In this document: piece after piece, positions 1 through 64,000 of the stretch | How the letters are laid out: the number at the start of each line of letters is the position of its first letter | Position numbering within the stretch: the first letter of the stretch is position 1 | NCBI GenBank assembly: GCA_965238045.1 | Contig: CBDEGU010000007.1 | Coordinates: forward strand, 67,271-131,270 | From: Bryobacterales bacterium | GTDB lineage: Bacteria > Acidobacteriota > Terriglobia > Bryobacterales > UBA6623 | DNA: 64,000 bases | Direction of reading: 5' to 3' | Position numbers and translations under genes: made by a program | Notes under the pieces: generated by a model | What the model was told of the DNA's origin: nothing | Database searches by the model: none | Seen by the model: the letters and a program-made list of their open reading frames with translations, nothing else

Positions 1-23
1 AAAAGCTAAAAAATCGAGAAAAA

Positions 24-44
24 CCGGGCATTTCCGGACAAAAC
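24..44 (+). repeat. copy 1 of a 21-nt conserved core CCGGGCATTTCCGGACAAAAC, inside a C/A-rich segment (1-184)
   Basis: The same core recurs on the minus strand at 54344-54364 and 54474-54494 (19-20 of 21 nt identical). Each copy is preceded by an A-rich run. Confidence 0.6.
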
Positions 45-184
45 CTGTCACCGACCCTATCTTCAAACCCCAGCCGCACCAGCCGGGTCGCCTCCAAGAC
101 CGCCTTTCCCGGCGCCAAACCGCCACGCCGCCCCGTCCTCGTCTCTCGTGCGATGGCCCCGAAGCGCTGGCCGATAAGACCGTC

Positions 185-694
185 ATGGCGCCGCCGCTCA
201 CTGCTCCCCCCGCCGCCGACACCGACACCGGCACCGCCGCCGGCCCGCCGCTGGAAGTCCAGCTTCTCGACTCGCTATCGCGCATGTTGCGCCGGGGACA
301 CCGGCCGGCGAACTACCTGCTGCTCCGTCTGACCGACGGGCGAGTGAAGGCAGTCCTGGTTCCCGACGGCCTTGCTCAGGCAAGGGCCGAAGCAAGGCGG
401 ATTCGCAACGAGAACGGGCCACTGGAGGTCGCGCTCTACGCCGCCGTCAGCGAGCGAGACGGCGCGCTGCTGATCGAAGTCGGCGACCTCGCCAGCGGCC
501 GCCGTAGCCGCGCCATCCTGCGAGACAACGGCGGCGCTTGGCGCTGGCTCGGACGATCCAGCTACCCCGAGGCCGGCCCGGACGATCGCAGGAAGTCGGC
601 GATCTTCGCCGCGTCGTTGGGCATCACGATCGGCTTATTGCCGAACGCCGGGGCGATCGCCGCGCCGCCCGCCGTCTCGAGCTGCCCTGTGTGA
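185..694 (+). CDS. hypothetical protein (weak call)
   Basis: 169-aa ORF with GC-rich third codon positions over the first ~370 nt and no motif I recognise. The last ~130 nt overlap the convergent thrC 3' end, so the real extent is unclear. Confidence 0.3.
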   Translation: MAPPLTAPPAADTDTGTAAGPPLEVQLLDSLSRMLRRGHRPANYLLLRLTDGRVKAVLVPDGLAQARAEARRIRNENGPLEVALYAAVSERDGALLIEVGDLASGRRSRAILRDNGGAWRWLGRSSYPEAGPDDRRKSAIFAASLGITIGLLPNAGAIAAPPAVSSCPV

Positions 695-1965
695 TAGCGG
701 TAGACGAAATCCGGGTCCTTGAGCAGGTGCCCGGTCAAGATGGCGACCACATCGGCCTCGTGGTCGATCACCCCGGCGGCGGTCAGTTTTCGTATCCCGG
801 CGAGGGTGGCCGCCGAGGCCGGCTCGCAGCCGAACCCGCAGCGTCCGATGACCGACTTGGCGTCGGCGATCTCCTGCTCGGAGACCGAGCCCGCGCAGCC
901 GCCGCTCGATTCGACCTCGAAGCGAGCCTTCTCCCACGAAACCGGCGCTCCGATGCGAATCGCGGTGGCCAGCGTCTCGGGCTCCTCGACATTGCGGATC
1001 ACGCTTCGATCCTCGCGCTGGAACAGATCGAAGAAGGGCGCGGCTCCTTCGGCTTGAATGACCGCCAGCCGCGGGATTCGCTCGATCAGGCCGATCTGTT
1101 TCAGCTCGCGCAAGGCCTTGCCCAGCGCCGAGACATTGCCCAGATTGCCGCCCGGCAGCACGATCCAATCCGGTGTCTTCCAGCCTCGCTGGTCGAGCAT
1201 CTCGATGCAGATCGTCTTCTGGCCCTCGATGCGAAACGGATTGATCGAGTTCAGCAGATAGACGCCCAGCTCTTCGGCAAGACGGCGCACCAGAGCGAGA
1301 ATCTGGTCGAAATTCGCTTCCACCTCGATCGTCAGCGCGCCGTACTCGAGCGCCTGGGCCAGCTTGCCGTAAGCGATATTGCCGTGCGGGATGAAGACGA
1401 TCGCCTGCAGGTCCGCGGCCGCGGCGTAGGCGGCCATCGACGCGGATGTATTGCCCGTGGAAACGCAGGCGACCCGCTTCATGCCCAAACTTCGAGCCTG
1501 AGCCACGCCCGCCGTCATGCCGTTGTCCTTGAACGACCCGGAGGGGTTATAGCCCTGGTGCTTGAACTGGACGCGGGCCAGTCCCCCGTAGGAGGCTGCG
1601 CGAGGCGCCTCGAACAGCGGCGTATTGCCCTCGCCGAGCGTGACGATGTGCGCGGGATCCTCGACGAATGACAGCAGTTCGCGGTAGCGCCAGACTCCGC
1701 TGACATCCAGCCGCTCGCGGCTCGTTCGGCGCGCGGTCCAGGTCTTGGCCAGCTCGCCGGCGTCAAGGGAGGAAAGGTCGTATTCGGCTTCCAGCAGGGC
1801 GCCACAATCGCGGCACTGATAGATCACCTCGCTGATGGCGTAGTACTTGCGGCACTCGGGGTTGAAACAGACCAGACGGGCTTGCATGACTCGAGGATTG
1901 TCCGGGTGAGGTAAGGCGGCGGGAAGCCTTGGAGGAAACCCTTTCATGGTAACAGCGCCGGACAT
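562..1965 (-). CDS. thrC: threonine synthase
   Basis: PLP-lysine context PSGSFKDNG, an N-terminal Cys ribbon (CFNPEC...CRDCG) and ThrC-like sequence throughout. The start is uncertain (in-frame ATGs at 1965, 1947 and 1887). Confidence 0.9.
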   Translation of the reverse strand: MSGAVTMKGFPPRLPAALPHPDNPRVMQARLVCFNPECRKYYAISEVIYQCRDCGALLEAEYDLSSLDAGELAKTWTARRTSRERLDVSGVWRYRELLSFVEDPAHIVTLGEGNTPLFEAPRAASYGGLARVQFKHQGYNPSGSFKDNGMTAGVAQARSLGMKRVACVSTGNTSASMAAYAAAADLQAIVFIPHGNIAYGKLAQALEYGALTIEVEANFDQILALVRRLAEELGVYLLNSINPFRIEGQKTICIEMLDQRGWKTPDWIVLPGGNLGNVSALGKALRELKQIGLIERIPRLAVIQAEGAAPFFDLFQREDRSVIRNVEEPETLATAIRIGAPVSWEKARFEVESSGGCAGSVSEQEIADAKSVIGRCGFGCEPASAATLAGIRKLTAAGVIDHEADVVAILTGHLLKDPDFVYRYHTGQLETAGGAAIAPAFGNKPIVMPNDAAKIADFLRSSGPASG

Positions 1966-2076
1966 GCCGGGCCGCTCGGAGGCTCTTGGTCCGGGTGCTC
2001 GCCCGCGTCCGGGGCGATGCTATCGTGGGGAAGCAGAATCGGTGCCGGCGGGGCACAGTTTGTGGAGACGGGGAGC

Positions 2077-2823
2077 ATGATAGAGCAAGCGCGCCGATGG
2101 GTCCGGGATGCCCACAGCATCGTCGGGTTTTCCGGCGCGGGCATCTCGACCGAATCCGGCGTGCCGGACTTCCGCGGTCCTGACGGCGTTTGGGCGCGGA
2201 ACCGGACGGTCTATTTCCAGGAGTTCTTGGCCAACGAAGAGGACCGCGTCGAAGCCTGGCGGCAGAAGGCCGCGATCTGGCCCGAGATGCGCGCCGCCCG
2301 GCCCAACGCCGGTCACATGGCGTTCGTCGGGCTTGCCCGGCGAGGCAAGCTCAAGGCCATGATCACGCAGAACATCGAGCGCCTGCATCAGCGATCGGGT
2401 CTGAGTCCGCATCTCGTATTGGAGCTTCACGGCACGACGGCCGAAGCGGTTTGCCTGACTTGCGAGGCTCGAATTTCAATGGACGAAGCCGCGGAGCGTA
2501 TTGCGTCGGGCGAGGCTGCTCCCAAGTGCCGGGACTGCGGCGGGCTGTTGAAGCCGGCGACCATCTCGTTTGGCCAGCCCATGCCGGCCGGCGTGATGGC
2601 GCGAGCCGAACAGGCGGCGCGGTCCTGCGATCTGTTCCTTGCCGTGGGCTCCTCGCTGGTCGTGCATCCGGCCGCCGGACTGCCTCTGATCGCCAAGCAC
2701 GCCGGAGCGAAGCTGATCATCATCAACCGCGAAGAAACTCCGCTCGACGGGGAGGCGGACTTGGTGTTCCACGAAGAGATCGGCCGAGTTCTGCCCGCGA
2801 TCGTCGGGGATGCTGGGCTGTGA
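2077..2823 (+). CDS. cobB: NAD-dependent protein deacylase, Sir2 family
   Basis: Sirtuin motifs GAGISTESGVPDFRG and LELHGT, with a zinc site CLTC...CRDCG. ATG 2077 follows GGAGACGGGGAG. The longer ORF from 2017 is less likely. Confidence 0.85.
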   Translation: MIEQARRWVRDAHSIVGFSGAGISTESGVPDFRGPDGVWARNRTVYFQEFLANEEDRVEAWRQKAAIWPEMRAARPNAGHMAFVGLARRGKLKAMITQNIERLHQRSGLSPHLVLELHGTTAEAVCLTCEARISMDEAAERIASGEAAPKCRDCGGLLKPATISFGQPMPAGVMARAEQAARSCDLFLAVGSSLVVHPAAGLPLIAKHAGAKLIIINREETPLDGEADLVFHEEIGRVLPAIVGDAGL

Positions 2824-3102
2824 TCTTTCACTAGGTTGTTCGTTCGGCCCCGGACCAGGGAAGCTGGAGTTATCCCACGGCAGCAACCTTGGAGGAGCCG
2901 AATGAACACCCATCAGAACGCCTTATGGACGCCCACGGGCCGGGCCCAATGGGTCCGGCGCATCCTCGCCGGGGAGACGCCTGCGGGCCGCCGGCTACTA
3001 CGGCTCCCTCGGCGTCCGCATCCGCCGCCTGCTCACCGGCAACGGCTCTTGCCATCACTCCCGGCTCCTGATTCCCGCGAACAACGTGTTGACCTTCCAC
3101 AG

Positions 3103-4269
3103 CTAGACCGCATAGCGCCGCAAGGCATCCTCGTCGAGTTCCACTCCCAAACCCGCGGTGCGCGGAACGGTCGCATACCCATTCTTAATCTCAATCGGGC
3201 GAACCAGCAGGTCAGCTACACGCTGATGAGAAAGAATGTCGCTCGGCAGCGTGCAGTTCTCAGCCGCCGCGCAGGAATGAACGAAGGCCGCGTCCTTGAT
3301 GCCGAGTTCATGTCCGGACCCATGCCAGACCGGCATCCCGGCGCCCCCCGCCACTGCTGCGTTGATGACGAACCCGTGCATCGACGGGTTGGGGCCCGTG
3401 TTGATGTAGCGGCAAGATCCGGCCTTGATGCCGGCGATGATGCGGGCCGGGCTGCCGGCCGTGAGCGTAATGGGCGTCTTAAGCAACTTGTTGAGTTTCG
3501 CCAGTTCGCCGAGATCATCGACCGGGTCCTCGATCGTCCGCATATTGCCGATTTCATCGAGCGCCTTGCCGATGGGCAGGAACTCCGCGGCCGTCTCGTA
3601 GTGACGGTTGAAGTCGACCGTGATTTTCACATCGGGAGCTACCTGACTCACAGCCCGCACCGCCTCAAGGATCGGGTCGCCGGGCCGGCCTTTCATCTTT
3701 AAGGCCTTGAAGCCGCCCGCGAGCGTTCGCTCGGCGACCCGCCGGGCATCGGCCGCGTTCTTCCGCCCGCACCAGTAGGGCACGAAGACCTTGTCCTGCG
3801 CCAGACCCCCGAGCAACTGGTAGACGGGCCACCCAAAGGCCTTCCCGATGGCGTCGTAGAGAGCGATTTCAAAAGCGGCTTGGGTGCGCCGGTTGGGCAG
3901 GTTGAGCCGCGAGAGATTTTGGTCCAGCGCGTTCTTGCCCGTCAGATATTTCGCGTTCTCGAGTCCGCCTTCCTTGGGTACGTTTCGCGATGTCTCGCCG
4001 ATGCCCGCGATCCCCGAATCGGTATGCAGCTTCACGATCACCTTGGGACCCTTGGGAAACTCCGACAGCGCGTCGGGGTTGAACTCGGGGCTGTTGATGA
4101 TGTCGTCCTGAATGGGGATGACGACCTGAAACACTTCGATCTTCGTGATCTTGAGCCGCTCGTTCTTTCCCGCCGCCGAAAGCGGCAGTGCCGCCAAACC
4201 GGCCAGGCCCGCGCCGCGAGCTAGCAGATTCCCCAGCAGACCCCTGCGAGAGATACTGTCCGATTCCAT
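3103..4269 (-). CDS. enolase-superfamily enzyme (mandelate racemase/muconate lactonizing family) with a twin-arginine signal
   Basis: MR/MLE-like sequence (KALKMKG, TVDFN, IEDP). The N-terminus is SISRRGLLGNLLARGAGLAGLAALPLSAAG. Confidence 0.8.
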   Translation of the reverse strand: MESDSISRRGLLGNLLARGAGLAGLAALPLSAAGKNERLKITKIEVFQVVIPIQDDIINSPEFNPDALSEFPKGPKVIVKLHTDSGIAGIGETSRNVPKEGGLENAKYLTGKNALDQNLSRLNLPNRRTQAAFEIALYDAIGKAFGWPVYQLLGGLAQDKVFVPYWCGRKNAADARRVAERTLAGGFKALKMKGRPGDPILEAVRAVSQVAPDVKITVDFNRHYETAAEFLPIGKALDEIGNMRTIEDPVDDLGELAKLNKLLKTPITLTAGSPARIIAGIKAGSCRYINTGPNPSMHGFVINAAVAGGAGMPVWHGSGHELGIKDAAFVHSCAAAENCTLPSDILSHQRVADLLVRPIEIKNGYATVPRTAGLGVELDEDALRRYAV

Positions 4270-4351
4270 GTCGTTCCTCCCTGTCTTGATAGTGTGTCTT
4301 GATGCCGTCTTCGTGGCTCGTGAAAGGTTTTTGCGGAAGCATCCACGATGG

Positions 4352-5767
4352 CTAGTTGGCGGCCGCCCTCTGCCCCAGTTCCACCGACAGCTTGTCGTCG
4401 TGTTCCTCGCCCCAGGTCTTCACCAGACCCGCCATTCGCTGAACGACCCCGCGCTGGCCGGGCGCGTTGTAGAGATTATTCGCTTCCGCGGGATCGCCTC
4501 GCATGTCGTAGAGTTCGCCGGGCCGAAAGACCGGGCGGCCTCCGAACTTGCGCAGGATGATCTTATGCTGCCCGGTCCGCAGGGCGCGTTCTTCATAGAA
4601 CGAGCCCTCAATGGCCCGCTGCGGGAGGTTCTGGATCATGATCGGCCGGTCCCATTCATCCAGCCCCTGCTCGGCGGCGGCAAGCAGACTTCGTCCATGA
4701 ATCACCGGCCGGAAATCGTTTCCGTACGCTCCCATGATGGGCTTGATACCGGCGGCGTCGAGTATCGTCGGCATCAGATCGACCGAGCTGATGCCCGATC
4801 GCCAGACCGACCCGGCCCGCAGCCGCTCGGGGTATCGCATGATCAGAGGCACTCGCGCCGCCTCGTCGTAGGAAATGCACATCCCCTCGATGGTTCCCGG
4901 CCGGTCGATCCAGGTGCGTCCGTGTTCGGTCGAGAAGATGATCAATGTGTTGTCGAGAATATTGTGACGCCGCAGAGCGCCCAGCAACCGGCCGACATTC
5001 CAATCCAGTGCGCTTACCGACCCGTAGTAGCCGGCATGTTCCTGCCCCTGGTAGTGTTCCAAAAACTGCTTCGGCGGATCGAGCGGCTCGTGGGGTGAGT
5101 AGTAGGACTGATACAGAAAGAATGGCTCGTTGGCGTGCCGCTCGATGAACTGGATTCCCTGATCGGTATGAACATCGGGGCGATAGCGCGACTGATGCGG
5201 TTCGCCGATCCAGTGCAACAGCAGCGAATTGAAGGACTTGAAATAGTCAAAAAATCCCGGATTCGCCGGCCCCAGATGCCATTTGCCGACGTGAGCGGTG
5301 GCGTAACCCGAGCTGTTCAGGTAATAGACGAAGTTGTCCCATAGCCGGAAACGCTGGTCGCGAAACGGATCGATGATCGCTTCCTGGTAAGTCGAGTTGC
5401 TCGGCCCCGGGCTGTGGGGGTAGACGTTGCGTTGGATCCCGTGGCTGTGAGGATAGCTGCCGGTGAGAATCGAGGCCCGATTCGGCCCGCAGAGCGCCTG
5501 TGCCACGTAACAGTTGTCGAAGCGCATGCCCGTCTCGGCCAGATAGTTGAGGTTGGGCGTGTGGACGTCCCGCTCGCCGTAGGCGCCGATGGCGTCGCGG
5601 CGGCACTTGTCGAAGAGGATAAACAGGATGTTCGGCGGCCGATCTCCCGCGGGCTGATACGCCCCTTGCGCCGCGGAGGCCGAGGTCAGCGGGGCCGAGG
5701 TCAGCGGGGCCGAGGCCGAAGTCAGCGGGGCCGCCGCAACACCGGTAAGAAAAGCTCTGCGATCCAT
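4352..5767 (-). CDS. sulfatase (formylglycine type), Tat signal
   Basis: N-terminal PPNILFILFD and the sulfatase signature CGPNRASILTG. Start taken at MDRRAFLTG (ATG 5767 preceded by GGAGG). The longer ORF to 5899 is rejected. Confidence 0.85.
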   Translation of the reverse strand: MDRRAFLTGVAAAPLTSASAPLTSAPLTSASAAQGAYQPAGDRPPNILFILFDKCRRDAIGAYGERDVHTPNLNYLAETGMRFDNCYVAQALCGPNRASILTGSYPHSHGIQRNVYPHSPGPSNSTYQEAIIDPFRDQRFRLWDNFVYYLNSSGYATAHVGKWHLGPANPGFFDYFKSFNSLLLHWIGEPHQSRYRPDVHTDQGIQFIERHANEPFFLYQSYYSPHEPLDPPKQFLEHYQGQEHAGYYGSVSALDWNVGRLLGALRRHNILDNTLIIFSTEHGRTWIDRPGTIEGMCISYDEAARVPLIMRYPERLRAGSVWRSGISSVDLMPTILDAAGIKPIMGAYGNDFRPVIHGRSLLAAAEQGLDEWDRPIMIQNLPQRAIEGSFYEERALRTGQHKIILRKFGGRPVFRPGELYDMRGDPAEANNLYNAPGQRGVVQRMAGLVKTWGEEHDDKLSVELGQRAAAN

Positions 5768-5995
5768 AGATGCCTCCTCGGGCGCAACTAGTATACGTTG
5801 TTCAGAGAGGGGCGGGCGCGCTCCTGATCCCGCGACCTGGGTCCATGGCCCGTGTTCCCCAGTGCATACCCACTCAGCGATCACGACATGACCGATCACG
5901 AACGGGCCGCGGCAACATGGGTTGGGTCAAAATAGTCAAAATGGTGGAGACGCCTCTCCCTCCCCGGCGAGCGGCGCCGGCAACACCGGAGCAAT

Positions 5996-6955
5996 ATGCG
6001 AGAAATCCGTCTGGGTGTCGCGCAATTTGAAGCCCGCGATCGCGACAAGGCTTATAACCTGGCCCGCATCGAGGAGCTAGCCCGCGAGGGGGCCGCCGAT
6101 GGAGCGGAACTGGTCTGCTTCCACGAGTGTTCGATCCCCGGCTATTCCTTTCTTGAAAATCTCTCGCGTGGCGAGATCGAAGAGCTTGCCGAATCGGTTC
6201 CCGGCGGCCGGTCGATCCAGCAGCTGATCGCGCTTGCCGATTCGCTGGGCGTCGCTCTCTCGGCCGGCCTCGTCGAACAAGACGACGGACATCTCTACAA
6301 CACCAGCGTCGTCGTGGATCGCAACGGGCTGGTCGCCAAGCATCGCAAGATTCATGCCTTTGTCAGCGGCGAGCTGACTTGCGGTGACAGTTACACGGTG
6401 TTTGACTTTCTCGGCGCGCGGTTCGGCATGCTCATTTGCTACGACGCGAACTTGCCCGAGAATGTCCGGCTGACGGCGATGATGGGCGCCGAGATCATTC
6501 TGGTGCCGCATGTCACCGGCTGTTTGCCGAGCCCCATGCCCGGCCGCGGCGTGGTCGCGCGGGAGGTTTGGGAAAATCGCGAGCGCGATCCCGAGCGCTG
6601 CCGGCAAGAGTTCGACGGACCCAAAGGCCGTGGCTGGCTGATGCGCTGGCTGCCGGCCAGAGCTTATGAGAACGGCGTCTATCTCGTTTACTCCAATCCG
6701 ATCGGCGCCGACGGCGACACCATCAAGCCGGGCGGCTCCTTGGTTCTCGATCCCTTTGGCGAGATCCTGACCGAGTGCCGGCTCCTTGGCGACCAAGTGG
6801 TGGTGGCGACTCTCGATCCGGCGAAGCTCAAGCTCGCCCCGGGGCAGTCTTATATCCGCGCCCGGCGGCCTGAGTTGTACGGAGCGATGACCGCGCCGAA
6901 TCCGAATCTCGGGCCCGGCGGAAAACCCGATGTCTGGTGGAAAACGCATCGCTAA
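5996..6955 (+). CDS. carbon-nitrogen hydrolase (nitrilase superfamily)
   Basis: Glu-Lys-Cys triad contexts FHECSIPGY, HRKIHAF and MLICYD. Confidence 0.85.
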   Translation: MREIRLGVAQFEARDRDKAYNLARIEELAREGAADGAELVCFHECSIPGYSFLENLSRGEIEELAESVPGGRSIQQLIALADSLGVALSAGLVEQDDGHLYNTSVVVDRNGLVAKHRKIHAFVSGELTCGDSYTVFDFLGARFGMLICYDANLPENVRLTAMMGAEIILVPHVTGCLPSPMPGRGVVAREVWENRERDPERCRQEFDGPKGRGWLMRWLPARAYENGVYLVYSNPIGADGDTIKPGGSLVLDPFGEILTECRLLGDQVVVATLDPAKLKLAPGQSYIRARRPELYGAMTAPNPNLGPGGKPDVWWKTHR

Positions 6956-7150
6956 CCCGCGCTGGCTTCGGGTGCCGCCCTGATGCGGCTGGCCGGAGAG
7001 CGCCGAGAGCGGGCGGCGGCGCGATCTTGAGCGACGCCCTCCGCGAAAAGCATCAGAATTCACAGTGTTTCGCCGATAGAGCGGTGAAGTCGGTTATTCT
7101 CAAAAGAAGGCGCTCGGGTCTCGGTCCGCGGCGCCGGGCCCGAGCCATCC

Positions 7151-8398
7151 ATGATCGCGTCAAGTGCGCACACTCTGCCGGTTAGTTTCGAGTTCACGAT
7201 GTGGACTCTGCAATTGGGCGTTTTGTGGGCGCACTTTCACCTTTTCGTGTGGGCCCGCCGGGCGCTCACACAAGGCGGGTCGAGGCGCGGAGTGGCATGG
7301 GCCACTCTGGTGCTGCTGTGCGGACTTGTGATGTCGAGTTGCTCGGGACTGCTCAATTTCAACGGCATGCTTTTTGGACCGCTCCACCCGCCGCTGTTTT
7401 GGAAACTGGGCGCTTCGGTCTGGATCACGGGCATTCTTGGGGCTTACTTAGTTCTGCTCGCCGGCCGGCTTGCGCGGCGGTATATCCAGCCTCCCGCCGG
7501 CGATGCAGCGGCACAAGAGACCTCGCGGGCAGGCGCGGACCCGGACGCGGTTTCGGCGCCGATCATCAGCAGGCGGCGGATCCTTTCGAATCTTTCTCGC
7601 GCCGCGGCCGGCGTTCCGTTCGCGGTCGGGGCGTATGGCACGTTCGTGGGCCGGCGATCGTTTGAGTTGTGCGAGGTGGACCTGTTGATTCGCGACTTGC
7701 CGGCGGATCTTGAGGGTTTTCGGTTGGCGCAGGTGACCGACCTGCACTGCGGGCCGTATCTGCCGCCGCGAGACGTTGAAATCGTAGCCGCGATGGTGAA
7801 TGAGACCAAACCCCATCTGGTAGTGGTGACAGGTGATTTCATTACGGTCTCGGAAGATCCCCTCAAACCTTGTCTTGACGCCTTGTCCGGCATGAAGGCC
7901 GACTTCGGGTTGTGGGGCTGCATGGGCAACCACGAAATCTACGCGCGGTGCGAGAAGTTCACCGAGGACTACGGCCGCTCCCGCGGGATCGAGTTCCTCC
8001 GCCAGCGCTCGAGCCTGCTGCGCGTCGGGGACGCAAAGCTCAATCTCTGTGGCGTGGACTATCAGCGCAAGAGAGACCCGTATCTGCAAGGCGCCGCGAA
8101 GCTGCGGCGGCCCGGGGCGGTGAACGTCTTGCTGACCCACAACCCGGACGTATTTCCCGTGGCGGCGAAGATGGGCTATGACCTGGTGATCGCGGGCCAC
8201 ACGCATGGAGGACAAATCACCGTCGAAATTCTCGAGCAGTGGGCGAACCCGGGCCATTTTTTCACTCCCTACGTCGCCGGCGAATACCGCATCGGCGACT
8301 CGGCGCTGTATGTCAGCCGGGGGATTGGCACGGTCACTTTGCCGATGCGGATCGGCGCGCTGCCGGAGGTCACCCTGCTCAAGCTGCGCCGGGCCTGA
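7151..8398 (+). CDS. membrane-anchored metallophosphoesterase
   Basis: N-terminal hydrophobic helices, then an SRRRIL motif, then phosphoesterase motifs DLHCG, GDFI, GNHE and GHTHGG. Confidence 0.8.
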   Translation: MIASSAHTLPVSFEFTMWTLQLGVLWAHFHLFVWARRALTQGGSRRGVAWATLVLLCGLVMSSCSGLLNFNGMLFGPLHPPLFWKLGASVWITGILGAYLVLLAGRLARRYIQPPAGDAAAQETSRAGADPDAVSAPIISRRRILSNLSRAAAGVPFAVGAYGTFVGRRSFELCEVDLLIRDLPADLEGFRLAQVTDLHCGPYLPPRDVEIVAAMVNETKPHLVVVTGDFITVSEDPLKPCLDALSGMKADFGLWGCMGNHEIYARCEKFTEDYGRSRGIEFLRQRSSLLRVGDAKLNLCGVDYQRKRDPYLQGAAKLRRPGAVNVLLTHNPDVFPVAAKMGYDLVIAGHTHGGQITVEILEQWANPGHFFTPYVAGEYRIGDSALYVSRGIGTVTLPMRIGALPEVTLLKLRRA

Positions 8399-8419
8399 TT
8401 TGCCTCCTCTTGGTGTCTC

Positions 8420-9154
8420 ATGCGTTATCTGATTCTGAGTGACATTCACGCCAACCTGCAGGCGCTCGAGGCGGTGCTGCGCGACGCCGAAGGTTGCTAC
8501 GAGGAGATCTGCTGTCTTGGGGATGTTGTCGGTTACGGCGCCGACCCCAACGCCGTCACCGAATGGGTCCGGACGCATGTCAAGAGCACAATTCGCGGCA
8601 ACCACGACAAGGCCTGCTGCGGCATCGAAGACACGGAGTACTTCAATCCCATCGCCAAGGCAGCCGTCGAGTATACGCTTGAGAAGCTGACCAGTGATAA
8701 CCGCCGCTACCTGCGCGAGCTAGACCGCGGGCCGTTCCAGGTGGGTCATTTCTTGATCGTTCACGGATCGGTTCTGGACGAGGATGAGTACCTCATCGGC
8801 CCGGGCGACGCCCTTCCACAATTTCCTTGCACACCGTATGAACTGATCTTTTTCGGACACACTCATGTGCAGGGCGGGTTCTTGCTTTGGGACGCAAAGC
8901 GCCCGGGCGAACCGGCGACTTACCGCGCGGGAGGCTCGCTGCAACTAACCGCCGGCCGCCGGCAGTTGCTCAATCCCGGGTCGGTCGGTCAGCCCAGGGA
9001 CGGCGACTGGAAGGCGGCCTACGCTCTGTATGATTCCAGCAGGGGCGTCGTGGAGTTCCGAAGGTGTGCATACGATGTCGCCGCGGCGCAGCAGAGGATA
9101 TGCGACGCCGGTCTGCCGCCGCAACTGGCGGAGCGGCTGGCTTTCGGCCGCTAG
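8420..9154 (+). CDS. metallophosphoesterase family protein (YfcE-like)
   Basis: Motifs SDIHAN, GDVVGYG, GNHD and GHTH. Confidence 0.8.
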   Translation: MRYLILSDIHANLQALEAVLRDAEGCYEEICCLGDVVGYGADPNAVTEWVRTHVKSTIRGNHDKACCGIEDTEYFNPIAKAAVEYTLEKLTSDNRRYLRELDRGPFQVGHFLIVHGSVLDEDEYLIGPGDALPQFPCTPYELIFFGHTHVQGGFLLWDAKRPGEPATYRAGGSLQLTAGRRQLLNPGSVGQPRDGDWKAAYALYDSSRGVVEFRRCAYDVAAAQQRICDAGLPPQLAERLAFGR

Positions 9155-9371
9155 CGAGCGCCGCCGCCCGCCGGATCGGAGCACGGCGGGCGCGATCCCG
9201 GTGTCAGCTGGCCGGCGGGGTTGCAATCCGGCCGATGTTCTATAATGTAGGCGGATTCGCGGTTGTTTCAGGCGCACGTTTTCTGAGCACGGGGAGCGGC
9301 GGCTGACCGAAACCGTCGCTGCCGGCGGCTCTGCTCGGGGGGTGTCCACAGCTCCTGCTTGATGATCCGCG

Positions 9372-9881
9372 ATGACGATCCCGGCGAGTAATGGCGCGGC
9401 GGGTCCCATGACGTTCGATTTTATCCAAAAACTTGACGACGAGATCAAGGCGCTCGATTACGAGCTGAAGAACGAACTGCCGCGAGAGATCAGGAAAGCA
9501 CGCGAACATGGCGACCTGAGTGAAAACGCCGAGTATCACGCCGCCAAGGAGCGTCAGGGCTTCGTCCATGCCCGCCTTCAGCAACTTAAGAAACGGCGGG
9601 CGGACTTGCAGCTTGTTGACTTTTCCAAAATCCCGCACGGCGTGATCGGGCTGGGATCAACGGCTGTCGTGTACGACATTACCAACGACAAGGAAGTCGA
9701 ATATCGACTGGTGACAACCGAAGACTCCGATGCCGCGAACGGTAAGATTTCCACCACCTCGCCCATTGGACGTGCTCTGCTAGGCAAGGTGGAAGGTGAC
9801 GTGGCTGAAGTTCAGACGCCCGGCGGAACTCGCGAGATGAAAGTCATTCGGCTAACGACGATTCACGACCAAGAAAAGTGA
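9372..9881 (+). CDS. greA: transcription elongation factor GreA
   Basis: REHGDLSENAEYHAAKERQGF matches the GreA coiled-coil tip. An alternative start is Met13 (9408). Confidence 0.9.
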   Translation: MTIPASNGAAGPMTFDFIQKLDDEIKALDYELKNELPREIRKAREHGDLSENAEYHAAKERQGFVHARLQQLKKRRADLQLVDFSKIPHGVIGLGSTAVVYDITNDKEVEYRLVTTEDSDAANGKISTTSPIGRALLGKVEGDVAEVQTPGGTREMKVIRLTTIHDQEK

Positions 9882-9929
9882 CCAGCGCACAGGCCCGCAT
9901 GCCGGCGGGTTAGCAAAGCGAACACGACG

Positions 9930-10604
9930 ATGGCGGTCTCCCAGAAAATCGGAGCGGGTTGCGGATACATCCTTGATGCCCTCGTGCGTCTGCTGAGCGG
10001 AGCACGGGTCAACCCGAATGTGCTCACCTCCATTGGCCTCGTCATCAACGGGGTGGCGGCGGTCCTGTTCGCGCGGGGAGATTTCTGGTCCGCGGGCATT
10101 GTCGTGCTCTGCGCGGCGGTCTTTGATCTGCTCGACGGCCCGGTGGCGAGACACAGCAAGCGCGTGACGCGCTTCGGAGGCTTTCTCGATTCGGTGCTCG
10201 ACCGCTACTCGGACCTGATTCTTCTGATGGGTCTGCTGGTCTACTATGCCAGCATCGACCGCCTCTTCTACGTTGTCTTGACGGCAGTGGTGATGTCGGG
10301 CTCGCTGATGGTCAGTTACACGCGGGCTCGGGCCGAGCATACGATTCGCAGTTGCAAGGTTGGTTTTCTTGAACGGCCCGAGAGAATCGTTCTCATCATG
10401 ATTGGAGCTTTCTCCAATCGCATGGCGCCGGTCCTCTGGGTAATCGCCGTGCTATCGAACCTCACGGTGATTCACCGGATCGCGCATACCCGGCTGGAAG
10501 CGCGCAAGCTCGATGAAGCCGAGCAGCACGCCAAGACGGACAGTGCGGCCGCACAGGCGCCCTCGCCCGGACGTCTGGGCGAGAGTTTCCCCTCTACCCT
10601 CTAG
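9930..10604 (+). CDS. CDP-alcohol phosphatidyltransferase
   Basis: Complete signature DLLDGPVAR-x8-G-x3-D-x3-D, and a multi-helix hydrophobic protein. Confidence 0.85.
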   Translation: MAVSQKIGAGCGYILDALVRLLSGARVNPNVLTSIGLVINGVAAVLFARGDFWSAGIVVLCAAVFDLLDGPVARHSKRVTRFGGFLDSVLDRYSDLILLMGLLVYYASIDRLFYVVLTAVVMSGSLMVSYTRARAEHTIRSCKVGFLERPERIVLIMIGAFSNRMAPVLWVIAVLSNLTVIHRIAHTRLEARKLDEAEQHAKTDSAAAQAPSPGRLGESFPSTL

Positions 10605-10692
10605 TGCTACTGTGTTGTAAAAATTCCGAGCCCCAAGATGTTGTACGGATCGCGCAATACCTCCCTGCCGCGATGGCAAGCAGAGTCTTTTG

Positions 10693-12540
10693 ATGCCGTC
10701 ATGGAAGCATCTTGATCATCTGGTGGCGCTGAAGGAGCGCGCCGCATCGCTGCCGGCATCTCCGGGAGTCTACCTCTACAAATCCGCCGCCGGGCAGGTC
10801 CTTTATATCGGCAAGGCCAAGAACCTGCGCGACCGCGTGCGGAGCTATTTTCTGCAAGAAAAGTTCGCCGATGTCAAGACGGGCACGCTGCTTTCCGAGG
10901 CCCGCGATATCGACTACATCGTGGTGGCGAATGAAAAAGAGGCGCTAGCGCTCGAGAACAACCTGATCAAGCAGAGCCAGCCTCGTTACAATGTTCTGCT
11001 CCGCGACGACAAGACCTACCCCTACATCAAACTGACCAAGGAGCGGTTTCCGCGTGTCTACGTCACGCGACGGCTGCGTAAGGACGGCGCAACCTACTTC
11101 GGTCCCTATTTCCCGGGAAACTTGGCTTACCGGCTCGTGAAATTCATCCACCGGCATTTTCGCGTTCCCTCATGCCGTGTCGATCTCACCCGCTTCCACC
11201 CCCGCCCGTGCCTGGAGTTTCACATTCACCGCTGCTGGGGTCCCTGCGTGGACGGGCTGACCAGCGACGAAGCCTACACTCAGGCGGTGAGCGACGTGCG
11301 GACATTCCTCGAAGGCCGGCGTCAGGATCTGGTCAAGGATTTGCGGCTGCGCATGGAGCAAGCCTCCGAGGGCATGGAGTTTGAACGCGCCGCCGCCCTG
11401 CGCGATCTGATCACCACCGTGGAGGAGCTCGACCAGCGCCAGCGAGTAGCGGCGGCGGAGGGACATGACGCCGATATCTTCGGTATTTGCGCCGAGCCGC
11501 CCCTGGTGGCCGTGAATCTGTTTCATGTTCGCAATGGACGCGTTGTGGACCGGCGGGCGTTTTATTGGGAAGACGCCGCGATGTATCACGAGTCCGACTT
11601 CCTGGCCAGTTTGATGAAACAAATCTATCTCGACGCCAACTATGTGCCGTCTCTGATTCACACCCCGGCCGGGTTTGACGACCAGGAACTGCTCGAGGAG
11701 TTCCTCACCGAAAAACGAGGCCGCAAAGTCGTCATCTCCACTCCCCGGCGGGGATCGAAGAAGGCCATGCTGGATCTAGTCCAGACCAACGCGCGGCATG
11801 GTTTTGAACAGCGGTTTCGGATCAGCAAGCCAAGCGCCAAGATGATGATGTCGGCGCTGGCCGAGGCGCTGAACTTGCCCGAAGTTCCCGCCCGCATAGA
11901 ATGTTTTGACATCTCGCACATCCAGGGGGCCGATACCGTGGCCTCGATGGTGGTCTGGGAAAACGGCCGGATGAACAAGTCCGGCTACCGCAAGTTCATC
12001 ATCAAAGGCGTGGCGGGCGTCGACGATTTCGCGTCGATGCGCGAAGCAGTCACGCGGCGCTATCGCCGCCTGCTGGAGGAGAACAAACCATTGCCGGGGC
12101 TGGTGCTCGTCGATGGAGGCATCGGGCAACTGCACTCTGCCGCCGAGGCGCTGGCTTCGCTGGGCATCATCAATCAGCCGCTGGCGGCCATTGCCAAGCG
12201 CGAGGAAACGATCTTCGTCGAGGGTCAAGAAAAGGACCCGGTGTACCTGGACCGCTTCTCGCCGATCCTGCACTTGGTGCAGATGGTTCGCGACGAAGCC
12301 CACCGGTTCGCTGTGACGTTCCATCGCAAGCGCAGGTCCCAGAGCCGCTTGCGGACCGTGCTGCTCGATGTGCCTGGAGTTGGAGAGAAGACAGCGCGAC
12401 AACTCCTGCGAAGCTTCGGCAGCCTGAAGAAGGTTCAAGCCAGCAGCCTGGAAGAACTGGCTCGGGTTGTAACACGCGCACAAGCCCAAAGCATCCATAA
12501 GCACTTTGCCGGCAGCCCCGCGGGAACATCCACGCTCTAA
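10693..12540 (+). CDS. uvrC: excinuclease ABC subunit C
   Basis: GIY-YIG N-terminus (GVYLYKSAAGQVLYIGKAKNLRDRVRSY), a UVR segment and a C-terminal HhH-like tail. ATG 10693 sits one codon inside the TTG-initiated ORF. Confidence 0.95.
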   Translation: MPSWKHLDHLVALKERAASLPASPGVYLYKSAAGQVLYIGKAKNLRDRVRSYFLQEKFADVKTGTLLSEARDIDYIVVANEKEALALENNLIKQSQPRYNVLLRDDKTYPYIKLTKERFPRVYVTRRLRKDGATYFGPYFPGNLAYRLVKFIHRHFRVPSCRVDLTRFHPRPCLEFHIHRCWGPCVDGLTSDEAYTQAVSDVRTFLEGRRQDLVKDLRLRMEQASEGMEFERAAALRDLITTVEELDQRQRVAAAEGHDADIFGICAEPPLVAVNLFHVRNGRVVDRRAFYWEDAAMYHESDFLASLMKQIYLDANYVPSLIHTPAGFDDQELLEEFLTEKRGRKVVISTPRRGSKKAMLDLVQTNARHGFEQRFRISKPSAKMMMSALAEALNLPEVPARIECFDISHIQGADTVASMVVWENGRMNKSGYRKFIIKGVAGVDDFASMREAVTRRYRRLLEENKPLPGLVLVDGGIGQLHSAAEALASLGIINQPLAAIAKREETIFVEGQEKDPVYLDRFSPILHLVQMVRDEAHRFAVTFHRKRRSQSRLRTVLLDVPGVGEKTARQLLRSFGSLKKVQASSLEELARVVTRAQAQSIHKHFAGSPAGTSTL

Positions 12541-12588
12541 ATTTTGATGCAAATCGTCCCTGATGGGAGATCATGCTCACCGCGCGGT

Positions 12589-12618
12589 TGTCAGCAGGCG
12601 GTGAAATACACTAGAATC
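12589..12618 (+). promoter_or_regulatory. candidate sigma70-type promoter TTGTCA-18-TAGAAT
   Basis: The hexamers were read directly. It lies ~80 nt upstream of the GTG start at 12700. Confidence 0.35.
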
Positions 12619-12699
12619 AGTGCACCATCGGGGACGTTTAAGTGAAATACGGCGGTCCGGCGTATCAGCGGGCCGAAAAGGCCGATCGAGGGGAAAGCT

Positions 12700-15600
12700 G
12701 TGCGACAACTCTTGGCGTTGACTCTGCTCGCGGGCGGTGCGCTGTTCGCCGCGGACGCGGACGAAACCGTGCGCCGGGCCTCGGAACTGGAGCGGTCCGG
12801 CGACGTGGCGCTGGCCCGTGAAACTCTTGCCCGCGCGGCCAGAGAGAAGCCCGGCGACGCCGATACTCTGCTGGCCTACGCGGAGTTTCTCGACCGCTAC
12901 GCAGACCCCTCGCGCAGACGCCTGTACGAAAATGCCCTGAAAGCTCTCGGGGCGTCGGGATCCGCGGACTTGCGCCGGCGCATTGAACGCCGTCTCGTCC
13001 TGCTGGCGCTGGCGGCCGATGACGTCGAAGCCGCGCGGCGCGGCCTGGAGGCGTATCGCGCCAGCGGGGCGGCGGATCTGGAACTTCCCATCCTGACCGC
13101 GGACCCTGCCGCGCTGGCCGCCAGCACCGGCCGCGGCCGAGCCAGAATCCCTGGCCCGTTTAACTCGTTTCGCCGTATGGCGGCGTTGTCGACCGACCAG
13201 CAGCCGAAGGACCTGGTCGCGGCGCTCGCCCGCAACGTCGTCACGAGTGGATATCGGGCCAGCGGCGGCGGCGATTCACTCGGTCAAACCGAGTTCCTGA
13301 AACTCATCCTGCAGTATGTTTCCCAGGCACGAGAATTGGAGGATTTTGCCGGAGCGGACCAGACGATCACGATTTCGGCCTGCGAGTCTCGCGATACCGC
13401 CCGCATTCTCAAGATTCTCGGCTTCCGGCTGCGGAACGATTGCGGTCCCGAAGCCGTGCTGGAAACCGTCAATCCTTCACGCGCTTTCCTCTCGATCGAT
13501 TCCGGTTTTCCCATCGCGGACCTTGAGCAGGCCTTCCGCTCAGGCCAGCCCTTCCAGCTCCCCTACAAGCCGGCTCATCTGCCCGTGGTCTTCGGAACCG
13601 AATACTGGACCGGCATCGCTTCCAAGAAGAGCCAGGGCGACTTTCTGGATACATTCCTGCGAGATCCGATCCTCGCGCGGTTGTATGTCGCCATGGCGAA
13701 AATGCACCGGCCGACGGCCAGAGCGATGCGCGAGAAGATTCCCGGTGAGAGGCTGTTGCTTTTCGCCAACGTGCTGGATTTCTTCGGGGGCATGTTTGAA
13801 ATCCGGGACGGCGCGGCCGTGCTGCCGGGCGGAACAGGCACCAAAGATGTCTGGCGCAAACTCACCGGCGTGTCGCCGGACCAGGGAGCGGAGTTTTTCC
13901 AGAAACTGTGCGAAAAGGACGATGGCTGGATGGCTTCGTTCTACGATTCCCTGGCCCGCATCAGCGGAGCCGCGGCTCGCTACTACAACGAACCCGCCCG
14001 GCTAGAGCGATTCTATCGGGCGGTGCGCGGGAAGGTAACCAGCCCCGGCCCGGCGCGCCCCATCTTTCGTTCCAACAGCGATCTCATGCTGCTGGCGACC
14101 CGGCTGCATTTCCGGTCCGGCGGCGAAGTCCACATCCCGGGCGGCATCGAGGGGTGGCGGCGGCTGTTCACCGAGCACCCCCATGGCCAGTACGACGGAA
14201 AAATCACCCAAGCGGCTTCGTCGTGGACCGAACCAGACGATGTGGTCGAGGCGCTATTCGGACTTTCGCGCAAGATGGTCGAAAACGAGCCGCTTCGCAT
14301 GTTCATCGCGATTAGCAATATCGACCGTCATCGCTCGGTGCCGCTTGGAGCTGCCGCCGTCGAGCGGCTCATTCTCGCCTATCCAGAGTACGGCCAGCAG
14401 TTTTCCCTTTTTAACGACGCCCCGGCTCTGAGCGATCAGCACATCACCGCCTATCTGGACCTGTTGCCCAGCTTCGCCAAGATCAAGAATCAGGTACGCC
14501 GCGCCGACGCTGTCGGCGTGGCGCAAGCTCTCTTCGGACTGTGGCGCATCTTCGTCCGCCAGGGCCAGATCCCCCCCTCCGAGACGGGGGCTTCTCTCAA
14601 CTCGCTCATCGGCCTTGTCCAAGACGTGCAGAGTCACGAGAGCATCTTTGACGCCGGAAGAGCCGGCGTGCGCGCGCTGCTCGCCGCGGCGGGTTCCGCC
14701 GCGGACGCCCCGCCGCAGGAGCGGCTGATCCATCTGCTTGCTGGAACCCCCGGCGCGGGCGAGGAGCCCGAGCACGCCGAAGTGATCAAGCTGCTTAACT
14801 CCAGGTTTGCGACCCAGAGGCTCGTCTCTCTCAAGGACCTCTTCGATCTGGCCGACCACTTGGAGAGAGTCTCCCGCGGGGAAGGGTTCAATGTCGCGAT
14901 GGCTAACCGCCTGGCGGCGCGCATTTCCGAAGTGCGGCTTCCCCGATCGAGCCTTTCCAGCCAAGAGTCCAACAGTTTCGCCCGCGGCAATATCGTCGAG
15001 CGCCACGTCCGGCGCCAGCGGTCCTTGAATTTGAACCGCGAAGTGGATCGCGCGCGAGGCCGTTCCGAGAAGCTTCTCGAAATTCGCGGCCGGCTGGCTC
15101 CGATTCTGCGGGATTCTCTCGTGGGGCTCAACTATATTTACTATTCGCCGCCGGGCGCGGAACTGATTCGCGCCAACCCGCTGTTTGTGCGCAGCCATGA
15201 CTTCCTCGGTTCGGACGGCAGGAAGACCTGGGGCCGCCCGCGGCTGGCAGGCACGGGCTGGCCGAATAGCGGGGGCGGGCGCTTGAGCGGTTCGCTTTCC
15301 GGTCTGGCGTTCGCGCTGGCCTACGCCGAACAGAATTTTCTCGTGCCCACGGAACGGCAGGCTCTGATCTGGCAGGACCTCGCGCCCCAGATACTGATCG
15401 GCGCCACGGTCCCGCGCTGGTGGAACCTCGGCGCGGCCGACCTGCACTTCGTCGGGCTGCACATGCGGCTCGGCGAGACGCTGCTGGCCTCCGCGGCGCT
15501 GAACAAAGACCTTGCCGCCATCGTCAACCATCTCCTGCGCCGGCAGGTGGAACCGGCCCGCCGCGAGCGCATCGAAAGGAGCTTGCGCCAGGGAAAGGCA

Positions 15601-16125
15601 AGAAGCGGCATCAATGAATTGACGCCCTCGGAGCTTTACCACCTGGCGGTGAACTTTGCGCGGGAGCATGGCGGCCAAGCCGGGCAGTGGGGCTCGCCGT
15701 TCTGGAAGGACATTGAGGGCCTCAAGGCCAGCGATGCCGGCCGGTTCCGCTATGAGCGCGTGGCCTCGTTGTTCGGCACGCCTCACCCGGAGTTAGCCAG
15801 CTCGTATCGGTCCGATCTTTTGCATCTGCCTTTGTTCCCGACCATGATGGGCTATTCCAGCCGCATCATGGCCGAGAGCTGGGAGTCGACGAATTTGTAT
15901 TGGGCAGCTCTCGCCGACGAGTTGCATCTGCCGCCGGCACAGCTCAATCTCCTCGTGCCGCGGTGGACCAAGCGCTCGATTGAACGAATCTTCGCCACCC
16001 ATCTCGACGACTGGCCGGCGCTGCTCCACTCCATGCGGGTGGTTGGTGAGAACTACCGGAACCAGATCCGGTCGAGCGCGCTCAAACTAGAACACGCAGG
16101 CCCAGAACGCGCAAGCAGGGAATGA
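12700..16125 (+). CDS. large secreted hypothetical protein (1141 aa), N-terminal TPR-like region
   Basis: GTG start preceded by GAGGGGAAA and a signal-like MRQLLALTLLAGGALFAADA. I saw no catalytic motif (no HExxH, no CxxCH, no P-loop). Confidence 0.75.
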   Translation: MRQLLALTLLAGGALFAADADETVRRASELERSGDVALARETLARAAREKPGDADTLLAYAEFLDRYADPSRRRLYENALKALGASGSADLRRRIERRLVLLALAADDVEAARRGLEAYRASGAADLELPILTADPAALAASTGRGRARIPGPFNSFRRMAALSTDQQPKDLVAALARNVVTSGYRASGGGDSLGQTEFLKLILQYVSQARELEDFAGADQTITISACESRDTARILKILGFRLRNDCGPEAVLETVNPSRAFLSIDSGFPIADLEQAFRSGQPFQLPYKPAHLPVVFGTEYWTGIASKKSQGDFLDTFLRDPILARLYVAMAKMHRPTARAMREKIPGERLLLFANVLDFFGGMFEIRDGAAVLPGGTGTKDVWRKLTGVSPDQGAEFFQKLCEKDDGWMASFYDSLARISGAAARYYNEPARLERFYRAVRGKVTSPGPARPIFRSNSDLMLLATRLHFRSGGEVHIPGGIEGWRRLFTEHPHGQYDGKITQAASSWTEPDDVVEALFGLSRKMVENEPLRMFIAISNIDRHRSVPLGAAAVERLILAYPEYGQQFSLFNDAPALSDQHITAYLDLLPSFAKIKNQVRRADAVGVAQALFGLWRIFVRQGQIPPSETGASLNSLIGLVQDVQSHESIFDAGRAGVRALLAAAGSAADAPPQERLIHLLAGTPGAGEEPEHAEVIKLLNSRFATQRLVSLKDLFDLADHLERVSRGEGFNVAMANRLAARISEVRLPRSSLSSQESNSFARGNIVERHVRRQRSLNLNREVDRARGRSEKLLEIRGRLAPILRDSLVGLNYIYYSPPGAELIRANPLFVRSHDFLGSDGRKTWGRPRLAGTGWPNSGGGRLSGSLSGLAFALAYAEQNFLVPTERQALIWQDLAPQILIGATVPRWWNLGAADLHFVGLHMRLGETLLASAALNKDLAAIVNHLLRRQVEPARRERIERSLRQGKARSGINELTPSELYHLAVNFAREHGGQAGQWGSPFWKDIEGLKASDAGRFRYERVASLFGTPHPELASSYRSDLLHLPLFPTMMGYSSRIMAESWESTNLYWAALADELHLPPAQLNLLVPRWTKRSIERIFATHLDDWPALLHSMRVVGENYRNQIRSSALKLEHAGPERASRE

Positions 16126-16132
16126 GCCGCGC

Positions 16133-17218
16133 ATGGACCGGGGACAAAAGGAACCGCGGATGAAGAACGGCCGGATGAACAACAAGACGTTTCGCCATGG
16201 AAATCTGATCGTCGCGCTGGCGCTCGCCTGTGCCGCCGGACTCTTTCTCGCCGGAGACGCCGCCGTGGGCCAGCAGGTCAGCGGCGAGGGCCCCCTATTT
16301 CGCGTCAAGGTGGACTTGGTGCAGCTCAACGTCGCGGTCACCGACCGCCGCGGCCGCTACATCGGTCAGCTCGCTCCGGGCGACTTCCGCGTCTATGAAG
16401 ACGGCGTTCTTCAGAACCTCGCCAGTTTCGCCGAAGGCAATGAGGCTCCGCGGGCGATGGCCGCGACAGGTCCTCCCGCGACGCCCCAGCCTGCCACCGA
16501 AGCCGGACGGCTCGAACCCCGGCCTGCCGCGGCCCAGGCGCCCGCCGGAGAGTCGCTGGCTGGAACCAGTGTATTCGTTCTCTTCGACACCAGCAATTTC
16601 ATGTACCGCAGTTTTGTCTACGCCGAGGACGCTATCGCCGACTTCATCCGCGGACTCGATGACGCCGATTCGGTCGCCGTGTACGGCTACAGCCGCAACC
16701 TCACCCGCAACGCTCCGCTGACCTCCAATCGCCGGGACGCCCTGCGGGGACTTCGGCTGGCAGTCGCCGGCGATGAGACCGCCCTCTACAACTCGCTGCT
16801 TCTTACCTTAAGAGACGCCGCCCAGGTGCCCGGACGCAAGGTCATCATCGTGTTCTCAAACGGGCCCGATTCGGCCAGCACCGTGGCGCCCGACGACGTT
16901 CGCGCGATCGCCGAGGATGAAGGGATTCCGATCTATGTGATCAGCACCAAGGAAGTCAACAAGGACCCCATTTCCCGCAACGTATTCCGCCGTCTCACGC
17001 GCAGCACCGGAGGCAGAGCCTTCTTCGCCAAGAGCTGGCAGCGGCAGTCGGAAGCCTTTACCTCGATTCGCGAGGAACTGGGAAGCTCCTACACGCTCAG
17101 CTACTATCCGCGGGCCAACCCCAACCGGGGCTGGCGCAGCATCAACGTCGAACTCGTCAGCGACAAAGTGAAGAAATATCGTATCCGAACCCGCAGCGGC
17201 TACCGCCCCAAGCTCTGA
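16133..17218 (+). CDS. VWA-domain protein, acidobacterial VWFA-related type
   Basis: N-terminal module LFRVKVDLVQLNVAVTDRRGRYIGQLAPGDFRVYEDGV, then a VWA fold with a partial MIDAS (DTSNF, GDETALYN, SNGPDS). The start may be Met10 (16160, after AAAGGA). Confidence 0.8.
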   Translation: MDRGQKEPRMKNGRMNNKTFRHGNLIVALALACAAGLFLAGDAAVGQQVSGEGPLFRVKVDLVQLNVAVTDRRGRYIGQLAPGDFRVYEDGVLQNLASFAEGNEAPRAMAATGPPATPQPATEAGRLEPRPAAAQAPAGESLAGTSVFVLFDTSNFMYRSFVYAEDAIADFIRGLDDADSVAVYGYSRNLTRNAPLTSNRRDALRGLRLAVAGDETALYNSLLLTLRDAAQVPGRKVIIVFSNGPDSASTVAPDDVRAIAEDEGIPIYVISTKEVNKDPISRNVFRRLTRSTGGRAFFAKSWQRQSEAFTSIREELGSSYTLSYYPRANPNRGWRSINVELVSDKVKKYRIRTRSGYRPKL

Positions 17219-17279
17219 TCCGCGCTTCTCACTGCGTTGTTCGCCGCGCCGGCACAGGCCCCTGGATTTCTCCCAGGCA

Positions 17280-20200
17280 CTAACGCGCCTGGTATCCGGC
17301 CCGGGTTCGCACGATCGCGGCGGGCCGCTTCACCCTGACTTCGACGTTTCGCCAGGCGCCGTCGAAGTTCTGATTCTTCGGGTAATAAGCGACGGTGTAG
17401 ACGCTGCGCAGTTCCTTGGCCGCTTCGCGAAACGGCTGGGGGTCGTCCACCGAGGCAGCCAAAAACGCCCGCCCGCCCGAGGCAGCCGCCAGCGCTTCCA
17501 TGTTCTCGCGCGCTGTTGTTCCCACCCCTCCGGGGAAGGATCGCCTGCCGCCGTTGCCGAGAATGTAGGGGTAGATCAGCGTATCCATGTGGGCGACCGC
17601 CTGGCGCAGTTGTTCAAACGGCACCTTGGAAGCCGAGGCGACCACGCCGGGAACAAGCTCGGACGCATTCCGGCGTTTCCCGCGCTTCTTCCTTCGGCTC
17701 CGCTTGTCATCCTTCCCGTCGTCCCCGCCCGGATACAGGATCGACGCTAGCTGATTGTCGACCCCGTCGCTGACGATAATCAGGGCATTGCGCTCGCCGG
17801 GCAGTTGGCGCAGTTCTTCGTTGTAAGCCAGCACGATCGTATCGTAGAGAGGAGTGCCGCCGGAAACCGACGGAGCCGAATTGATACTAGAGGCCAGTTG
17901 CTCGCGGTCGCTCGTCAGGTGTGTCGCAACGGCGAACATCTCGGCGCTCAGGCCGTACACGGCAATGCGGTCGGTCGGTCTGGCGGTGGAAACAAAACGC
18001 GCCGCGGCGAGTTTCATCGCCGCGCGATCCTCGACGGTGCTGCCACTTAGATCGAGCAGCAGGACCAGATTGAACGGTGCGTCACCGGCGGTGAGGGCGC
18101 TGATCTCCTGCGGCACGCCGTCCTCGAGGATCTCGAAGTCTTCCACCGTAAGGCCGGTCGAAGGCACACCGCCGGTGCTGGTCACCGAGACCGCCAGGTT
18201 GACCATGCGGACACCGGACCGAAACACAATCGGCGCGGCGCTCTCCTGATTCGAAGCCGCGGGCGTCGTCACGGTTGGGGACGCGGATGGGGATCGAGCG
18301 GACACCGCGGATGGCCCTCGGCCGGCCCTCAAAATGGACTCCAGAACCGCCGGTGCTTGCCAGGACATCTTGACCGGCGAGTCTGCCGGAATCGGGATAT
18401 CCCGCAGCGTGACCCGGCCCGGCGAGACCGCCCTGACGTCGATCTTGCCGTAGGTGGACCGGTAGCGATCGTGCTGGTCGATGACGCCCCAGCCGGCCGC
18501 ACCCGGATTGACGGCGATCTTGCCCCTTGCCGGCGGCTCGTAGGACTTCGGCGGCTCTTTGGCCTCGATCGACAGCCGCGTTGCGTCCCACGGAACAGCG
18601 ATCTCGATGTCGCCCCGCTGCGTGACGAGCTTCGTAAGAGCGGCCAGGCCTTGAACCGAGATCTTGCCATCGGCGGTTTCTGCCTCGAAGCCGTAGCCGT
18701 AAGGGATGTCGATTTCGATATCGATGCGCACATGATCGGAGGGCTTGGCGCGAATCGTCGTCTTGCCCGGCTCCTGGATCGTGACCACGTCGCCCTGGCG
18801 GAGGTTGCGCGCCGGACTGCGGATCCGCAACTGGGGAGCGCTCTGCCGCATGACCCGCATCGTGACGTCGCCGTAGGGATTCTGAACGCGGATCGTCGTG
18901 CCCGAGGGACCCTCGAAACGGCGTTCCTTCTCCCACTCGCCGAGGCGACGCTGGATGTCGGCGGCCTTGGGCGAATCGGGCACAAGCGCGAGATAGGCAC
19001 GGTACTCCCGCGCCGCGTCCTCGAGCTTGCCTTGCTGAGAAAAGATCGATCCCAGAAGCTGATGCGTGCCCGGATAGTCGCCCCCGCGCTCATCGGCCTG
19101 AACGTTCCTGGCCTGCGCCACCGCGGCATCGGTTTCGCCCAGGCGGTAGAGCGCCATCGCGTTGTAATAGCGCGCGCCGATCAGGCGCGGGTTGGTCTCG
19201 ACGAGCTGGCTGGAAAGTTCGGCCACATCGTCCCATTTTTCGTTGGCGACATGGACTTTCAGTTCATCGAGCGAGCGCACGGTCGCCCAGATCCGAATTT
19301 GCTCGGCAACTTGCGTCTTGTCGGCCGCTTCGGGCCGCACCGACAGATAGTCGCGGTAGGCCTGCGTGGCTTCACTAAACCTGCCCTCGCTGGCGTGGAT
19401 CAGCCCCAGCAACTGATAGGCCTGCGCGTAGCGGCCCACATCGCTCGCCGTCACCACCCGCCGCACCGCATGCTCCGCTTCCTGAGGCTTGCCCAGATTA
19501 AACAACGCCGTGGCGCGATAGAAATGTCCGTCCGTGCGTTCGTGCGCCTTGGCGATGAGGGCGTCGGCCCCTTCGAGCGCTTTGTTCCATCGGCTGGCGC
19601 GAACATCGAGCCGCACAGCATGAGACAGAGGATTGATATAGTCGCCGTCGGCTTCCACCGCCTTCTCGTAAGCCTCGATGGCGCCGCCAAAGTCGCCCGT
19701 CTTCTCGCGGGAATAACCCAGTACATTCCACGCTACCGCGAAGCCCTCGTATTCCTTGGTGGCCGCGTCGAGATACTCAATCGCACGGGGGAAATTCGGA
19801 TTCTCCGAAGCCAGGGTTTCATAGGCTTTTTTGTACGCCCGCAGGGCCGGCAGCGGGGCTTCGGCGGTCGTTGCGCTCGGCGAGGGTCCCAGGATCGCCT
19901 CGAGTTGCTTGTGCTGCTCGGCTTCCATGAACTTCCGAAACTCGCGGTCATCAAAGAAGCCCTCGCGGTAGCTGAGCTTGACTTTGGGCGCGCTGACGGT
20001 GATCCGTATCTTTCGGAAATCATCCTCGTTCTCCGATTCCTTCGGATAGTAACCGAGCAAATAGTAGCCGCTAAGATCCTCGCGAACCTTCTTGAAAATC
20101 TCGCCGACATCGTTGGTGTTGAGCACCGCGGTTCCGTCAGTGAGTTCCGCGAGAGTCTTCAATCCGTTCTGACTATTGCGGAAGGCATCGTCCATCCCGC

Positions 20201-21269
20201 CGGTGATCGGCTCCGAACCGCGCACGAATCCAGGCACACCCGCGCCAACTTGACCCGGGGTGAATCGGAGTTCCGTGGCCAGGTCGCTGTATGCCGCGCT
20301 GCTGATCTCCCCGCCGACTTCCAAGCCGCGCGCATCCACCACATAGAGGCTGATGCGCGCCCGCATCGATTCGGACCGCAGGCGTGTCATTAAGTCGTTG
20401 TTCTGCAAATTGACGAACTGCTGCAGAAATGAGTCAAATCCAATCCAAAATCCTTGCGCGAATAGCACAATCATCTTTTTGCCCGGGTAAACGCCGAGAC
20501 CGCGAATCATGTCGATATAGCGGTAGAAGCGCGCCCGGCCAAATTGGTCTTGCAGCAGGTCGACCGTTCCCCGCTCCGCCACGCTGTCGCCCTGAAGGAT
20601 GGCTATGAGGTCAGGGCCCTCCTGGGCATTAGGTTCCTCGGGACTGGTCTGGGTGTTTGTCGAGGCAAACGGATCGTTTCCCTCCCGGACAATAATGTGC
20701 CTCTGAAAGTCAGGCTCCGCGCCCGCGAGGACATCCAAGCTTTGATCCAGTTCCAGAAGCTTCAACAGCAGCTTCTTGTCGGAAACAAACGGGGTGCCAT
20801 TGAGCGAAACGAGCACGCCAGGCTGCAGGTCCTTTTCGATGAACTTCTGGATGGCGCGCCGCGTGCGGGGCCGCTCCGCCTCGGTAATGTGGGTGGCGAT
20901 GAAGATGCGCGCCGTTCTCGGGTCCATCGCCGCGGGCGGGCTCGTACTCTCGGAGGCGGCTTGCCCCTCCGCCGCCGCCGCTTCGTCCGCCCCGCCCCGG
21001 AAGACATCGATATATTCGAGGTTCACGAGCTGTTGCGGAACACCGTTCTCGAGCAGCGTAAAGTCTTCCTTGCTCAGACCTTCGACCGGTCGCTTGCCGC
21101 GCCCGGTGACCCTGACCTCAATTTCCATCAGGGCCGTGCCACCGCGGAAAACCGGGTCGGCGGGCTGTTGAGCGGCATCGGGGGGCTGCGGGGGTGGCTG
21201 TTGCGCCGAGAGCGCGAGGCCACAGCCGAAGACCGCGATCACGCTAGTGCGCCAAAGCTGAGAGAGCAT
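17280..21269 (-). CDS. 1329-aa secreted protein: degenerate VWFA-type module, TPR array, beta-rich region, intact VWA domain
   Basis: Two copies of the FR...V.V.V....G..V.GL..EDF...EDGVPQ module. The TPR-like repeats span roughly aa 470-800. The C-terminal MIDAS is DLSGS / GGTPLYD / SDGVDN. Confidence 0.85.
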   Translation of the reverse strand: MLSQLWRTSVIAVFGCGLALSAQQPPPQPPDAAQQPADPVFRGGTALMEIEVRVTGRGKRPVEGLSKEDFTLLENGVPQQLVNLEYIDVFRGGADEAAAAEGQAASESTSPPAAMDPRTARIFIATHITEAERPRTRRAIQKFIEKDLQPGVLVSLNGTPFVSDKKLLLKLLELDQSLDVLAGAEPDFQRHIIVREGNDPFASTNTQTSPEEPNAQEGPDLIAILQGDSVAERGTVDLLQDQFGRARFYRYIDMIRGLGVYPGKKMIVLFAQGFWIGFDSFLQQFVNLQNNDLMTRLRSESMRARISLYVVDARGLEVGGEISSAAYSDLATELRFTPGQVGAGVPGFVRGSEPITGGMDDAFRNSQNGLKTLAELTDGTAVLNTNDVGEIFKKVREDLSGYYLLGYYPKESENEDDFRKIRITVSAPKVKLSYREGFFDDREFRKFMEAEQHKQLEAILGPSPSATTAEAPLPALRAYKKAYETLASENPNFPRAIEYLDAATKEYEGFAVAWNVLGYSREKTGDFGGAIEAYEKAVEADGDYINPLSHAVRLDVRASRWNKALEGADALIAKAHERTDGHFYRATALFNLGKPQEAEHAVRRVVTASDVGRYAQAYQLLGLIHASEGRFSEATQAYRDYLSVRPEAADKTQVAEQIRIWATVRSLDELKVHVANEKWDDVAELSSQLVETNPRLIGARYYNAMALYRLGETDAAVAQARNVQADERGGDYPGTHQLLGSIFSQQGKLEDAAREYRAYLALVPDSPKAADIQRRLGEWEKERRFEGPSGTTIRVQNPYGDVTMRVMRQSAPQLRIRSPARNLRQGDVVTIQEPGKTTIRAKPSDHVRIDIEIDIPYGYGFEAETADGKISVQGLAALTKLVTQRGDIEIAVPWDATRLSIEAKEPPKSYEPPARGKIAVNPGAAGWGVIDQHDRYRSTYGKIDVRAVSPGRVTLRDIPIPADSPVKMSWQAPAVLESILRAGRGPSAVSARSPSASPTVTTPAASNQESAAPIVFRSGVRMVNLAVSVTSTGGVPSTGLTVEDFEILEDGVPQEISALTAGDAPFNLVLLLDLSGSTVEDRAAMKLAAARFVSTARPTDRIAVYGLSAEMFAVATHLTSDREQLASSINSAPSVSGGTPLYDTIVLAYNEELRQLPGERNALIIVSDGVDNQLASILYPGGDDGKDDKRSRRKKRGKRRNASELVPGVVASASKVPFEQLRQAVAHMDTLIYPYILGNGGRRSFPGGVGTTARENMEALAAASGGRAFLAASVDDPQPFREAAKELRSVYTVAYYPKNQNFDGAWRNVEVRVKRPAAIVRTRAGYQAR

Positions 21270-21429
21270 CAGGGACCTCCTGCCTGCCTGCCGCGGGATG
21301 CGCGGAAGGCTGGACCGATTTCACAGGCGGGCGTCGCATGCCCCGCCACCGACTTGCCACGGCTGCGCCGGAACGCCACGGCGCCGCCCGCATTGCACAG
21401 CCGCTTAGACGAAACCGGCACAGGAAAAG

Positions 21430-22038
21430 TTACCGGTTGCCTGCTCCAGGCGCGGACCGCCGCCGAATTTCTTCCTTCTGAGCCGACAGGATCATTTCAT
21501 ATACCGATTTGGCGTCCGGGATCAGCTCGAACCGCGGCAGGTCGTTCTGGCTCGAGCCTGGAAAGCCGGGCAGCACGGCCATGACCGCTCCATAGGGCGA
21601 GGTTCCGAACGAGATCGTCCCCTCGCCGGCCGTGTTCTGGGCGCTCGTGCTCTGGGTGATCGAGACTTCTGGGAGCGTATCGAAGTGAAGCGACTGACGG
21701 GTTTGCGAGAACATGCCGGACGTAATGATGATGCGTCCATCGGTGACGCCGTAGCAGGTGTTGGCGCGCTTTTTGGCGTCCATGAGAAAGCGGACGACCA
21801 AGAAATACAGAACCACGGCCACGAAAGGTATTCCCACAATCGAGAGAAAGGGGGCCGATTTTTGCAGGTCCAGCAGCTTCGCTTGCCAGAGAATCGCGAA
21901 CCCCACCCACCCCAGCGTCATCGGAACCAGAAACATATCAATCGGGCGCAGCACCAGCCCTTGCCGGGGCCGGCCGCTCCAAAGGAGCTTCTCGCCCGGA
22001 AAGAGATGGGTCCGCATCACTGTCTCCGCTTCATTCAT
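21430..22038 (-). CDS. PH-domain-like membrane protein
   Basis: FPGEKLLWSGRPRQG followed by two hydrophobic helices, typical of bacterial PH (YdbS/YdbT-like) proteins. Start taken at MNEAETV. The ORF extends to 22161. Confidence 0.6.
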   Translation of the reverse strand: MNEAETVMRTHLFPGEKLLWSGRPRQGLVLRPIDMFLVPMTLGWVGFAILWQAKLLDLQKSAPFLSIVGIPFVAVVLYFLVVRFLMDAKKRANTCYGVTDGRIIITSGMFSQTRQSLHFDTLPEVSITQSTSAQNTAGEGTISFGTSPYGAVMAVLPGFPGSSQNDLPRFELIPDAKSVYEMILSAQKEEIRRRSAPGAGNR

Positions 22039-22175
22039 GGGACGATGTTCCCGGTCATCTTCGTTCGGCGGTCTTAGTTTACAACGCTCGTTCGCCGGCG
22101 GCAACGGTGCAGGTAGTCGGTCCTCTGCATCACGGTTCACGATAGAATACGAGATCGCCACCGCGCGAAATTGCC

Positions 22176-22844
22176 TTGCGAAAGAATCTAGTGCCGGCGG
22201 CCCTGGCGATGGCCGCGCTCGGCGTACTGCTCTACTTCGCCGGGCGGTTTGGCCTCTTCAGCCGCCTGAGCGACTATGACCAGTTGGTCGAATTCATGCG
22301 CCGCGAAGGCGCCGCCGGACCGCTGATCTGCGTCGGCGTGCAGTTTGTGCAGGTCGTCATTTTCGCGATTCCCGGCGAGATTACTCAGTTCGCCGCCGGG
22401 TATGTCTTCGGCGCGGTGAGGGGCTTTCTCTATTCGGTCGCCGGGATTATGCTCGGTTCGGCGTTCAACTACTCTTTCGCTCGGCTGGTGGGGCGTCCGG
22501 TGATGGAGCGGTTCATGGGCGAGCGGCTTTTGAACAAGGTGGATGGATTGCTGGAATCGCGCAAGGGCAAGTCCGCGTTATTCGTGCTATTCCTTCTGCC
22601 GGGCATGCCGAAGGATGCGATGTCCTATGGCGCCGGGTTGTCGCGGCTGGGGATGGGCGAGTTCATCGTCATTTCCGGCTTGGCGCGAGCGCCGGCCCTG
22701 CTTTTCAGTACGCTGATTGGAGCGCAACTCTATGAACGCGACTATCGCGCCATCGCGGTGACGGCCGTCGTCGGCTTAGTGGCGATCGGCGGATTCTACT
22801 GGTACGAGACTCGGCGGCGTGCCCATGGGCATGGCGCCCCATGA
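22176..22844 (+). CDS. TVP38/TMEM64 (DedA-related) membrane protein
   Basis: VQFVQVVIFAIPGEITQFAAGYVFG signature. TTG start, with an in-frame GTG at 22191. Confidence 0.75.
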   Translation: MRKNLVPAALAMAALGVLLYFAGRFGLFSRLSDYDQLVEFMRREGAAGPLICVGVQFVQVVIFAIPGEITQFAAGYVFGAVRGFLYSVAGIMLGSAFNYSFARLVGRPVMERFMGERLLNKVDGLLESRKGKSALFVLFLLPGMPKDAMSYGAGLSRLGMGEFIVISGLARAPALLFSTLIGAQLYERDYRAIAVTAVVGLVAIGGFYWYETRRRAHGHGAP

Positions 22845-23683
22845 TTCGCCGCATGAGAGAAGCCGACATCCCCGCCGGCATGGTGCTCAAGCAGGCCGCC
22901 GGCTGGAACCAGACCGATCAGGACTGGGAGAACATCCTGGCTCTCGAACCGAAGGGCTGCTGGGTTTACGAGGCCGGCGGCAAGGTCGTCGGGGTGACCA
23001 CGGCCGTGTGCTACGGGACGGAGCTGGCCTGGATCGGCATGGTGCTCACGCTGCCCGACTACCGGCGCCGCGGGATCGCCCGCGCGCTGATGGAGGAGGC
23101 GCTGCGTTTCTGCGCGGCCCGAGAGGTTCGCTGCGTCAAGCTCGACGCCACCGACATGGGCCGTCCTCTTTACGCGAAACTGGGTTTTGAGGACGAATCG
23201 CTGATCGAGCGCTGGGGAATCACGCTGCCCGGCGGCGGCGGCGCGAGGCCCGCGGATGAACCGCCCCGGCTGCGAGAGGTCTCGGCGATTGCGGAACTAG
23301 ACCGCCGGGCTTTTGGCGTGGACCGGCGCGAGATTTTGGAACTGCTGGCTGGGCGGTTTCCAGAGGAATGCTGGGCGCTGCCTGGCGCCTATCTTATGGC
23401 CCGGCCCGGGTCGAAAGCTCACTTCCTGGGGCCTTGCGTCGCCGAAGACAACGGAGCCGCCCGGCGGTTGATTGAAGCTCTGTTGCGGCGCCATCCAGGT
23501 GAATCGTTCTTCTGGGACCTGCTGCCGGATAACCCGGCGGCGACCGCTCTGGCGCAATCGCTCGGTTTTGAGCACAAGCGTACGCTTATCAGAATGGTGT
23601 GGAATCAGCCCGGCCGCGGCCGGGGCAAGGTCGGCGATCGGCCTGATCTGGTGGTTGCGGCAGCGGGGTTTGAATACGGTTAG
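22841..23683 (+). CDS. GNAT family N-acetyltransferase
   Basis: Acetyl-CoA motif YRRRGIARALMEEAL. There is a 4-nt overlap with the upstream gene. Confidence 0.8.
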   Translation: MIRRMREADIPAGMVLKQAAGWNQTDQDWENILALEPKGCWVYEAGGKVVGVTTAVCYGTELAWIGMVLTLPDYRRRGIARALMEEALRFCAAREVRCVKLDATDMGRPLYAKLGFEDESLIERWGITLPGGGGARPADEPPRLREVSAIAELDRRAFGVDRREILELLAGRFPEECWALPGAYLMARPGSKAHFLGPCVAEDNGAARRLIEALLRRHPGESFFWDLLPDNPAATALAQSLGFEHKRTLIRMVWNQPGRGRGKVGDRPDLVVAAAGFEYG

Positions 23684-23701
23684 ACGAAATACGTCTAGAT
23701 C

Positions 23702-24808
23702 ATGAAGACAACCATTTCATTGAGAAAAGTCTCGATCCCGTTTTGCGAGCCGTTCCGGATCTCCAACGGCGTGGCGGCGCAAAAAGACAGTGTGATCGTC
23801 GAGATCCAGCGCGGCGAACATTCCGGCTTTGGCGAGGCCGGTCCGCTGCCCGGCGGCGCCTATTCGGCCGAGACGGCCGAATCGAGCTGGGAGCGGCTGG
23901 AAAGTCAGTTGATTCCTCTGTGGTTTGAGACCAGTTACACGCACCCCGCGGAGGTGGGCCCGGTGCTCGACGGGGTTCCGGGAGAAGCCTTCGCCCGCGC
24001 GGCGCTCGAAGGGGCGTCCTGGGACTTGGCGGGTCAGGAGGCTGGCAAGCCGCTATGGCGGATGCTCGGCTCACGGCCGCGGGCGATTGATTCCGGCGTT
24101 GCGATTGGCATCTTCGATACGATCGATGAACTGCTCGAGCGCGTGGATCGCTACGTGCGGGAAGGCTATCGCCGGACGAAGATCAAGATCCAGCCAGGCT
24201 GGGATGTCGAACCCATTCGGGCGATTCGCGAAAAGTTTGGCCCGATCCCGCTGATGGTCGACGCCAATACCGCTTACAGTCTCGATGACCTGGCCGTGTT
24301 TCAGGAACTCGACCGCTTCGAGCTGATGATGTTCGAGCAGCCCTTCCCGGCCGCGGCGCTCGAAGAACTGGCCGAGCTGCAACGCAGCGTTGCGACGCCG
24401 GTTTGCGCCGACGAGTCGGCTGAAAACTCCGAAGCGCTCGAAAGGATCATCGGCCTCGGCTCGGCGAAAAGCATCAATATCAAGGTGCAGCGCGTCGGCG
24501 GACTCACGGCGGCGCGCCAGATGCACGACCGGGCCAGCCAAGCCGGACTCGGCGTCTGGCTGGGCACGATGCCGGAACTGGGCGTCGCCTCGGCGCAGGG
24601 CTTGCATCTGGCAACTCTGCCCGGGTTTAACTTCCCTACCGATGTGGAAGCATCCAGCCGCTGGTACGAGGACGATATCGTCGAGCCGCTCATCACGATC
24701 GACGCCGAAGGGCGAATCCAGATTCCCGGCGGCCCCGGCATGGGATACCGCATCGGCCGTGCGAAGCTTGAGCGGTACTCGATCGAGGAAATGACCTTTC
24801 CGTCGTGA
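23702..24808 (+). CDS. enolase-superfamily enzyme, o-succinylbenzoate synthase / N-acylamino-acid racemase-like
   Basis: KxK motif (TKIKIQPG), metal-ligand contexts MVDAN, MFEQP and CADES, and a second Lys at NIKVQRVGG. Confidence 0.75.
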   Translation: MKTTISLRKVSIPFCEPFRISNGVAAQKDSVIVEIQRGEHSGFGEAGPLPGGAYSAETAESSWERLESQLIPLWFETSYTHPAEVGPVLDGVPGEAFARAALEGASWDLAGQEAGKPLWRMLGSRPRAIDSGVAIGIFDTIDELLERVDRYVREGYRRTKIKIQPGWDVEPIRAIREKFGPIPLMVDANTAYSLDDLAVFQELDRFELMMFEQPFPAAALEELAELQRSVATPVCADESAENSEALERIIGLGSAKSINIKVQRVGGLTAARQMHDRASQAGLGVWLGTMPELGVASAQGLHLATLPGFNFPTDVEASSRWYEDDIVEPLITIDAEGRIQIPGGPGMGYRIGRAKLERYSIEEMTFPS

Positions 24809-24832
24809 TCTTTCAGCCATGACCTTTCAAAC

Positions 24833-25684
24833 ATGAAACCCCTGCGAAAGCGCTACAACTGGTCGATCGGCGGCCAGCAAATTGCTCTCGGCGGCCGGAC
24901 GCTCATCATGGGCGTGCTGGGCCTCCACCGTGACGCCTCGGCCGGCAAGGCCGATCCGTCGGCCGTGCTCGATCAAGCTCTGCGTCTTGAGCAAGACGGC
25001 GCCGATTTGATCGAAGTCAATGCCGATCCGATCGTTGCGGGCGGCCAGCCGATTTCGGCGAATGAGGAACTGCGCCGGCTTGTGCCGGTGCTCCGCAAGC
25101 TGCGCCACAATCTCAGCGTGCCGGTCTCGCTCAATACCTATAACGCCGAAACCGTCTCTCGGGCGATCGAGATGGGCGTGCAGATTATCAACGACGTTAG
25201 CGGACTGGCCGTCGATCCCCAGCTCGTCAAGGTTGTCAATGAGGCGGATGTCGGGCTAATCCTGACACACATGCGCGGGACTCCAGAGACATGGAAGCGG
25301 CTGCCGCATATTTTGGATCTGGTCGGAACGATCGGCAAGGAGCTTGAGTCCAGTGTCGCCCGCGCGGTCGGCGCGGGCATCGACCGCCGGCGCATCGTAG
25401 TGGATCCCGGTCTGGAATTGGGGAAGCGGGGCGACGAAAACTATCAAATTCTCATCCAACTCGACCGTCTGGCGGCCCTGGGCCAGCCGCTGCTCTTAAG
25501 CCCTTCGCGGAAGCACTTTCTGACCGGGTCGGTGCGAACGCCGGACGAGGCCATGATCTACGCGGCGGCGGCGGCCTCGACGCTGGCCATTTGCGGCGGC
25601 GCTCACATTCTGCGTGTCCACGAGGTGAGCGCCCTCAGGCAAGTCGCCGCGGCGGCGGATCACATTTTCGAGCTGCAGCCCTGA
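24833..25684 (+). CDS. dihydropteroate synthase-like pterin-binding protein (non-canonical catalytic loops)
   Basis: DHPS-like blocks INDVSGL, LTHMRGTPETW, DPGLELGK, SPSRKHF and ILRVHEV. The loop-1, loop-2 and SxDT motifs are replaced (see findings). Confidence 0.7.
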   Translation: MKPLRKRYNWSIGGQQIALGGRTLIMGVLGLHRDASAGKADPSAVLDQALRLEQDGADLIEVNADPIVAGGQPISANEELRRLVPVLRKLRHNLSVPVSLNTYNAETVSRAIEMGVQIINDVSGLAVDPQLVKVVNEADVGLILTHMRGTPETWKRLPHILDLVGTIGKELESSVARAVGAGIDRRRIVVDPGLELGKRGDENYQILIQLDRLAALGQPLLLSPSRKHFLTGSVRTPDEAMIYAAAAASTLAICGGAHILRVHEVSALRQVAAAADHIFELQP

Positions 25685-26090
25685 GGCCAGGTCGCCCGGC
25701 TCACAATTTATTCAAGCCATGCGGCGCGGCGATCTTATAGGCCTCGGCCAGCCAAAAAGCAATCGGGTCGGGTGGTTAGAGGGTTTTCGATGATGATATG
25801 GCCCGCGGCCGAAGCGCTGATGCTCTAGAGCATTTTCAGGAATGACATAGACCACCCACGGGGGGTGCCAGATCGCCTCCAAACCGAGCCGCGCACGTCA
25901 GGGGCTGTGAAAAATCGCCGAGTGTCGTCATTGGCGCGATGGTGTTGGCGAGGAGAGCTTGCGGTGGCTTCGTAGCCGGGCGATGGCTTCGTAGCCGAGT
26001 GTGGCGTCGGCGAAGATGGCAGGTCCGCTGGGGCGCCTCAAGGGCCCGGTGGGGGCCGTTTTGCGGCCGCTCTTGCGCCCTCATCCGCCT

Positions 26091-27666
26091 CTAGGCCGCC
26101 GCCGCGGCCGCCCTTGCCGCGGGCTTCCACGCCAGCCGGATCCATTGCGCGATGTTGTAGGCCAGCAGTGCCCACAGCAGCTCCGCTCGCGCCTTCCTCA
26201 ACCCTCGCACTCGAAACTTGCGCACCCCCATGCGCTCCTTCAGCCAGGCGTTGGGAAATTCCGCCACCTCCGAGCGGCGCCGATACGCCGCCTTCGCCCG
26301 CTCGCTCTCCATCCACTTGCGATGCCGCGCCAGCAACGCGTCTTCTTCGCCGCGGCTGAGCGTTCGTCCCCGCTGGTAACTTCGCGGACAACATGGCAAG
26401 CGGTATGCGCACGACTGGCAGTCGGAACTTCGCGCCTGGTATTGCCGATACCTTCTGCCGCGCTTGCTCGATGCCCTCCGATAGGCCAGCGTCTTGTTGG
26501 CCGGACAAGCATAGGTGTCGCCAGCCTCGTTATAGATGAAAAACTTCGCTTCGAATCCGGCCGCGATGCCCGCCGCCCGCGCCGCCGCCGTCGAACCTTG
26601 CTGCGGCGACCGCGCCGGGGTCGCGTACTCGATGCGGGCCGCCTGCATCGTCGTAAGATTGGCGCGGCTGTTGTAGCCCATGTCCGCCAGCACTTGCCGC
26701 GGCTTTCGCCCCAGCCGCCGCTCCATGTCCGCCAGCGTTGGCTCGAGTTGTTGCGCGTCACTGGCGTTGTTGGTCAGCTCCACGCCCACCACAATCTTTT
26801 CTTTCGCGTCGATCGCCAGCTGCGCGTTGTAACCCGTCGCCCAGCCGCCGTTGGACTCGTGTTGCCGCCGCGCCTCGGGCTCGTTTTCGCTCACCCGCGC
26901 CTCCGCCACCCGCTCTTCGCCGCGCTTGGCCGCTTCCACTTGCCGCAACTGCTCCAGCGCTTGTTCCATGCGCTCAACTTTTTCGCGCGCCGCCCGCCGC
27001 CGCGCCGCTTGCCGCCGTTGGTTGCTCTCTTCGTCGCCGGCTTGCGCCGCCAGTTCCTCGACCACCGCGCGCGCTTGCTCGAGGTGTTTCTCGATCGTTC
27101 CGCGCCGCCGCTCCGAACTCGTCGAACCCTGCGAGCGCAGCCGCGTGCCGCCGGCCGCCACCTGCTCCAAATCAATCAACCCGGCTTGGCTGAGCACCGC
27201 CAGCACTTGCGTGAACATCTGCTCCAGCGCTTCGGCGTGACACACCCGAAAGTCCGACAAGGTGTGATGATTGACCACTTCCATCCCGCATCCCGCAGAG
27301 CCACTCCAGCTCGGGACGGTAGTCCATTTGCCGTTCGATTTCGCGCGCCGAACTGATGCCTTCCGAATAGGCCCAGATCCAGATCGCGACCAGCAGACGC
27401 GGGTCCCAGGCGGCTCGTCCGCCCTGATCGCGTTGGGTGCGCAAGGCGCCGGCAAAGCCGCTCAGATCGAGCCGTCCGCTGAGTTCCCAGATCGCCCGCA
27501 CCGGATGATCGGCGCCCACCAGTTGCTCGACATCAATGGTGCGGAGTGTGAGTTGACGCCGATCGGGCCGGCGCAATTTCAGCCGCTCCATCGGGATCGC
27601 CGGCTCCACCGGGGACTCGCTGGCACGGTGCTGCTCGAGTTGGATCAGCGTGATTTGGTCGGCCAT
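26091..27666 (-). pseudogene. IS1182-family transposase, frameshifted
   Basis: The N-terminal part (27666..27172, ...YRPELEWLCGM) and the C-terminal part (27455..26091, ...CGMEVVNHHTLSDFR...YNAQLAIDAK...) are in different frames. They join exactly at a 7-bp tandem duplication. Confidence 0.85.
27283..27296. repeat. 7-bp tandem duplication ATCCCGC x2 that disrupts the transposase frame
   Basis: Read directly. Deleting one copy gives ...LEWLCGMEVVNHH... and a single 522-codon ORF. Confidence 0.85.
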
Positions 27667-27814
27667 AACATCAAGGCGTTTCCAACCGCCCTGAGGTTAT
27701 CCAAATCTTCTATTTTTTCCGGCTTTCTGGTGGGTTTTTTCACAGCCCCTCAGCAAGCGGCCCAGCCACATAACTGTCTCGAAAGCAACAGCACCGGCGA
27801 ACTCTCCCGCCCCG

Positions 27815-29989
27815 CTACCTTACCGCCCGCAGCTCCTTTTCTGCCTCGGCGATCTGATCCGCAATGGCGGCGAAGACTTCCTCCATCACGCGCACCTGCG
27901 CCTTGGCCGTGCTCCAGTCATGTTGCTCGATCGATTCGCGCACGCCGGGGATCGTCTTCACGCCGTAGCCGGTGTAGAAACCCGGTGCGTACAGCGCGTG
28001 CTGATACCACTCTCGCTCGCCCGGCAGTCCCTCCGGGCGTCGCATGGCCTGCTCAACCTTGCGAAGCACGCGATTGACCTTCGAGAGATCTCCCTTGGGC
28101 CCGTCGCCGGAAAACGCCTGCTCGTAGACCGCTTCGTACGCCTTGGCTGCCTCGCTGATCTTCTTTCGTCCCCTCTTAAGGGGTTTTAACTCAAGCGCTA
28201 CCCCGGGATCTTTCTTCCGCTTCTCCTCAAGCAACTCGTCCAGCTCATCGAGATAGACGCCGATCGTATCGGCGAGATTGGTGAACTCAAAAGGAATAAC
28301 GTCGGCGTCGGCCAGGCGAGTCAAGACCATGGCATTGAACTGGGCCAAGGTGCGTCCGTAGACGAAGTCCGGGTCGCCGAAGCGGCGGTACCAGTCGAAC
28401 GAATCATAGATCGAGTGGTAGACTCCTCCACCCGTACTCCGGAAGGCAAGATTCGCTGAAGCAACGGTGAGGTGATCGATGAAGACGGTGTAGTCGGACC
28501 CCGAGCCGAGCGCACTCATGCGCAGGTCGCGCCGGGTGTCGAGTTCCTTTTTCTTCTTGTCATCGTCGCCGGCATCGGCCATTCGTTTGTCCTTCATGAC
28601 CGTCCAAAGGCTCTTGCCGCTATTGGGGTCGTTGAGGTCCTTGGTGGCTTGATTGAAAAAACGTTCCAGCGTGTGCGAACCGGCGATGCCCAGCACGCCC
28701 CGCCTATTGCTGTCGGTGTTGAGGTAGAAGACCGCCTTGGAGCGAAGCTCGTCGGCGTACTTCTCGCCCCACTCGGTCGAACCGATCAGCCCCCACTCCT
28801 CGGCATCCCAACTGGCGAGGATGATCGTGCGTTTCGGCTTCCAGCCCTGCTTGACCATCTCGGCGAGCGCGCGGGCGGTCTCCATCAGCGCGGCGTTGCC
28901 GCTCACCGGATCGCTCGCGCCGTTGACCCAGGCGTCATGATGATTACCGTAGATCACCCATTCCTCCGGGTACTCGCTGCCCGGAATGCGCGCGATCACG
29001 TTGTAGCCGGTCGGGATGGTCCAGTCGAACTTTACTCGCAGCCGCACCTTGGCCGGGCCCGGCCCCACGTGATAGGTGATGGGTAAAGCACCGCGCCAGG
29101 CCTTCGGCGCGACCTCGCCGCCGATGTTGCGCAGCAGCGGCAGCGCGTCGCCGTAGGAGATCGGCAAGACGGGAATCTTCGGCAGCGTCTTGGCTTCAGA
29201 GATCGCCAGCTTGCGTCCGCCCGGCTCCGAGCCCCAGCCCGGAGTCAGCGGGTCGCCAGGGTGTATCGGCATGTCCATCGTGCTGCCGCGCTGCACTCCG
29301 AACTCAGGCCGGTTCTGCCCCTTGGGATAGATGTCGTCGTTATAGTAGCCGTCATCCTTGGGATCGGAATAGATAATGCAGCCGATCGCGCCATGTTCGG
29401 CGGCCACCTTGGGCTTGATTCCGCGCCAGCCCCCCATATAACGAGCAATCACAATCTTGCCTTTGATCTCGACGCCCATCTCGCCGAGTTTCTTGTAGTC
29501 GTCCGGCATGCCGTAGTTGACGTACACCAACTGGCCGGTCACATCGCCGTCGGGCGAGTAGGCGTTGTAGGTGGGCAACTGCCCGGCGTCGGATGAGTCC
29601 TTGTCTTCCGGGATGGCGGGCTCTTCGAGCTTCGCAACATATTTTTCGGGTGCCAGCAATTCCAAATGACGTTCGCGCGGAGTGGGCATGAGGCCCTCAA
29701 ACTTGTGAAACTCGGCGCTCAGACCCCATTCCCGAAACTTGTCCAGAACGTACTGGGCGACATCGATGCCGGCCTGGCTGCCGGTATGGTGCGGCTCCGC
29801 GCTCATCACCCGGATGTACTCGCCGACGAGATCCGCGCTCGGGACGCGCATCAGTTTGGCTTCGAGCCCGCGCTGCTTTGCGCTGCTGTTTTTCGTGAAG
29901 CCGCGAAGCTGTTCCGCGGCATCTTGACCAGGAAGAATCGCCGCGCAGACCGCTGCGAGCACACACAGGATAAATTTCTTCATTGCCAT
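27815..29989 (-). CDS. M28 peptidase, glutamate carboxypeptidase II (PSMA)/transferrin-receptor-like
   Basis: WDAEEWGLIGSTEW and YGNHHDAW zinc-site blocks, a PA-domain-like insert and a C-terminal dimerisation-like helix region. Signal peptide MAMKKFILCVLAAV. Confidence 0.85.
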   Translation of the reverse strand: MAMKKFILCVLAAVCAAILPGQDAAEQLRGFTKNSSAKQRGLEAKLMRVPSADLVGEYIRVMSAEPHHTGSQAGIDVAQYVLDKFREWGLSAEFHKFEGLMPTPRERHLELLAPEKYVAKLEEPAIPEDKDSSDAGQLPTYNAYSPDGDVTGQLVYVNYGMPDDYKKLGEMGVEIKGKIVIARYMGGWRGIKPKVAAEHGAIGCIIYSDPKDDGYYNDDIYPKGQNRPEFGVQRGSTMDMPIHPGDPLTPGWGSEPGGRKLAISEAKTLPKIPVLPISYGDALPLLRNIGGEVAPKAWRGALPITYHVGPGPAKVRLRVKFDWTIPTGYNVIARIPGSEYPEEWVIYGNHHDAWVNGASDPVSGNAALMETARALAEMVKQGWKPKRTIILASWDAEEWGLIGSTEWGEKYADELRSKAVFYLNTDSNRRGVLGIAGSHTLERFFNQATKDLNDPNSGKSLWTVMKDKRMADAGDDDKKKKELDTRRDLRMSALGSGSDYTVFIDHLTVASANLAFRSTGGGVYHSIYDSFDWYRRFGDPDFVYGRTLAQFNAMVLTRLADADVIPFEFTNLADTIGVYLDELDELLEEKRKKDPGVALELKPLKRGRKKISEAAKAYEAVYEQAFSGDGPKGDLSKVNRVLRKVEQAMRRPEGLPGEREWYQHALYAPGFYTGYGVKTIPGVRESIEQHDWSTAKAQVRVMEEVFAAIADQIAEAEKELRAVR

Positions 29990-30133
29990 GCATTCTACAC
30001 GAGGCGGCCGCTGCGCGGACCACTCGATGTCGCGGACCACGGCGGCGTGATTCGAAACCTCTTACGGGGAAAGGCAGCAGGGTGAAGGCAGCCGCTTGGG
30101 CTTCCCGCTCGCCCGGGTTAGTATGAGAGGACC

Positions 30134-31120
30134 ATGGAAACAGAAGGATGCGCTGAAGTTCGCCATGACTGGTCGATCGGGGAGATCCAAGGGATCTACA
30201 CTGCTCCCTTGCCGGATCTAATCTACCGGGCCCAGACCGTTCACCGGGCTCACCACCGCGCGACCGAAGTACAGGGTTGCGCCCTGCTCAGCATCAAAAC
30301 CGGCGGCTGCCCCGAAGATTGCGCCTACTGTCCCCAATCAGCCCACTACGACACGGGGACCGATGCCACGGGATTGTTGAGCGTGGCAGAGGCTCTCGGC
30401 GCGGCGGAAAAAGCACAACAAGAAGGCGCGACCCGTTTCTGCATGGGTGCCGCGTGGCGCGAGGCTCCCGAGGGCGAGGAGTTCGACCGTGTCGTCGAAA
30501 TGGTGCGCGGCGTACGGCGGATGGGCATGGAGGCTTGCTGTACTCTCGGCATGCTTACCCAGCCCCAGGCCGACCGTCTGGCCGAGGCCGGCCTCACCGC
30601 ATACAATCACAATCTGGATACGTCGCCGGAATTCTACGGCGAAATCATCTCGACGCGAAGCTACCAGGAACGGCTCGACACGCTGGCTCGCGTGCGCCGC
30701 GCGGGCGTGACGGTTTGTTCGGGCGGCATCATCGGCATGGGGGAACGCCGCGAGGACCGCTTCAGCCTGTTGCACCAGCTTGCCACGCAGTGCCCGCATC
30801 CCGAAAGCGTGCCCATCAATCTTCTGATGCGGGTCAAAGGAACGCCGCTAGCCGGCCAGCCCGCGCTGGACACTATCGAAATGGTTCGTATGATCGCCAC
30901 GGCGAGGGTCTTGATGCCGAAGTCGATCGTCCGCCTCAGTGCCGGGCGAACCTCGCTCAGCGACGAGGCGCAGGCGTTGAGCTTTCTGGCCGGGGCGAAT
31001 TCCATTTTCCTGGGTGAGCGGCTACTGACCGCGCCCAATCCCGAACTCGGCAGCGACCGGCGGCTGCTCGACAAATTGGGTATGCGCCTTAGTCCCGAGC
31101 CTGTCACCGAGACGGCGTGA
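30134..31120 (+). CDS. bioB: biotin synthase
   Basis: Radical-SAM CPEDCAYCPQS plus BioB-like sequence (YNHNLDTS, TVCSGGIIGMGE). Confidence 0.95.
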   Translation: METEGCAEVRHDWSIGEIQGIYTAPLPDLIYRAQTVHRAHHRATEVQGCALLSIKTGGCPEDCAYCPQSAHYDTGTDATGLLSVAEALGAAEKAQQEGATRFCMGAAWREAPEGEEFDRVVEMVRGVRRMGMEACCTLGMLTQPQADRLAEAGLTAYNHNLDTSPEFYGEIISTRSYQERLDTLARVRRAGVTVCSGGIIGMGERREDRFSLLHQLATQCPHPESVPINLLMRVKGTPLAGQPALDTIEMVRMIATARVLMPKSIVRLSAGRTSLSDEAQALSFLAGANSIFLGERLLTAPNPELGSDRRLLDKLGMRLSPEPVTETA

Positions 31121-31200
31121 AGACAAGGCCGCCGAAGCCCGAATTCCCGCGTTATGGACGCATCGCCTCGTTTCTGGGTTTCTTGCTATGATGAAAATCT

Positions 31201-31256
31201 CTAGCGGCGGACAGCAGGATACGCGTCGCTAGCGGCGGACAGCAGGATACGCGTCG
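31201..31256. repeat. perfect 28-bp tandem duplication CTAGCGGCGGACAGCAGGATACGCGTCG x2
   Basis: Read directly. It lies in the bioB/Rieske intergenic region, ~90 nt upstream of the Rieske ATG. Confidence 0.9.
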
Positions 31257-31348
31257 CCTGCCAACCGCGATTCCAGCGCGTTACTGCCTTCCAGTGTTTA
31301 CCCTAGAGCCAATTTCGTCCAGATCACGTTTTCATAGAAGAGGTATCC

Positions 31349-31960
31349 ATGCTTGATCCAAACGCGGACCCGGCGACCGGCGCCGGGGGAGGGGCCGCGG
31401 CTGGCAAAGCGGAAAACTCCGCTGAGCCGTCCTTTGTTTCCAAGCTGATTCAGGGTTTCCGCTCCGGCGAATCCGGCAAGGAGGGCATCAGGACGCGGCG
31501 GCGCTTTGTCACCTTCGCCATCGCTGGTTTTCTCACAACGAACTTTCTGATGTTCTTGCGGTTCTTCTTCCCGCGAACCATCTTCGAGCCGAAAACCGTG
31601 TTTCGTATCGGCATGCCGGCCGATTTCGGTGTCGGGGTGGATACGAAATTTCAGAAGGCGCGGCGCATCTGGGTTGTCAAAAACACTGAGCGGCTGTTCG
31701 TGATCAACGCGATCTGCACGCATCTAGGCTGCACGCCGGACTGGAAAGAGTCAGAACAGAAATATAAGTGCCCCTGTCATGGCAGCGGTTATGATCCGGA
31801 AGGCATCAATTACGAGGGTCCGGCGCCCCGTCCCATGGACCGCGCTAGGGTAGAGATCGACCCCGAAGGCCAGATTGTCGTGGATACTAGTGTCACCTTT
31901 AAGTGGGAAAAAGGCAAGCGAAGCCAGTTTGATGATCCGGGTGCTTACGTCGCCATCTGA
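31349..31960 (+). CDS. Rieske 2Fe-2S subunit of a cytochrome bc-type complex
   Basis: CTHLGC...CPCHGS boxes, an RTRRRF twin-arginine motif and one TM helix. Confidence 0.9.
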   Translation: MLDPNADPATGAGGGAAAGKAENSAEPSFVSKLIQGFRSGESGKEGIRTRRRFVTFAIAGFLTTNFLMFLRFFFPRTIFEPKTVFRIGMPADFGVGVDTKFQKARRIWVVKNTERLFVINAICTHLGCTPDWKESEQKYKCPCHGSGYDPEGINYEGPAPRPMDRARVEIDPEGQIVVDTSVTFKWEKGKRSQFDDPGAYVAI

Positions 31961-32101
31961 TTCCGGATTCGAATCAGAAGCAAGGCGCGCGGCGCTCTCG
32001 TCGCGCCGCGTTTTCGGATCACGTCGCGCCAGGCGGTGATTCGTTTGCCGCCGGGATCTCGCATCGGTCGCGGCGACCGTCGAGAAAAGGAGCCAGATAG
32101 C

Positions 32102-33016
32102 ATGGCGGAAGGAACAGTCAAGAAAGATCAGGGCGTGGACGCGGCCGATGGCAACGGGAGCAAGCTGCTCGGCTTGATTGATTCCAGCGTGATCAAGGAG
32201 AAGGCGGCGCAAGACCTGGCAGCGTTCAAGAAACCCACCAAGTCCGAGTTGTACAAGTCGATTTTTCGTGTCAAGCACGACGAAACGCCCCGCAGCCGCA
32301 CACTCGGTGTTCTCAGTAATGTGTTCTTGCATCTGCATCCGGCGAAAATCAATCGGGACGCGGTCGCCTACAATTTTACTTGGGGCATGGGCGGTATCTC
32401 GTTCTACCTGTTCTGGGTGCTCACCTGGACGGGCGTGCTGCTGATGTTCTACTACCATCCGACGAAGGTGCAAGCCTTCCGCGATATCCTCTATCTGGAG
32501 CACGACGTGCCCTTCGGCAAGCTCCTGCGCAATATGCACCGCTGGGGCGCTCACGCGATGGTGCTGACCGTCTGGCTCCACATGTTCCGGGTCTTTCTCA
32601 CGGGCTCCTATAAGAAACCGCGCCAGTTCAACTGGTCGGTGGGCGTGATTCTGCTTGTGCTGACCCTGCTGCTCTCGTTCACCGGCTATCTGCTGCCCGA
32701 CGATCAGCTCGGTTTCTGGGCCGTCACCGTGGGCACGAACATGGCGCGTGCCAGTCCGATGTTGGGCCATGAAGGACCCTTCGGACTGATGATGGGCATG
32801 ACGCCCTACAACGACGTGCGTTTCGCGCTGCTGGGAGGCTCCATCGTCGACTCCAATGCCCTCTTGCGCGCTTATATTTGGCACTGTGTCGCCATACCAG
32901 GATTCGCCGCGACGTTCATGATCGTGCACTTCTGGAGGATCCGCAAGGACGGCGGCATCTCGGGCCCCGCGCCCATGATGCTCGAGAGGGAGATCAAGCC
33001 GTTGCGAAAGATCTAG
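32102..33016 (+). CDS. cytochrome b, N-terminal (b6-like) subunit
   Basis: Cytochrome b/b6 N-terminal-domain sequence (FYLFWVLTWTGVLLMFYY, RNMHRWGAHAMV, FTGYLLPDDQLGFWA). ATG 32102 follows AAAAGGAG. Confidence 0.9.
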   Translation: MAEGTVKKDQGVDAADGNGSKLLGLIDSSVIKEKAAQDLAAFKKPTKSELYKSIFRVKHDETPRSRTLGVLSNVFLHLHPAKINRDAVAYNFTWGMGGISFYLFWVLTWTGVLLMFYYHPTKVQAFRDILYLEHDVPFGKLLRNMHRWGAHAMVLTVWLHMFRVFLTGSYKKPRQFNWSVGVILLVLTLLLSFTGYLLPDDQLGFWAVTVGTNMARASPMLGHEGPFGLMMGMTPYNDVRFALLGGSIVDSNALLRAYIWHCVAIPGFAATFMIVHFWRIRKDGGISGPAPMMLEREIKPLRKI

Positions 33017-33064
33017 CGCCAGGATCGATTCTGTACGGTTGCGCTTACGAGGAGACAAGGTTTT

Positions 33065-34000
33065 ATGGATTGGCATCAGCTTTGGACGATCATCTCCCTG
33101 CCCGACAATGTCCCGATTCTCGGGTTGATGGTTCTGATCCCGTTCTACAGTTGGTACGCCTTCCGCCAGGCGTTCGCCAACGACCGGCTGATCAAGAAAC
33201 TGGAAGCGGATCCGGAAATGGCCAAGACCCATCACAGGAAAACGCAGCCTTTTCGGGAGGGCTGGGCCCGCGAGGTTTATGTCTGGCCCTACCTGCTGCG
33301 CATAGAATTCTTGTCCGCCATTATCGTGACCGCGATCTTGATGGTATGGTCGATCACTCTCGACGCGCCGCTGGAAGAGCCCGCCAATCCGTCGCTGACG
33401 ATGAACCCGTCCAAGGCGCCCTGGTACTTCCTGGGGCTGCAGGAGATGCTCGTCTATTTTGATCCCTGGATTGCCGGCGTCATGATGCCGACTCTGATCG
33501 TCGTCGGCCTGCTCATCATTCCCTATATCGACACGAATCCGCTGGGGAATGGCTACTACACATACGCTCAGAGAAAATTCGCCATTTGGGCCTTCCTCTC
33601 TGGCTTTATTATTCTCTGGTGCTCCATGGTCGTGATCGGCACGCTGATTCGCGGACCCGGCTGGATGTGGTTCTGGCCCGGCCAGACTTGGGACCATAAC
33701 CGTCTCATCTTCGAAATCAATCGCGATCTGCACGAGATTCTTGGGATGACCGACCCGCTGGTCTACGGCATCTTCGGCTTCCTGGTCGTGGCGGGATTCT
33801 ATCTGGTTGCCGGTTACGGCGTGCATCGGATCATGTCCTGGAACGAGTTCAATCGCAAGATTCTGGCCCGCATGACGCTGCTGCAATATCTGACCATGAA
33901 TTTTCTCCTCGTCACCATGATCGCGCTGCCGGTCAAGATGGCCGCGCGCCTGCTCTTTCGGATTAAGGACGTGTGGGTCACGCCCTGGTTTAATGTCTGA
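33065..34000 (+). CDS. cytochrome b C-terminal domain subunit (subunit IV-like, extended)
   Basis: PWYFLGLQEMLVYF (PEWY-region equivalent) plus several TM helices. Confidence 0.8.
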   Translation: MDWHQLWTIISLPDNVPILGLMVLIPFYSWYAFRQAFANDRLIKKLEADPEMAKTHHRKTQPFREGWAREVYVWPYLLRIEFLSAIIVTAILMVWSITLDAPLEEPANPSLTMNPSKAPWYFLGLQEMLVYFDPWIAGVMMPTLIVVGLLIIPYIDTNPLGNGYYTYAQRKFAIWAFLSGFIILWCSMVVIGTLIRGPGWMWFWPGQTWDHNRLIFEINRDLHEILGMTDPLVYGIFGFLVVAGFYLVAGYGVHRIMSWNEFNRKILARMTLLQYLTMNFLLVTMIALPVKMAARLLFRIKDVWVTPWFNV

Positions 34001-34057
34001 CGCCCTTGCGGGTCAGCCCGCGCACCGATGAAATGGAACGGAGAATGAACGGACGAA

Positions 34058-37000
34058 TTGCTCATGCCTGACAAACCGACACTCGAGCCGGATCCAGTAA
34101 TAACGAAATCACTGAGCGTGCCGCTCATGGTATCGACGCTGATTCTGTCGCTCTCCCTCGTCTGGGCGCTCTACGACGAGGTCTATACCATGAGGCCCTG
34201 GAAAGGGTTTCAGAGCGACTTCCTCGAACTCTACTCGGCGCACTTGGGGAAACTGAAACCCCAGCAGGCCGGGCTTGAAAAGCAGATCAAGGAGTCGCCG
34301 GAATATCAGGATCTCCAGAAGCAACTCGATGAGGCCGAGGCCACGGCACGAGAACGCTCCGCCGAGATCGATCGTCTGGTGCGGCGGGGTGTTACGCCGC
34401 GCATGATTGCCGCCCGTCAGACATTCCAAATTCTGCGAACCGAAGCCGACGCGCAGATCTACTTGCTGGAAACCGCCGGCAACGAAGCGGCGAAGGAATC
34501 CCTGCGCCAGAATATCGAAGAAATCAAGCAGCGCGGCGTGGAAGTCAAGCTGGCGCTGGCCGACGGTTCCGGCGGCGCCGAGACCGTCACGATGAACTAC
34601 GCCCAACTGGAGCAAGAATATCTCGGGCTCCAGCGACGGCGCGTCGAACTGCAAAAGGAACGGGCCGAGGTTCTGGCCCCGGCCAGCGGCCTTCGCGCGA
34701 CGCGCGACGCGCTTCTCGCCGACCGCCTCAGCGGTCTCAGCGCACAGCAGATCGAAGGCCTGATCTCAAAGACGGACAGTTTTCAGATTGCGATCAAGCA
34801 GATTCATCTCAATGACATCGATCTGGTGGACCGCTGCCAGTCCTGCCACCTCGGTATTCTCGAGCCGCTCGAGATCAAGGCCGCCGATGTTGGGGGGCGA
34901 GCCGAGTTTGTTAGTCATCCGATTCCGGACCTGCTCAAGATTCACGACCCGGAGCAGTTCGGCTGTACCAGTTGTCACAACGGGAATGGCCGCGCCACGC
35001 GCTCGGCCGTCAAAGGCCACGGCCGCCACAAATTCTGGCTCTGGCCAATGTACGAAAAGGAAAATACGCAAGCCGGATGTCAGCAGTGCCATGCGCGCGA
35101 AATCATTACCGATTATGCCGGGGTTCTCAACAAGGGCCGCACCCTGTTCCTCAACAAGGGCTGCTGGGGCTGTCACCGCTTCGAGGGTTTCGACAAGGAG
35201 ACCGAAGAACTCGCCGCCGTGCGCCAGAGCATGATTATTCTCAACAACGAGAGGACGACGAATGAGAAGGAGCGGCGCGAGAGCATCGAACAGGGCGATC
35301 AGGCTCCGGATCCGGACGAGTCCGACCGCTTATATGCCAGGGCCGGCTTCCTCCATCTGCGCAACAGCGTCATCGACGCCGAACTGGACGCGCTGAAGAT
35401 CGAAGAGACGTCGCTGGTTCGAGAAGTCCGCAAGTTCGGGCCCAATCTGAAAGAAATCAAGGTCAAGGCGCGCAAGGAATGGGTGCCGGTTTGGATCAGC
35501 AACCCGCATGCATTCCGTCCAGGCGCTAAGATGCCCGAGTTCCGGCTGCAAGAAGACGAAGTCCAGAAAATCGCCGCCTATATTTGGCAGAACGCCATCG
35601 ACGGCGCACTCGTTCAGCACCCGCCGGGCAACGCCGAACGGGGCAAGGAACTTTTCGAAATTCGCGGCTGCATGGGCTGCCATTCGATGGGCGAGGGCGA
35701 CGAGAAGCAAGGCGACACGTTCGCCGCCAACCTCACCCGCGTGGGCGAGAAGACGACCTACAATTTCCTCGTCCGCTGGGTTCACGACCCCAGTGAGCTG
35801 ACTCCGGATCCCAATGCCGATCCCGATCAGCCGCGGCTGATCCCGCTGATGCCCAATCTGCGGCTGAGCCTCGCTGAGTCACGGGACATTGCCAGCTATC
35901 TGGCCGCGCGGAAGACCGACGCCGCTTACCCGCCGGCCGATTTCATGGACGACCCGGAATTGGCCAAGGAAGGCATGACGCTGATCCGCCATTACGGCTG
36001 CGCCGGATGTCACGAGATACGAGGTCTGGAAACCGAGGGTCGTATCGGCACCGAGTTGACCGTCGAAGGCAGCAAGCCTGTCGAGAGGCTCGATTTCGCC
36101 CTGCTAACCCATCCGGCCGAACGCGAAGGCTGGTACAACCACAAGGGTTTCTTCGAGCACAAGTTGGCCGACCCCGCGGTCTTCGATCAAGGGAAGGTTC
36201 GCCCGCACCTTGAAAAGTTGCGGATGCCGAATTTCCATCTTTCCGGGGACGACGTTACCGCCCTGACGACGTTCCTTCTTGGGGCGGTTGATACGACGTT
36301 CCCCGAGCACTATCGCTACGAGCCCGAGGACGAGCGGCGTGCCGTGCAAGAGGGTTGGTGGATCGCCCGGCGCTATAACTGTGTCGGCTGTCACCAGATT
36401 TCCCTCACCGGCCGTACGGCTCTGATGGGGATTCCGCGCTATCAGGATCCGGACTGGCAGGAACAGCTTCCGCCCCAGCTCTTCACCCAGGGCGCGCGAG
36501 TCCAGCCGGACTGGCTCGTGGGCTTCCTGAATAATCCCGCGCTCAGCGAGACCGACATCCATCGCAACGGCATCCGCCAATATCTGCATGCCCGCATGCC
36601 TACGTTTAACTTTACCGAGCGGCAGGTCATGAAACTCACGACGTTCTTTGCCGCCAAGTCCTCGCAGCCGGTTGCCTATATTCCCAAGGAACTTGAGCCG
36701 CTGACACTGCGGGAGCTCGCTCTGGCCCGGCAGCTCTTTAGCAGCCGCGCGGCGCCATGCTTGAAGTGCCATATGACCGGCGACCCGGCGCACGACCGTA
36801 CCGCGACGGCGCCGAATTTTCTGACTGCCGGCAGCCGTCTCAAGCCCGACTGGACCTACCGCTGGCTGCTGGAACCGGCCAAACTCGCGCCTGGCACTGC
36901 CATGCCGTCGGAGTTGTTCCGGCAAGAAGGCGACCGCTGGATCTTCGCTGGTCCTCTGCCCGCGTCTTTCGATGGCTATGAAAAAGACCATGCCCGGCTG

Positions 37001-37066
37001 CTGGTGCGCTATATGTTCCAGATGACCCCGGGCGAGGTCCGCCGGCTGGGCGTCGCGGGACAGTAA
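34058..37066 (+). CDS. membrane-anchored octaheme cytochrome c (1002 aa)
   Basis: Eight CxxCH motifs: CQSCH, CTSCH, CQQCH, CWGCH, CMGCH, CAGCH, CVGCH, CLKCH. There is an N-terminal TM helix and long heptad-like charged stretches. The start is TTG 34058 or ATG 34064. Confidence 0.9.
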   Translation: MLMPDKPTLEPDPVITKSLSVPLMVSTLILSLSLVWALYDEVYTMRPWKGFQSDFLELYSAHLGKLKPQQAGLEKQIKESPEYQDLQKQLDEAEATARERSAEIDRLVRRGVTPRMIAARQTFQILRTEADAQIYLLETAGNEAAKESLRQNIEEIKQRGVEVKLALADGSGGAETVTMNYAQLEQEYLGLQRRRVELQKERAEVLAPASGLRATRDALLADRLSGLSAQQIEGLISKTDSFQIAIKQIHLNDIDLVDRCQSCHLGILEPLEIKAADVGGRAEFVSHPIPDLLKIHDPEQFGCTSCHNGNGRATRSAVKGHGRHKFWLWPMYEKENTQAGCQQCHAREIITDYAGVLNKGRTLFLNKGCWGCHRFEGFDKETEELAAVRQSMIILNNERTTNEKERRESIEQGDQAPDPDESDRLYARAGFLHLRNSVIDAELDALKIEETSLVREVRKFGPNLKEIKVKARKEWVPVWISNPHAFRPGAKMPEFRLQEDEVQKIAAYIWQNAIDGALVQHPPGNAERGKELFEIRGCMGCHSMGEGDEKQGDTFAANLTRVGEKTTYNFLVRWVHDPSELTPDPNADPDQPRLIPLMPNLRLSLAESRDIASYLAARKTDAAYPPADFMDDPELAKEGMTLIRHYGCAGCHEIRGLETEGRIGTELTVEGSKPVERLDFALLTHPAEREGWYNHKGFFEHKLADPAVFDQGKVRPHLEKLRMPNFHLSGDDVTALTTFLLGAVDTTFPEHYRYEPEDERRAVQEGWWIARRYNCVGCHQISLTGRTALMGIPRYQDPDWQEQLPPQLFTQGARVQPDWLVGFLNNPALSETDIHRNGIRQYLHARMPTFNFTERQVMKLTTFFAAKSSQPVAYIPKELEPLTLRELALARQLFSSRAAPCLKCHMTGDPAHDRTATAPNFLTAGSRLKPDWTYRWLLEPAKLAPGTAMPSELFRQEGDRWIFAGPLPASFDGYEKDHARLLVRYMFQMTPGEVRRLGVAGQ

Positions 37067-37136
37067 ACGACTTACGGGCGCTCTTTGGCCCTCTATTTGC
37101 AAACGAAACTGCTATCCGAATAAGGAAGGTATTGAA

Positions 37137-37922
37137 ATGACGAGATGCAACAGAGTGTTCGCCCTCATGACGGTAAGCCTGATCGCTATCGCTGCGGGCT
37201 GCGGTGGGGGTGGCGGAGATGAGGCCGCGCCCGCTGGCGGCGAAGCCGCCCCGTCCGCCGACTACTTCAAGGTCGATCCCCCCAAGGCCGCCACGATTAC
37301 CGGCAAGGTTAACCTCGAAGGTGATCCTCCCAAGGTGCGCCCCATCAATATGAGCGCCGAACTGGACTGCAAAGAGCTGCATACGGGCACCGTTATGCCC
37401 GAGGTTGTCGTGGCGAAGGACGGCAAGCTGCAGAATGTTTTTGTTTGGGTCAAGAGCGGTCTCGGCGACAAGAAGTTCGAAGTTTCCTCCGAACCCGCTA
37501 GACTTGCCCAAAAGGGTTGCGTCTACGTGCCTCATGTCCTCGGTCTGCAGACGAACCAGCTCATCAAGATTGCCAACAATGATCCGTTGACTCACAATGT
37601 CCACCCTCTGCCCAGGAAGAACCGCGAGTGGAACAAGTCGCAATCGCCAGGCGCCTCGGAACTCGAGTACCAGTTTCCGCGCGTCGAACTGAAGCTGGCC
37701 GTCAAGTGCAATATCCATCCCTGGATGCGGTCGTACATCCATGTGGTCGAGCACCCGTTCTTCGCGGTCACCGGTGCGGATGGCACCTTCGAGATCAAGG
37801 GTCTCCCCGCCGGCACCTACACGATCGAAGCGGTTCACGAAAGGCTCGGAGAGCAAGAGGTTAGCGTGACCCTCGGCGAGGCGGAGTCCAAGGACGTTGA
37901 ACTTACTTTCAAGGCTAGCTGA
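37137..37922 (+). CDS. lipoprotein with an amicyanin-like type-1 copper site and a C-terminal carboxypeptidase-regulatory-like beta domain
   Basis: Lipobox LIAIAAGC. Cu ligand pattern THNVH ... CNIHPWM (compare amicyanin PHNVH ... CTPHPFM). Tail FEIKGLPAGTYTIEAVHE. Confidence 0.7.
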   Translation: MTRCNRVFALMTVSLIAIAAGCGGGGGDEAAPAGGEAAPSADYFKVDPPKAATITGKVNLEGDPPKVRPINMSAELDCKELHTGTVMPEVVVAKDGKLQNVFVWVKSGLGDKKFEVSSEPARLAQKGCVYVPHVLGLQTNQLIKIANNDPLTHNVHPLPRKNREWNKSQSPGASELEYQFPRVELKLAVKCNIHPWMRSYIHVVEHPFFAVTGADGTFEIKGLPAGTYTIEAVHERLGEQEVSVTLGEAESKDVELTFKAS

Positions 37923-38847
37923 TTCCGGCCGTGCCACGCCGGTCGCGTTGCACCGCTTTGCTGTGTTCACCGCCGCCTCGACGTTTTGTTTGCTCATCGC
38001 CGGGGCGCTGGTGACCAGCCGCGATGCGGGCCTTTCCGTGCCCGACTGGCCTCTCTCCTATGGCCAATGGATGCCGCCGATGATCGGTGGCATCTTTTAC
38101 GAACACGGCCACAGGATGGTCGCCAGTTTTGTCGGCCTTTTGACGATTGTTCTCGCTCTCTGGCTCTGGCGCGCCGAATCTCGCCGCTGGGTCCGCCGTT
38201 TGGGATTCGCGGCCCTGGGCGCGGTCGTCGCGCAAGGGCTGCTCGGCGGCATGACGGTTCTCTTTCTGTTGCCAACCGCCGTCTCGGTCGGTCATGCTTG
38301 TCTGGCGCAGTTGTTTTTCTCTATGACCGTTGTCCTCGCGCTCGTTACCTCGCCGGGCTGGCATCGACCGCCTCCTCCCGGCCCGGATCCTACGCCGGAC
38401 GCCAGGCGACCGTCGCTGAAGGCCCTCTGCGTCCTGGCCAGCGCGATGATCTTTGTGCAGCTATTGATGGGAGCGGCTTTCCGGCACAAGGGATTTGGCA
38501 TCATCCCGCACTTGATCGGCGCCTGCGTCGTCGCCGCTGTTGTACTGTGGATCATGGCCCGCGTGGCGGCGACTCATTCCTCCCAAGCGGACATTTTCGG
38601 CTGGGCGCTCGCGATCAACGGACTGCTGATGCTCCAGCTCGTTCTCGGCGCGGGGGCCTACTGGATACGGGATATCACCCAGGATGCCCCACAGCCGCTG
38701 CCGCCGATGGTCGTTCTGACCGTTGCTCACGTTGTGCTTGGCGCCGTGCTTCTGGCTTGCAGCGTGGTCCTAACCTTCCAGACTTCGCGAGGCGCGAGGC
38801 GGAGTTTCGATGATCCGTCGCTCCAGCAGGCTCGGGTGACGACATGA
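37897..38847 (+). CDS. ctaA: heme A synthase (COX15/CtaA)
   Basis: GALVTSRDAGLSVPDWPLSYG and EHGHRMVA motifs, with 8 predicted helices. The start is uncertain (TTG 37897, TTG 37948 or GTG 37963). Confidence 0.85.
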   Translation: MNLLSRLADSGRATPVALHRFAVFTAASTFCLLIAGALVTSRDAGLSVPDWPLSYGQWMPPMIGGIFYEHGHRMVASFVGLLTIVLALWLWRAESRRWVRRLGFAALGAVVAQGLLGGMTVLFLLPTAVSVGHACLAQLFFSMTVVLALVTSPGWHRPPPPGPDPTPDARRPSLKALCVLASAMIFVQLLMGAAFRHKGFGIIPHLIGACVVAAVVLWIMARVAATHSSQADIFGWALAINGLLMLQLVLGAGAYWIRDITQDAPQPLPPMVVLTVAHVVLGAVLLACSVVLTFQTSRGARRSFDDPSLQQARVTT

Positions 38848-39755
38848 GGCCTGAGTTTCCAGGCGTCCCCGCCCCAGCCGCTGCCGTCGCGACGGCGCCC
38901 AGGCCCGCTCTGGCGGACTTCCTCGAACTCACCAAACCCACCGTCGTCTGGCTTATTCTTCTCTCGACCGCCGTCGGCTTCTATCTCGCCTCGGCGGGAC
39001 CGCTCGATGTGCTTTTGCTGCTGCACACGCTCGCCGGCACGGCGCTCCTAGCCGCCGGTACCGGAGCGCTGAACCAGTGGCTCGAACGAGGACTCGACGC
39101 CAAGATGCGGCGTACCAGGAACCGGCCCCTTCCCGCCGGGCGCCTGCAGTCCCGGCCGGCGTTCTGGTTCGGCGTCGCGCTCTCGGTTGCTGGCGTAGCC
39201 TACCTCTTGGCGGCGGTCAATTCACTTGCCGCCCTCACCGGTTTTCTCACTCTGGCCTCGTACCTGGGCCTCTACACGCCGCTGAAGACGCGTACTCCGC
39301 TAGCGACTTTCGTCGGAGCGTTTCCCGGCGCGGCGCCTCCTTTGATCGGCTGGGCGGCGGCTGCTGGCCACATCGGCCTGGAAGGCTGGCTAATCTTCGC
39401 CATCCTCTTTCTGTGGCAGTTTCCCCACTTCTACGCGATTGCCTGGATCTACCGGGAAGACTACGGCCGCGCGGGAATCCGGATGCTGCCGGTCATCGAA
39501 CCCGATGGCGTTTCCACCGGACGGCGGATCATCTGGTACGCCGCGGTCCTAGTGCCCATCAGCCTGGCGCCGAGCCTGGCCGGGATGACCGGCAAGTTCT
39601 ACTTCGTCGCCGCTCTGCTGCTCAGTACCGCCTACTTGGCGAGCGGTCTGCGAACGGCCAGCGCCAAGACCACGATCCAGGCCCGCAAGCTCCTCCGCAC
39701 CTCTGTCCTCTACTTGCCCCTGCTCTACGTTTTCCTCGTCCTCGATAAGACCTAG
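38844..39755 (+). CDS. ctaB: protoheme IX farnesyltransferase (heme O synthase)
   Basis: UbiA-family motifs (LNQWLERGLDAKMRRTRNRPLPAG, FLWQFPHFYAIAW). There is a 4-nt overlap with ctaA. Confidence 0.9.
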   Translation: MRPEFPGVPAPAAAVATAPRPALADFLELTKPTVVWLILLSTAVGFYLASAGPLDVLLLLHTLAGTALLAAGTGALNQWLERGLDAKMRRTRNRPLPAGRLQSRPAFWFGVALSVAGVAYLLAAVNSLAALTGFLTLASYLGLYTPLKTRTPLATFVGAFPGAAPPLIGWAAAAGHIGLEGWLIFAILFLWQFPHFYAIAWIYREDYGRAGIRMLPVIEPDGVSTGRRIIWYAAVLVPISLAPSLAGMTGKFYFVAALLLSTAYLASGLRTASAKTTIQARKLLRTSVLYLPLLYVFLVLDKT

Positions 39756-39834
39756 ACGAAACTTCCCGCCGCTTAAGGGCCGCGGCTCGTCGAAGGTTCG
39801 CGCTGTGTATTGTGTGGAGGGGTTGGCGGCGCTG

Positions 39835-40629
39835 CTAGCCGCGCGACCAGAGCCGCGGCACGTAGCGGCCCAGCAGGAACCCCGCCAGCGTCGTGGCCAG
39901 GGCCAGTCCCAAATGGGCCAGCACGATGTGAGGAGCGGTGTGCAGGTTGCACCCGACATGCAGCACCGTCATTCCGACCAAACCCGAGAGCAGTCCGGCC
40001 CCGGCCCCGGCGATGTCCGATGACAGGATCGCGCCCCGCCGCAGCAGCCACAGAATGAGACCCGCCGCCGGAAACGAGAACATCAGTCCCATGCCGAAGC
40101 ACTGCCAGAGGTTTGGCAGCACGCTTCCGGTCACGTCCCAGGGAAACAGCATCGCCACCACCAGTAAAAGCGACACGAGTACGAGCAGAAACATTCTCGC
40201 GGGCGTGATCAGGCGCCTTGTTCCAGGGATCATCTCCCGGCTCAGAGCGCTCGAGAGCAGCGTCACGGCCACGCCGATCAGTCCAGTCACGACCGTGAAC
40301 TCGACTGCTCCCATGGCCAGACCGCCCCGCATGCCGGAGACGAAAACAAAGGAGGCCGAGATCGCGCTGAAAACCAAGATGAACACGGCCGTCAGCTTCC
40401 AAACGCTCGGCACCGGCGAGACCGGCTCCAGCGAATCCACAATCGACGAGATGATATTGTTCTTGACCTCAGCTCCGACCGCGGCGGGCGGCTCGCCGCC
40501 GCTTAGGAACTCCCACAATGCGCGGCAGGCGGCGCACTTTTCCAAATGCTGCCGGATGGAGTCGGGCAGTGACCGCGAGCGGTGCTGTGCCAGGTTCTCA
40601 ATTTGTACGCTAGCCTCTGGACACTTCAT
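39835..40629 (-). CDS. anti-sigma factor, zinc-finger N-terminus plus six-helix membrane domain (NrsF/DUF1109-like)
   Basis: H-x3-C-x2-C motif (RQHLEKCAACRAL). ATGA start/stop overlap with the sigma gene. Confidence 0.7.
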   Translation of the reverse strand: MKCPEASVQIENLAQHRSRSLPDSIRQHLEKCAACRALWEFLSGGEPPAAVGAEVKNNIISSIVDSLEPVSPVPSVWKLTAVFILVFSAISASFVFVSGMRGGLAMGAVEFTVVTGLIGVAVTLLSSALSREMIPGTRRLITPARMFLLVLVSLLLVVAMLFPWDVTGSVLPNLWQCFGMGLMFSFPAAGLILWLLRRGAILSSDIAGAGAGLLSGLVGMTVLHVGCNLHTAPHIVLAHLGLALATTLAGFLLGRYVPRLWSRG

Positions 40630-41039
40630 CCGCTGCTCCTCTTGGAGCGATAGGAATCCCCCAACACCTGTCTCAGTTTCGTGTAGGCACGATGGGCTCT
40701 CTGTTTGACCGCCCCTACGGTCGTACCGGTCGCCCCGGCCACCTCTTCCAGGCTCATTCCCGATATCTTCAGCATCCGAATCACTTCTTGCTGCTTGTCC
40801 GGCAATGCACGGACGGCGCGCCAGAGGTCGAAGTCGGGCGTGTTCGGCTGCGTCGGCGAGGGTTCGAACCCTTCGCTGCTCTCATCGAGCACATACTCGC
40901 GCGTGTCGATCCGATGTCTTCGGCGATAAGCGTCAATCCGCGTATGTCTCGCGATGGCGAAGATCCAAGGCAGCACGGGCGTTCCCGGACGGTGACTATG
41001 ACGCGCCTTGTGGATGCGCAGCCAGCAGTCTTGCAGCAT
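40626..41039 (-). CDS. ECF sigma factor lacking region 2.1 (possibly truncated or a pseudogene)
   Basis: Regions 2.2-2.4 and 4 are present (MLQDCWLRIHKAR..., LPDKQQEVIRMLKISGMSLEEVAGATGTTVGAVKQRAHRA). An in-frame TAG lies at 41058-41060, six codons upstream of the ATG. Confidence 0.65.
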   Translation of the reverse strand: MLQDCWLRIHKARHSHRPGTPVLPWIFAIARHTRIDAYRRRHRIDTREYVLDESSEGFEPSPTQPNTPDFDLWRAVRALPDKQQEVIRMLKISGMSLEEVAGATGTTVGAVKQRAHRAYTKLRQVLGDSYRSKRSSG

Positions 41040-41547
41040 ATCCTCCGCATAGGCGCGCTAGCGTCGGCTGCGCCGCTCCCTTCTTTACTTCGTCTGGCCG
41101 AGACATGAGGTTACGGGGTGAGGGCGGACTCGGCGCCCGGAAAACGCGTGAAGAACACAGGAACAGCGACGACCATCATGCCGTATCCGTCGCGCCGGAG
41201 CGGAGGAACCAGCCTGCAAGCGGACACTCCGCTCCGCACTTCTGTATTTCCGTGGCTCGGCGGTCTGTGCGATTGGGCTCGCGGCGTAATTCTTGCTGAA
41301 GTCCCGCTGCCGGTCGCCGCCCGCGCCGCGATGGACTCCAGGGTCACCGTCGGATTGCCTCGCGACCCGGCACTGGCCGCCACCAGAGATTCACCCGCTA
41401 TTATAGGAAACCGGCCCCGCGGCCTGTCCGCCAGTGATCGTCCATTCGCCTTGAGAGCGCGGTCCGCCCCATCCTCTTCCTGCCAGGTGGAACCGGATCA
41501 CGCTTGGAACATCAGGTTGGAGTACCAAAATAAATGAGAATAAGTGC

Positions 41548-41576
41548 TTGCCAAACCGCCAGTTTCACCGTATAAT
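41548..41576 (+). promoter_or_regulatory. near-consensus sigma70 promoter TTGCCA-17-TATAAT
   Basis: Hexamers at 41548-41553 and 41571-41576, with an AT-rich upstream tract (41524-41545) in an otherwise GC-rich region. Confidence 0.65.
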
Positions 41577-41594
41577 CTTAGCTATTCTCGCATC

Positions 41595-41628
41595 GCTGCC
41601 ACCCCGATGCACCGGTGGCGGCCTTTTT
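41595..41628 (+). terminator. intrinsic-terminator-like hairpin ~20 nt downstream of the promoter
   Basis: 9-bp stem GCTGCCACC/GGTGGCGGC (one G-U pair), a 10-nt loop, then C-TTTTT. Confidence 0.6.
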
Positions 41629-41826
41629 AGACTCATTTCCCGCTTGAGTTCGCAGTCGTTTGAGAACACGTTAGAGTGCCTCCTGCACATGCTGGCGCGG
41701 TTACATCTCCGGCTTGCCGCCCGATGTAACCGAATCCAGAGCGGGGTAGTCTAATAGACCGGGCTCAAAACGACGATATAGAAAAAGTTTGCCGGGCGGA
41801 GAGCGCCGGCAGGTCAAAGGTGATTT

Positions 41827-42237
41827 ATGGCAAAGCAAGCAGCGAAGGTGCTCACGAAAGCTCGGATCAGACGCTTCAAGGTGATCTTGGAAGAAAAAGC
41901 AGAGGAGACCCGCGGTAATCTCGGTTCGCTCAAAGCCGCGAACATGCTGGCTCGGGGGCAGGACCCGGTCGCTCTTGAGGATTTGCCCGTCCAAAGCCAC
42001 GAAGAGTGGATTTTCCTCAATCGCAACAACATCGACGTCATGTTGTTGCGCGAGATAGAAGACGCGCTGACGCGAATAGACGGCGGCGGCTACGGAACCT
42101 GTTCCGAGTGCGACCAGCCCATTTCGAGCATGCGCTTGCGGGCTCTGCCCTGGGCGCGCTACTGCGTGCCTTGTCAGGAAGAGTTGTCCGACGATCCGGA
42201 GGAAAAGTCGAAACAGAGCCACCTGTATTCGTTCTGA
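41827..42237 (+). CDS. DksA/TraR family C4-type zinc-finger protein
   Basis: CSEC-x17-CVPC zinc finger with a preceding helical region. RBS AAAGGTGA. Confidence 0.85.
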   Translation: MAKQAAKVLTKARIRRFKVILEEKAEETRGNLGSLKAANMLARGQDPVALEDLPVQSHEEWIFLNRNNIDVMLLREIEDALTRIDGGGYGTCSECDQPISSMRLRALPWARYCVPCQEELSDDPEEKSKQSHLYSF

Positions 42238-42312
42238 ACCGGTGGCCCACCGTTGTAGCGGCCCGGGGGGAGATTCCCGATGCGGTGGCGGCCGGTCCCC
42301 TCAGCTGTCTTC

Positions 42313-43008
42313 CTACTGAATGCGCGCCAGTTCCTTGAGGTCGAGTTTTCCCGTGTAGATGGCCATGCCGAGGGCCGCGTGCACGCCCATCTGGCCTAAG
42401 CGCCGAATCTCTTCGAGCGTCGTAATGCCTCCGGCGGCGGTAATCTCCCGCTCGGTGGCCCTCCGCAGCCGGGCGTACCAGTCCAAGTCCGTTCCTTCGA
42501 GCATGCCCTCCTTGTCGACATAGGTACACAGGAAGCCGCCGCAGTAGGGTTCCAGCTCCTCGATCACCTCTTCGGCCCGAAGATCGGTCGCCTCCCTCCA
42601 GCCTTTCACTACGATGTGTCCGCCCTGGGAGTCCAGGGCCAGAAGGATTTTCTCCCGGCCGATCGCCTGGCCCAGTGCCTCGAGAAACCGGTGATTGACG
42701 CCATTGCCGTCGTAGGCCGCCGTTCCGACAATGACCTTCGATGCGCCGGCCTCCACCAGCGCTTGCGCCCTCTCCACCGAGCGCACACCGCCCCCAACCC
42801 TGGTCACCGCGCTAGCCGCCAGTTCACGCACGATCGAATCATTCGACCCCGTGCCAATGGCGGCGTCGAGGTCGATCACTTGAATCTCGGGAAAGGCGGC
42901 GAACTTTTCGAGCATCCTGGCCGGGGAATCCCCTTCCAAAGCCTTCTTCCGTCCCTGAACCAACTGGACGACCTTGCCCCCCATCAGATCAATGCATGGA
43001 AGGATCAT
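42313..43008 (-). CDS. hisA: ProFAR isomerase
   Basis: [19 protein letters not shown]... (beta/alpha)8 HisA/His6-like sequence. ATGA overlap with the hisF stop. The ORF extension to 43236 is rejected. Confidence 0.85.
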
Positions 43009-43787
43009 GATTTCCCCGTCCCCGCCCCTCTCGTGCGAACCGGTATGCCGTGCCCGGCGAGGATCTCCTTCAGCCCGTCCACCGTATAGGCGCCGTAGTG
43101 GAAGATCGAGGCCGCCAGTGCGGCGTCTGCTTCGCCTTCGCTCAGTACTTTGACGAAATCCTCGGGCTTCCCGCCCCCCCCGCTGGCGATCACCGGGATC
43201 TGCGTATTCCTCGATATCGCGCGGGTCAATTCGCAATCAAAGCCGATTTGGGTGCCGTCGCGGTCCATTGAGGTCAGCAGGATCTCGCCCGCTCCGAGCG
43301 CTTCTCCCCTCGCGGCCCACTCGACCGCATCCATGCCAGTGTCGGTCCGTCCTCCATAGGTGAATACATTCCACCCGCCCGCATCCCTCCGGCGGGCGTC
43401 GATCGCCAGCACGACCGCTTGCGCCCCGAACTCTTGGGAAAGTTCACCGAGCAGTTCCGGCCTCTCCACCGCCGCCGTATTCACCGAGACCTTGTCCGCG
43501 CCGACAACCAGGATCTTCCTGGCGTCCTTTACTGACCGTATGCCCCCGCCGACGGTGAGCGGGATGAAGACTTCCCGCGCCGTACGCTCCACCAGGTCGC
43601 GCATGATGTCGCGCCGGTCGCTCGATGCCGTGATGTCGAGAAAGACCAGTTCGTCGGCTCCGTCGCGGTTGTAGGCGTTCGCCAGCTCGACCGGGTCTCC
43701 GGCATCGCGCAGCCCGACGAAATGGACGCCCTTGACGACCCGGCCCGCTTGAACATCGAGGCAAGGGATAATGCGCTTCGCTAGCAT
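43005..43787 (-). CDS. hisF: imidazole glycerol phosphate synthase, cyclase subunit
   Basis: [12 protein letters not shown]...[11 protein letters not shown]...[15 protein letters not shown]. Confidence 0.95.
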
Positions 43788-44383
43788 TCCAGAAAATTCC
43801 GCATGATCCGCTGGCCGGCCGCGCCCGATTTCTCCGGGTGAAACTGAACCGCGTACACGTTGTCCGACTCCAGGGCCGAGGTATAGCGCACTCCATACAC
43901 GCTGTGCGCGGCGGCGCGCTCGCCGGCCGCTTCGGTTGGGACATAGTAGCTGTGAGCGAAATACACGTAGGGATGCTCTTCCAGACCGGCCAGCAGCTTC
44001 GGCCGGCCTCTCGGCTCGAGCTGGTTCCAGCCCATTTGCGGCACCCGCGCTTCGGCCGCGAAACGCTTGACTTCTCCAGGATAGATGCCCAGCCCGCGCA
44101 GTTCCGGCGCTTCCTCACTTTTCTCAAACAAGAGGTGCAGGCCCAAACAGATGCCCAGGAACGGCACCCCGGCGGCGATGCGTTCCTTCAGCGTCTGGCG
44201 CACGCCGAGCGCGTCGAGCGAGCGAATCAGCTGTCCGAAATGTCCCACGCCCGGCAGGATGATCCGGTCGGCCCTCGCCAGTCCGCCGCTCTCGCGGACG
44301 ATCTCGTAGCTGACTCCTAGCGCGTCCAGCGTGTTTTCCACCGACCTGAGATTGCCGGCTCCGTAATCGAAAATCGCGATCAT
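43781..44383 (-). CDS. hisH: imidazole glycerol phosphate synthase, glutaminase subunit
   Basis: [15 protein letters not shown], nucleophile context GICLGLHLL and FHPEKS. The ORF extension to 44476 is rejected. Confidence 0.9.
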
Positions 44384-44408
44384 GCCTGCTCCGCCATCCA
44401 GACCGCCG

Positions 44409-45017
44409 TCAGGCTTCTCTCGAGGCTTTTTCCAGCAGTCCCTTGGTGCTCGGGAGCTGGTCCTTAAGCCTGGCATCCTTCGAGCAGCCGTATCGCATCG
44501 CCCGCGCGAAGCACTTGAAAATCGCCTCGATCTTGTGATGGCTCGATCGGCCGTACATCACTCGCGCATGCAGGTTCGCGCCGCAATGCGTCACGAAGCC
44601 GTCGAAGAAATCCTCCAGCAATTCAACCTGCAAGTCTCCGACGAGCCGGAACCGCACCGGCGCGTGATAGGCTAGCGCGGGCCGGCCGCCCAGATCCACC
44701 GCGACCACCGCCAGCGTTTCATCCATCGGCAGAACAAAGTATCCCGCGCGATTGATGCCGACCCGGTCTCCGAGCGCCTTGGCGAAACATTGCCCCAGCA
44801 CGATGCCTGCGTCTTCGACCGTGTGATGCTGATCCACGTCGAGATCGCCCGTGGCTTCCAGGTCGAGGTCAAATCCGCCGTGCCTGGTAAACAGTTCCAG
44901 CATGTGGTCGAAAAAGCGAATGCCGGTCGCAATCTTGTAGCGTCCCCTGCCCTCGATGCGCAGTTTGGCCCGAATCTGGGTCTCCTTAGTCATTCGTTCG
45001 ATTGTGGCGACTCTCAT
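44409..45017 (-). CDS. hisB: imidazoleglycerol-phosphate dehydratase
   Basis: [24 protein letters not shown] and [16 protein letters not shown]. Confidence 0.95.
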
Positions 45018-45074
45018 CTCTGTATCCCCTGGCGGCCTTGGACCTTGCGCGCGGGTACGGCTCGAACGTGCCCG

Positions 45075-46160
45075 CTAGTCCTCACTCCCGACGATCTGTT
45101 CAAGGCTCGCCAGGAGCCGTTCGGTCTGCTTTCTGGTACCTGCGGTGATTCGTGCTGTGCCGGCAAGATCCCCGCCGCGGTCCCGAATCAAGATCCCTTG
45201 TTGCCGCAAGGTTTCGCAAATCTGTTTCGACCGCTCGCCGAAGCGCGCCAGCACGAAATTCGCCCGGCTCGGAAAATACCCCACGCCCAGCCGGTCCAGG
45301 CCTTCGCACAACATCCGCCGGGCATCGAGCGCCTCGGCCACGTACTCTCGAACATAGTCCTGATCGCCGACGGCTTCGGCGGCGCAGGCCGCCGCCAGAG
45401 CGTTGACGCTGTAAGGGGATTGCCCCTTGCTCACGAGCGCGATGTTCTCGGCTTGCGAGAGCAGGCAGCCAATACGAAAACCCGCCATGCCGTACGCCTT
45501 CGAGAAAGTGCGGCTGACGAAGAGATTCGGATAGGCGTCGAGCAACCCGAGCGCCGTCACGCCGTGGAACTCGAAATAGGCCTCGTCGATCAGTACCGCC
45601 GCGTCACCGGCGCTGGCGAGAAGTTTCTCGATCTCCGCCAGCCCGATCGCTCCTCCGGTCGGATTATTGGGATTCGAGATCAGCACCGCCCGGGTTCGTT
45701 GGCTGATCGACTCGATCAATGCCTCGAGCGGGAAGGCGAGTTCAGGCAGCTGGTAGGGGACCGCCCGCGGTTCGGCGCCGGCGAGTTCAGTGTAGAAACG
45801 GTACATCGAGTAGGCGGGCGAGGGGATCAGCACCTCGTCGCCCGCCTCCACATAGGTGCTGATCAGGCAGTGAATGGCCTCGTCGGTACCGTTAGTTAGC
45901 AGCAGACGGTCCGGCGGCACGCGCAGGAATCCGGCCAGCACCTCCACCGTCTCGGAATACTCCGGATAGGTTGCGAAAAAATCCGGTTCCATCAAGCGCG
46001 CGATCAACGAGACGACTTTCGGCGAACAGCCGACGGTGTTTTCGTTGAAGTCCAGCCGCAGCTTGCCGCGCCGTCCGCCGGTCGGGGGCGAATAGGGAGC
46101 CATGCGCTCGACGGCCCGGCGCGGTTTTGGACGCGAGATGGTCATTGTCTCACTCCTCAA
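45075..46160 (-). CDS. hisC: histidinol-phosphate aminotransferase
   Basis: Class-II aminotransferase with PLP lysine context SRTFSKAYGMAGFRIG. Confidence 0.9.
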   Translation of the reverse strand: MRSETMTISRPKPRRAVERMAPYSPPTGGRRGKLRLDFNENTVGCSPKVVSLIARLMEPDFFATYPEYSETVEVLAGFLRVPPDRLLLTNGTDEAIHCLISTYVEAGDEVLIPSPAYSMYRFYTELAGAEPRAVPYQLPELAFPLEALIESISQRTRAVLISNPNNPTGGAIGLAEIEKLLASAGDAAVLIDEAYFEFHGVTALGLLDAYPNLFVSRTFSKAYGMAGFRIGCLLSQAENIALVSKGQSPYSVNALAAACAAEAVGDQDYVREYVAEALDARRMLCEGLDRLGVGYFPSRANFVLARFGERSKQICETLRQQGILIRDRGGDLAGTARITAGTRKQTERLLASLEQIVGSED

Positions 46161-47415
46161 TGCGCACCTCGATCGAACGCGCGTGAGCCTCCAAACCTTC
46201 GGCCCGGGCGAGCGTCGTAATCGCCGGCGCGAGCTTTCGCAAGCCGGGCTCGGTGAGTTTCTGCACCGAAATGAGCTTCACGTAATCGAGCACCGACAAG
46301 CCGCCGCGAAGCCGCGCCGCGCCGGCGGTCGGCAGTACGTGATTGGGCCCCGAAGCGTAATCACCCGCCGCTTCGGGACTCCATTCCCCGATGAATACGC
46401 TCCCGGCGTTTTGCACGTTCTTCAACAGCGATTCATCGGGAATCGAGAGATGTTCGGGCGCGAAGCGATTGGCAATCTCGACCGCTTCCTCGATCGATCT
46501 CGTGATGATCACCGCCGCATTGCGCTCGATCGACTGCCGGGCGACCCTGGCGGTGGGCAGCGACGCGAGCTGTTTGCTAATCTCCTTCGAGACCTGTTCG
46601 GCCAGCCGCTTCGAGGTGGTTAGCAGCACGGCGCTGGCATCGGGGTCATGTTCAGCCTGCGCCAGCATATCGGCCGCCAGAATGCGCGCCTCTTTCCGGG
46701 CCGCGCCCTTGGGTGCGATCAGCAGAATTTCGCTCGGCCCAGCGATGAAGTCGATCCCTACCACGCCCGCCAGCAGCTTCTTCGCCGCCGCCACGTAAAC
46801 ATTACCCGGACCGACGATGCGTTCGGCTCGCGGCACGGTATCGGTTCCAAACGCGAATGCGGCAATGGCCTGCGCCCCCCCCATGTGAAAGAAATTCTCG
46901 ACGCCGAGCCGGCCCGCGGTCCCCAAAGTTTCCAGCGACGATCCCGGCGATGCCACCAAAACCGACTTGACCCCCGCCACCTGTGCCGGGATCACGGTCA
47001 TCATCAGGGTCGACGGCAGCGGATAGCGCCCACCCGGCACATAGGCACCCACCGATTCCAGCGGGCGCACGATCTGCCCCAGCCGCACGCCGCGCTCGGT
47101 CGTCTTCATCCAGCTCTGGGGCATCTGCAACCGGGCGAATTTCCGCACCTGGGCCGACGCCGTGTCCAGTGAGCGGCGGAACTCCCGGTCGAGCCGGCCC
47201 GAGGCGTCGGCAAGCTCCGCCACCGGGACCCGCACCGAATCCCGCGCCAGCCCGTCGAAGCGCCGGGCGTAGGCCAGCAGACCCGCGTCGCCGCGTTTCT
47301 CGACCGCCTCCAGAATGGGAGCGACCACTGACTCGGCCCGGCCCAGACGCAGCTGCCTCGTATCGAGCAGACGCTGCATCGCTTTCGAGTCCGTGCTGGC
47401 GATGGTTCTTAGCAT
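46150..47415 (-). CDS. hisD: histidinol dehydrogenase
   Basis: GPSEILLIA, QAEHD and SPEAAGDYASGPNHVLPT. Start taken at MLRTIAS. The ORF extends to 47457. Confidence 0.9.
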   Translation of the reverse strand: MLRTIASTDSKAMQRLLDTRQLRLGRAESVVAPILEAVEKRGDAGLLAYARRFDGLARDSVRVPVAELADASGRLDREFRRSLDTASAQVRKFARLQMPQSWMKTTERGVRLGQIVRPLESVGAYVPGGRYPLPSTLMMTVIPAQVAGVKSVLVASPGSSLETLGTAGRLGVENFFHMGGAQAIAAFAFGTDTVPRAERIVGPGNVYVAAAKKLLAGVVGIDFIAGPSEILLIAPKGAARKEARILAADMLAQAEHDPDASAVLLTTSKRLAEQVSKEISKQLASLPTARVARQSIERNAAVIITRSIEEAVEIANRFAPEHLSIPDESLLKNVQNAGSVFIGEWSPEAAGDYASGPNHVLPTAGAARLRGGLSVLDYVKLISVQKLTEPGLRKLAPAITTLARAEGLEAHARSIEVRIEE

Positions 47416-47507
47416 CCGAAATTTCACCCTTAAGAACGAGTTACGGAAAACAAACAATCCCCTTCCGAAACTGCCGTGTGTTTCCGTGGCGTTGAAGAAT
47501 CAATGAG

Positions 47508-47903
47508 TTAGCTCAGCCGCGGATTCCTGGTCTTCTCATATACGGATTCAGGATCGTAAGCGGGTTCTTCGAACTGTTGCCACTCTCCATCCTCGAGGCG
47601 GCGGTAGAAACAGCTTCGGAACCCATTATGGCAAACGCCTGGTCCCAGCGACTCGGCCCGAACCAGTACGGTGTCTTCGTCGCAGTCCACGAAAATCTCC
47701 TTGACCAGCAAATAGTGACCCGACGTGCCGCCTTTGAGCCACAGCTCGTCGCGCGAGCGGCTGTAGAAAGTCACCTTCCCGGTCTCGCACGTCTTGTCGA
47801 AGGCCGCTTGGTTCATGAATCCAACCATCAGCACCCGCCCGTCCCCGGCGTCTTGGACTACCGCCGGCACCAATCCGTCTAATTTCGAGAAATCCAGTTT
47901 CAC
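47508..47903 (-). CDS. hisI: phosphoribosyl-AMP cyclohydrolase
   Basis: GLVPAVVQD...GFMNQAAF...SRSRDELWLKGGTSGH...DCDEDTVL. Start set at GTG 47903 (or GTG 47912), because the ORF-track ATG at 47981 would read through the upstream terminator. Confidence 0.85.
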   Translation of the reverse strand: MKLDFSKLDGLVPAVVQDAGDGRVLMVGFMNQAAFDKTCETGKVTFYSRSRDELWLKGGTSGHYLLVKEIFVDCDEDTVLVRAESLGPGVCHNGFRSCFYRRLEDGEWQQFEEPAYDPESVYEKTRNPRLS

Positions 47904-47934
47904 AAGTTTCACCCGTTCTATTCGCGCCCGCAAT

Positions 47935-47967
47935 AAAAAAGCCCGCCCGGCTCGAAGCCGGCGGGCC
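47935..47967 (-). terminator. intrinsic terminator of the his leader (attenuator)
   Basis: Minus strand GGCCCGCCGGCT-TCG-AGCCGGGCGGGC (10 bp, one bulge) followed by TTTTTTATT. It lies ~22 nt upstream of the hisI GTG. Confidence 0.8.
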
Positions 47968-47996
47968 AGTCTTTCAGCCAATATCAGATCGAAGGA

Positions 47997-48080
47997 TTAC
48001 GGCATGAAAGGGTCCCACCGGCTGATGACCCCGTGGTGATGGGCATGAGGATGGCGACCGTGCTGCAATCCGAAAAGCAT
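47997..48080 (-). CDS. candidate his operon leader peptide (27 aa) MLFGLQHGRHPHAHHHGVISRWDPFMP
   Basis: Six His codons, five of them within codons 10-16, including CAT CAC CAC. The ORF is positioned between a promoter-like element and the terminator. Confidence 0.6.
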   Translation of the reverse strand: MLFGLQHGRHPHAHHHGVISRWDPFMP

Positions 48081-48088
48081 CAACCCTA

Positions 48089-48118
48089 AGTATATCCGCA
48101 AAATCCCGCCCGCGTCAA
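48089..48118 (-). promoter_or_regulatory. candidate promoter TTGACG-18-TATACT for the his leader
   Basis: Hexamers read on the minus strand (48118..48113 and 48094..48089). The -10 ends 8 nt before the leader ATG. Confidence 0.5.
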
Positions 48119-48148
48119 AGCTGCCACCCCCAGTTTGTTCTCCTTGCC

Positions 48149-48178
48149 GCCGCTTCCCCGCGCCGCTTCCCCGCGCCG
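48149..48178. repeat. 13-bp tandem repeat GCCGCTTCCCCGC x2.3
   Basis: Read directly. It is intergenic. Confidence 0.8.
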
Positions 48179-48267
48179 GAACCTGCCTCGGAACCCTTCC
48201 CCAAAATGTGCCCTCGGCCGATGGGCCCGGGAACGGCCTCGCCGGGCGCTAGGCGCCGCTAGCCATC

Positions 48268-49677
48268 TCAGAGCGGCCTTGCAACGGCGATATAGGGGCC
48301 CTCGGGCGACGACACGCCGTCAATCACGATGCGCACGCCCAAATCTCCATCCGCGGCGCTCTCCGGCACTCGCACGACGAGTTGATAGAGGCCCGCGCAG
48401 CAGGGCGCCAGGCCGGCATAGAAGATGTCTTCGGCCCCCAGTTCCATCCCTCCAAAAGCGACGCGAACTGACTGCGTCGCCAACGGCGCCAGAGGGTTGT
48501 CCGCGTTCACATATGGGGGGATCTCTCCAGCTTCGTATGAGGGCCGCGTCGGCCCAAACCCAGTGCCAAACAAGCTGATCGTTTCACCAGGAGCGGCCGG
48601 GGTGGTCTCCACTCCCTCGCCGAACAGTCCCGCTGCGCCCACCAGACCGGGACCGCCTTGGTGAAACGCGGCAATCGGGTTTCGTCCGTCGTCGCGGTTC
48701 ACAAAATCGAAGAAGGCTGGGGTGGTCGCGACGATGTCGACCGGCCTGGGCTGGCTGCGAACTTCATTTGTAGTGCCGCAGCTTCGCACGGCGACGACGC
48801 TGGCGGGACTCAGCCCTCCCAGATGAGGAACCTGTAGATTGATCTGACCCGGCAGTACAGCCAGAAGCGGAGACCGCTCCCCGTCAATCTCGACACAGGT
48901 ACCCGCTAGCTGCGTGCTGACCCGTCCGGTGCTGTCGAGGGCCGCAACCAGCGCCGCCACGCCCGAACGCGCAAACTCCTGGCCGTAGATCGTAACCAGC
49001 GCATAGGCCGTAACCGTGCGCACGACGGGCGTTCCGGTCGCCAAGACGATGCCGCCCTCGTTGATCGACAGCTGAGCCACACCAGCCGGGTCCGGCTCGA
49101 TACTTGCCTCAATGGTATAGACAACATCGCCGGTGTGGCGCCTGTCCCCGTTGGCCGCGTTGCCCGCCGCGGCAAAGCGCACACGCCCAATATCTTCCGA
49201 TGGGGCGGTCCAGTGCATCAGAAACGAACCGATCTCGCCCGTCGTGGGAAGCGTGTGAGTTGCCCATTGCAGCGGAGCGGACGCGCACGGGCTGATCTTG
49301 TCGCTCTCCTTCACTTGAACCGACGGCTCGGCGGCTGTGAACGACCCGGCAAGGTCACAGCCGTCCGTGGTGCGGGCGGTCAACTCAAACCCCCATCGAA
49401 GGGCGTTGGGGTCCTCGATTCTCACTTCGACCGGCATGATCTCGCCCGGCCGGTAGCGGTACTCTCCTATCGGCATCCCGCCAAGCAGGATGCTCACCCG
49501 GCCCGGCCCTGTGTTGACCTGCCCGACGTGGCAACTGCTCTGAGCGCAGCCGCCTTCTCCCGGAAAGTCTCCCCCGGTCGCACCGGCCGGCGCGCCGTCT
49601 TCGCGGGAAAGCAGCAATCCGGGCCAGCTCACCAGCAGCGTGCTCAGCACGGTCAACGCGAGCCGTCCGATCTTCAT
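48268..49677 (-). CDS. secreted protein with a Solibacter-type C-terminal domain
   Basis: C-terminus ...CAGLYQLVVRVPESAADGDLGVRIVIDGVSSPEGPYIAVARPL resembles the acidobacterial 'Soli_cterm' family. Signal MKIGRLALTVLSTLLVSWPG. The N-terminal domain contains GGCAQSSCH. Confidence 0.7.
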   Translation of the reverse strand: MKIGRLALTVLSTLLVSWPGLLLSREDGAPAGATGGDFPGEGGCAQSSCHVGQVNTGPGRVSILLGGMPIGEYRYRPGEIMPVEVRIEDPNALRWGFELTARTTDGCDLAGSFTAAEPSVQVKESDKISPCASAPLQWATHTLPTTGEIGSFLMHWTAPSEDIGRVRFAAAGNAANGDRRHTGDVVYTIEASIEPDPAGVAQLSINEGGIVLATGTPVVRTVTAYALVTIYGQEFARSGVAALVAALDSTGRVSTQLAGTCVEIDGERSPLLAVLPGQINLQVPHLGGLSPASVVAVRSCGTTNEVRSQPRPVDIVATTPAFFDFVNRDDGRNPIAAFHQGGPGLVGAAGLFGEGVETTPAAPGETISLFGTGFGPTRPSYEAGEIPPYVNADNPLAPLATQSVRVAFGGMELGAEDIFYAGLAPCCAGLYQLVVRVPESAADGDLGVRIVIDGVSSPEGPYIAVARPL

Positions 49678-49709
49678 GAAGGTCTTTCCGCGCCCGCCCA
49701 GCCCGATGC

Positions 49710-51605
49710 CTACCAGCCGTCGGCGTAACGCGACCGGTACGGGTCCGCTCCAGCCGAGATCACTCCGTTGGGGCTCATCACCACCGCCACCGGCGCCGAC
49801 CCGCTGTTCCATTCGCTCCGGCGTTCGATCTCGTGGCCCCACTCCTTGAGCTTGGCCTCCACCACTGCGGTGAATCGCACGTCGAGCAAAAGCAGATTCG
49901 GATCCATCGCATGGTCGTCAAAGCTGGCGACCAAATGGCGCGTCTGAACCCGTGGCGCCTCGACCGCCGCCTGAGGCTGCAAGCCGAACTCCACGATCGC
50001 CAGCATCACTTGCAGCAAAGCCTGGTCCTGCTGGTCGCCGCCCGGGGTCGAAAGGGCGATCAGCGGCTCGCCTCCGCGCGTCACGATCGTGGGCGAGAGC
50101 GTAATGCGCGGCCGCTTGCCCGGCGCGACGACATTCGGATGATCGGGAATCATCACGAAACTCTGGGCGCGCTGCGTGAGCGGGATACCCGTGTCGCCCG
50201 CGATCACCGACGGCATCCAGGCGCCTGATGGCGTGGAGGAAAACATCATTCCGCTACTGTCGATCAGGTTCAGGCAGGTCGTGTCTTTCGAGGCCAGCGC
50301 GTCGGTCAGCGGCCGCAACTGTCCTGCCCAGAGCGACGGGTGCGGGGGCGTGCCCTCACCGAATTTCCCCGGACGAAATTCAGCCGACGCCCGCGCCGGA
50401 TCGATCAGCTTCCGCCGCCGCGCCGCGTACTCCTTGCTCAGCAGTTCTCTGGGAATATCCACGAATTTCGGATCGGCATAGTAGGTGTCCCGATCGGCGT
50501 ACGCCAGCTTGAGGGCCTCGACGATAGTATGGATATATTCCGGTGCATTCCAGCCCATCGAGCGCAGATCATAGCCTTCGAGCAAATTGAGGGCCTCGAT
50601 CATCACCGGTCCTTGCGTCCAGAACCCGCTCTTGTAGACCCCGAATCCCCGATAAGTCGTCCGCTCCGGCTGCTCGACTTCGAGCCGGAAGGCGGCCATG
50701 TCCTCGTACCGCAGCAACCCTCCGTTCTGGCGGCAGAACTCACCGATGCGGCGCGCAATGTCACCCCGATAGAAGAAGTCGCGCACCGCGTCGATCGCCC
50801 TTTCCCGCCCCGCTCCCTCCGCCAGCGCCTTCTTCTCGGCTCCCACCATCGCGCGAAGCGTGCGGGCCAGATCCGGTTGCCGGAAGATACTCCCCACGCG
50901 AGGCGCCCGCCCTCCGGGCATAAACACCTTTTGCGAGGTTGGAAAGAGCCGGAAAATTCTCGCCGACTGGGCGATTGACGACGCCCGCAGCCGGTCCAGT
51001 GGCAGCCGCTCGGCAAGGTCGATCGCCGGCCGAGCCACCTCGGAAAACGATTTCGTGCCAAAATCTCTCAGCGCCAGTAATCCCCCATCGACCATGCCAG
51101 GGACCAGCACCGGCAACATGCCATACGACGGAATCGGACCGTTCTTCCTGCCGCGCCTGAGCGCTTCCTGATCAAATTCGGCATTTCCCCGCGGGCTCTC
51201 AAAAACCGCGCGGGTCATCTTCGCCGGGGCCGTCCCCAATCCTGAGATCGAGTGGACCTTGCCGTCTTTCGTCCGGATGAGAATCGGCGCCTCTCCGCCA
51301 AAGCCAAAATGCGAGAATTCCGACACGGCGCCGGCGAAGAGCCCGGCCACGCCCGCGTCGACCGCATTGCCTCGCGCGTGAAAGATCCGCATCGACGCCT
51401 CGGTCACCAGCGGAGTGCCGGCGGCTACCGCTGCCCTGGTGCCCCGAACTACCGGCCGCATCAGCCGCCAGCTCTTCATATACTTAGGCGGCCGCGGCCG
51501 CTTCGCCGGGGACTGCTTAGGCGGGGACTGGGACCAGACCGGCGGCGCAAGCCAAATCCACGTGACTCCCGCGATTGCTGTCAACAGAAGAAACAAGCGT
51601 CTCAT
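49710..51605 (-). CDS. ggt: gamma-glutamyltranspeptidase family protein
   Basis: GGT-like sequence with autoprocessing Thr context KDTTCLNLID and TPGGDQQDQ. Signal MRRLFLLLTAIAG. Confidence 0.85.
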   Translation of the reverse strand: MRRLFLLLTAIAGVTWIWLAPPVWSQSPPKQSPAKRPRPPKYMKSWRLMRPVVRGTRAAVAAGTPLVTEASMRIFHARGNAVDAGVAGLFAGAVSEFSHFGFGGEAPILIRTKDGKVHSISGLGTAPAKMTRAVFESPRGNAEFDQEALRRGRKNGPIPSYGMLPVLVPGMVDGGLLALRDFGTKSFSEVARPAIDLAERLPLDRLRASSIAQSARIFRLFPTSQKVFMPGGRAPRVGSIFRQPDLARTLRAMVGAEKKALAEGAGRERAIDAVRDFFYRGDIARRIGEFCRQNGGLLRYEDMAAFRLEVEQPERTTYRGFGVYKSGFWTQGPVMIEALNLLEGYDLRSMGWNAPEYIHTIVEALKLAYADRDTYYADPKFVDIPRELLSKEYAARRRKLIDPARASAEFRPGKFGEGTPPHPSLWAGQLRPLTDALASKDTTCLNLIDSSGMMFSSTPSGAWMPSVIAGDTGIPLTQRAQSFVMIPDHPNVVAPGKRPRITLSPTIVTRGGEPLIALSTPGGDQQDQALLQVMLAIVEFGLQPQAAVEAPRVQTRHLVASFDDHAMDPNLLLLDVRFTAVVEAKLKEWGHEIERRSEWNSGSAPVAVVMSPNGVISAGADPYRSRYADGW

Positions 51606-51924
51606 CAAGGGCTCCAAAGCGAGATGCCCGTCATCATAGCAGTCCATGTCCGTTTTGCTTCCCGAACGGATCCCGGCGGCCTCGCGCTTCCGGGCGAAAC
51701 TCCTAGGCTCGGCCCCGTCCTGGGAGGCGAGACGAGACAAAATGAGACAGGGTATAACGGTATCGGCGACGGCTGGATCGGCCGATTTTCGGCCATGGGG
51801 GCGGCACAAAGTCCCGCGATTGTTTCGCGGGCAAAAACAGAAGACCAGGGCCGCCGCCTCGCGGCTGGCGACCCTGGTTGGGTAGTGCGGATAGTTGGAG
51901 GAATTCGAGGTTCGCGCCGAGAAA

Positions 51925-52521
51925 CTAGTTCGTTTCGCTCCCCGGAGGCGGTCCGCGCCGCCGACCCCGGCCGCCGCCGAGAAAGACCGTGCCGGAGCCG
52001 TCTCCGCCCGGTCCCCTGCGTCCGCCGAAACCGCGCGACGGTCCGCCTGGACCGCCGGGACCGCCGGGACCCGCGAGCAAGTTCATGCCGACGGCCTGCT
52101 GGGCGACACCCATCAGGCTCAGCGCTTGCTGCAACTGGGCCAGCCGCTGCTGCTGGCTCTCATCGAGAACGAGCAGCGACGCGGCCCGGGACTCGTCCCG
52201 CAGCGTCTTCATCTGGTTTCTGAGATCGTGGATTTCGACCGTGAGCTGACCGGCGATGGCGGCGTTGGGGCTTTCCTGCCCCATCTCCTCGCGGAGCAGA
52301 CGGCTTTTTTCGCCGATCTGCCGTATCAGGTCGCGAGAAGCCTCCCGCAGTGTCTGCTGGTTCGCCCGCAGGTCGGCGACCTGTTGTTCGGCGAGTCCCA
52401 GATGCTCAACGAGAACGCCAAAGCCAGAACCTCGCCGCCAGCGCCGAGATCCTGGATCGTCTTGAGCCCAGAGAGTGCCCATCGACAGAACGATGGTCAT
52501 GCAAGCAATGAGTAGTTTCAT
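51925..52521 (-). CDS. Spy/CpxP-like periplasmic protein with a Gly/Pro/Arg-rich tail
   Basis: Signal MKLLIACMTIVLSMGTLWA, two LxxxQ-type helices (LGLAEQQVADL, LDESQQQRLAQL) and the tail GPGGPGGPGGPSRGFGGRRGPGG... RBS AGGAGA. Confidence 0.65.
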   Translation of the reverse strand: MKLLIACMTIVLSMGTLWAQDDPGSRRWRRGSGFGVLVEHLGLAEQQVADLRANQQTLREASRDLIRQIGEKSRLLREEMGQESPNAAIAGQLTVEIHDLRNQMKTLRDESRAASLLVLDESQQQRLAQLQQALSLMGVAQQAVGMNLLAGPGGPGGPGGPSRGFGGRRGPGGDGSGTVFLGGGRGRRRGPPPGSETN

Positions 52522-52919
52522 GTGAGTTCTCCTGGACGCGGGGGGCATATTCGTTGACGGAAGAAATGGAACAGAGCATTGGTTCCCTCGCACGCCATAT
52601 CCTTATCTGTCTATCTGTCTGATGAGACGGCCGGACCGCGACCGGGGCTACACCGCAGCGGTTAAATCAGCGTAAAAGCTGTTTAACAACTTCTTAACAA
52701 GGATCACTTGGCCAGCATCAGGATCAGATCAGGCTGTCGGGACCCCGGGGCCGGTCCAGCTTGCCGCCGAGTACCCCGTGTCGCCAAGTACTGCTGTGCG
52801 GCCATGAGACGGATGTGCCTCGCCAGGGAAAGTCAGGAACAAGGGAGGGCTGGAGACGAGCTAATCAAAAGGGGTCTGGAACGATTCCAACCGCCCCTCA
52901 ACCGGGCTCGTGAAATGGC

Positions 52920-54212
52920 TCAGACCGATTCGGGAACCACAAACGGTTTGCGGTAACGGCGCGTGAGGTAGGAATTGGCCTCGTCATCGCCGGGGAAGTT
53001 CTCCCACGCCGAATCGAAAGTGAGTTTCCGTCCCGTGCGATAGGAGATGTTGCCCAGGTGGCAGAGAGCCGAGGAAAGGTGGCCTTCGAGAATCTCGGCG
53101 TTCAGCACCCTTCTCTCGCGGCTCTTGACGGCGTTGAGGAAGTTCTGGAAGTGCGACTCGCCACCGGACGCGGGCCTGCTTCCCGGACCCGGTTCGCCCT
53201 TCTCGCCCATGTAGGCCTTCCAGCCGTGGCGGCCCATCGTCACGTAGCCCTCGGTTCCATAGAAGATGTTGCCGACCGTGACGCCCTTCTCGTCGTTGGT
53301 GAGCAAGCCGCGCACCTCGAACACCAGCAGTGCGTCGTCGTACTCAAAGGTGGTGACCTGCGTGTTGGGCGTTTCCTGGTCGTCGTCGTACTGAAACTTG
53401 GCTCCGGCGCCGTGGATCTTTCGCGGCAGGTCGCTCTTTCCCAGGCCCCAACGGGCGATATCCATCTGGTGGATGCCCTGATTGCCCATGTCGGTCGTGC
53501 CGTAGTCCCAGAACCAGTGCCATTGATAGTGCAGGCGGTTGGAGTTGAACGGCCTCTCGGGGGCCGGCCCTAGCCACAGGTTATAGTCTAGTCCTTCGGG
53601 GACGGGCGAGTCGGGCACGCGGCCAATCGACTTGCGGCGTTTGTAGCACAGGGCTTTGGCCATATAGATCTTGCCGATGCCGCCCTCATGCAGGAACTTC
53701 ATCGCTTCCTGCATGTCGACTTCGCTGCGGCTCTGGGTGCCGGTCTGCACGATGCGGTCGTATTTGCGGGCCGCTTCGACGATGCGGCGTCCTTCGCTGA
53801 TGTTATGCGAGACCGGCTTTTCGACATACACGTCCTTGCCGGCCTGGCAGGCCCAGATGGCGGCCAGGGCGTGCCAGTGATCGGGCGTGGCAATCGAGAC
53901 GAGGTCGATGTCCTTGTCGTCCATCACGCGCCGCAGGTCCTGCACGACCTTGGGCCTGGGTCCGCCGGCCTCTTCCACGATCTTCAAAGCCTTGCCGACC
54001 ACATTGAGATCGGTGTCGCATATTGTGGTAACGACCGAATCCGGCGATGCGGTGAAACCCTTGACATGGCTGCGCCCGCGCCCGCGAACGCCAATCACCG
54101 CAACGCGCAGGCGCTCGCTCGGTAGTCGCGCTCCGGCGGCCGATGCGGCGCTCGCGCTCAAGGGGGCGGCCGCTGCCGCCACGGTATTTCTCAAGAAGGA
54201 TCGACGGTCCAT
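52920..54212 (-). CDS. Gfo/Idh/MocA family oxidoreductase with a Tat signal
   Basis: MDRRSFLRNTVAAAAA..., Rossmann motif RVAVIGVRGRGRSH and a family-typical C-terminal alpha/beta domain. Confidence 0.85.
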   Translation of the reverse strand: MDRRSFLRNTVAAAAAPLSASAASAAGARLPSERLRVAVIGVRGRGRSHVKGFTASPDSVVTTICDTDLNVVGKALKIVEEAGGPRPKVVQDLRRVMDDKDIDLVSIATPDHWHALAAIWACQAGKDVYVEKPVSHNISEGRRIVEAARKYDRIVQTGTQSRSEVDMQEAMKFLHEGGIGKIYMAKALCYKRRKSIGRVPDSPVPEGLDYNLWLGPAPERPFNSNRLHYQWHWFWDYGTTDMGNQGIHQMDIARWGLGKSDLPRKIHGAGAKFQYDDDQETPNTQVTTFEYDDALLVFEVRGLLTNDEKGVTVGNIFYGTEGYVTMGRHGWKAYMGEKGEPGPGSRPASGGESHFQNFLNAVKSRERRVLNAEILEGHLSSALCHLGNISYRTGRKLTFDSAWENFPGDDEANSYLTRRYRKPFVVPESV

Positions 54213-54232
54213 GAGGGATCTCCTAGCCCCCC

Positions 54233-54261
54233 ACAATAGACGATTTTCCTTCCTGAGTCAA
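54233..54261 (-). promoter_or_regulatory. candidate promoter TTGACT-17-TATTGT for the oxidoreductase gene
   Basis: Read on the minus strand. It is followed by AGGAG and ATG 54212. Confidence 0.55.
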
Positions 54262-54343
54262 AGCCCCTAAACCGCCGGTAAGGGAGAGGCAACGGCGGGG
54301 CGACAGCAATTAGGGGGGCGAGACGGCGGGATTTGGGAGTGAC

Positions 54344-54364
54344 GTTGTGTCCGGTAATGCCCGG
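54344..54364 (-). repeat. copy 2 of the 21-nt core (CCGGGCATTACCGGACACAAC)
   Basis: 19/21 identical to copy 1 (24-44). It is preceded on the minus strand by AAAAAAAATCGCCAGAAA. Confidence 0.6.
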
Positions 54365-54473
54365 TTTCTGGCGATTTTTTTTGGTTTTTTTTTGTGAGGG
54401 AGACGGCTGAGGCTGGGTCGGGGAAGGGTTCTTGGGCGATGGGTGCTGGGGTCGGGGCTGGTTTCGCGGCGGC

Positions 54474-54494
54474 GTTTTGTCCGGATTTGCCCGG
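54474..54494 (-). repeat. copy 3 of the 21-nt core (CCGGGCAAATCCGGACAAAAC)
   Basis: 19/21 identical to copy 1, and 130 nt from copy 2 on the same strand. Confidence 0.6.
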
Positions 54495-54580
54495 ATTTTC
54501 GGAACTTCGGACGACTGCGGGCGGGTTGAGGGGCTCGACGGTGTCTCGCCCCCTAGCTCCGCTGCATGGTCTGGCGGATG

Positions 54581-54629
54581 GGTTGCCGGCTGGCTGGGGT
54601 TGCTGGCCGCGGTTGCCGACTGGCTGGGC
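54581..54629. repeat. direct repeat GGTTGCCGGCTGGCTGGGG / GGTTGCCGACTGGCTGGGC (30-nt period)
   Basis: Read directly. 17 of 19 nt are identical. Confidence 0.7.
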
Positions 54630-54680
54630 TGGCTAGCTTCGTTCTTTGTGGTGCTTGTTTTTCAAATTCAAAAAACTTTC

Positions 54681-54702
54681 AAAAAAGTGAGAGGCGCCTC
54701 TC
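54681..54702 (-). terminator. short hairpin plus double U-tract (possible intrinsic terminator, minus strand)
   Basis: Minus strand GAGAGGCGCCTCTC-AC-TTTTTT-GAAAG-TTTTTT. The stem is only ~5 bp. Confidence 0.45.
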
Positions 54703-55286
54703 GTTCCGACTATGTGATCCCGGCGGGCCGCTTCAGCCGGAAGTTGCAGGCGGTTCCGGGCGAAGGGTTCTCTGGCGCGGTCTTGCCGCGCAGTAGTCCC
54801 GCGCGGCGATGGTGCTCGACTGCGCTCGTAGCCCTTCGCGGTGGATGTCCACTTTCGAGAGCCGTCCGAAGACCCACCTTTGCGGTCACCCTCTCCTCTG
54901 TGATTCGAGGAGGTGATGAACCGCTGAGCGAGCTTTCTGTCCTGGCCAGGAAACGGTCGGGGGATCGCGGTGATCTATCCTTTCCGGTCGTTACGGGTAT
55001 AGGCTAGCACGGGGTGTCAAGTGTTTTGGGGTGTTTTTTGCGTATGTTGTTGATTTGGCGGGGGTGAATTGTTGTGACTCGGCTGTTGGGGAGGGGGTGC
55101 GGCGGTGGGTGGCGGGCGCGGGGGATTCATGGTTTGCTGGGGCGGGAAAAGCCGCGGATCTCAAAACCGAGATCCTATAGTTGGTGCAGACCAGGATCTG
55201 TTGTGGAAGGGGGAGAATCGTCGTCGGGTCTGTGGAAATGTGGAAAACTCCACAGTGGCGGCGCCGCCAACTATGACAGGATGGCC

Positions 55287-56906
55287 CTACGGTTCCACGC
55301 AGGTGAAGCTAGCGGCGTCGTTGGGATCGCCCGAACCGTTGTACCGCGCTACCCGCGGATAAGGGCACAGGGGTCTGGTGAGTTCGACATGGCCCGCCAC
55401 GACACGGGCCGCGTCCATGCGTTCGGGCGTCTCGCCGGCTTCAACCCAATTCACGAGGCGCGTGAAGGCGTCGAATTGGTCGACACCGAGGCCGCCGCGG
55501 CAGTGGAACATGCCGGGAACCATGTACAGGCGGAAGAAATCGCGTGTTTCCGGACCCGTCGTCTTCATCACGTCCTCGTAGTAGTTGACGGCCATCATCG
55601 GGTTGAGGGCGGCATCGGCCCAGCCAAAATACATCAGCATCTTGCCGCCGCTGTCGCGAAAACCGCTCAGGTCGGGCTGGACGGCGTCGAGGATCGAGCG
55701 AATGAAGCTCATGCGTTGCGGATCGTTATCGAAATCGAAGTTGCCCCAATCGAACTCCGGCTCGTCGGGCCGAAAAGCCATGTTGCGCAGGAAGGTCTCG
55801 GCGAAGACCTGCTGGACGGGGCGGCCGCTCTCATGGACGATCCAGCGATCCCAGCCGCTTGAACGGCGCGGCCCGCTGGGCGGGGCCGACTCGGCGCCGA
55901 GTGGCTGGCCGGGGAAAAGAGTCTCCCCGCCAGCAGTCACATCAGCGTATATCTTCGCCAGGGCGGAGATTTCGGCCAGCGTGAAACAGTCGCCCGCGGC
56001 GGCGCCCTCACATCGGGGCAGGTGCTCGGAGGGGTCGAAGTCGCAGGCTCGCGGATCTTCGATCAGCCCGTCTTCGAGGCCGTCGATCTTGTCGCAACGC
56101 GCATAGACCTTTTCGCCGAGCAGGTCGACTTTGGCGATCGAGAGCGGCGCCTCCGCCAGCGCTTGCTGAACCCAGATATAACCGATCATCGTGCGGCTGA
56201 AGTCGAGCACCGGCGCCCCGGCGAGGATTCCGTCGAAGTCCTCGGGAAAGCGCTGCGCGGACATCAGGCCTTGGCGGCCGCCGGTGGAACAGCCGTCCCA
56301 GTAGGAGTAATGCGCCGCGCCGCCGTAGTAGGCCGCGATCATTTTCTTGGCGGTTTGAACGGTGAGATGGACGGCGCGAAAACTATAGTCGATCTCCTTT
56401 TGCAAGTTGTTGAGAGCGAAGCTTCCCAGCGGCTCGACGCGGCGGTCGTGGCCCGTGTCGGTGTAGGTGGTCGCGAAGCCGCGGGAGAGGGCGTGCCGCG
56501 AAGCGCGGATGCGGTTTGGGGCGTCCGGCGAGGTGCCGGCATACCCTCCGTTGCCGTACATGTAGAGGCGCCGATTCCAAGCGGTGGGCAGGTCCACGGA
56601 AAACCGAATCTGAGGCGGGATCACGCCGAGCACGCGGCAGTGCTCCGGCGCATCTTCGGATGCTTCCATCAGGGTTGCCGAGATGATCGAATAGGCAGTT
56701 CCGGTGAGGGAAACGAGTCCTGGGCAAGCGGCCCTCGGGCGGGCCGTCATCTGGGTGTAGGGGACGGTGGAGTGATCGGCGTCCGCGAAGCTGCGCCCTC
56801 CCTGGGCGGCGGCGGACTGCGCGCCGAGGACGAGCGCGGCGGCAAGAACAATCGAGGGACCGCTGCGGCCGTGGTTCATGATGAGGACTAGTTTGGCAGA
56901 AAGCAC
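55287..56906 (-). CDS. tannase/feruloyl esterase family alpha/beta hydrolase
   Basis: YSYWDGCSTGGRQGLMSAQRFPEDFDGILAGAP (GCSTG nucleophile elbow). A signal peptide is present. An alternative start is Met10 (56879). Confidence 0.85.
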   Translation of the reverse strand: MLSAKLVLIMNHGRSGPSIVLAAALVLGAQSAAAQGGRSFADADHSTVPYTQMTARPRAACPGLVSLTGTAYSIISATLMEASEDAPEHCRVLGVIPPQIRFSVDLPTAWNRRLYMYGNGGYAGTSPDAPNRIRASRHALSRGFATTYTDTGHDRRVEPLGSFALNNLQKEIDYSFRAVHLTVQTAKKMIAAYYGGAAHYSYWDGCSTGGRQGLMSAQRFPEDFDGILAGAPVLDFSRTMIGYIWVQQALAEAPLSIAKVDLLGEKVYARCDKIDGLEDGLIEDPRACDFDPSEHLPRCEGAAAGDCFTLAEISALAKIYADVTAGGETLFPGQPLGAESAPPSGPRRSSGWDRWIVHESGRPVQQVFAETFLRNMAFRPDEPEFDWGNFDFDNDPQRMSFIRSILDAVQPDLSGFRDSGGKMLMYFGWADAALNPMMAVNYYEDVMKTTGPETRDFFRLYMVPGMFHCRGGLGVDQFDAFTRLVNWVEAGETPERMDAARVVAGHVELTRPLCPYPRVARYNGSGDPNDAASFTCVEP

Positions 56907-57002
56907 GGCGGGGTGTGTACTCCGGCCAAGGCTTCGATATGCGCCTCAACGGCGTGGATCACCAGCCGGGGGAAGTGCCAGCATTCCAGCCGAGGCCGGT
57001 TC

Positions 57003-57983
57003 TCAACGGCCGACGTGGCTAAAGCCTTGGCTGATTTCCGCGGGGATAGCGGCTATGCTTTTTTGATGCGGCGGTATGGACGATTGATAGCGGAGGTCGG
57101 GCGACCTCAGTTTGTACCCCAGCGGGTCTCCACTGAGAACGACTTCAAAGAACTCATACGAGTTTGGGAAAACGCTCCGCATTTCGCCTTCGTCTTGAAA
57201 CAACTCTGGAACGTCTGGCAAACCCGTGAACTCAAAAATGATCACCGGACGATTGCGGTTCAGCACGTCTTTGAGGCCTCTCAAGGCTAGTTTTTCGTAG
57301 CCTTCGATGTCCACCTTCATCAGACCGACCCCAGAGATGCCCATCTTCTCAAAATAGGTATCGCCCTTCATGATCTTCAGCTTCAAGGCCGCGGAGCCCT
57401 GGTTCTCACCTGCCTCGAGCACGAACGAACCGGCTCCTAAATTATCCCGGCTAGGCTCTTGAAAAGGAAGCTCCGCATCTCGCTCTCCTAGCCCCACCGG
57501 ATGAATCACGATATTCGTAATTTCACTGGCTGCTACGGATTTCTTAAATCGCTCAAGGACGGGCACATAGGGGTCAAATGCGTGGACGGCATCCGCGTGT
57601 TTCGACATGTACAGACTATGCAACCCTGAGTTCGCGCCCACGTCGACGAAAACCAGATGGTCTCTATCTAAGATTTCAGCCGAGTGTTTCAGAAACGCGA
57701 GTTCCGCGGGCTCCCAGCTTCCGTAACAGAGGAGATATATGTCGGTCAATGACGACGTATCGCCGTAGTATGTCGTCCCAAAGTAGTCAATGGTAAACAT
57801 TCGACCGGGCGCGATCGTACAATCGGGACTTGGCGTAACCCAGCGACCGACAAGCGCACTGGCAAAAACCGCTCTCGCCTGAGGAAGACTCAGCAACCAG
57901 TACGCGCCGGAGGCCAAGACGAGAAGAACGCCGATCGCCAGAATATTCTGTGCCAGTCGTTTCATTGCAGCCCTCTTGACCAC
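57003..57983 (-). CDS. FkbM family methyltransferase with an N-terminal membrane anchor
   Basis: VFVDVGANSGLHSLYMSK and MKVDIEGYEKLAL. G+C is visibly lower than in the neighbours. Confidence 0.8.
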   Translation of the reverse strand: MVKRAAMKRLAQNILAIGVLLVLASGAYWLLSLPQARAVFASALVGRWVTPSPDCTIAPGRMFTIDYFGTTYYGDTSSLTDIYLLCYGSWEPAELAFLKHSAEILDRDHLVFVDVGANSGLHSLYMSKHADAVHAFDPYVPVLERFKKSVAASEITNIVIHPVGLGERDAELPFQEPSRDNLGAGSFVLEAGENQGSAALKLKIMKGDTYFEKMGISGVGLMKVDIEGYEKLALRGLKDVLNRNRPVIIFEFTGLPDVPELFQDEGEMRSVFPNSYEFFEVVLSGDPLGYKLRSPDLRYQSSIPPHQKSIAAIPAEISQGFSHVGR

Positions 57984-58190
57984 GCCCGATGGCAGGCTAT
58001 CGGCCGGCCAAAACCATGCGCGGTATGGCCCAGCTTAAACTGTTGGAAAGGGGGAGGTCTACCCGGGTTTGAGTTGCGGCCTTCCTGGCGCGGAACAGGA
58101 CCGGTTGTCTCTCAGCCTGTCAACCCGCATTTCTCACCACACTTGTATGTGGCAAGGCAGGGATAAGAGGTGAGCGAGAATCGAGGGCTC

Positions 58191-59381
58191 TCATTCAGCT
58201 TGATGCCGGCGGGCTAGTTTGTCGTTGAGGGTGACGCCGAAGCCGGGACGCTCCGAGAGGGTGAGATATCCTTTGTCGATGGCCTCGGGCGGGTCGAGCA
58301 GCTCGGCTCGCCAGGGTACTTCGCCATGGGAAAACTCGAGAATCTGAAAGTTGGGGAGTCCGGCGCAGACCTGGGCCGCCGCAACGTTGCCGACCGGACT
58401 GGCCGGGCCATGGGGCGAGCAAGGAAGGCCGGCGGCTTCGGCCATGGCCGAGATTTTTTTGAGTTCGAGCATGCCGCCGCAATACTTCACATCGGGCATC
58501 AGAATGTCGGCGGCGCGGGCCTCGATGTAGCGCAAATTCTCCTCAACGCCGAAGAGGGATTCGCCCCCCGCGGTGGGAGCTTTGGCCTCGCGGTTGATGG
58601 CGGCCAGATCGCCGGGCGATTTTGAAACCTCTTCCAGCCAGAACAGATCCAGCGGCTCCATGCGGCGGGCGAGGTCGAGTCCGCCTGCGAGATCAAAATT
58701 ACTGTGCGCGTCGATTAGCAAATCGCCACTCGGACCGAGAACTTCGCGGACGGCCCGGGCGCAGTCGATCCCTAGCTGGGTGTGGGCCTTGCGGCCGGCG
58801 GCGGTGGTCATCCGGTTCATGCCGTCGAACGGGGCGAGCTTAATGGCGTCGAATCCGGCGGCGGCGGCGCTGCGTGCCATGGCGGCGAAACCTTCAGGGG
58901 TGCGCTGCTCGGTGGACCGGTTGATGTTGGCGTAGTTGCGAATCTTGTCGCGCAGCTTGCCGCCGAAGAGCTGATAGGTTGGCACGCCGGCGACTTGGCC
59001 TTGCAAGTCGTAGAGGGCCTGTTCGATGGCGCTGAAGGCGCAGGAGGCCGAGCGGCGGTGGGCGGCGTGCTCGGGCCAGACCGATTGACGCAGCCACTCG
59101 ATGTCGTAGATCGAGCGGCCTTGGATTCGCTCGAAGTATTCTTGGAGCTTGATGACCTGCGGATCGTCTTTGCCGGCGTGGGAGGCGTCGCCGATGCCGG
59201 TCAGCCCGGCGCTGGTCTGAAGACGCGCCAGGACCCAATTGCCGCGCCGGTTGACGCGCACGCGAATGATTTCGAGGCCCGTGACGAGGACCCTGGCGGC
59301 ATGGCGGTCAGGCGGTGTGCCTGCGCCGCACGCGGTGAGGACAGCCGTGCTGGAGAGTAGAAATTGGCGGCGCGGCATCAC
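58191..59381 (-). CDS. enolase-superfamily enzyme (dehydratase-like) with a Tat/lipoprotein signal
   Basis: MMPRRQFLLSSTAVLTACGAG, with metal-ligand contexts LIDAHSNF, FWLEEV and TAGGES. Confidence 0.8.
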   Translation of the reverse strand: MMPRRQFLLSSTAVLTACGAGTPPDRHAARVLVTGLEIIRVRVNRRGNWVLARLQTSAGLTGIGDASHAGKDDPQVIKLQEYFERIQGRSIYDIEWLRQSVWPEHAAHRRSASCAFSAIEQALYDLQGQVAGVPTYQLFGGKLRDKIRNYANINRSTEQRTPEGFAAMARSAAAAGFDAIKLAPFDGMNRMTTAAGRKAHTQLGIDCARAVREVLGPSGDLLIDAHSNFDLAGGLDLARRMEPLDLFWLEEVSKSPGDLAAINREAKAPTAGGESLFGVEENLRYIEARAADILMPDVKYCGGMLELKKISAMAEAAGLPCSPHGPASPVGNVAAAQVCAGLPNFQILEFSHGEVPWRAELLDPPEAIDKGYLTLSERPGFGVTLNDKLARRHQAE

Positions 59382-59450
59382 AGGGAGATTGTACTGCTTC
59401 GAGGCGTGCGGTGGGAAGCAACGGTCGCTCGTGCCGGCGCTCCGGTCTGG

Positions 59451-61361
59451 CTAACGCGCCGGGATCACCGGCACCAGAATGTGCGACGGTCTGGCGCGGT
59501 CGTGATAGATCGTATTGAGGGCTTCGATTCGGCGGCGGTGATCGTTCAAGGGCTCGCCGGTATTGGGATTCACATCGAAGCGCGGGAAGTTGCTGCTTGA
59601 GATATCTACCCGCAGGCGGTGTCCTTTTTGAAAAATATTCGATGTGGGATAGAAGTGGATCGTGAACTGGTGGACGGTTCCCGGCTCCATGAGTTTTTCT
59701 TCGTTGATCGAATCGCGGAAGCGGGCGCGGAGGATGCCGTCGCCGATGTTCATATCGAAGCCGCCGGGATAGTCCTGGTTGGGCGGATGAACGTCGATGA
59801 GTTTGGCCGTGAAATCGGTATCCACCGCCGAGGAAGACGCCCAAAGCTCGACCTGCAATTCGCCGGTCACCTCGAGGTCCTGGGTCAGAGGCGCGGACTG
59901 GAACACGACGACGTCATTGCGCGCCGATAGCGGAAGGGGCGTCTGTGCGTTCCAGACGTGCGGCCCGCCTTTCTGGTCCCAGGCGCCCTGCAAGAGGATC
60001 CCCGTGTTTGAGGACGTATTGCCCCCGATGGTCGGAACCGGGTTTCGCGGATCGAATAGATAGGTTGTCGAGTGCTTGCCGGCGGCGGGCGGTGTCGGCG
60101 ACAAGATTCCGTCCCCGTGCAGGTAGTACTTGGTGTATTGCGTGCGCGCCAGCGGCCACTCGTTTTCCTCGCGCCAGGAACCGCCGTGATTCTTGAAGCC
60201 GCGTTCGTCTTTGCGCTCGTCGCCTCCGCCCATGACGAAGATACGGACCTTGGTTTTGAAAGGCGCGCTCTTGCCCACTGCGTTGTCCTTGCCTTTGAGC
60301 CAGTGGTCGTACCACTGGAGGCGCCAGGCCAGCGGGTCGGCGATGGGGGCTTGGGGGCCGAAGCTGACCTGTCCGTGGGCGGACTCGCCCTGGCGGCCGT
60401 GAATCCAGGGCCCCATGATGAGGTAGACCGGTTGGGTGAGCTTCGAGCTCAGTACGCGATAGTTCGCTGTGGTGTTGCTGGCCCAGGAATCGTACCAACC
60501 GCCGACCAAGTAGACGGGGATGTCCTTGTAGCGCTGGGGAAAGTCGATGATATTGTTTTGCTCCCAGAAGGGACCATTCGCGCCGTTCTTCATGCCGTCG
60601 ACGAGCCAGTCTTCGTATTCGGGAATGAGCTTCAGGGGTGTCGTGCCGCGGCGGAGGGGGAGCTGGAGCAGGTAATCGCGGCGGTTCTCCATCATCTCGC
60701 GCAGTACGGCGGCGGTGGCCCGATCGCGGCTCTGCCTGCTGCCTCGCGGACCGGCGATGGAGTAGATCCAGTTCCAGAAGCGCAACTCGAACGCGCCACC
60801 GTTGCGCATGCTGGCATAGCCGAGGTTCGACATCGCGTCGACGGGGATGACGGTGACGAGATTCGGCGGTTGGGCCATCGCCATGGCGTGCTGGGTGCCA
60901 CCGACGTAGGAGGTGCCGATCATGCCGATCTTGCCGTTGGACCAGGACTGGCGGCCGATCCAGCCGGCGAGGTCGAAACCGTCGCGGCCGCCGTCGTTGA
61001 GCATGTGCCAGACACCTTCGGATTTGTAGCGTCCGCGAGTGTCCTGGGCGACGAAGGCGTAGCCGTGAGAGGCGTAGTAGCGGCCTAGCTTCGCCGTGCC
61101 CGAAGTATCTTTGCTGTAAGGCGTGCGGGTCAGAATGACCGGGAACTTGCCATCGACAAGCGCGCCGTCGCTGGCCGGCAGATAAACGTCGGTAGCGAGC
61201 CTGACGCCATCGCGCATCGGCGCCATGACGTCCTTGATTACGATGAAGCCGAAAGGGCCGCGGCTGTCGGCAAGGCCCGAGGAAGGGGCAAGCGCGGTGA
61301 GAAGGATCAGGAGGAGCAGGAATGGGCGGACTGGAAAATATCTTGCCCGATGATTTGACAT
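59451..61361 (-). CDS. CocE/NonD family hydrolase (S15 X-Pro dipeptidyl-peptidase-like)
   Basis: PVILTRTPYSKD, the GxSYxG serine motif (GMIGTSYVGGTQ) and a C-terminal beta-sandwich. Start taken at MSNHRARYF. Confidence 0.85.
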   Translation of the reverse strand: MSNHRARYFPVRPFLLLLILLTALAPSSGLADSRGPFGFIVIKDVMAPMRDGVRLATDVYLPASDGALVDGKFPVILTRTPYSKDTSGTAKLGRYYASHGYAFVAQDTRGRYKSEGVWHMLNDGGRDGFDLAGWIGRQSWSNGKIGMIGTSYVGGTQHAMAMAQPPNLVTVIPVDAMSNLGYASMRNGGAFELRFWNWIYSIAGPRGSRQSRDRATAAVLREMMENRRDYLLQLPLRRGTTPLKLIPEYEDWLVDGMKNGANGPFWEQNNIIDFPQRYKDIPVYLVGGWYDSWASNTTANYRVLSSKLTQPVYLIMGPWIHGRQGESAHGQVSFGPQAPIADPLAWRLQWYDHWLKGKDNAVGKSAPFKTKVRIFVMGGGDERKDERGFKNHGGSWREENEWPLARTQYTKYYLHGDGILSPTPPAAGKHSTTYLFDPRNPVPTIGGNTSSNTGILLQGAWDQKGGPHVWNAQTPLPLSARNDVVVFQSAPLTQDLEVTGELQVELWASSSAVDTDFTAKLIDVHPPNQDYPGGFDMNIGDGILRARFRDSINEEKLMEPGTVHQFTIHFYPTSNIFQKGHRLRVDISSSNFPRFDVNPNTGEPLNDHRRRIEALNTIYHDRARPSHILVPVIPAR

Positions 61362-61401
61362 ATGGCTCTTGAGTCGCTGACTACAAGGATTATTCCGCGA
61401 T

Positions 61402-62037
61402 CTAGTCACTGCTTCGAGCAGACGCCGACTCATTCGGGCTCCAGAGGGTCTCGGTGGCGCCGAGGACGGCGCATACTTGGCGGCTCCAGACGAAGAACGC
61501 GTCGCTGAGGCGGTTCAGGTAACGGATGGTCTCGGGCGGTACCGGCTCCTGGCGGGATAGGGAGAGGATCAGGCGCTCGGCGCGCCGACAAACGGTGCGG
61601 CAGATGTGGAGGTCGGTATTCAAGCGGCAACCGCCGGGGAGCACGAACGAGGGCAACCGTTCGAGTTGCGCGTTGGCCTGGTCGATTTCGGTTTCGAGTT
61701 GCTCGACATCGGCCGCGGTGACGGTGGGTTGTTTCGGGCCGGCGTCGCCGGGGCTGGCCGCGAGGATGGAGCCGAGGTTGAATAGCTCGTGCTGCACGCG
61801 CAGGAGAATCGCGCCGACGCGGGCGATCTCTCGGTGGCCGGAGGCGAGATCCTGGGCCGAAACACAGGCGGCGCCGATGAAGGCGCTGAGTTCGTCAATG
61901 GTTCCGTAGGCGCAGATGCGGGGATGGTCTTTGGGTATGCGTTTGCCGCCCGCGAGACTGGTCTCTCCGAGATCGCCCCGGCGGGTGTAGATGCGGTTGA
62001 GCGAGAGCTTGGGTTCGTTGAAGGTTTGCCCGGCCAT
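61402..62037 (-). CDS. ATP:cob(I)alamin adenosyltransferase, PduO type
   Basis: IYTRRGDLGETSLAGG...YGTIDELSAFIG..., a PduO/MMAB-like helical bundle. Confidence 0.85.
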   Translation of the reverse strand: MAGQTFNEPKLSLNRIYTRRGDLGETSLAGGKRIPKDHPRICAYGTIDELSAFIGAACVSAQDLASGHREIARVGAILLRVQHELFNLGSILAASPGDAGPKQPTVTAADVEQLETEIDQANAQLERLPSFVLPGGCRLNTDLHICRTVCRRAERLILSLSRQEPVPPETIRYLNRLSDAFFVWSRQVCAVLGATETLWSPNESASARSSD

Positions 62038-62162
62038 GGCCTACATTCCTATGGCATACATCATAGTTGTTGGGGCGGGTGTGCGGTAGATATGGTCTTT
62101 GCGAAGATCGGGATTCGGAAGCAACCGGGGGCGGAAGCGGGGCCGGGCGAGGAGGCGGGTTC

Positions 62163-62681
62163 ATGAGGAGTGTGGAATGGATGCGGGTGGCTGTGCTGCT
62201 TGCGGTTACTCTTGCGGGAGCGTGCAGCGGGAAGAGTGGCGCCGAGGCGGAGCGCCGGAGCGCTGACCAAGAGCAAATTCGCCTCGCGGTGGCGCGCGCT
62301 GTCGAGGCGCTCAACGCCGGGGATGTTGAGGCGATGGTGGCGATGCATACCAGCGACGCGGTTGTGCTCAAACCACATGCCCGGCCCGAGAGGGGGCTGG
62401 AGGCGATCGGGGCTTCGCTTGCCGAACTTGCCGGGCGGTTCGAGATTCGAGAGTCGCGGACGATCGAAGAAGTGACCATCGCCGCAGACTGGGCGATCGT
62501 CTGGGGTGAGTATGAAGTCAGGCTCACGCCCCGGCAGGGCGGCGAAGGGATGGGCGAGAGGGGCAAATACCTCGACGTGCTTCGCAAGGAGGATGGCGAG
62601 TGGAAATTCGCCCGCTCGGCGTGGAATACGAGTGAGCCTCGAGCGGGGGCCGGAGAGGGCGGAGAACGGAAGGGATTCTGA
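62163..62681 (+). CDS. SnoaL-like/DUF4440 (NTF2 fold) lipoprotein
   Basis: Lipobox LTLAGAC, and LNAGDVEAMVAMHTSDAVVL...KYLDVLRKEDGEWKFAR. ATG 62163 follows GAGGAGG. Confidence 0.7.
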   Translation: MRSVEWMRVAVLLAVTLAGACSGKSGAEAERRSADQEQIRLAVARAVEALNAGDVEAMVAMHTSDAVVLKPHARPERGLEAIGASLAELAGRFEIRESRTIEEVTIAADWAIVWGEYEVRLTPRQGGEGMGERGKYLDVLRKEDGEWKFARSAWNTSEPRAGAGEGGERKGF

Positions 62682-62770
62682 TACAGTGATGGTTGCTTTT
62701 TCGGGTAGCCCTTTGAGGCAATTCTAAGCTTCGCTGTTTACCCAAGCTTTACCCCAGTTCGGCAACAATT

Positions 62771-63709
62771 ATGAGTCATTCGAAAGAAACACCCCCCGCC
62801 CACCGGCCACCTGAGGCGGGGGGCCAAGTCCCGAGTCCGGCGGCGCCCTTGACGCTGGACGGCTCCGCGGTCTTGCATCAGTTTTTTCGTATCCGCTGGC
62901 GGGCCTGGAAGGCGCTGGCGGCCGAAACGCAAAGCGAGATCGCCGGTGAGGCCGCCGCCGCATTGGCTGAGATGGAAGGTCACCCGGAAGGAGGCAGCGC
63001 GCTCTACGCCGAGCTGGGCCACAAGGGTGACTTGATCTTTCTTCACTTTCGGCGCGAATTTGACGGCATTCATCAGGCGGAGATGGATGTGTCGCAGTTG
63101 CGGCTGAGTGAATTTCTTGAGCCCTCAATGTCGTACGTCTCGGCGGTGGAACTGGGGCTCTACGCGGCCTCGGTGCAATTGTACCGCTCGCTCGAGGAGC
63201 AGGGCGTCGCACCGGGCGGCGAGGAGTGGAAGAAGGCCGAGGCGGAGAAACTCGAAGAACAGCGGCGGGCGATGGCGCCGCGGCTCTGGCCGAAGGTTCC
63301 GCCGTACCGGTATTTGTGTTTCTATCCCATGGACAAGAAGCGCGACGAGGTCAACAACTGGTATACGGTGCCGATCGCCGAGCGGGGCCGCATGATGCGC
63401 GACCACGGGATGATCGGCAGAACCTATGCCGGCAAGGTGAAGCAGATCATCTCCGCATCGATTGGTTTCGACGACTGGGAATGGGGTGTGGACCTGTTTG
63501 CCAACGATCCGCTGGTGTTCAAGCAATTGATCTATGAGATGCGCTTTGACGAAGCAAGCGCGCTGTACGCGTTATTTGGCAAGTTCTACCTGGGATTGCG
63601 GCTGCCCCCTAGCGAACTGGGTGCGTTTCTGAGCGGCAAGACGCCCAGCTACGATCCTCCGGAGATGCCGAAAGGTCCGCCGCCGATGCCACAGGGGCGT
63701 CCGGGCTAG
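62771..63709 (+). CDS. chlorite dismutase family protein (HemQ/coproheme decarboxylase-like)
   Basis: LCFYPMDKKRDEVNNWYTVPIAERGRMMRDHGMIGRTYAGKVKQIISASIGFDDWEWGVDLFANDP is typical of the Cld/HemQ family. Confidence 0.8.
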   Translation: MSHSKETPPAHRPPEAGGQVPSPAAPLTLDGSAVLHQFFRIRWRAWKALAAETQSEIAGEAAAALAEMEGHPEGGSALYAELGHKGDLIFLHFRREFDGIHQAEMDVSQLRLSEFLEPSMSYVSAVELGLYAASVQLYRSLEEQGVAPGGEEWKKAEAEKLEEQRRAMAPRLWPKVPPYRYLCFYPMDKKRDEVNNWYTVPIAERGRMMRDHGMIGRTYAGKVKQIISASIGFDDWEWGVDLFANDPLVFKQLIYEMRFDEASALYALFGKFYLGLRLPPSELGAFLSGKTPSYDPPEMPKGPPPMPQGRPG

Positions 63710-64000
63710 GACCCCGTGGTGCACGAAAAAAGGGTATAGCCATCGAATCTCCCGCTTCACTCGCGGAAGAAACAAATCAGTTCGGCGAGCGAAAATCGGC
63801 GGGCCGTCCCCCTTTTTCTCCTGGGGGGCGGTAACCAAGGAGGCCGATGATTCGCCTCTGTGGCTGGTTCCGTTAATGCGGCGAGTAGACCACTGTCATG
63901 GGCTTGACTCCTAACCCGGTGCTGCCGGATTCGAAACGGCGGCGCGATCCGAGGGAAGGTTCCGGGGAAGGTCCTGGGCCGCCGGGCGTTGACTGGCGAT

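Follow-up and report, generated by a model that had tools for sequence, protein, structure and literature searches.

Three large open reading frames lie side by side in the window, a 64,000-nt stretch of DNA from a bacterium of the order Bryobacterales, and code for proteins of 1141, 361 and 1329 aa. The question raised by this locus is which of these proteins belong together, and in what role. Members of this order occur widely in soil and peat and are difficult to study. In the original prediction, the three genes were read as one block for secreted proteins with no functional assignment, possibly an envelope or extracellular assembly system. The three reading frames were recovered at the predicted sites, all with signal-peptide-like N-termini, and no catalytic activity could be assigned to any of the three proteins.

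Organization of the locus

The features of the locus are summarized in Table 1. The neighboring genes in the window include uvrC, greA, a CDP-alcohol phosphatidyltransferase gene, metallophosphoesterase genes, and VTT, GNAT and other genes. The putative promoter lies in the 159 nt that separate uvrC from the gene for the 1141-aa protein (the large gene), and is the sole promoter-like match in positions 12400-21700. In 12 of 20 related loci, the orthologous gene is preceded by an aligned TTGTCA/TTGTAA-N17-18-TAnAAT element. The gap of 7 nt originally given between the large gene and the VWA gene applies to the longest open reading frame; in public gene calls the VWA gene starts at 16160, which yields a protein of 352 aa and a gap of 34 nt. 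Whichever VWA start is used, the arrangement of the two genes looks operon-like. In the two-subunit reading set out below, the functional unit would be a two-gene operon (12588-17218) with its own conserved sigma-70-type promoter.

Table 1. Position, strand and basis of the features of the locus (window coordinates)
Feature	Position	Strand	Basis
Sigma-70-like promoter, TTGTCA-18 nt-TAGAAT	12588..12617	+	10/12 consensus positions matched
Purine-rich Shine-Dalgarno-like stretch, GAGGGGAAAG	12688..12697	+	Read from sequence, immediately 5' of GTG
1141-aa protein gene (large subunit, unnamed family)	12700..16125	+	ORF, GTG start
Predicted Sec-type signal peptide, residues 1-17, MRQLLALTLLAGGALFA/AD	12700..12750	+	Homologue alignment, hydropathy
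TPR-like helical domain, residues 20-121	12757..13062	+	Pfam TPR_14, AlphaFold, Foldseek
Mixed alpha/beta and helical domain, residues 146-520	13135..14259	+	AlphaFold
All-helical body, residues 521-1141	14260..16125	+	AlphaFold secondary structure
Gly/Pro-rich loops, residues 851-910, near-invariant	15250..15429	+	Column identity, pLDDT
VWA partner gene (small subunit)	16133..17218	+	361 aa counted from first ATG
Modified MIDAS of VWA partner, D152-T-S-N-F156	16586..16600	+	Motif alignment
1329-aa VWA-TPR-VWA protein gene	17280..21269	-	ORF, convergent to the pair
Intact VWFA module of 1329-aa protein, residues 1015-1328	17286-18227	-	MIDAS DLSGS (canonical)
Beta-rich segment of 1329-aa protein, residues ~790-1005	18255-18902	-	Non-significant DUF4097 hint, E=0.18
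TPR array of 1329-aa protein, residues ~480-780	18930-19832	-	Domain searches
Degenerate VWFA module of 1329-aa protein, residues ~40-440	19950-21152	-	No MIDAS motif

Family and co-inheritance of the pair

The 1141-aa protein had been taken for an orphan, which it is not: at least 1619 full-length homologues with 45-67% identity were found, and 2378 cluster representatives gave E<0.001. The homologues occur in 119 species genomes, every one of them from Bryobacterales/Acidobacteriota. By sequence comparison, the protein belongs to a family that is large, well conserved and has yet to be named. A set of 33 orthologues has a mean column identity of 65% and shares more than 200 invariant positions. 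A paralogue family has about 20-23% identity to the large protein of the window, and its N-terminal TPR region is longer, with clear TPRs over about 550 residues.

The VWA gene was found downstream of the large gene and on the same strand in all 77 orthologous loci having downstream DNA (60-79% VWA identity); the other flanking genes are housekeeping genes and vary between related loci. Measured from the longest downstream open reading frame, the gap between the two genes ranged from -188 to +447 nt in 66 loci, with 52 of the 66 within -4 to +55 nt. The paralogue family has a VWA partner of its own in 74 of 76 metagenomic loci, and a 4-nt overlap between the VWA start and the stop of the large gene was seen in each of the three B-type paralogue loci inspected one by one. 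Because the same arrangement is present in paralogues of only about 20-23% identity, the pairing is older than the duplication. A natural fusion, P0325, known from one assembled contig, combines the TPR region, the large domain and the VWA domain in one protein. Pairwise identities of the large and the VWA proteins were correlated over 66 loci (r=0.96), as would also be expected from shared vertical descent alone. Two related large genes have no VWA neighbor, and in a sub-branch devoid of the VWA gene the neighbors are DsbA and DUF481 genes. The co-inheritance and tight spacing of the two genes support a functional coupling of the large protein and the VWA protein.

Features of the large protein

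In all 33 aligned homologues of the large protein, the N-terminus is basic and is followed by a hydrophobic core and a cleavage motif of small residues. No transmembrane segment was predicted from the hydropathy of the 1141-aa protein, because the maximum (1.28) occurs solely at the signal peptide. A TPR-like fold of the first ~120 residues, as originally proposed, is supported by the predicted structure. Residues 20-121 form seven helices in the AlphaFold model (pLDDT 85-93) and match the TPR domain of LpoP with a local Foldseek probability of 0.99. The Pfam model TPR_14 gave a sub-threshold match (E=0.0035; 18.3 bits vs a gathering score of 23.5), as it did in 24 of the 33 homologues.

The full-length AlphaFold model reached a pTM of 0.80, with a pLDDT of 90 for residues 140-520; when modeled separately, this alpha/beta domain yielded a pLDDT of 90 and a pTM of 0.86. 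Its motifs include KDDGW, RFY and TSPGPARP, and the invariant pair Cys228/Cys248 probably forms a disulfide. The helical body carries a PLFVR-x-H-x-F motif (R831, H833), which is common to the whole family including both subfamilies. The Gly/Pro-rich loops at residues 851-910 contain the motifs GTGWPxSGGGR, PTERQALIWQDLAPQ and TVPRWW and are candidates for partner or ligand binding. Taken as six blocks of 10 residues, they have a column identity of 0.78-0.90, lowest in the block 861-870; that block reaches a pLDDT of 82, and the other five have 44-67. Residues 441-460 (window 14020-14079) are also conserved yet of low confidence in the model, and the same applies to residues 1041-1110 (window 15820-16029), where the blocks within 1061-1090 have a pLDDT of 81-89.

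As originally stated, HExxH, CxxCH and P-loop motifs were not found in the 1141-aa protein, and its sole GxSxG (GDSLG at 191) falls in a loop that is weakly conserved and modeled with low confidence. Residues 130-1141 gave no Pfam, NCBIfam or PADLOC match at E<=0.1, and none of the 33 homologues matched a curated family at E<=1 beyond the N-terminal TPR. A profile search with the large protein against PDB sequences returned designed TPR proteins only. With a fold match taken as a Foldseek E-value <=0.001 or a meaningful TM-score, the predicted structures likewise resembled no solved fold (PDB) and no viral predicted fold (BFVD) beyond the TPR: the best matches of the full-length model were at E=0.27 in the PDB (TM-score <0.15) and at E=0.079 in BFVD, and the best PDB match of the domain 140-520, in spite of its pLDDT of 90, was at E=1.3 (probability 0.06). 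The PADLOC models of anti-phage defense systems matched none of the three proteins of the locus.

Features of the VWA partner

The 361-aa protein is a VWA protein, as had been predicted. It scored 153.7 bits against TIGR03436 (acidobact_VWFA; cut-off 81.25), in an alignment that spans positions 2-322 of the 324 in the model, and 34.1 bits against Pfam VWA_2 (PF13519; gathering threshold 27). Following its NCBIfam description, we take TIGR03436 to be a large paralogous expansion in Acidobacteria for which no function has been assigned; membership therefore names the partner without explaining it. The likeness to the family runs end to end, with the conserved N- and C-terminal family segments flanking the VWA core. 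The orthologue group of the window has a MIDAS that is fixed as a non-canonical DTSN[F/Y], and it is always partnered with a large protein in loci with downstream DNA. An aromatic residue thus takes the place of the second Ser of the canonical DxSxS. DTSNF was present in 56 of 67 orthologues and DTSNY in 11 of 67, with no other variant; the downstream MIDAS positions Thr (GDETA) and Asp (SNGPD) are retained. The VWA partner of the paralogue has the canonical DTTGS in 63 of 72 cases. Like the large subunits, the VWA partners have signal-peptide-like N-termini. The solved sequences nearest to the VWA core are two uncharacterized bacterial proteins, followed by integrin alpha I-domains (E 0.01 or weaker).

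Proposed function of the pair

The reading we favor, with a probability of roughly 0.4, is that the pair encodes a Sec-exported two-subunit binding complex of the cell envelope, in which the large protein is the scaffold and the VWA protein the binding head. The sigma-70-type promoter would drive the large gene and then the gene of the Sec-exported VWA protein of ~350 aa, and the two products would assemble stably with each other, either in the periplasm or on the cell surface. As a non-catalytic scaffold, the large protein would present a TPR and invariant flexible loops to partners, and the VWA subunit would use its DTSN[F/Y] MIDAS face to grip an external ligand or the large subunit itself.

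The main rival, which we consider somewhat unlikely, is that the 1141-aa protein represents a novel kind of extracytoplasmic enzyme, acting for example on a polysaccharide, on peptidoglycan or on another polymer of the envelope or the soil, with the VWA protein as a substrate-binding or regulatory accessory. The very high conservation and the numerous invariant charged and polar motifs, among them ETVNPSRAF, HPHGxYDG, DHLERVSRGE, AEQNF and ESWES, would also suit an active site and count against a scaffold. D407, R434, R545, Q706, R831 and H833, which could be catalytic, are invariant in a 15-sequence alignment of both subfamilies, although D407 and R434 are near-invariant (>=90%) in a deeper 49-sequence alignment of residues 140-520. 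Invariant Gly/Pro-rich loops are typical of active-site lids, and an exported enzyme would be in keeping with a group of soil heterotrophs. However, no catalytic family or fold was matched. The long polar motifs are subfamily-specific, with the MIDAS motif of the partner differing in step with them, and most are not present in the paralogues of 20% identity, whereas enzyme families usually retain their catalytic residues; HPHGxYDG is already missing in the orthologues P0124 and P0126, at 40-42% identity. No conserved link of the neighborhood to glycan or peptidoglycan genes was seen in related loci. A scaffold is favored over an enzyme because what the two subfamilies have conserved in common is chiefly Gly, Pro, Trp, Tyr, Phe and Leu, the long polar motifs being confined to subfamilies, and because order in the AlphaFold model is lowest in the loops that are best conserved. 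Also counted against the scaffold complex are the two large genes without a VWA neighbor and the origin of the fusion from a single contig.

The convergent 1329-aa protein

The two TIGR03436 modules and the TPRs predicted for the 1329-aa protein were found. It scored 302.1 bits against TIGR03436 in two stretches, above the cut-off of 81.25, and 33.2 bits against Pfam VWA_2 (PF13519; threshold 27); BLASTP and HMM comparison placed the VWFA copies at residues ~40-440 and 1015-1328. With its signal-peptide-like N-terminus, the protein looks exported. An identification as the XrtA/PEP-CTERM TPR lipoprotein PrsT was rejected (68.3 bits vs a cut-off of 312.2), the similarity being that of generic TPRs.

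That this protein, the 1141-aa protein and the VWA protein work together as a single envelope or extracellular assembly system is very unlikely and has been largely refuted by synteny. All three have signal peptides and share VWFA and TPR building blocks, and the genes adjoin in the window. This adjacency is restricted to near-identical strains, however: in 80 related species loci, the closest (63-66% identity) among them, the 8 kb on either side of the pair contain no orthologue of the 1329-aa protein. Its gene is moreover transcribed convergently. The 90%-identity cluster of the protein has six members, all on contigs of the strain group of the window. The proximity of two VWFA members is unsurprising in so large a paralogous expansion as TIGR03436. 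Judged by its sequence and distribution, the 1329-aa protein is an independent neighbor from the same expanded VWFA paralogue family and stands outside the conserved unit. Of the three-gene block, it is therefore the pair that is co-conserved. A lack of co-conservation among the three genes had originally been named as grounds for refutation; it holds for the third gene and does not hold for the pair. An envelope or extracellular interaction role is still the most reasonable reading for these two exported proteins, without the 1329-aa protein as a member.

Comparison with known systems

Bat (Bacteroides aerotolerance) operons, with BatA, BatB, BatC and BatD, also bring together genes for VWA and TPR proteins whose N-terminal segments are hydrophobic, but they have no counterpart of the ~1000-residue core of the large protein. 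The pair was rejected as a Bat operon, with scores of 20.5 bits vs a cut-off of 380 for BatA and 15.8 vs 175 for BatC (NCBIfam), and no MoxR ATPase, DUF58 or BatD gene was found near it in the window. A maturation or metal-insertion module like MoxR-VWA, CoxE, NorD or Bat, in which the VWA protein delivers a metal to the large protein or remodels it, is very unlikely: VWA proteins often act in such systems and the BatA and VWA_CoxE models gave weak matches, that to BatA lying far below its cut-off, but no MoxR/AAA+ or DUF58 gene was found nearby in the window or in related loci, ATP is lacking in the compartment to which both proteins are exported, and no metal-site motif of the large protein is conserved across both subfamilies.

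MIDAS-based adhesion complexes include the integrin I-domains and, in Myxococcus, the VWA adhesin CglB with the TPR-containing Glt proteins. By analogy, the VWA protein of the pair may be the metal-dependent head of a larger extracytoplasmic assembly with TPR proteins. The locus differs in having no beta-propeller, gliding or pilus genes nearby, and in the missing second MIDAS Ser of its VWA partner. The likeness to integrins is marginal in sequence. Among envelope regulators of the LpoP/LpoA type, residues 20-121 superpose locally on the C-terminal TPR domain of LpoP with a target-normalized TM-score of 0.6-0.77; the match spans ~105 residues of generic TPR fold (E 1.8-3.4) and leaves 1000 residues of the protein without a counterpart.

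Implications

The pair provides one VWFA member of TIGR03436 with a fixed and testable partner, and the large protein defines a large family that covers at least 119 species and two ancient paralogous lineages and is not in Pfam or NCBIfam. A bolder picture, rather speculative and unlikely, is that the ~1000-residue core is a new fold, and that the pair is an order-wide two-component envelope machine of the Bryobacterales, not recognized before, in which a VWA protein with a re-engineered MIDAS locks onto the invariant flexible loops of the large protein. Such a machine might be a bacterial adhesion or matrix-binding complex of a new kind or a new class of extracellular polymer-processing enzymes, duplicated once into a long-TPR version with a canonical-MIDAS partner. 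If the two-subunit complex is not confirmed, the pair stays a well-delimited conserved hypothetical operon. If the complex is real, it would give a first handle on the function of acidobacterial VWFA proteins, and could contribute both a new fold and a form of MIDAS-based recognition not seen before.

Locus organization and transcription

ORF reading bore out the three genes described in the original prediction, which encode a 1141-aa product (the large protein), a 361-aa product (the VWA partner) and a convergent 1329-aa VWA-TPR-VWA protein. GC content is even across this region (0.60-0.66) and thus gives no sign of foreign DNA. The flanking genes are of the housekeeping type: two metallophosphoesterases, greA, CDP-alcohol phosphatidyltransferase and uvrC upstream, and genes for a bPH-domain protein, a VTT-domain protein, GNAT, an enolase-superfamily enzyme and a pterin-binding enzyme downstream. 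In the window uvrC directly precedes the pair, an order that recurs at 21 of 80 species loci; this has the look of synteny at the lineage level, and a functional tie to the pair is not obvious.

The uvrC spacer contains a sigma-70-like promoter (TTGTCA-18-TAGAAT), the sole such match in the region. Of 20 orthologous loci, 12 (L001, L004-L006, L011, L015, L019, L020, L022, L066, L071 and L078) have an aligned counterpart of this element 5' of the large gene, and the pattern TTGTCA/TTGTAA-N17-18-TAnAAT is kept at this place among distantly related Bryobacterales; the leader that follows is 60-90 nt long and variable in sequence. An Rfam scan of 12000-22500 yielded no riboswitch or RNA family at E of 0.1 or better, and terminator-like hairpins in the region did not exceed the counts for shuffled sequence.

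Features of the three-gene region (window coordinates; residues refer to the respective protein)
Feature	Position	Strand	Residues	Remarks
uvrC	10690-12540			
Promoter-like element	12588-12617			uvrC spacer
Large protein	12700-16125	+	1141 aa	GTG start
TPR-like helices			20-121	AlphaFold2
Mixed alpha/beta domain			146-296	AlphaFold2; remainder nearly all helical
TSPGPARPIFR	14020-14079		441-460	conserved segment
GTGWPxSGGGR	inside 15250-15429		851-860	conserved segment, inside 851-910
PTERQALIWQDLAPQ..TVPRWW	inside 15250-15429		881-910	conserved segment
LPLFPTMMGYSSR	inside 15820-16029		1041-1060	conserved segment, inside 1041-1110
ERIFATHLDDWPAL	inside 15820-16029		1091-1110	conserved segment
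VWA partner	16133-17218	+	361 aa	
Pro/Ala-rich linker	16430-16560		~100-143	low complexity
VWA-TPR-VWA protein	17280-21269	-	1329 aa	
Beta-rich segment	18255-18902		~790-1005	
N-terminal VWFA module	19950-21152		~40-440	

Family and motifs of the large protein

The large protein had been labeled an orphan, which is refuted by at least 1619 homologues in a word-indexed search (the best 120 full-length, with 54-98% identity); an exhaustive profile search yielded 2378 cluster representatives at E<0.001. Among GTDB contigs with one genome per species it is encoded in 119 species, and the 80 loci returned of these all belong to Bryobacterales/Acidobacteriota, with 45-68% identity to the large protein. 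Regarding 33 orthologues aligned over their whole length, the mean column identity was 65%, with more than 200 invariant positions. The family is absent from Pfam and NCBIfam, in which TPR matches below threshold, limited to the first ~120 residues, were obtained for the window protein and 24 of the 33 homologues. Designed TPR proteins were the sole matches in a PDB-sequence profile search, and a PADLOC scan gave none. Extending Pfam, NCBIfam and PADLOC to all three proteins, the 33 orthologues and distant paralogues revealed nothing besides TPR and VWA.

HExxH, CxxCH and P-loop motifs are missing from the large protein, as originally noted, and the judgment that it holds no convincing GxSxG also stands, the sole copy (GDSLG at 191) lying in a poorly conserved, low-confidence loop. 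An HPHGxYDG metal site was rejected as a family feature because the motif is already lost in orthologues of 40-42% identity. Cys228 and Cys248 are invariant across the main family and both missing from the paralogues. The invariance of both in an exported protein suggests a disulfide rather than a catalytic Cys; C228 as the nucleophile of a cysteine protease or transglutaminase was rejected, given that no His or Asp partner is conserved.

The VWA partner and export signals

The VWA partner matches the acidobact_VWFA family (TIGR03436, NCBIfam) end to end, its VWA core being bracketed by conserved N- and C-terminal segments. The linker between the N-terminal segment and the core varies in length. 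The metal-ion-dependent adhesion site (MIDAS, canonically DxSxS) is non-canonical: of 67 orthologues, 56 have DTSNF and 11 have DTSNY, and the Thr and Asp positions are kept. The partner of the paralogues, in contrast, has a canonical site (DTTGS in 63 of 72, then TAL and DGDD). Since all 67 orthologues carry DTSN[F/Y], the site is not decayed but fixed, and the two subfamilies differ in it. A PDB profile search gave generic VWA domains (4rck, 8s05) and integrin I-domains, and the literature on TIGR03436 and acidobacterial VWFA yielded nothing functional. (Note that the VWA gene has three in-frame ATGs, at 16133, 16160 and 16175; in public gene calls, which do not include the 361-aa product, this strain has the 16160 start (352 aa) and close relatives have a 347-aa form, and orthologues are alignable only from about residue 47.)

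Both products of the pair carry predicted export signals. A typical Sec signal peptide, without any further hydrophobic segment, is present in 33 of 33 aligned large-subunit homologues, and the VWA partners start with a hydrophobic signal or anchor. A lipobox Cys is not conserved among the partners; a lipoprotein anchor was rejected, as a canonical lipobox is missing from the window protein and two further partner N-termini that were inspected (L083 and L081) lack a Cys there.

Conservation of the gene pair

Synteny was assessed by tblastn of the window's proteins against 80 species loci with 8 kb of flank each. The VWA partner was found directly 3' of the large gene on the same strand in 77 of them, and the remaining three contigs break off inside the large gene or where it ends. 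Partner identity across these loci was 60-79%, which means that the partner exceeds the large protein in conservation. The gaps between the two genes in 66 loci, measured from the longest downstream ORF, ranged from -188 to +447 nt, and 52 of them fall within -4 to +55 nt. The large protein and its partner diverge in step (pairwise identities correlate at r=0.96), which is consistent with coupling but would also follow from vertical co-inheritance by itself. The remaining neighbours are of the housekeeping type and differ from lineage to lineage; examples are CCA-adding enzyme, aldehyde dehydrogenase, adenylosuccinate synthetase and MoeA.

No orthologue of the 1329-aa protein occurs in the 8-kb flanks of the 80 loci, and its 90%-identity cluster comprises six members, which lie on the contigs of the window's strain group. 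Synteny thus contradicts the proposal that all three proteins form one envelope or extracellular assembly system: the conserved unit is two genes, and the 1329-aa protein, a member of the VWFA/TPR expansion, stands apart from it. Its N-terminal VWFA module has wholly lost the MIDAS and contains large insertions; the C-terminal one retains DLSGS, has a Lys/Arg-rich insertion (KRSRRKKRGKRR) and lacks the partner's Pro/Ala-rich linker. The beta-rich segment, which separates the TPR array from the C-terminal module, matches no family, the best result being a non-significant Toastrack/DUF4097 hint (E=0.18).

Paralogues and age of the pairing

The exhaustive profile search further revealed paralogues of 1.6-1.75 kaa that are 20-23% identical to the large protein over the whole core and begin with ~550 residues of clear TPRs; the named members are likewise Bryobacteraceae. 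In four of their loci viewed individually a VWA gene of 266-291 aa comes after the large gene, overlapping its stop by 4 nt in three and starting 50 nt past it in one. Scanning metagenomes with this subfamily gave 80 loci, and 74 of the 76 with usable downstream DNA have the VWA partner immediately 3'. The pairing is, judged from these sequences, ancient. In a single 1308-aa ORF (P0325, L087:6527-10453) a TPR region is joined to the large core (hhalign probability 100%, E=2e-68; about its first 870 residue-equivalents) and, at the C-terminus, to a VWA domain; this putative fusion is supportive rather than decisive, because it comes from one Logan-assembled contig only and may be explained by a deletion or an assembly artefact.

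Two proteins (P0323, L086:8001-13393; P0322, L088:4719-12008) form a small long-TPR side branch without a VWA gene, with DUF481 encoded upstream and a DsbA/thioredoxin-like protein downstream; DsbA-like and DUF481 proteins are envelope-associated families. At one paralogue locus (L082:6507-7903) the pair is directly preceded, on its own strand, by an ECF sigma factor gene, a small ORF and a DUF4252 gene, an arrangement that could be a regulatory link.

Predicted structure and proposed role

The AlphaFold2 model of the large protein, based on the 33-sequence alignment, had a mean pLDDT of 79.4 and a pTM of 0.80. Apart from the TPR, which locally matched the LpoP TPR domain, Foldseek against the PDB gave a best E of 0.27 with TM-scores <0.15 for the full-length model. 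Residues 140-520 modelled alone reached pLDDT 90 and pTM 0.86, with a best PDB match at E=1.3 (probability 0.06), and BFVD provided no match for the large protein. A membrane-protein reading of Foldseek's non-significant top matches was rejected, as the signal peptide is the sole hydrophobic segment. The five most conserved segments sit among the lowest-confidence parts of the model (pLDDT 40-67), with 861-870 and 1061-1090 as exceptions (81-89); over the whole protein, conservation and pLDDT are uncorrelated (r=-0.03).

The unit is a bicistronic, vertically inherited, order-wide gene pair whose ancestor duplicated once. We infer that its products form an extracytoplasmic complex, in which the large protein would be a non-catalytic scaffold and the VWA partner the binding head. 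The main rival, that the large protein is a new type of enzyme, draws on its very high conservation and on D407, R434, R545, Q706, R831 and H833, which do not vary among 15 aligned sequences from both subfamilies; in a deeper alignment (49 sequences, residues 140-520) D407 and R434 are only nearly invariant. The combination of scaffold and head is favoured on three grounds. The two subfamilies share mainly structural residues (Gly, Pro, Trp, Tyr, Phe, Leu); the long polar motifs are subfamily-specific and shift with the partner's MIDAS, as co-evolving interfaces do; and disorder is predicted for the invariant loops when the protein is modelled by itself. Membership tests failed for a MoxR/Bat-type maturation system and, with PADLOC, for a defence system. 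So far there is no pointer to a surprising mechanism in what is a real, well-delimited and well-conserved two-gene operon (12588-17218), encoding a member of an uncharacterised large-protein family and its obligate VWFA partner.

Follow-up and report, generated by a model that had tools for sequence, protein, structure and literature searches.

A b6-type Rieske/cytochrome b gene cluster with an octahaem cytochrome c, a predicted cupredoxin lipoprotein and haem A synthesis genes in Bryobacterales

The gene cluster occupies positions 31349-39755 on the forward strand of the analysed 64-kb stretch of Bryobacterales DNA (the window). It consists of seven co-directional open reading frames (ORFs), all located where they had been predicted, and Pfam and NCBIfam searches, motif inspection and Foldseek confirmed the identities that the original prediction had assigned to them. 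The features are:

31349..31960, +, Rieske [2Fe-2S] subunit, 203 aa (PF00355, 2.1e-8; CTHLGC and CPCHGSGYD; TRRRF signal-anchor)
32102..33016, +, cytochrome b N-terminal b6-like subunit, 304 aa (PF00033, 1.6e-38)
33065..34000, +, subunit-IV-like (cytochrome b C-terminal) subunit, 311 aa (PF00032, 3.3e-6; APWY)
34064..37066, +, octahaem cytochrome c, membrane-anchored, 1000 aa (8 CXXCH; Pfam Cytochrom_C, Cytochrome_C7, Paired_CXXCH)
37137..37922, +, predicted cupredoxin lipoprotein, 261 aa (lipobox AAGC; PF13620; Foldseek cupredoxin matches)
37897..38847, +, ctaA, haem A synthase, 316 aa (PF02628, 2.1e-24; 8 hydrophobic segments)
38844..39755, +, ctaB, haem O synthase (protohaem IX farnesyltransferase), 303 aa (TIGR01473, 1e-84)

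Adjacent genes overlap or are separated by at most 141 nt; the two cytochrome b genes are 48 nt apart, and ctaA and ctaB overlap by 4 nt. From shared strand and spacing only, we infer that the seven genes are co-transcribed. The predicted flanking genes were also found: bioB upstream and, downstream but on the other strand, a sigma/anti-sigma pair made up of NrsF and an ECF sigma factor. Alternative starts would lengthen two of the products, a GTG at 32036 giving a cytochrome b N-terminal part of 326 aa and a TTG at 34058 an octahaem cytochrome of 1002 aa.

The Rieske protein scored 34.4 bits against PF00355 (cut-off 20.3), and its twin-arginine motif TRRRF precedes a single hydrophobic helix at residues 56-74. 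It contains the CxH...CxxH cluster-binding boxes of the Rieske/cytochrome b superfamily, which recur as the CTHLGC type in 67/67 related loci and as the CPCHGSGYD type in 62/67. The CPCHGSGY box carries the Ser/Tyr signature. The quinone of Acidobacteria is menaquinol. A high potential is predicted from the Ser/Tyr signature by the rule quoted in PMC3509893, and such a predicted high-potential Rieske protein sits awkwardly with menaquinol as its substrate.

The nearest solved structures to the cytochrome b N-terminal part, which has ∼90 additional N-terminal residues, were cytochrome b6 chains (1e-40). All four axial histidines for haems bL and bH (helices B and D) align with b6 His86, His100, His187 and His202. 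The spacing in helix D is H-x14-H, within YIWHCVAIPGFAATFMIVHF, and the gene pair has both b6f-type features, a split cytochrome b and the H-x14-H spacing. At the position of the haem ci ligand b6 Cys35 (CxGG) a Gly was found instead (NFTWGMGG aligned to NIFYCLGG), and the same WGMGG, lacking the haem-ci Cys, occurs in each of the 67 acidobacterial loci where the motif could be read. The subunit-IV-like protein has six hydrophobic segments (∼6 transmembrane). When it was aligned to b6f subunit IV, the PEWY of the Qo motif corresponded to APWY, which conforms to the xxWY of the superfamily (ef loop) and lies in a KAPWYF stretch that is kept in 74/76 related loci.

The fourth gene encodes a cytochrome c with CXXCH motifs at residues 258, 301, 339, 367, 536, 646, 773 and 899, eight in all, and 83/84 homologues likewise contain eight. 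From the N-terminus, one transmembrane helix is followed by a long helical hairpin, three multihaem-type CXXCH motifs and five class-I-like haem domains. Haems 4-8 are each followed by a Met-Pro motif of the sixth-ligand type, and these five motifs are invariant in the alignment; by sequence, class-I His/Met domains seem to bind five of the eight haems. The AF2 model was confident for the helical hairpins at residues 46-238 and 376-455 and unusable for the haem domains. The Pfam and NCBIfam searches gave no cytochrome f match for this c-type subunit. The label "non-canonical bc-type respiratory module" given in the original prediction is a fair one.

The 261-aa lipoprotein has the lipobox AAGC with an invariant lipobox Cys22. 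Pfam recognized its C-terminal CarboxypepD_reg part only (PF13620, residues 210-257), and sequence-only searches gave no significant match that would identify a cupredoxin. The AF2 model (pLDDT 79.6) was compared with the PDB by Foldseek, which returned amicyanin, plastocyanin, pseudoazurin and CuA domains with a probability of 1.00 and target TM-scores of 0.5-0.75, and also cupredoxin domains of NirK. The putative copper ligands H153/H156...C191-x2-H194-x2-M197 are invariant among 31 homologues, and C-N-x-H-P-W-M is found in 73/75 loci. The known CuA chaperones of the PCuAC type have His/Met ligands and no Cys. Both the modelled fold and the His/Cys/His/Met set identify the lipoprotein as a predicted type-1-copper-like cupredoxin domain joined to a CarboxypepD_reg-like beta-sandwich. 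Four more residues, C78, H82, C128 and H133, are invariant.

The ctaA product belongs to the CtaA/Cox15 family (PF02628, 86.6 bits, cut-off 29.9; 8 transmembrane segments) and showed a weak match to the alphaproteobacterial equivalog of NCBIfam, while ctaB matched the CtaB/CyoE equivalog TIGR01473 with 284.7 bits (cut-off 210.3). No COX1, COX2, COX3, SCO1 or DUF420 was detected in the 64-kb window by tblastn or by Pfam scans of large ORFs, nor were any of these present in the 8 kb to the left of it. The original prediction of haem A/O synthases without oxidase genes therefore stands for the window, but it describes no peculiarity of the module, because cox genes adjoin the cluster in 12/80 relatives.

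To investigate the distribution of the cluster, genomes were scanned for relatives; at least 575 genome stretches encode one, and the best 80 were analyzed. The octahaem protein is 46-73% identical in these 80 other genomes, and, given this recurrence, the arrangement is far beyond what chance would predict. Among the best 80 of the at least 575 relatives, the order Rieske-cytbN-cytbC-octahaem was kept in 61/61 informative loci, the cupredoxin gene came next after the core in 65/67 loci, ctaB was present in 59/67 and ctaA followed the cupredoxin gene in 42/67. With at least 575 genome matches the cluster is not rare; judged by gene order, it is lineage-wide rather than unique, and its layout is the standard one across Terriglobia.

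In 12 of the 80 loci an A1-type aa3 oxidase operon, coxII-I-III-IV, is integrated in the cluster or adjoins it, and five arrangements were seen: after ctaB, in the gap between the cupredoxin gene and ctaA, in the gap between the octahaem and cupredoxin genes, upstream on the same strand, or upstream and divergent. Since these oxidase genes occur there, the lack of an oxidase in the window is, as far as gene order tells, a matter of gene location and not of biology, and the window holds the commoner version of the cluster, with the oxidase operon predicted to lie elsewhere. The bc, cupredoxin, cta and cox genes have been repeatedly reshuffled and nevertheless stay grouped, which argues for one functional unit. 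In the neighboring operons CoxI contains WFFGHPEV (A1 type), and CoxII contains the CuA motif, no CXXCH and no cytochrome c domain, so that an external electron donor would be needed. The assembly genes SCO1 and DUF420 are found downstream in 16 and 31 loci, respectively, commonly after ctaB.

Part of the cluster has appeared in the literature. The Solibacter usitatus copy belongs to the APWY clade (PMC4122944, PMC3509893), and a published table for the acidobacterial MAG CO124 assigns its Rieske, petB, petD and multihaem-c genes to complex III (C-III; PMC10564751, Suppl. Data 3). Log2 fold changes in CO124 under oxic versus anoxic conditions were +5.2 for Rieske, +1.2 for petB, +3.7 for petD and +4.3 for multihaem-c (PMC10564751), and the oxic upregulation was significant for three of the four core genes, petB being the exception (PMC10564751, Suppl. 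Data 3). No published description covering the cupredoxin and ctaA/ctaB together with the core genes was found. The original prediction had considered the module not to be characterized; the four core genes had already been tabulated, and that view holds for the biochemistry, as no biochemical work on this complex was found in the literature. Nor was any found that assigns this layout in a cultured acidobacterium.

We consider it probable that the cluster encodes a forward-running, menaquinol-oxidizing b6-type complex from which electrons pass to an aa3 oxidase through the octahaem cytochrome and/or the cupredoxin, together with cofactor biogenesis for that oxidase. The seven genes would then represent the quinol-oxidizing half of an aerobic respiratory branch plus the biogenesis of the oxidase cofactors. 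The Rieske protein and the split cytochrome b/subunit-IV-like pair would form the b6-type core, in which menaquinol would be oxidized at the APWY-type Qo site in a Q cycle, as suggested by the ligand residues, with all four haem-b histidines conserved along with the Rieske boxes and the Qo motif. From the Rieske cluster, the high-potential electron would pass to the octahaem cytochrome, a membrane-anchored protein that would substitute for cytochrome c1 or f. The electrons would then be destined for the CuA of an A1-type aa3 oxidase, in which subunit II lacks a cytochrome c domain. The C-terminal His/Met haem domains would reduce this CuA directly, or the lipid-anchored cupredoxin would serve as a tethered shuttle between the two. 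CtaB and CtaA would supply haem O and haem A for the aa3 oxidase, and the oxidase operon of this genome would lie outside the window, more than 23 kb from the cluster. Against this explanation stand the lack of an oxidase gene in the 64-kb window and in the 8 kb to its left, the awkward match of a predicted high-potential Rieske protein with menaquinol, and the suggestion by Kao and Hunte (2014, PMC4122944) that complexes of the APWY type operate in reverse. A more far-reaching version can be offered only tentatively, namely that this is the main complex III of Terriglobia, hard-wired to aa3 in a bc-aa3 supercomplex in which octahaem cytochrome and cupredoxin replace all soluble carriers, and that it works forward on menaquinol with an APWY Qo site, a high-potential-type Rieske protein and no haem ci. 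This hard-wired forward reading is contrary to the published proposal of reverse APWY operation.

The other readings differ in which part of the cluster they reinterpret. If the complex operated in reverse, or in anaerobic or extracellular electron transfer, the octahaem cytochrome would exchange electrons with periplasmic or outer-membrane partners and ctaA/ctaB would be chance neighbors; electron transfer of this kind has been proposed for the APWY-type bc complexes of Geobacter and for the Ext cluster. The top NCBIfam matches of the cytochrome b parts were indeed Geobacter ExtP (257 bits) and ExtQ, but both are below their cut-offs (257.2 against 290 and 45.8 against 150). The three N-terminal octahaem haems are of the multihaem c7/MtrC type and the modelled 190-residue helical hairpin could bridge part of the periplasm, whereas five of the eight haems resemble class-I His/Met domains. 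A reverse role has been proposed for the clade (PMC4122944); nevertheless, the porin, rhodanese and 10-12-haem genes of the Ext cluster were found in 0/80 loci (best 80 of at least 575), where the actual neighbors are cox, ctaA/ctaB, SCO1 and DUF420, and in MAG CO124 oxic conditions significantly raised the expression of three of the four core genes (PMC10564751). We regard this reading as decidedly unlikely.

Slightly less improbable, though still not expected, is that the 261-aa copper protein helps to assemble the oxidase or delivers copper to it, and does not carry electrons, so that the octahaem cytochrome alone reduces CuA. Its gene stands at the border of the structural and biogenesis genes, it remains with ctaA-ctaB at locus L051 where cox is inserted after the octahaem gene, and the invariant C78, H82, C128 and H133 could make a second metal site. 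However, it stays with the bc genes at L060 and in 4-5 loci without ctaA/ctaB, its His/Cys/His/Met set and short C-x2-H-x2-M loop follow the type-1 pattern of electron-transfer proteins, and its best structural matches are the electron carriers amicyanin, plastocyanin and pseudoazurin. Archaeal cytochrome b homologues of the SoxC/SoxG type contain haem A, and haem O or haem A made by CtaB/CtaA might likewise be inserted into cytochrome b itself, making the cluster self-contained and in no need of an oxidase. The frequency of ctaB with the bc genes (59/67 loci) compared with cox within 10 kb (merely 12/80) would fit this reading, but 4-5 loci without ctaA and ctaB keep the full bc set plus cox, the b6 match is far above that to SoxC (176 against 93 bits, NCBIfam), and the SCO1 and DUF420 neighbors suggest oxidase assembly; it is very hard to credit.

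Few soil bacteria are more abundant than the Acidobacteriota, and the cluster appears to be standard in their aerobic respiratory chain, while metabolic reconstructions list it as a generic "cytochrome bc complex". It is no new kind of machine, as its core is a recognizable b6-type complex and some of its parts are already published. It offers a tractable test of the actual role of APWY-type Rieske/cytochrome b complexes, no member of which had been characterized as of the 2014 survey and on which no later biochemical work was found, and of how a high-potential-type Rieske protein works with a low-potential quinone. If the proposed supercomplex exists, it would be a third complex III-IV wiring without soluble cytochrome c, beside actinobacterial bcc-aa3 and ACIII-aa3.

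Among known systems, the cytochrome b of the cluster belongs, by motif, gene split and Rieske signature, to the published APWY clade (Kao and Hunte 2014, PMC4122944; groups A1/A2, Baymann et al. 2012, PMC3509893), with which it shares the split cytochrome b, the APWY Qo motif and the Ser/Tyr signature of a mid-to-high-potential Rieske protein. Most, not all, members of the clade have the haem-ci motif WCMGG, whereas the cluster has WGMGG. The publications on the clade treat cytochrome b and Rieske only and not the octahaem cytochrome, the cupredoxin or the ctaA/ctaB link, and the reverse operation proposed in PMC4122944 is not favored by the gene neighborhoods of the cluster. Cytochrome b6f with plastocyanin shares the H-x14-H, the separate subunit IV and a cupredoxin as acceptor-side partner, in the cluster a putative one. 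In contrast to b6f, the cluster has neither the haem ci Cys nor cytochrome f, and its subunit IV is twice the size, with ∼3 additional helices; unlike plastocyanin, its cupredoxin is a lipoprotein joined to a beta-sandwich, in a respiratory and not a photosynthetic setting.

The anammox complexes Kustd1480-1485 and Kuste4569-4574 of Kuenenia (PMC12954380) likewise combine a b6-like four-helix cytochrome b with a subunit-IV-like protein, and a cytochrome c with six or eight haems stands in for cytochrome f. The likeness of the octahaem cytochromes is one of description, Kustd1485 being described with long alpha-helices (PMC12954380) like the modelled hairpins of the cluster protein. The anammox complexes include an NAD(P) oxidoreductase subunit and, in one case, an HAO-like octahaem protein, neither of which belongs to the cluster (no NAD(P) oxidoreductase domain was found in the seven genes or their conserved neighbors), and they lack the cupredoxin, ctaA/ctaB and the oxidase link. 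Geobacter ExtO/ExtP/ExtQ/ExtS (PMC5877670) also comprise a Rieske protein, cytochrome b, a small membrane protein and multihaem cytochromes. Identity with the ExtP/ExtQ equivalogs was rejected, as both scores are under the NCBIfam cut-offs; the ExtQ profile has 134 positions against 311 aa in the cluster, and the Ext context of porin, rhodanese and selenoprotein cytochrome in anaerobic metal and selenite reduction (PMC5877670) is unlike that of the cluster.

In the acidobacterial complex III + IV superoperon (Trojan et al. 2021, PMC8407424), too, the genes for a bc-type complex are linked with those for an A-type haem-copper oxidase. That superoperon is ctaC-D-E-F-petC-petA-petB-ctaG (PMC8407424), with an unsplit petB, a cytochrome c gene before Rieske and a caa3 oxidase, whereas the cluster has Rieske, split b, octahaem and cupredoxin genes and an associated CoxII without a cytochrome c domain. 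The window was not assigned to this type, as it contains no ctaCDEF and differs in gene order and in the cytochrome b split. Actinobacterial bcc-aa3 likewise couples the two complexes and does without soluble cytochrome c, whose role falls to a membrane-bound multi-haem cytochrome c; the same logic would fit the cluster.

The original prediction had placed seven co-directional genes between positions 31349 and 39755 of the window, and all seven open reading frames were recovered there on the + strand. The window itself was matched exactly by ENA metagenome contigs as long as 723 kb. Five of the seven were identified directly by Pfam and NCBIfam searches.

31349-31960, + strand: Rieske protein (Pfam/NCBIfam)
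32102-33016, + strand: cytochrome b N-terminal, b6-like protein (PF00033, 1.6e-38)
33065-34000, + strand: subunit-IV/PetD-like protein (PF00032, 3.3e-6)
34064-37066, + strand: octahaem cytochrome c, 1000 aa, with eight CXXCH motifs in all and a single transmembrane helix at the N-terminus
37137-37922, + strand: predicted copper lipoprotein, 261 aa, with a lipobox, a CarboxypepD_reg domain and a modelled cupredoxin fold
37897-38847, + strand: haem A synthase, ctaA (PF02628, above cut-off)
38844-39755, + strand: haem O synthase, ctaB (TIGR01473, 284.7 bits, cut-off 210.3)

The spacing between the cluster genes ranged from overlap to at most 141 nt, and the seven genes are probably co-transcribed. 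A promoter and terminator scan gave a result no better than shuffles, and Rfam and tRNA scans of the whole window returned zero matches.

A pattern scan with one genome per species retrieved at least 575 genomic stretches encoding a relative of the octahaem cytochrome, and the best 80 of these were analysed. The closest genomes among the matches listed were Bryobacterales MAGs (Acidobacteriota), whose octahaem cytochromes were 72-73% identical to that of the window. Within the best 80, the order Rieske, N-terminal cytochrome b, subunit-IV-like protein and octahaem cytochrome was found in 61 of the 61 loci with enough upstream sequence. Where enough downstream sequence was present (67 loci of the same 80), the cupredoxin gene followed within 1.2 kb of the octahaem gene in 65, ctaB was found in 59, ctaA in 42 and both in 38. 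Based on these counts, the exact seven-gene layout is the majority form in Bryobacterales, Solibacter-like bacteria, Acidoferrales and other Terriglobia. Such clusters are very common in acidobacteria, and that of the window is an ordinary example. When the octahaem cytochrome of a Solibacter MAG served as the query of a protein search, the top 120 relatives were all from metagenomes or MAGs and none from isolates, and a cluster look-up of proteins returned no isolate names; the presence of the cluster in cultured Solibacter usitatus is taken from the literature (PMC4122944, PMC3509893, PMC10564751). Two cluster-bearing records, the locus L034 (VFZE01000015.1) and the related protein P0318, were labelled as Acidimicrobiia and Verrucomicrobiae, respectively. 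The octahaem cytochrome of L034 was 52% identical to that of the window and P0318 was 83% identical to that of a Solibacter MAG. These labels probably reflect mis-binned contigs and not a real occurrence outside Acidobacteriota.

The cluster is preceded by bioB and followed, on the opposite strand, by an NrsF anti-sigma/ECF sigma pair. These genes were rejected as members of the module: L001-L004, which are near-identical assemblies, were the only ones in which they accompanied it, and all 80 other loci lacked them. The sigma/anti-sigma pair is closely followed by a histidine biosynthesis run (43005-47457, - strand; two His_biosynth genes, GATase, aminotransferase and histidinol dehydrogenase), an ordinary housekeeping context. 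A 454-aa ORF for an IS-type DDE transposase (26091-27455, - strand; PF01609/PF13751) is flanked by a pterin-binding gene and an M28 peptidase gene. At the same spot L001 and L002 have two ORFs (231-232 and 294 aa) and L003 has one (397 aa), so the IS copy is different or frameshifted between assemblies. A chlorite-dismutase-family protein (62771-63709, + strand; PF06778, 6.7e-55), encoded 23 kb from ctaB and adjoining SnoaL-like and Cob_adeno_trans genes, is probably a HemQ/ChdC-type coprohaem decarboxylase and thus a haem-synthesis gene product. An ORF of 1141 aa that Pfam does not recognise (12700-16125, + strand), followed by a VWA-domain protein (16133-17218, + strand), faces a 1329-aa TPR and VWA protein (17280-21269, - strand), together forming a large uncharacterised gene set.

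The cofactor-binding residues of the bc core were conserved. Alignment of the b6-like protein with a solved cytochrome b6 (1e-40) showed that all four axial histidines were kept, with the b6-type H-x14-H spacing of the histidine pair in helix D. In the same alignment the haem ci ligand, Cys35 of b6, was replaced by glycine (NFTWGMGG versus NIFYCLGG), and [YF]TWGMGG was found in 67 of 71 related loci. In the aligned subunit-IV-like protein the PEWY motif of PetD was changed to APWY, K-A-P-W-Y-F being present in 74 of 76 related loci, and about six hydrophobic segments were found versus three in PetD. Box II of the Rieske protein read CPCHGSGYD in 62 of 67 related loci; its Ser/Tyr pair is a literature signature of high-potential Rieske centres (PMC3509893).

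Eight CXXCH motifs were counted in 83 of 84 relatives of the octahaem cytochrome. The first three, at the N-terminal side, were of the multihaem type (c7/MtrC/paired-CXXCH), while each of the five later motifs had an invariant Met-Pro behind it, a pattern of class-I His/Met cytochromes that suggests His/Met ligation of the corresponding haems. The AlphaFold model (pLDDT 52.8, pTM 0.28) was trustworthy only in helical hairpins and gave no usable model of the haem domains. A ∼190-residue antiparallel helical hairpin was predicted behind the membrane anchor (residues 46-238) and another one inserted in the first class-I domain (residues 376-455), both with a pLDDT of about 85-91. The model also placed a small beta tip on the first hairpin (residues 159-177). 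Docking, dimerisation or a function as periplasmic spacer are possible roles of these predicted hairpins.

For the 261-aa lipoprotein, Pfam returned a C-terminal CarboxypepD_reg domain only, and in sequence and profile searches against the PDB this beta-sandwich domain was the sole significant match. The AlphaFold model (31 homologues, pLDDT 79.6) showed a cupredoxin fold, which Foldseek matched with a probability of 1.00 to amicyanin, plastocyanin, pseudoazurin, CuA domains and NirK cupredoxin domains. H153/H156, C191, H194 and M197 were invariant among the 31 aligned homologues. The earlier assignment as a type-1 copper lipoprotein is thus supported by the lipobox, the modelled fold and the invariant ligand residues. 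Besides these ligands, C78, H82, C128 and H133 were invariant in all 31 homologues; these four residues may build a disulfide bond or another metal site. The cupredoxin may lie nested within the CarboxypepD_reg domain, as the N-terminal strand 52-61 resembles the opening strand of its sandwich.

COX1, COX2, COX3, SCO1 and DUF420 were absent from the 64-kb window in tblastn searches (including CoxI-IV queries) and Pfam scans, and the adjoining 8 kb on the left side, with ribosomal and housekeeping genes, contained none of them either; on the right side, the one matching contig (4.7 kb) ended within the window. Among the best 80 of at least 575 loci, however, 12 had a coxII-coxI-coxIII-coxIV operon beside or inside the cluster, as identified by Pfam (COX2, COX1 at 2e-143, COX3 and COX4_pro). 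Five positions were observed in these related loci.

After ctaB: L023, L028, L030, L064, L070
Between the cupredoxin gene and ctaA: L060
Between the octahaem and cupredoxin genes: L051
Upstream, same strand: L077, L084
Upstream, divergent: L075, L076, L082

Since the neighbourhoods are repeatedly rearranged yet kept together, there is good evidence at the level of gene order that the cluster and the cox genes form one functional unit. The original prediction had stressed the absence of an oxidase; this emphasis fails on comparison with relatives, as the adjoining cox operons indicate that haem A/O synthases without an oxidase reflect gene location in the source genome and not a property of the system. 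The A1-type motif WFFGHPEV was present in 11 of the 12 adjoining CoxI. The CuA motif was found in 11 adjoining CoxII and CXXCH in none; lacking a cytochrome c domain, these belong to an aa3 oxidase, not a caa3 one, and an external electron donor is needed. SCO1 was found in 16 and DUF420 in 31 of the best 80 loci.

Further genes were seen at related loci and not in the window. Directly behind ctaB, often with DUF420 and SCO1, lay genes for an ABC ATPase (32 of 80) and an ABC-2 permease (27 of 80; e.g., L026 15888-16838, + strand, and L078 17577-18401, + strand), which may encode an exporter related to haem or copper. Two more genes recurred downstream of the cluster. One encodes a membrane protein that combines HEAT repeats with a lipoyl/HlyD-like domain (22 of 80 loci; e.g., L073 19157-20056, + strand); the other, usually on the opposite strand to it, encodes a small 4Fe-4S ferredoxin (18 of 80; e.g., L026 19407-19805, - strand).

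The best-supported reading, which we consider probable, is a forward Q-cycle complex feeding an aa3 oxidase. Menaquinol would be oxidised at the APWY Qo site, and one electron would pass from the Rieske centre to the octahaem cytochrome and on to CuA of the oxidase, either directly or via the lipid-anchored cupredoxin, with CtaB and CtaA providing haem O and haem A for that oxidase. We infer this direction of electron flow and order of carriers, as well as any physical supercomplex. Genes 1753-1756 of the acidobacterial MAG CO124 are consecutive, were labelled C-III and carry Rieske, N-terminal cytochrome b, C-terminal cytochrome b and cytochrome domains, the last being Cytochrome_C7, CBB3, Cytochrom_C and Paired_CXXCH (Dyksma and Pester, 2023; PMC10564751). 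This Pfam make-up is the same as that of the four core genes of the window. Oxic versus anoxic log2 fold changes were +5.2, +1.2, +3.7 and +4.3, significant for three of the four but not for petB (PMC10564751), and this increase under oxic conditions independently supports the forward direction.

Operation in reverse or for extracellular electron transfer appears improbable. Reverse operation has been proposed for APWY complexes (Kao and Hunte; PMC4122944), and the top named families of both cytochrome b parts were Geobacter ExtP and ExtQ; however, both scores were below their cut-offs, no Ext-cluster genes occurred at the 80 related loci, and the neighbours were oxidase and oxidase-assembly genes. 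That the copper protein is an assembly factor and not a carrier is unlikely: its gene lies at the boundary with ctaA/ctaB and the protein has four extra invariant Cys/His, but its ligand set and structural matches are of the electron-transfer cupredoxin type, and its gene stays beside the bc genes at loci lacking ctaA/ctaB. Haem O/A-type haems are used in the cytochrome b of archaeal SoxC-type proteins, but such a use by the cytochrome b studied here is very doubtful, as four loci without ctaA/ctaB kept the bc genes and had cox genes.

A limited literature search returned no paper on the combination of octahaem cytochrome, cupredoxin and ctaA/ctaB or on its biochemistry. The original observation is confirmed and its interpretation supported in part: it stands in regarding the system as uncharacterised, though not in its weight on the missing oxidase. 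The Trojan et al. (2021) superoperon of complexes III and IV (ctaCDEF-petC-petA-petB-ctaG; PMC8407424) was ruled out as an equivalent by its different gene order and unsplit cytochrome b. Kao and Hunte (2014) defined an APWY clade whose split cytochromes b bear this motif and have mid-to-high-potential Rieske partners, and the cytochrome b of the window fits it. One Solibacter usitatus copy belongs to the clade, of which no member had been characterised as of 2014 (PMC4122944); four Rieske/cytochrome b complexes, one of them split, were reported in S. usitatus (Baymann et al., 2012; PMC3509893). The acidobacterial family lacks the cysteine of the haem-ci motif WCMGG that is usual in the APWY clade. 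The nearest partly studied systems are the complexes of anammox Kuenenia. Their cytochrome b is likewise b6-like, a protein resembling subunit IV is present, and the cytochrome c carries six or eight haems, one such cytochrome having long helices; but they have NAD(P) oxidoreductase subunits and neither a copper protein nor an oxidase link (PMC12954380). The core of the acidobacterial cluster is already catalogued in the literature. As a type, the cluster represents a variant of the Rieske/cytochrome b complex found throughout the lineage, without the haem ci cysteine and with a doubled subunit IV, a coiled-coil-bearing octahaem cytochrome and a cupredoxin joined to a beta-sandwich, and has genetic links to an aa3 oxidase and to the haem and copper biogenesis of this oxidase.

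Follow-up and report, generated by a model that had tools for sequence, protein, structure and literature searches.

A candidate leaderless, ribosome-mediated histidine attenuator upstream of hisI, conserved across Bryobacterales

The DNA considered here, which we call the window, is a 64-kb stretch (64,000 nucleotides) of a Bryobacterales genome (Acidobacteriota, Terriglobia). Its minus strand carries a histidine biosynthesis operon in which Pfam recognizes the genes in the order hisI-hisD-hisC-hisB-hisH-hisA-hisF; neither hisG nor hisE was found in the operon by Pfam on the downstream genes. The first gene, hisI, more likely starts at the GTG at 47903 than at the GTG at 47912, because its homologues begin with MKLDFS, as the product read from 47903 does. 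An earlier reading of the locus made from the letters only (hereafter the sequence-only reading) had set this start about 22 nt past the terminator described below, and homology moves it further downstream.

Between hisI and the next ORF upstream, which ends at 48268, lies a compact leader unit (Table 1). Here, a TTGACG hexamer and a TATACT hexamer separated by 18 nt are followed by a 27-codon ORF in which codons 7, 10, 12, 14, 15 and 16 specify histidine, and then by an intrinsic terminator of the form GGCCCGCCGGCU-UCG-AGCCGGGCGGGC plus six T (47967-47935 in all). Inside the ORF, the strand AGCCGGUGGGAC (48023-48012) is complementary to the 5' arm of this terminator with one G-U pair and one mismatch. 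All of these elements had been proposed beforehand, and a fresh reading of the minus strand finds each of them in place: the promoter with its spacer, the ORF and its six His codons, the terminator and the complementarity. We use this unit of the window as the reference for all folding figures that are specific to one leader.

Table 1. Features of the leader unit and the downstream operon (positions are those of the window).
Feature	Position	Strand	Basis and remarks
-35 hexamer TTGACG	48113..48118	-	Sequence read and promoter scan
-10 hexamer TATACT	48089..48094	-	8 nt ahead of the leader ATG at 48080; sequence read and promoter scan
Leader ORF MLFGLQHGRHPHAHHHGVISRWDPFMP, 27 codons plus TAA	47997..48080	-	TAA at 47999-47997; sequence and homologous His-rich mini-ORFs in relatives
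Sensor His codons	48033..48062	-	Codon 7 (48062-48060), codon 10 (48053-48051), codon 12 (48047-48045), codons 14-16 (48041-48033)
Region 1 (codons 8-13), 5' side of the anti-antiterminator hairpin	48041..48059	-	Predicted for this leader only; minimum-energy structure of the free transcript
Region 2, AGCCGGUGGGACC	48011..48023	-	Alternative partners: region 1 or the terminator 5' arm (antiterminator)
Middle hairpin CUUUCAUGCC...GGCUGAAAG	47971..48010	-	Spans the stop codon, inside the antiterminator helix; -9.0 kcal/mol
Intrinsic terminator stem-loop, regions 3 and 4	47940..47967	-	-22.2 kcal/mol
Terminator U-tract, T6	47935..47940	-	Sequence read; T-run after the hairpin in nearly all relatives
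hisI (phosphoribosyl-AMP cyclohydrolase), first gene under the predicted control	47508..47903	-	Pfam PF01502, E = 6e-30
hisD, hisC, hisB, hisH, hisA and hisF, rest of the operon	42313..47457	-	Pfam matches

Seen in a single genome, such an arrangement might be an accident, a His-rich ORF that happens to lie beside an ordinary terminator. In fact, the overall folding energy of the window's leader is unexceptional (z = -0.17), and its promoter, the sole sigma-70-like match in 9 kb, is by itself within chance expectation. We therefore turn to relatives: HisI has many at 70-80% identity, and we collected 80 genome loci and 80 metagenome loci around the closest of them, together with the contigs of the nearest homologues. 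Nearly all are metagenome-assembled genomes, and the named loci nearly all belong to the Bryobacterales. We scored as His-rich any small ORF in which a stretch of 8 residues includes 4 or more His, and searched the 450 nt ahead of hisI. Of the 80 genome loci, 49 have such a mini-ORF, whereas among 3292 control windows taken from these loci just 6 do (0.18%), an enrichment of about 300-fold; within the 64 kb of the window, a small ORF of this His density occurs just once, at the leader. Once merged and freed of duplicates, the 163 loci with enough upstream sequence yield 106 distinct leader-plus-terminator units. This number of independent variants sharing a common geometry, together with the enrichment, effectively refutes an accident, whose probability we consider negligible. 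As judged from this recurrence, the leader unit is a family feature, and the conservation of the mini-ORF and its His codons, which the sequence-only reading had named as its test, is what the Bryobacterales hisI loci display.

The family is conserved in plan more than in letter. Across the 106 units the leader peptides count 14-32 residues (median 21), of which 26% are His and 16% Arg, and apart from this His/Arg content the peptide sequences differ between clades. The closest relatives (L081-L084, HisI 92% identical) keep the ORF of the window with one substitution; their spacer 3' of the stop codon has diverged and carries an insertion that folds into a hairpin of its own, and in L081 the change of UGAAAG to UGAGAG in the middle hairpin keeps the pairing. 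In some related clades the scaffold persists although His codons are few or the ORF is absent; the promoter-terminator variants L064, L067 and L071 are ORF-less. Nothing comparable was seen at the outgroup loci (Nitrospinota, Thermodesulfatator, Desulfosudis).

What could such a unit control? In nearly all units the mini-ORF is followed by a GC-rich hairpin of -14 to -23 kcal/mol and a T-run. An alignment of 42 sequences of one clade (clade A) has 98.3% of its terminator cells paired, compared with 22-48% in slid registers, and three pairs have changed on both sides; in 24 sequences of a second clade (C9), 100% of cells are paired. The terminator ends 10-60 nt ahead of the hisI start in most loci, and its hairpin neither overlaps nor sequesters the hisI ribosome-binding site, so the controlled step would be transcription termination. 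Control at another level has its precedent in mycobacterial leaderless poly-Cys sORFs, which attenuate translation and not transcription (10.1101/834739): the mini-ORF could act by translational coupling or re-initiation, or through Rho-dependent polarity, with the hairpin serving as a constitutive, leaky terminator or as an insulator against read-through from upstream. Such read-through is conceivable, given that no strong terminator separates the upstream ORF from the leader. Nevertheless, hairpin and U-tract make up a strong intrinsic terminator of canonical form; the hairpin stands upstream of the hisI start and leaves the ribosome-binding site free, and a conserved competing pairing, to which we now come, points to the terminator itself as the element under control. 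We regard control at another level as most improbable.

In every clade, a complement to the terminator 5' arm lies about 15 nt past the last His codon. To locate it, the best duplex between the terminator 5' arm and the upstream leader RNA was taken at each locus; counted from the first base of the last His codon, the 5' strand of this duplex begins 15 nt downstream at the median (quartiles 10-18), and in 57 of 63 loci it begins between +4 and +25 nt. For the window, this antiterminator duplex amounts to -24.4 kcal/mol, with z = -3.4 against shuffles. Over all loci, the effect against dinucleotide shuffles is modest (median z = -1.5; p<=0.05 in 38%), and this null was replaced by one made of natural 33-mers from the same locus. 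Against these, the segment just past the His run reaches the top 5% at 45 of 106 loci and the top 10% at 60, and falls under the median in only 2 of the 106; region 2 of our reference leader outranks all 1634 natural 33-mers (rank 0 of 1634).

The alignments agree with this picture. Antiterminator cells are paired at 81% in clade A and 85% in clade C9, as opposed to 24-49% in slid registers, and core pairs reach 90-100%. A region-2 core, GCCGGYGG, is conserved and pairs in register in the 42 clade-A sequences, where its reading frame is always xxC CGG xGG although the position of the stop codon relative to it shifts. In fact, depending on the clade, the antiterminator strand lies inside the ORF (as in the window and several others), overlaps the stop codon or begins 3-6 nt after it (two clades). 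An internal A-C mismatch is also conserved and common to two clades; it may keep the antiterminator weaker than the terminator. Compensatory changes in the helices had been named beforehand as something to check. The terminator does contain covarying pairs, but in the antiterminator of clades A and C9 covariation is no higher than in a column-shuffle control and hardly any pair has changed on both sides; the sole clear compensatory event is in L012, where relative to the others the 5' arm has C->U, region 2 G->A and the 3' arm G->A. The case for the antiterminator is thus one of conserved complementarity, not of covariation.

How might the competing pairings be switched? In our model, a ribosome occupies the RNA from 15 nt upstream of its A-site codon to 12-14 nt downstream, and the rest of the window's leader is folded. 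In the free transcript, codons 8-13 are predicted to hold region 2 in a hairpin (48059-48011, -17.5 kcal/mol), and the terminator forms with a probability of 0.77. A ribosome placed at His14 or His15 lowers this probability to 0.09 or 0.02: AGCCGGUGGG then pairs with CCCGCCGGCU, and the middle hairpin is enclosed in the resulting helix. At the stop codon, the terminator returns (0.89) and the part of region 2 that remains exposed pairs with UUGGCUGA. The energies are closely balanced when region 1 is masked (-33.2 kcal/mol for the antiterminator composite, -31.2 for terminator plus middle hairpin), and when region 1 is free the terminator configuration reaches -48.7 kcal/mol.

Two parts of the initial proposal change in this light. 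A ribosome stalled on His codons was supposed to free the antiterminator, which is predicted at His7 (terminator probability 0.03), His14 and His15; at His10, His12 or His16 the value stays at 0.73-0.85, and thus the predicted switch of this leader depends on the codon at which the ribosome stalls. A ribosome at the UAA was supposed to cover the antiterminator strand and permit termination. Termination is indeed predicted, but the ribosome covers only some 5 of the 15 nt of that strand (about a third), so that termination there relies on the predicted alternative pairing; across loci, the median coverage by a ribosome at the stop is 83%. A short pairing, GGGGUC with GACCCU, had also been put forward to sequester region 2. 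It occurs in none of the predicted structures, and the longer hairpin of codons 8-13 with region 2, which is favoured, does the same job.

Folding the relatives is less telling. At full length, equilibrium folding gives the three-state switch in only 18 of 57; we judge equilibrium folding unsuitable for testing a kinetic mechanism and do not count these 18 as support. When transcripts are cut before the 3' arm of the terminator, the 5' arm is captured with a median of 0.86 if the ribosome is stalled at His and of 0.45 if it is at the stop, and capture is higher by more than 0.2 in the His-stalled state in 41 of 57 loci. The shuffled baseline for capture is itself as high as 0.72, because GC-rich arms pair easily, and this test lends weak support.

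The promoter is conserved as well. TAnnnT stands 7-10 nt ahead of the start codon in 99 of the 106 units and is exactly TATACT in 79; the spacing from -10 to start codon is precisely 8 nt in 65. An extended -10 (TGn) accompanies the box in 57 of the 99 (5.8% by chance), and a TTGAC-like -35 element, 16-19 nt upstream of the -10, in 32 (3.3% by chance). One or the other is found in 86 of these 99 units, both in 3 and neither in 13, a near-exclusive pattern that matches the compensation between the two elements in real sigma-70 promoters. Among the 65 units with 8-nt spacing, 46 have a pyrimidine just before the ATG. RNA polymerase prefers a pyrimidine at -1 and a purine at +1, and this base thus fits initiation at the A of the ATG. 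A 5' leader of at most about 2 nt would make a Shine-Dalgarno sequence impossible, from which we infer leaderless translation. The leader ORF is probably translated from an mRNA that is leaderless or has a 1-nt leader, the transcription start being placed by promoter geometry alone; the suspicion that the leader is leaderless or nearly so, first raised by the distance between -10 and ATG in the window, is strengthened by the conservation of these 8 nt. A computational survey predicts about 13% leaderless genes for Acidobacteria (PMC3160421). Within the window, long genes that might be leaderless after TATACT-like boxes are too few to bear on the matter. Other units made of a leaderless mini-ORF and a terminator were sought in the window and none is convincing, a 9-aa ORF at 31903 looking like chance.

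Does the ORF matter as a coding sequence? In 10 groups of related leaders, the amino acid changes in 13 of 53 His columns, compared with 71 of 155 other columns, and among the variable columns the changes are purely synonymous in 10 of 23 for His and in 18 of 89 for the rest. This lends modest support to selection on the leader ORF at the level of codons. The terminator/antiterminator logic would suit any effector, and a different factor, be it a histidine-binding RNA-binding protein or uncharged tRNA-His acting on the leader, could throw the switch, the His codons being incidental or a binding motif. The clades that keep the scaffold with few His codons or no ORF could be read in this way. 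However, the start codon stands in frame at its fixed distance from the -10 and is ATG in 90 of 106 units (85%), the His triplets stay in frame with synonymous CAT/CAC changes, and besides the pairing segments there is no conserved non-coding motif. Known RNA families do not help a different factor either: an Rfam scan of 47500-48600 gave no match to His_leader (RF00514) or T-box at E<=10, and at the gathering score none of 20 related loci matched His_leader, T-box or any other cis-regulatory family. We hold a switch by another factor to be highly unlikely. That His_leader would miss had been anticipated, and the leader is accordingly not a member of the His_leader RF00514 or T-box family. Weak matches to small-RNA families were set aside, as they align to the terminator hairpin only.

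A promoter, an ORF and a terminator also make a complete transcription unit. It could be a stand-alone small gene or dual-function small RNA whose peptide or RNA of about 145 nt works in trans (metal binding and riboregulation are examples), and cis control of hisI would then be secondary or absent. There are documented cases of trans-acting RNA and peptide derived from an attenuator, rnTrpL and peTrpL of Sinorhizobium (PMC6614838, PMC7298713), and the weak Rfam similarities are to small RNAs, though driven by the terminator hairpin. Yet the unit always sits directly upstream of hisI, with 10-60 nt from terminator to start in most loci, its peptide is not conserved beyond His/Arg content, and a gene acting in trans would have no use for a conserved complement of the terminator arm whose distance from the His codons is fixed. 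A trans function is compatible with cis attenuation; as the main purpose of the unit, we find it very unlikely.

We thus favour a ribosome-mediated His attenuator of the classical type, whose leader ORF is leaderless and which is conserved across Bryobacterales, and give this reading, which combines comparative sequence evidence with modelled folds, a probability of roughly 80%. Both the conservation and the three-state folding predicted for the window agree with the original proposal of such an attenuator. The leader would control hisIDCBHAF by transcription attenuation in response to charged tRNA-His. Transcription would begin at the A of the leader ATG or 1-2 nt before it, and with no Shine-Dalgarno sequence to guide it, a ribosome would load at the 5' end of the emerging transcript. 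When histidine is plentiful, the ribosome would pass the His codons, reach the stop and melt or partly cover region 2, which would let the terminator form and transcription end ahead of hisI. When His-tRNA is scarce, it would stall at the His codons (His14 and His15 being the predicted effective sites), covering region 1 and leaving region 2 exposed just past its leading edge; region 2 would then capture the 5' arm of the terminator as soon as it is made, and RNA polymerase would enter the operon. If no ribosome loads, region 1 would sequester region 2, and termination would be the default.

A bolder version can be envisioned, in which the attenuator is obligatorily leaderless, with promoter, transcription start and start codon fused and a 70S ribosome that loads on the nascent 5' end and is coupled to RNA polymerase from the first codons. 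Amino-acid sensing in Acidobacteriota would generally take this form, the abundant RNA of 145 nt that ends at the terminator, or else the His/Arg-rich peptide, could have a trans function (as rnTrpL/peTrpL do), and the ORF-less L064, L067 and L071 would be derived and differently regulated. We think this doubtful.

Acidobacteriota are abundant soil bacteria and, to our knowledge, their gene regulation is almost unstudied. The attenuator proposed here would give one conserved family a function. With its more than 100 natural variants, the family lends itself to a new RNA-family model, and the attenuator carries the prediction that Acidobacteriota use leaderless translation for regulatory mini-ORFs. 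In Bryobacterales, the leader unit could also serve as a simple reporter of histidine status. Moreover, the natural variation may show which geometric constraints matter in ribosome-mediated attenuation; the changing place of the stop codon about a fixed antiterminator segment, the conserved A-C mismatch and the ORF-less derivatives are all part of it.

How does the proposed attenuator compare with known systems? The enterobacterial hisL leader (RF00514) is alike in plan: an ORF of His codons is followed by mutually exclusive antiterminator and terminator ahead of a histidine biosynthesis operon, a stall at His favours the antiterminator, and termination is the default without a ribosome, all of this being predicted on the Bryobacterales side. 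However, there is no detectable homology of sequence or structure between the two. The hisL peptide has seven His in a row, whereas those of the Bryobacterales leaders are interspersed (HxHxHHH, HHRHxHxHH). The Salmonella his leader is modelled as a scheme of six segments, A-F, unlike the four-segment, trp-like scheme, with an enclosed middle hairpin, that the window's leader fits. The first regulated gene is hisG in the hisL system and hisI here, and the window's leader differs further by its probable lack of a Shine-Dalgarno sequence, with the -10 box 8 nt from the ATG.

For the leaderless trait, the nearest parallels are in other phyla. As far as the available parts of the sources go, Deinococcus deserti has 14 predicted leaderless leader peptides with mapped transcription starts (PMC4007540), and attenuators of Corynebacterium and Streptomyces have been described (PMC1262725). 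In these Deinococcus and actinobacterial leaders, the start codon lies at the transcription start or 1 nt from it, upstream of genes for amino-acid biosynthesis or tRNA synthetases; in the window, promoter geometry points to a similar placement of the start. None of the cases given in these parts is a histidine-operon leader, and their phyla differ from Acidobacteriota. The same literature calls for prudence, since predicted leader-peptide attenuators of S. coelicolor ilvB and leuA are cited there as having failed mutational tests (PMC1262725). In mycobacteria, the leaderless poly-Cys sORF attenuators (Ms5788A) work at the level of translation: they sequester a Shine-Dalgarno sequence and have no intrinsic terminator (10.1101/834739); by contrast, in the window a canonical terminator is the predicted controlled element.

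For the histidine trait, comparative genomics has predicted His attenuators in Firmicutes, namely the Bacillus cereus group, Peptostreptococcaceae and Erysipelotrichales (PMC9413887, PMC2965389). There too, His leader peptides that evolved independently stand with a terminator and an antiterminator upstream of his operons; they differ in phylum, in their unrelated sequences and in their 3-5 consecutive His codons, and the available portions of these two papers report no leaderless arrangement. In the literature searched, as far as those portions extend, His attenuators are confined to Proteobacteria and a few Firmicutes groups (PMC9413887, PMC2965389). Our search for Acidobacteria and Bryobacter, which may miss subscription-only papers, found no prior description of a His attenuator, in line with the belief voiced by the sequence-only reading. 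The mechanism itself is textbook and leaderless leader peptides have precedents, so that a specialist would not be very surprised; what is new, and not described in the literature we searched, is the family, the phylum and the hisI-first operon placed under control.

In the proposed attenuator, a ribosome stalled on the His codons of the mini-ORF would favour an antiterminator, formed by pairing of region 2 of the leader with the 5' arm of the intrinsic terminator that precedes hisI. Two clades of related leaders, C8 and C9, conserve an internal A-C mismatch in this antiterminator (e.g. L058:2899-2982 and L110:486-578), where GGCGAGCC or GCGACGGG faces GGCCCGCC or GCCCGCCGC. In C9, the position is A-C in 16 of the 24 aligned sequences and G-C in the other 8. 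Two C8 variants, L042 and L047, pair perfectly, and in these the antiterminator is predicted to be favoured even without a ribosome.

Not all related hisI loci carry a His-rich peptide. One clade (L007, L015, L018, L030, L033) keeps the promoter (-10 TATGCT), the mini-ORF and the terminator scaffold upstream of hisI, with a strongly Arg-rich leader peptide containing just 2-4 scattered His codons (e.g. VTRAARRRHRRHARHGQGNRRASRG); the L007 leader has no evident in-frame canonical start codon. At further loci (L064, L067, L071, also L062 and L052), no leader ORF lies between TATACT and the terminator, and the hairpin, GGCCCGCC...GGCGGGC-T6, directly follows 8 nt after the box. Farther upstream these loci share a conserved motif, TTTCCACAAnnTTTCCT...ATTTTCGCC, which is divergent in L071. 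They could be a derived form placed under a different regulator, or else decayed attenuators.

Codon choice for His was counted in the 106 leader ORFs (loci L001-L167), where CAT exceeds CAC (356 vs 230), and in the window's own his genes (43005-47903), where CAC exceeds CAT (17 vs 10). The CAT excess in leaders may reflect a preference of the sensor for the wobble-read codon, or constraints from RNA pairing.

Features of the window and of related hisI loci
Feature	Position	Strand	Remarks
hisI-D-C-B-H-A-F operon	window 42313-47903	minus	
524-aa ORF	window 48268-49842	minus	directly upstream of leader, same strand
Long ORFs, 395 and 417 aa	window 59393, 11275	minus, plus	start codon 6-9 nt past TACAAT or TACACT box
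ORF-less promoter-terminator unit	some 60-30 nt before hisI (L064, L067, L071)		

The hisI of the window operon is monofunctional. Neither hisG nor hisE was found among the scanned ORFs next to the operon; both are therefore probably encoded, and perhaps also regulated, elsewhere. One related MAG (CBDDCT01) has two hisI copies, L022 and L026, with identical terminators and hisI starts. In L022, coding-looking sequence replaces the leader as far as the terminator; either the locus is duplicated or an assembly breakpoint falls within the leader.

The mini-ORF is probably leaderless, and the box spacing of the two long ORFs in the table makes them possible leaderless genes as well, two cases being too few to judge. 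In the window, two tandem copies of a 13-nt unit, GCGGGGAAGCGGC, occupy 48149-48174 (minus), some 30 nt farther upstream than the -35 hexamer; L081 and L082, the closest relatives, carry the unit once. The 524-aa ORF has no Pfam match. No strong terminator separates it from the his promoter, so blocking read-through from this ORF may be a second role of the terminator in the attenuator.

Follow-up and report, generated by a model that had tools for sequence, protein, structure and literature searches.

BIME/REP of enterobacteria, BOX of pneumococci, ERIC and RIME are intergenic repeats of ~35-300 bp. The long direct repeats of E. coli, LDR and QUAD/SIB, proved to be type I toxin-antitoxin RNA loci. 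Stretches of C-rich, G-poor, unstructured RNA of at least 80 nt have the composition of Rho-loading (rut) sites. The Acidobacteria are numerous in soil, and almost nothing is known of their non-coding repertoire. Two motifs are relevant here: Acido-Lenti-1, of which Lentisphaera and Koribacter have multiple copies, often in tandem (alignment in PMC2864571), and Solibacter-1, a candidate structured RNA of ~118 nt that one acidobacterium, from the same order as the bacterium considered below, carries many times (Weinberg et al. 2010, PMC2864571).

The locus under study is a gap, 54262-55286, in a 64-kb stretch of Bryobacterales DNA (the window: the whole of the DNA that was analysed); it lies between the stop codon of a tannase gene (55287) and the start of a GFO_IDH_MocA gene (GFO, below). 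Most of it, ~54340-55175, represents a short version of a repeat that is dispersed, modular and non-coding, measures 0.8-1.3 kb and belongs to an uncultured Bryobacterales-like soil acidobacterium, an identification made with high confidence: its copies lie in unrelated intergenic contexts, are built of modules and have no coding capacity. The window holds two of them, the second ending at 1-45 (39 of 43 positions, read by eye, match the end of copy L104); there, the C/A-rich strand is the plus strand. Four further copies, L101-L104, come from other contigs of the species group, each with unrelated genes around it, and cover 55088-54341 at 85-90% identity. A check of conservation and copy number, which the original prediction had proposed, thus recovers the element in other strains, at other loci and on one other metagenome contig (L093, a partial copy, 92% identity); confinement to a single strain, named in advance as an outcome that would tell against the prediction, is not what was found. 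Short-read assemblies have the repeat on contigs 650-1400 bp long, the outcome expected when a repeat interrupts assembly. Its modules are listed in Table 1.

Table 1. Modules of the repeat, its flanks, the second copy and the longest minus-strand reading frames (window coordinates)
Feature	Position	Strand	Remark
Locus-specific spacer, tannase stop to repeat	55176..55286	-	outside repeat family
5' hairpin module, GGATCTC-GGTTTT-GAGATCC then GCGGCTTTTCC	55142..55175	-	terminator-like for transcription from tannase
C/A-rich, G-poor linker	55061..55141	-	C+A 0.80, G 0.12
Conserved upstream block, AAATCAACAACAT...AAAACAC-TTGACA	55011..55060	-	92% mean pairwise identity, five independent copies
Core 5' domain	54867..55010	-	95% pairwise identity; long hairpin
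Core 3' domain	54703..54866	-	94% pairwise identity; GUCUUCGGAC hairpin and hairpin 54807-54785
Terminator-like hairpin, GAGAG-GCGC-CUCUC + AC + U6 GAAAG U6, then A/T-rich stretch	54665..54702	-	pattern scan
3' arm, C/A-rich, with ~30-nt CAGCCAGCCGGCAACC-type tandem units at 54581-54637	54500..54664	-	tandem pair
Internal motif 2, AAAATCCGGGCAAATCCGGACAAAAC	54474..54499	-	95% identity among copies
Most skewed part of 3' arm, C+A 0.79, G 0.13, ending A9-CC-A8	54369..54473	-	composition
Terminal motif 1, AAACCGGGCATTACCGGACA + ~8 nt	54341..54368	-	sharp 3' boundary of repeat
Locus-specific 5' region of GFO_IDH_MocA gene	54214..54340	-	not common to other copies
End of second repeat copy, last ~45 nt, cut by window edge	1..45	+	motif at 20-39
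59-aa ORF	54710-54889	-	longest in gap; just below 60-aa cut-off
57-aa ORF	54991-55164	-	second longest in gap; just below 60-aa cut-off

The 3' end of the repeat is sharp: all copies finish ...GGGCATTnCCGGACA(n)AACGCACC and are unrelated thereafter, identity among them falling to 33%, which is random. On the 5' side homology to other copies begins at ~55172-55179. Two copies of a 25-nt motif lie in the 3' arm, the second marking the sharp end. Their 20-nt common sequence has three matches (54349-68 and 54479-98 on the plus strand, 20-39 on the minus strand), where 0.05 would be expected; the two at the left of the gap had already been pointed out. Copies differ by whole modules. The 5' hairpin module (-16.9 kcal/mol here; -18.5 in L101, with a stem of 9-10 bp) belongs in the longer copies to 208-237-bp tandem units of the 5' arm, and 55110-55175 is common to L101 and L104 at 94%; a module of ~150 nt, present in L101-L104, is missing here. 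The number of ~30-nt units in the 3' arm also varies: two here, fewer in L102, L101 and L103, zero in L104. Strains L082, L083 and L084 have a 126-nt deletion in that arm, one end point of which is internal motif 2; since 54369-54473 is missing from these strains, which are otherwise 98.4% identical, this most skewed part of the arm is dispensable in nature. All four strains compared carry the element at the tannase-GFO locus, so that no empty site is found among them, and the synteny of the two genes is restricted to the species. A search for a phage or plasmid origin gave zero matches in 72,556 plasmids, 50,697 phages and IMG/VR.

Is any of this a gene for a protein? The composition that first drew attention to the gap is real: G+T on the plus strand, put at ~78-85% by hand count, is 0.79 for 54361-54480 and 0.85 for 55021-55080, and the segment between (54700-55010) is ordinary at 0.56, as described. 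Mean G+T in 80-nt windows across the 64 kb is 0.505 (sd 0.063), and all such windows reaching at least 0.75 fall in 54311-54500, 54581 or 54981-55150; the skew is therefore unique within the 64 kb and far beyond chance. Credible coding sequence is absent from the gap. The spread of GC among codon phases is at most 0.18 throughout, against 0.3-0.57 in the flanking genes, and no minus-strand ORF attains 60 aa, just as the original prediction had it; nor was it wrong in calling the plus-strand ORFs non-protein-like, for they have no periodicity, no Pfam match and no conserved frame. A decayed gene or an unannotated small protein can point to the 59-aa minus-strand ORF, with a GGAG-rich stretch before it, and to a plus-strand ORF of 191 aa whose counterparts elsewhere have been annotated by gene callers. 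This reading, decayed gene or small protein, is given a very small probability. Six ORFs searched against Pfam for a gene or pseudogene returned zero matches. The 191-aa ORF matches ~30 database "proteins" that lack Pfam domains and are frame-switched with respect to one another, and an exhaustive HMMER search found just 16 cluster representatives, all close relatives, among 1.84 billion. Variable sites among the copies have no 3-nt periodicity and include three 1-nt indels. Between copies the 59-aa ORF has ~10 non-synonymous and 4 synonymous changes (counted by eye) and a frameshift, and of a plus-strand mini-ORF of 30 codons just 3 codons are left in three sequences out of seven (the window, L082 and L102, read by eye). 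The region as a whole offers neither a conserved frame nor codon periodicity nor similarity to a known protein.

Of the three explanations originally offered (a decayed mobile-element remnant, a long structured 3' UTR, a novel non-coding RNA), the UTR fares worst. The proposal that the gap is specific to this locus, as a long structured 3' UTR for the tannase or a 5' leader for GFO, draws on the fact that both flanking genes lie on the C/A-sense strand and that the first strong hairpin followed by a U-run beyond the tannase stop is inside the region. It is very improbable all the same: the same element is found at loci with different neighbours, some of them divergent (as the upstream genes are at L101 and L102, which supports its independence from neighbouring genes), and the region is absent from all the tannase-homologue loci considered, those of 80 species representatives and of relatives at 75-82% identity. 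The mobile-element option survives in part, not as a decayed coding remnant but as an intact-looking family of multi-copy, non-coding, modular repeats. The RNA option survives for the core only, as an unproven possibility.

The repeat resembles BIME/REP, BOX, ERIC and RIME in being multi-copy, exclusively intergenic, non-coding, built of variable modules and restricted to a narrow lineage, and in its hairpin modules, some of them terminator-like. It differs in size (0.8-1.3 kb as against ~35-300 bp), in its arms, skewed toward C/A on one strand and G/T on the other, and in possessing a ~385-nt core of ordinary composition that is much better conserved than the rest; unlike BIME/REP, it has no RAYT-type transposase at the loci examined. 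With LDR and QUAD/SIB it shares an intergenic extent of several hundred bp, promoter- and terminator-like signals and a core resembling structured RNA. It differs in having no small hydrophobic ORF that is conserved (frames shift, and three of seven sequences have the mini-ORF cut short), and no antisense pair was identified.

The core (55060-54680) opens with an A-tract and a TTGACA box, continues for ~330 nt in ordinary composition and closes with a weak terminator-like hairpin. In all ten pairs of independent copies it has fewer substitutions than the arms (4-7% versus 12-23%; Fisher p from 1e-3 to 2e-9), that is, it is 2-4 times better conserved; 85 nt of its 5' domain are identical in the window and L093. 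The arms diverge and yet hold their composition, with C+A at 0.64-0.84: pairwise identity is ~67% in the linker (with ~24% substitutions, 9/37, relative to L093) and 67-69% in 54500-54664. TTGACA itself (55020-55015), promoter-like with the A-tract upstream of it, is invariant and the next 4 nt are variable; a σ70 scan finds no promoter at this box and no -10 hexamer at 16-18 nt, with a consensus that may not be this phylum's. At the other end of the core, the terminator-like structure described originally is recovered by the scan (GAGAGGCGCCTCTC at 54702-54689, then AC-T6-GAAAG-T6), but as a weak one: the stem has 5 bp (~-7 kcal/mol). The conserved hairpin with its U6 nevertheless fits the intrinsic terminator expected of a small-RNA gene: it is retained in seven of seven sequences, with C/U variation in the loop, at -6.4 to -7.2 kcal/mol, which is weak throughout.

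These observations suggest a reading that we hold tentatively, at not quite an even bet: the element is a mosaic repeat specific to its lineage, and its core would be a self-contained small-RNA cassette in the C/A sense. On the minus strand the order of parts is 1) a terminator-like hairpin, 2) the C-rich, G-poor linker, 3) the ~385-nt core as candidate cassette, presumably transcribed in the C/A sense, 4) the C/A-rich 3' arm and 5) the two 25-nt motifs. The arms would be fast-evolving spacers that keep composition alone and yield unstructured, C-rich, G-poor RNA; because this matches the composition of Rho-loading sites, they could halt transcription running into or out of the cassette. (The likeness to rut sites is one of composition only: the minus strand of 55175-55011 is 45% C and 14% G, while the arms extend to 400 nt, contain A-runs and repeats, and are partly dispensable.) New copies may arise through an agent acting in trans or through recombination, with slippage between internal repeats adding and removing modules.

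The folding of the core lends this reading some substance and takes some away. The local hairpins described originally are where they were said to be: GCCGCGC-N9-GCGCGGC at 54807-54785, the GUC-UUCG-GAC region as GTCTTCGGAC at 54873-54864, and a third in which CACCTCCTC (54915-54907) pairs with GAGGAGAGGGTG (54898-54887). The central segment folds better than shuffled sequences on both strands (z -2.9 and -2.7), and folding consequently does not identify the strand. Covariation, proposed as a check, is not significant: with 7 sequences and 100 pairs, the observed values were reached in 50 of 500 shuffles. Two of these pairs change on both sides, from G-C to A-U; the closing pair of hairpin 54807-54785, which has a variable loop (GACUA, GAUCA or GAUAA), changes in this way, and pair 82:136 of alignment A5, in the core 5' domain, is G-C, G-U or A-U depending on the copy. 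Among one-sided stem changes, nine stay paired through G-U on the C/A strand; nine of the 12 non-pairing cells on that strand are A-C (both read by eye), which would be G-U on the opposite strand, so that a strand-specific signal is absent. Four changes in L093 disrupt predicted long-range pairs in the core 3' domain. A cluster of seven strain changes at hairpin 54807-54783 was considered as a sign of selection and rejected: the strains diverge unevenly over all 16 kb compared (0-18 differences per 300 nt), and the cluster alone cannot, therefore, indicate selection. A covariance model of the core 5' domain (R1) matches solely copies of the repeat in ~1 Mb of related acidobacterial loci; distant structural homologues of the domain, sought in the same DNA, are not found beyond the known copies.

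A cassette is not the only way to account for a conserved core: its conservation could reflect gene conversion among copies, or a sequence needed in cis for spread, instead of an RNA product. This is the starting point of an alternative that is somewhat unlikely in our estimation, namely a purely selfish or structural DNA repeat, either a non-autonomous mobile element or a mosaic spread by recombination, devoid of functional RNA, with the core and the 25-nt motifs kept for spread in cis or by gene conversion and the hairpins acting at the level of DNA. The many copies in unrelated contexts, the sharp 3' end, the short contigs, the use of an internal motif as a deletion end point, the lack of significant covariation or strand preference (both strands folding equally well) and the presence of IS elements (IS256-, IS1595-, IS4- and IS5-type) in or beside several copies are all in its favour. 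Set against these, terminal inverted repeats are missing (the sole core-spanning pair has 17 nt at 76% and is of low complexity; the ends are unlike when compared by eye), target-site duplications are not seen, and no transposase or recombinase accompanies the copies consistently. Such a repeat, if selfish, should, moreover, drift evenly after insertion; here the arms diverge 2-4 times faster than the core. A MITE in particular was considered and rejected: its terminal inverted repeats are wanting, the two ends (5' hairpin and 3' motif) being unrelated on inspection.

If the hairpins and arms end transcription, might that be the whole purpose of the element? A cis-acting insulator or regulatory cassette would end transcription from upstream by intrinsic and Rho-dependent termination, at the hairpin on the 5' side, in the C-rich, G-poor arms and at the U6-tailed hairpin of the core; the motif end would serve as a binding site or an outward signal for the downstream gene. 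Such a role agrees with the neighbours of four of six copies, those before GFO and before ORF 185 (at the edge of the window) together with L101 and L104: the next gene has the same orientation and begins 115-146 nt beyond the motif end. It also agrees with the terminator-like hairpins, found both 5' and where the core ends, with the excess of C over G in the arms and, within the conserved motif 2, with two TCCGG half-sites 11 nt apart. In the other two copies (L102 and L103), however, the downstream gene is convergent; GFO has a promoter-like site of its own in unique sequence (TTGACT-17-TATTGT at 54261-54233, followed by AGGAG and an ATG at 54213-54211); and in L082-84 the arm adjoining the downstream gene is deleted and the gene kept. 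The best-conserved part, the 330-nt core, is also left unexplained. An insulator is judged improbable.

Returning to the small-RNA cassette, one may ask whether it belongs to a described family. It had not been possible to match the central segment to RNase P, tmRNA, SRP or 6S RNA by eye, and the searches agree: Rfam 15 has zero matches in the whole window at gathering scores, its best match in 54100-55450 at E up to 10 has E = 0.42 (far below gathering), and ARAGORN finds no tRNA or tmRNA. The Acido-Lenti-1 motif (RF01687; defined by two hairpins, conserved loops and at least 37 bits, the gathering score) scores 43 bits in L101-L104 only, within the ~150-nt module that splits their linker; the copy in the window contains no match reaching 37 bits. 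Like the repeat, the motif is itself multi-copy. The match, however, covers 46 nt of an element of >1 kb, and its strand is the G/T-rich one, whereas the terminator-like features of the core are on the other; together with the equal folding of the opposite strand, this placement counts against a cassette in the C/A sense. Solibacter-1 poses the same dilemma as the repeat but comes from a different species and measures ~118 nt against the ~385 nt of the core; homology was considered and rejected, blastn yielding chance matches of 16-25 nt at E of at least 1.5, the best of them over 16-18 nt.

A more adventurous extension, which we think unlikely, starts from the long hairpin of the core 5' domain, the apex of which pairs CAUCACCUCCUC (resembling the 3' end of 16S rRNA) with GAGGAGAGGGUG. 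The core would be a multi-copy small RNA of Bryobacterales-like acidobacteria moved by its own non-coding vehicle, an analogue of a SINE; its invariant hairpin would display or sequester a mimic of the 16S 3' end, GCGGUU-C-AUCACCUCCU (compared with GCGGUUGGAUCACCUCCUUA, which we take to be the 16S rRNA 3' end), and may titrate Shine-Dalgarno sequences or a factor that recognizes the 16S tail, with the C-rich arms as Rho-loading insulators.

Whichever reading holds, a gene-free, multi-copy repeat of ~1 kb breaks short-read assemblies, makes gene callers issue dozens of false "hypothetical proteins" (~30 clusters were found) and marks spots of IS insertion and indel accumulation. Transcription of the core would make it a multi-copy small RNA, restricted to one lineage and spreading in an unusual manner. 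Without transcription, the element would usefully exemplify how a repeat can mimic structured RNA in low folding energy, hairpins and a few compensatory changes. One lesson is to establish copy number before putting forward any candidate RNA.

The immediate surroundings have a history of their own. The runs of G on the plus strand noted in the right arm are present at ~55090-55126, within the linker, and the small hairpin noted directly after the tannase stop is there too: the spacer can form the alternative hairpins CTGTGGA..TCCACAG and GTGGA-GTTT-TCCAC (-10.4 kcal/mol). In L082-84 and L001 this spacer is duplicated around a 270-bp insert, which is unique to the locus and is not a member of the repeat family. 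Two insertions were observed in passing: L093 has an IS1595-type element, the end of which (GGGGTATCC...) is unlike the ends of the repeat, directly after the terminator-like hairpin, and in L001 an IS has inserted within the spacer.

There is little doubt that in the gene-free interval of the window (~54262-55286) lies a non-coding mosaic repeat (~54340-55175, read here on the minus, C/A-rich strand) that is lineage-specific and occurs in multiple copies. The DNA is as the original prediction described it, and is now explained one level further: the longest minus-strand ORFs encode 59 and 57 amino acids, below the proposed limit of 60, and codon periodicity is absent from the interval; the extreme plus-strand G+T content seen by hand count is 0.79 at 54361-54480 and 0.85 at 55021-55080, while the central 54700-55010 has an ordinary 0.56; every named hairpin, including the one followed by T6, lies where it had been placed. 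G+T of at least 0.75 (80-nt windows, whole 64 kb; mean 0.505, sd 0.063) is confined to this interval, and the central segment folds ~2.8 sd better than shuffled sequence, on both strands equally.

The core-hairpin pattern, used as query, led to a single metagenome contig, L093. Its match to window 55092-54667 is 92% identical and stops at an IS1595-type insertion just past the T-run, in the A/T-rich stretch that follows the core. A spurious 191-amino acid plus-strand ORF matched 30 "proteins" in a protein database (E 1e-66 to 1e-3), from many contigs (in places two share an equal longest-contig size), none with a Pfam domain; their reading frames jump relative to one another, and it is therefore the DNA that is the conserved entity. 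Among 1.84 billion representatives, an exhaustive HMMER search yielded just 16 close clusters. The matching "proteins" served to fetch four paralogous loci (L101-L104), whose copies cover window 55088-54341 at 85-90% identity and have unrelated genes around them (Tad pilus, protein kinases, a BrnT/BrnA pair, a restriction-modification system, DUF3604). The end of another copy opens the window, so that one genome carries at least two copies in a 64-kb stretch. That second copy ends ~140 nt before an ATG at 185. The ORF starting there (185-694, plus strand, 169 amino acids) has no match in Pfam and overlaps the 3' end of a threonine-synthase-like gene (562-1965, minus strand). Transposase genes of IS256, IS1595, IS4 and IS5 type lie inside or beside several repeat copies. 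The paralogous copies and the frame analysis contradict two other readings of the interval, as a 3' UTR and as a pseudogene.

Features of the repeat and its surroundings (window coordinates unless a locus is named; identities are mean pairwise values for five independent copies)
Feature	Location	Strand	Identity or remark
Tannase/feruloyl-esterase gene	55287-56906	minus	borders the gene-free interval
Tat-signal GFO_IDH_MocA oxidoreductase gene	ATG at 54213	minus	borders the interval on the other side
Start of window copy: hairpin GGATCTC-GGTTTT-GAGATCC, then GCGGCTTTTCC	55172-55142	minus	
C/A linker			67%
A-tract and TTGACA block			92%
Core 5' domain			95%
Core 3' domain			94%
3' arm			67-74%
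Motif 2			95%
End of second repeat copy (last ~45 nt, cut by window edge)	1-45	plus	orientation opposite to the 54340-55175 copy
Acido-Lenti-1 (RF01687) match	L101 6944-6991; L102 6770-6817; L103 5730-5777; L104 5751-5798	plus (locus coordinates)	
Transposase genes at copies	L001 7673-11036; L093 1-2780; L101 889-3293, 11255-12202; L104 7339-8096		

On the 3' side the boundary is sharp, all copies ending with AAAAAATCnCCAAAAACCGGGCATTnCCGGACA and ~8 nt more, past which identity falls to the random level of 33%. The 5' side is built of modules: in longer copies there are two or three tandem units of 208-237 bp and a ~150-nt module, missing from the window copy, that matches Rfam Acido-Lenti-1 (43 bits in L101-L104 against a gathering score of 37, on the G/T-rich strand), which suggests that larger repeats can include this published motif as a module. 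When substitutions alone are counted, divergence is 4-7% in the core and 12-23% in the arms, in 10 of 10 pairs (p 1e-3 to 2e-9); the arms keep C+A at 0.64-0.84 despite their divergence.

No RNase P, tmRNA, SRP or 6S signature had been recognized by eye in the central segment, and Rfam likewise returned nothing: the window has no match that reaches a gathering score, and the best E in the gap region is 0.42. Searches for tRNA and tmRNA, for Pfam domains in every ORF of the gap region, and for plasmid, phage or viral contigs matching the repeat were also negative. The repeat behaves like the intergenic mosaic repeats BIME, BOX and ERIC of other bacteria, but is several times larger and strongly strand-skewed, and its conserved core is long. 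The closest precedent in print, the Solibacter-1 motif (Weinberg et al. 2010, PMC2864571, Additional file 1), has no sequence similarity to it. The repeat is a new family of a kind of element already known, possibly with a new small RNA.

By its tannase the window falls within Acidobacteriota, close to Bryobacterales; that protein is just 74% identical to its closest species representative, and neither the neighboring gene nor the gap region is found at more distant tannase loci. Within the same species, four metagenome-assembled contigs (L001, L082-84) have the locus at 98.4-99.3% identity to the window and differ from it through indels, not decay. L082-84 share a 126-nt deletion located exactly between the two 25-nt motifs. 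A 270-bp insert (9708-9978 in L082; also in L083, L084 and L001) occurs at this locus only, between direct duplicates (114-119 nt) of the tannase 3' end and spacer; in the window that stretch (55174-55292) is single and the insert is absent. L001 also has an IS256-type element, itself carrying a nested IS, directly after the tannase stop, and another IS256-type insertion (L001 2466-3915, corresponding to window 58985-58992) that splits a mandelate-racemase-like gene; in the window this gene is intact. Seven of the nine central-segment differences between the window and L082-84 fall within 17 nt (54799-54783), in the loop and closing pair of one hairpin; these strains diverge in a patchy manner throughout, consistent with recombination tracts.

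Does the core specify an RNA? Several features speak for it: 1) TTGACA is invariant, with a conserved A-rich block 5' and a variable spacer 3' of it; 2) the hairpin and U6 are conserved; 3) the core is non-coding, its variable sites lacking periodicity and its indels being three of 1 nt; 4) it is under more constraint than its flanks; 5) two base pairs switch from G-C to A-U. On the other side, no -10 element lies at a workable distance from TTGACA and a promoter scan reports none; the terminator stem is just 5 bp (about -7 kcal/mol); 50 of 500 shuffles reach the observed covariation; one-sided changes would keep pairing equally often on the opposite strand; and four L093 changes disrupt predicted long-range pairs. 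A covariance model of the core 5' domain found only the known copies in ~1 Mb of related DNA. An RNA product of the core is plausible, and could come from either strand. At its apex, the best-supported hairpin pairs GCGGUUCAUCACCUCCUC with GAGGAGAGGGUG; the former appears to resemble the 3' end of 16S rRNA, and the likeness may be relevant.

The reading that we tentatively place first is that the core would be a self-contained cassette for a small RNA, with the skewed arms as its spacers, whose C-rich, G-poor transcripts would favor Rho loading and thereby insulate it. Second comes a selfish or structural DNA repeat devoid of RNA function, which strikes us as somewhat unlikely. A cis-acting insulator or regulatory cassette is distinctly improbable: a co-oriented gene begins 115-146 nt past the motif end in 4 of 6 copies, but in the other two the downstream gene is convergent.

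Elsewhere in the window, two tandem 28-nt units (31198-31253, 96% identical) lie within intergenic 31121-31297, and three ORFs (31298-33886, 40805-42222 and 48135-48578) whose GC at third positions is 0.55-0.58 (remainder of the window, ~0.78) may be acquired DNA.
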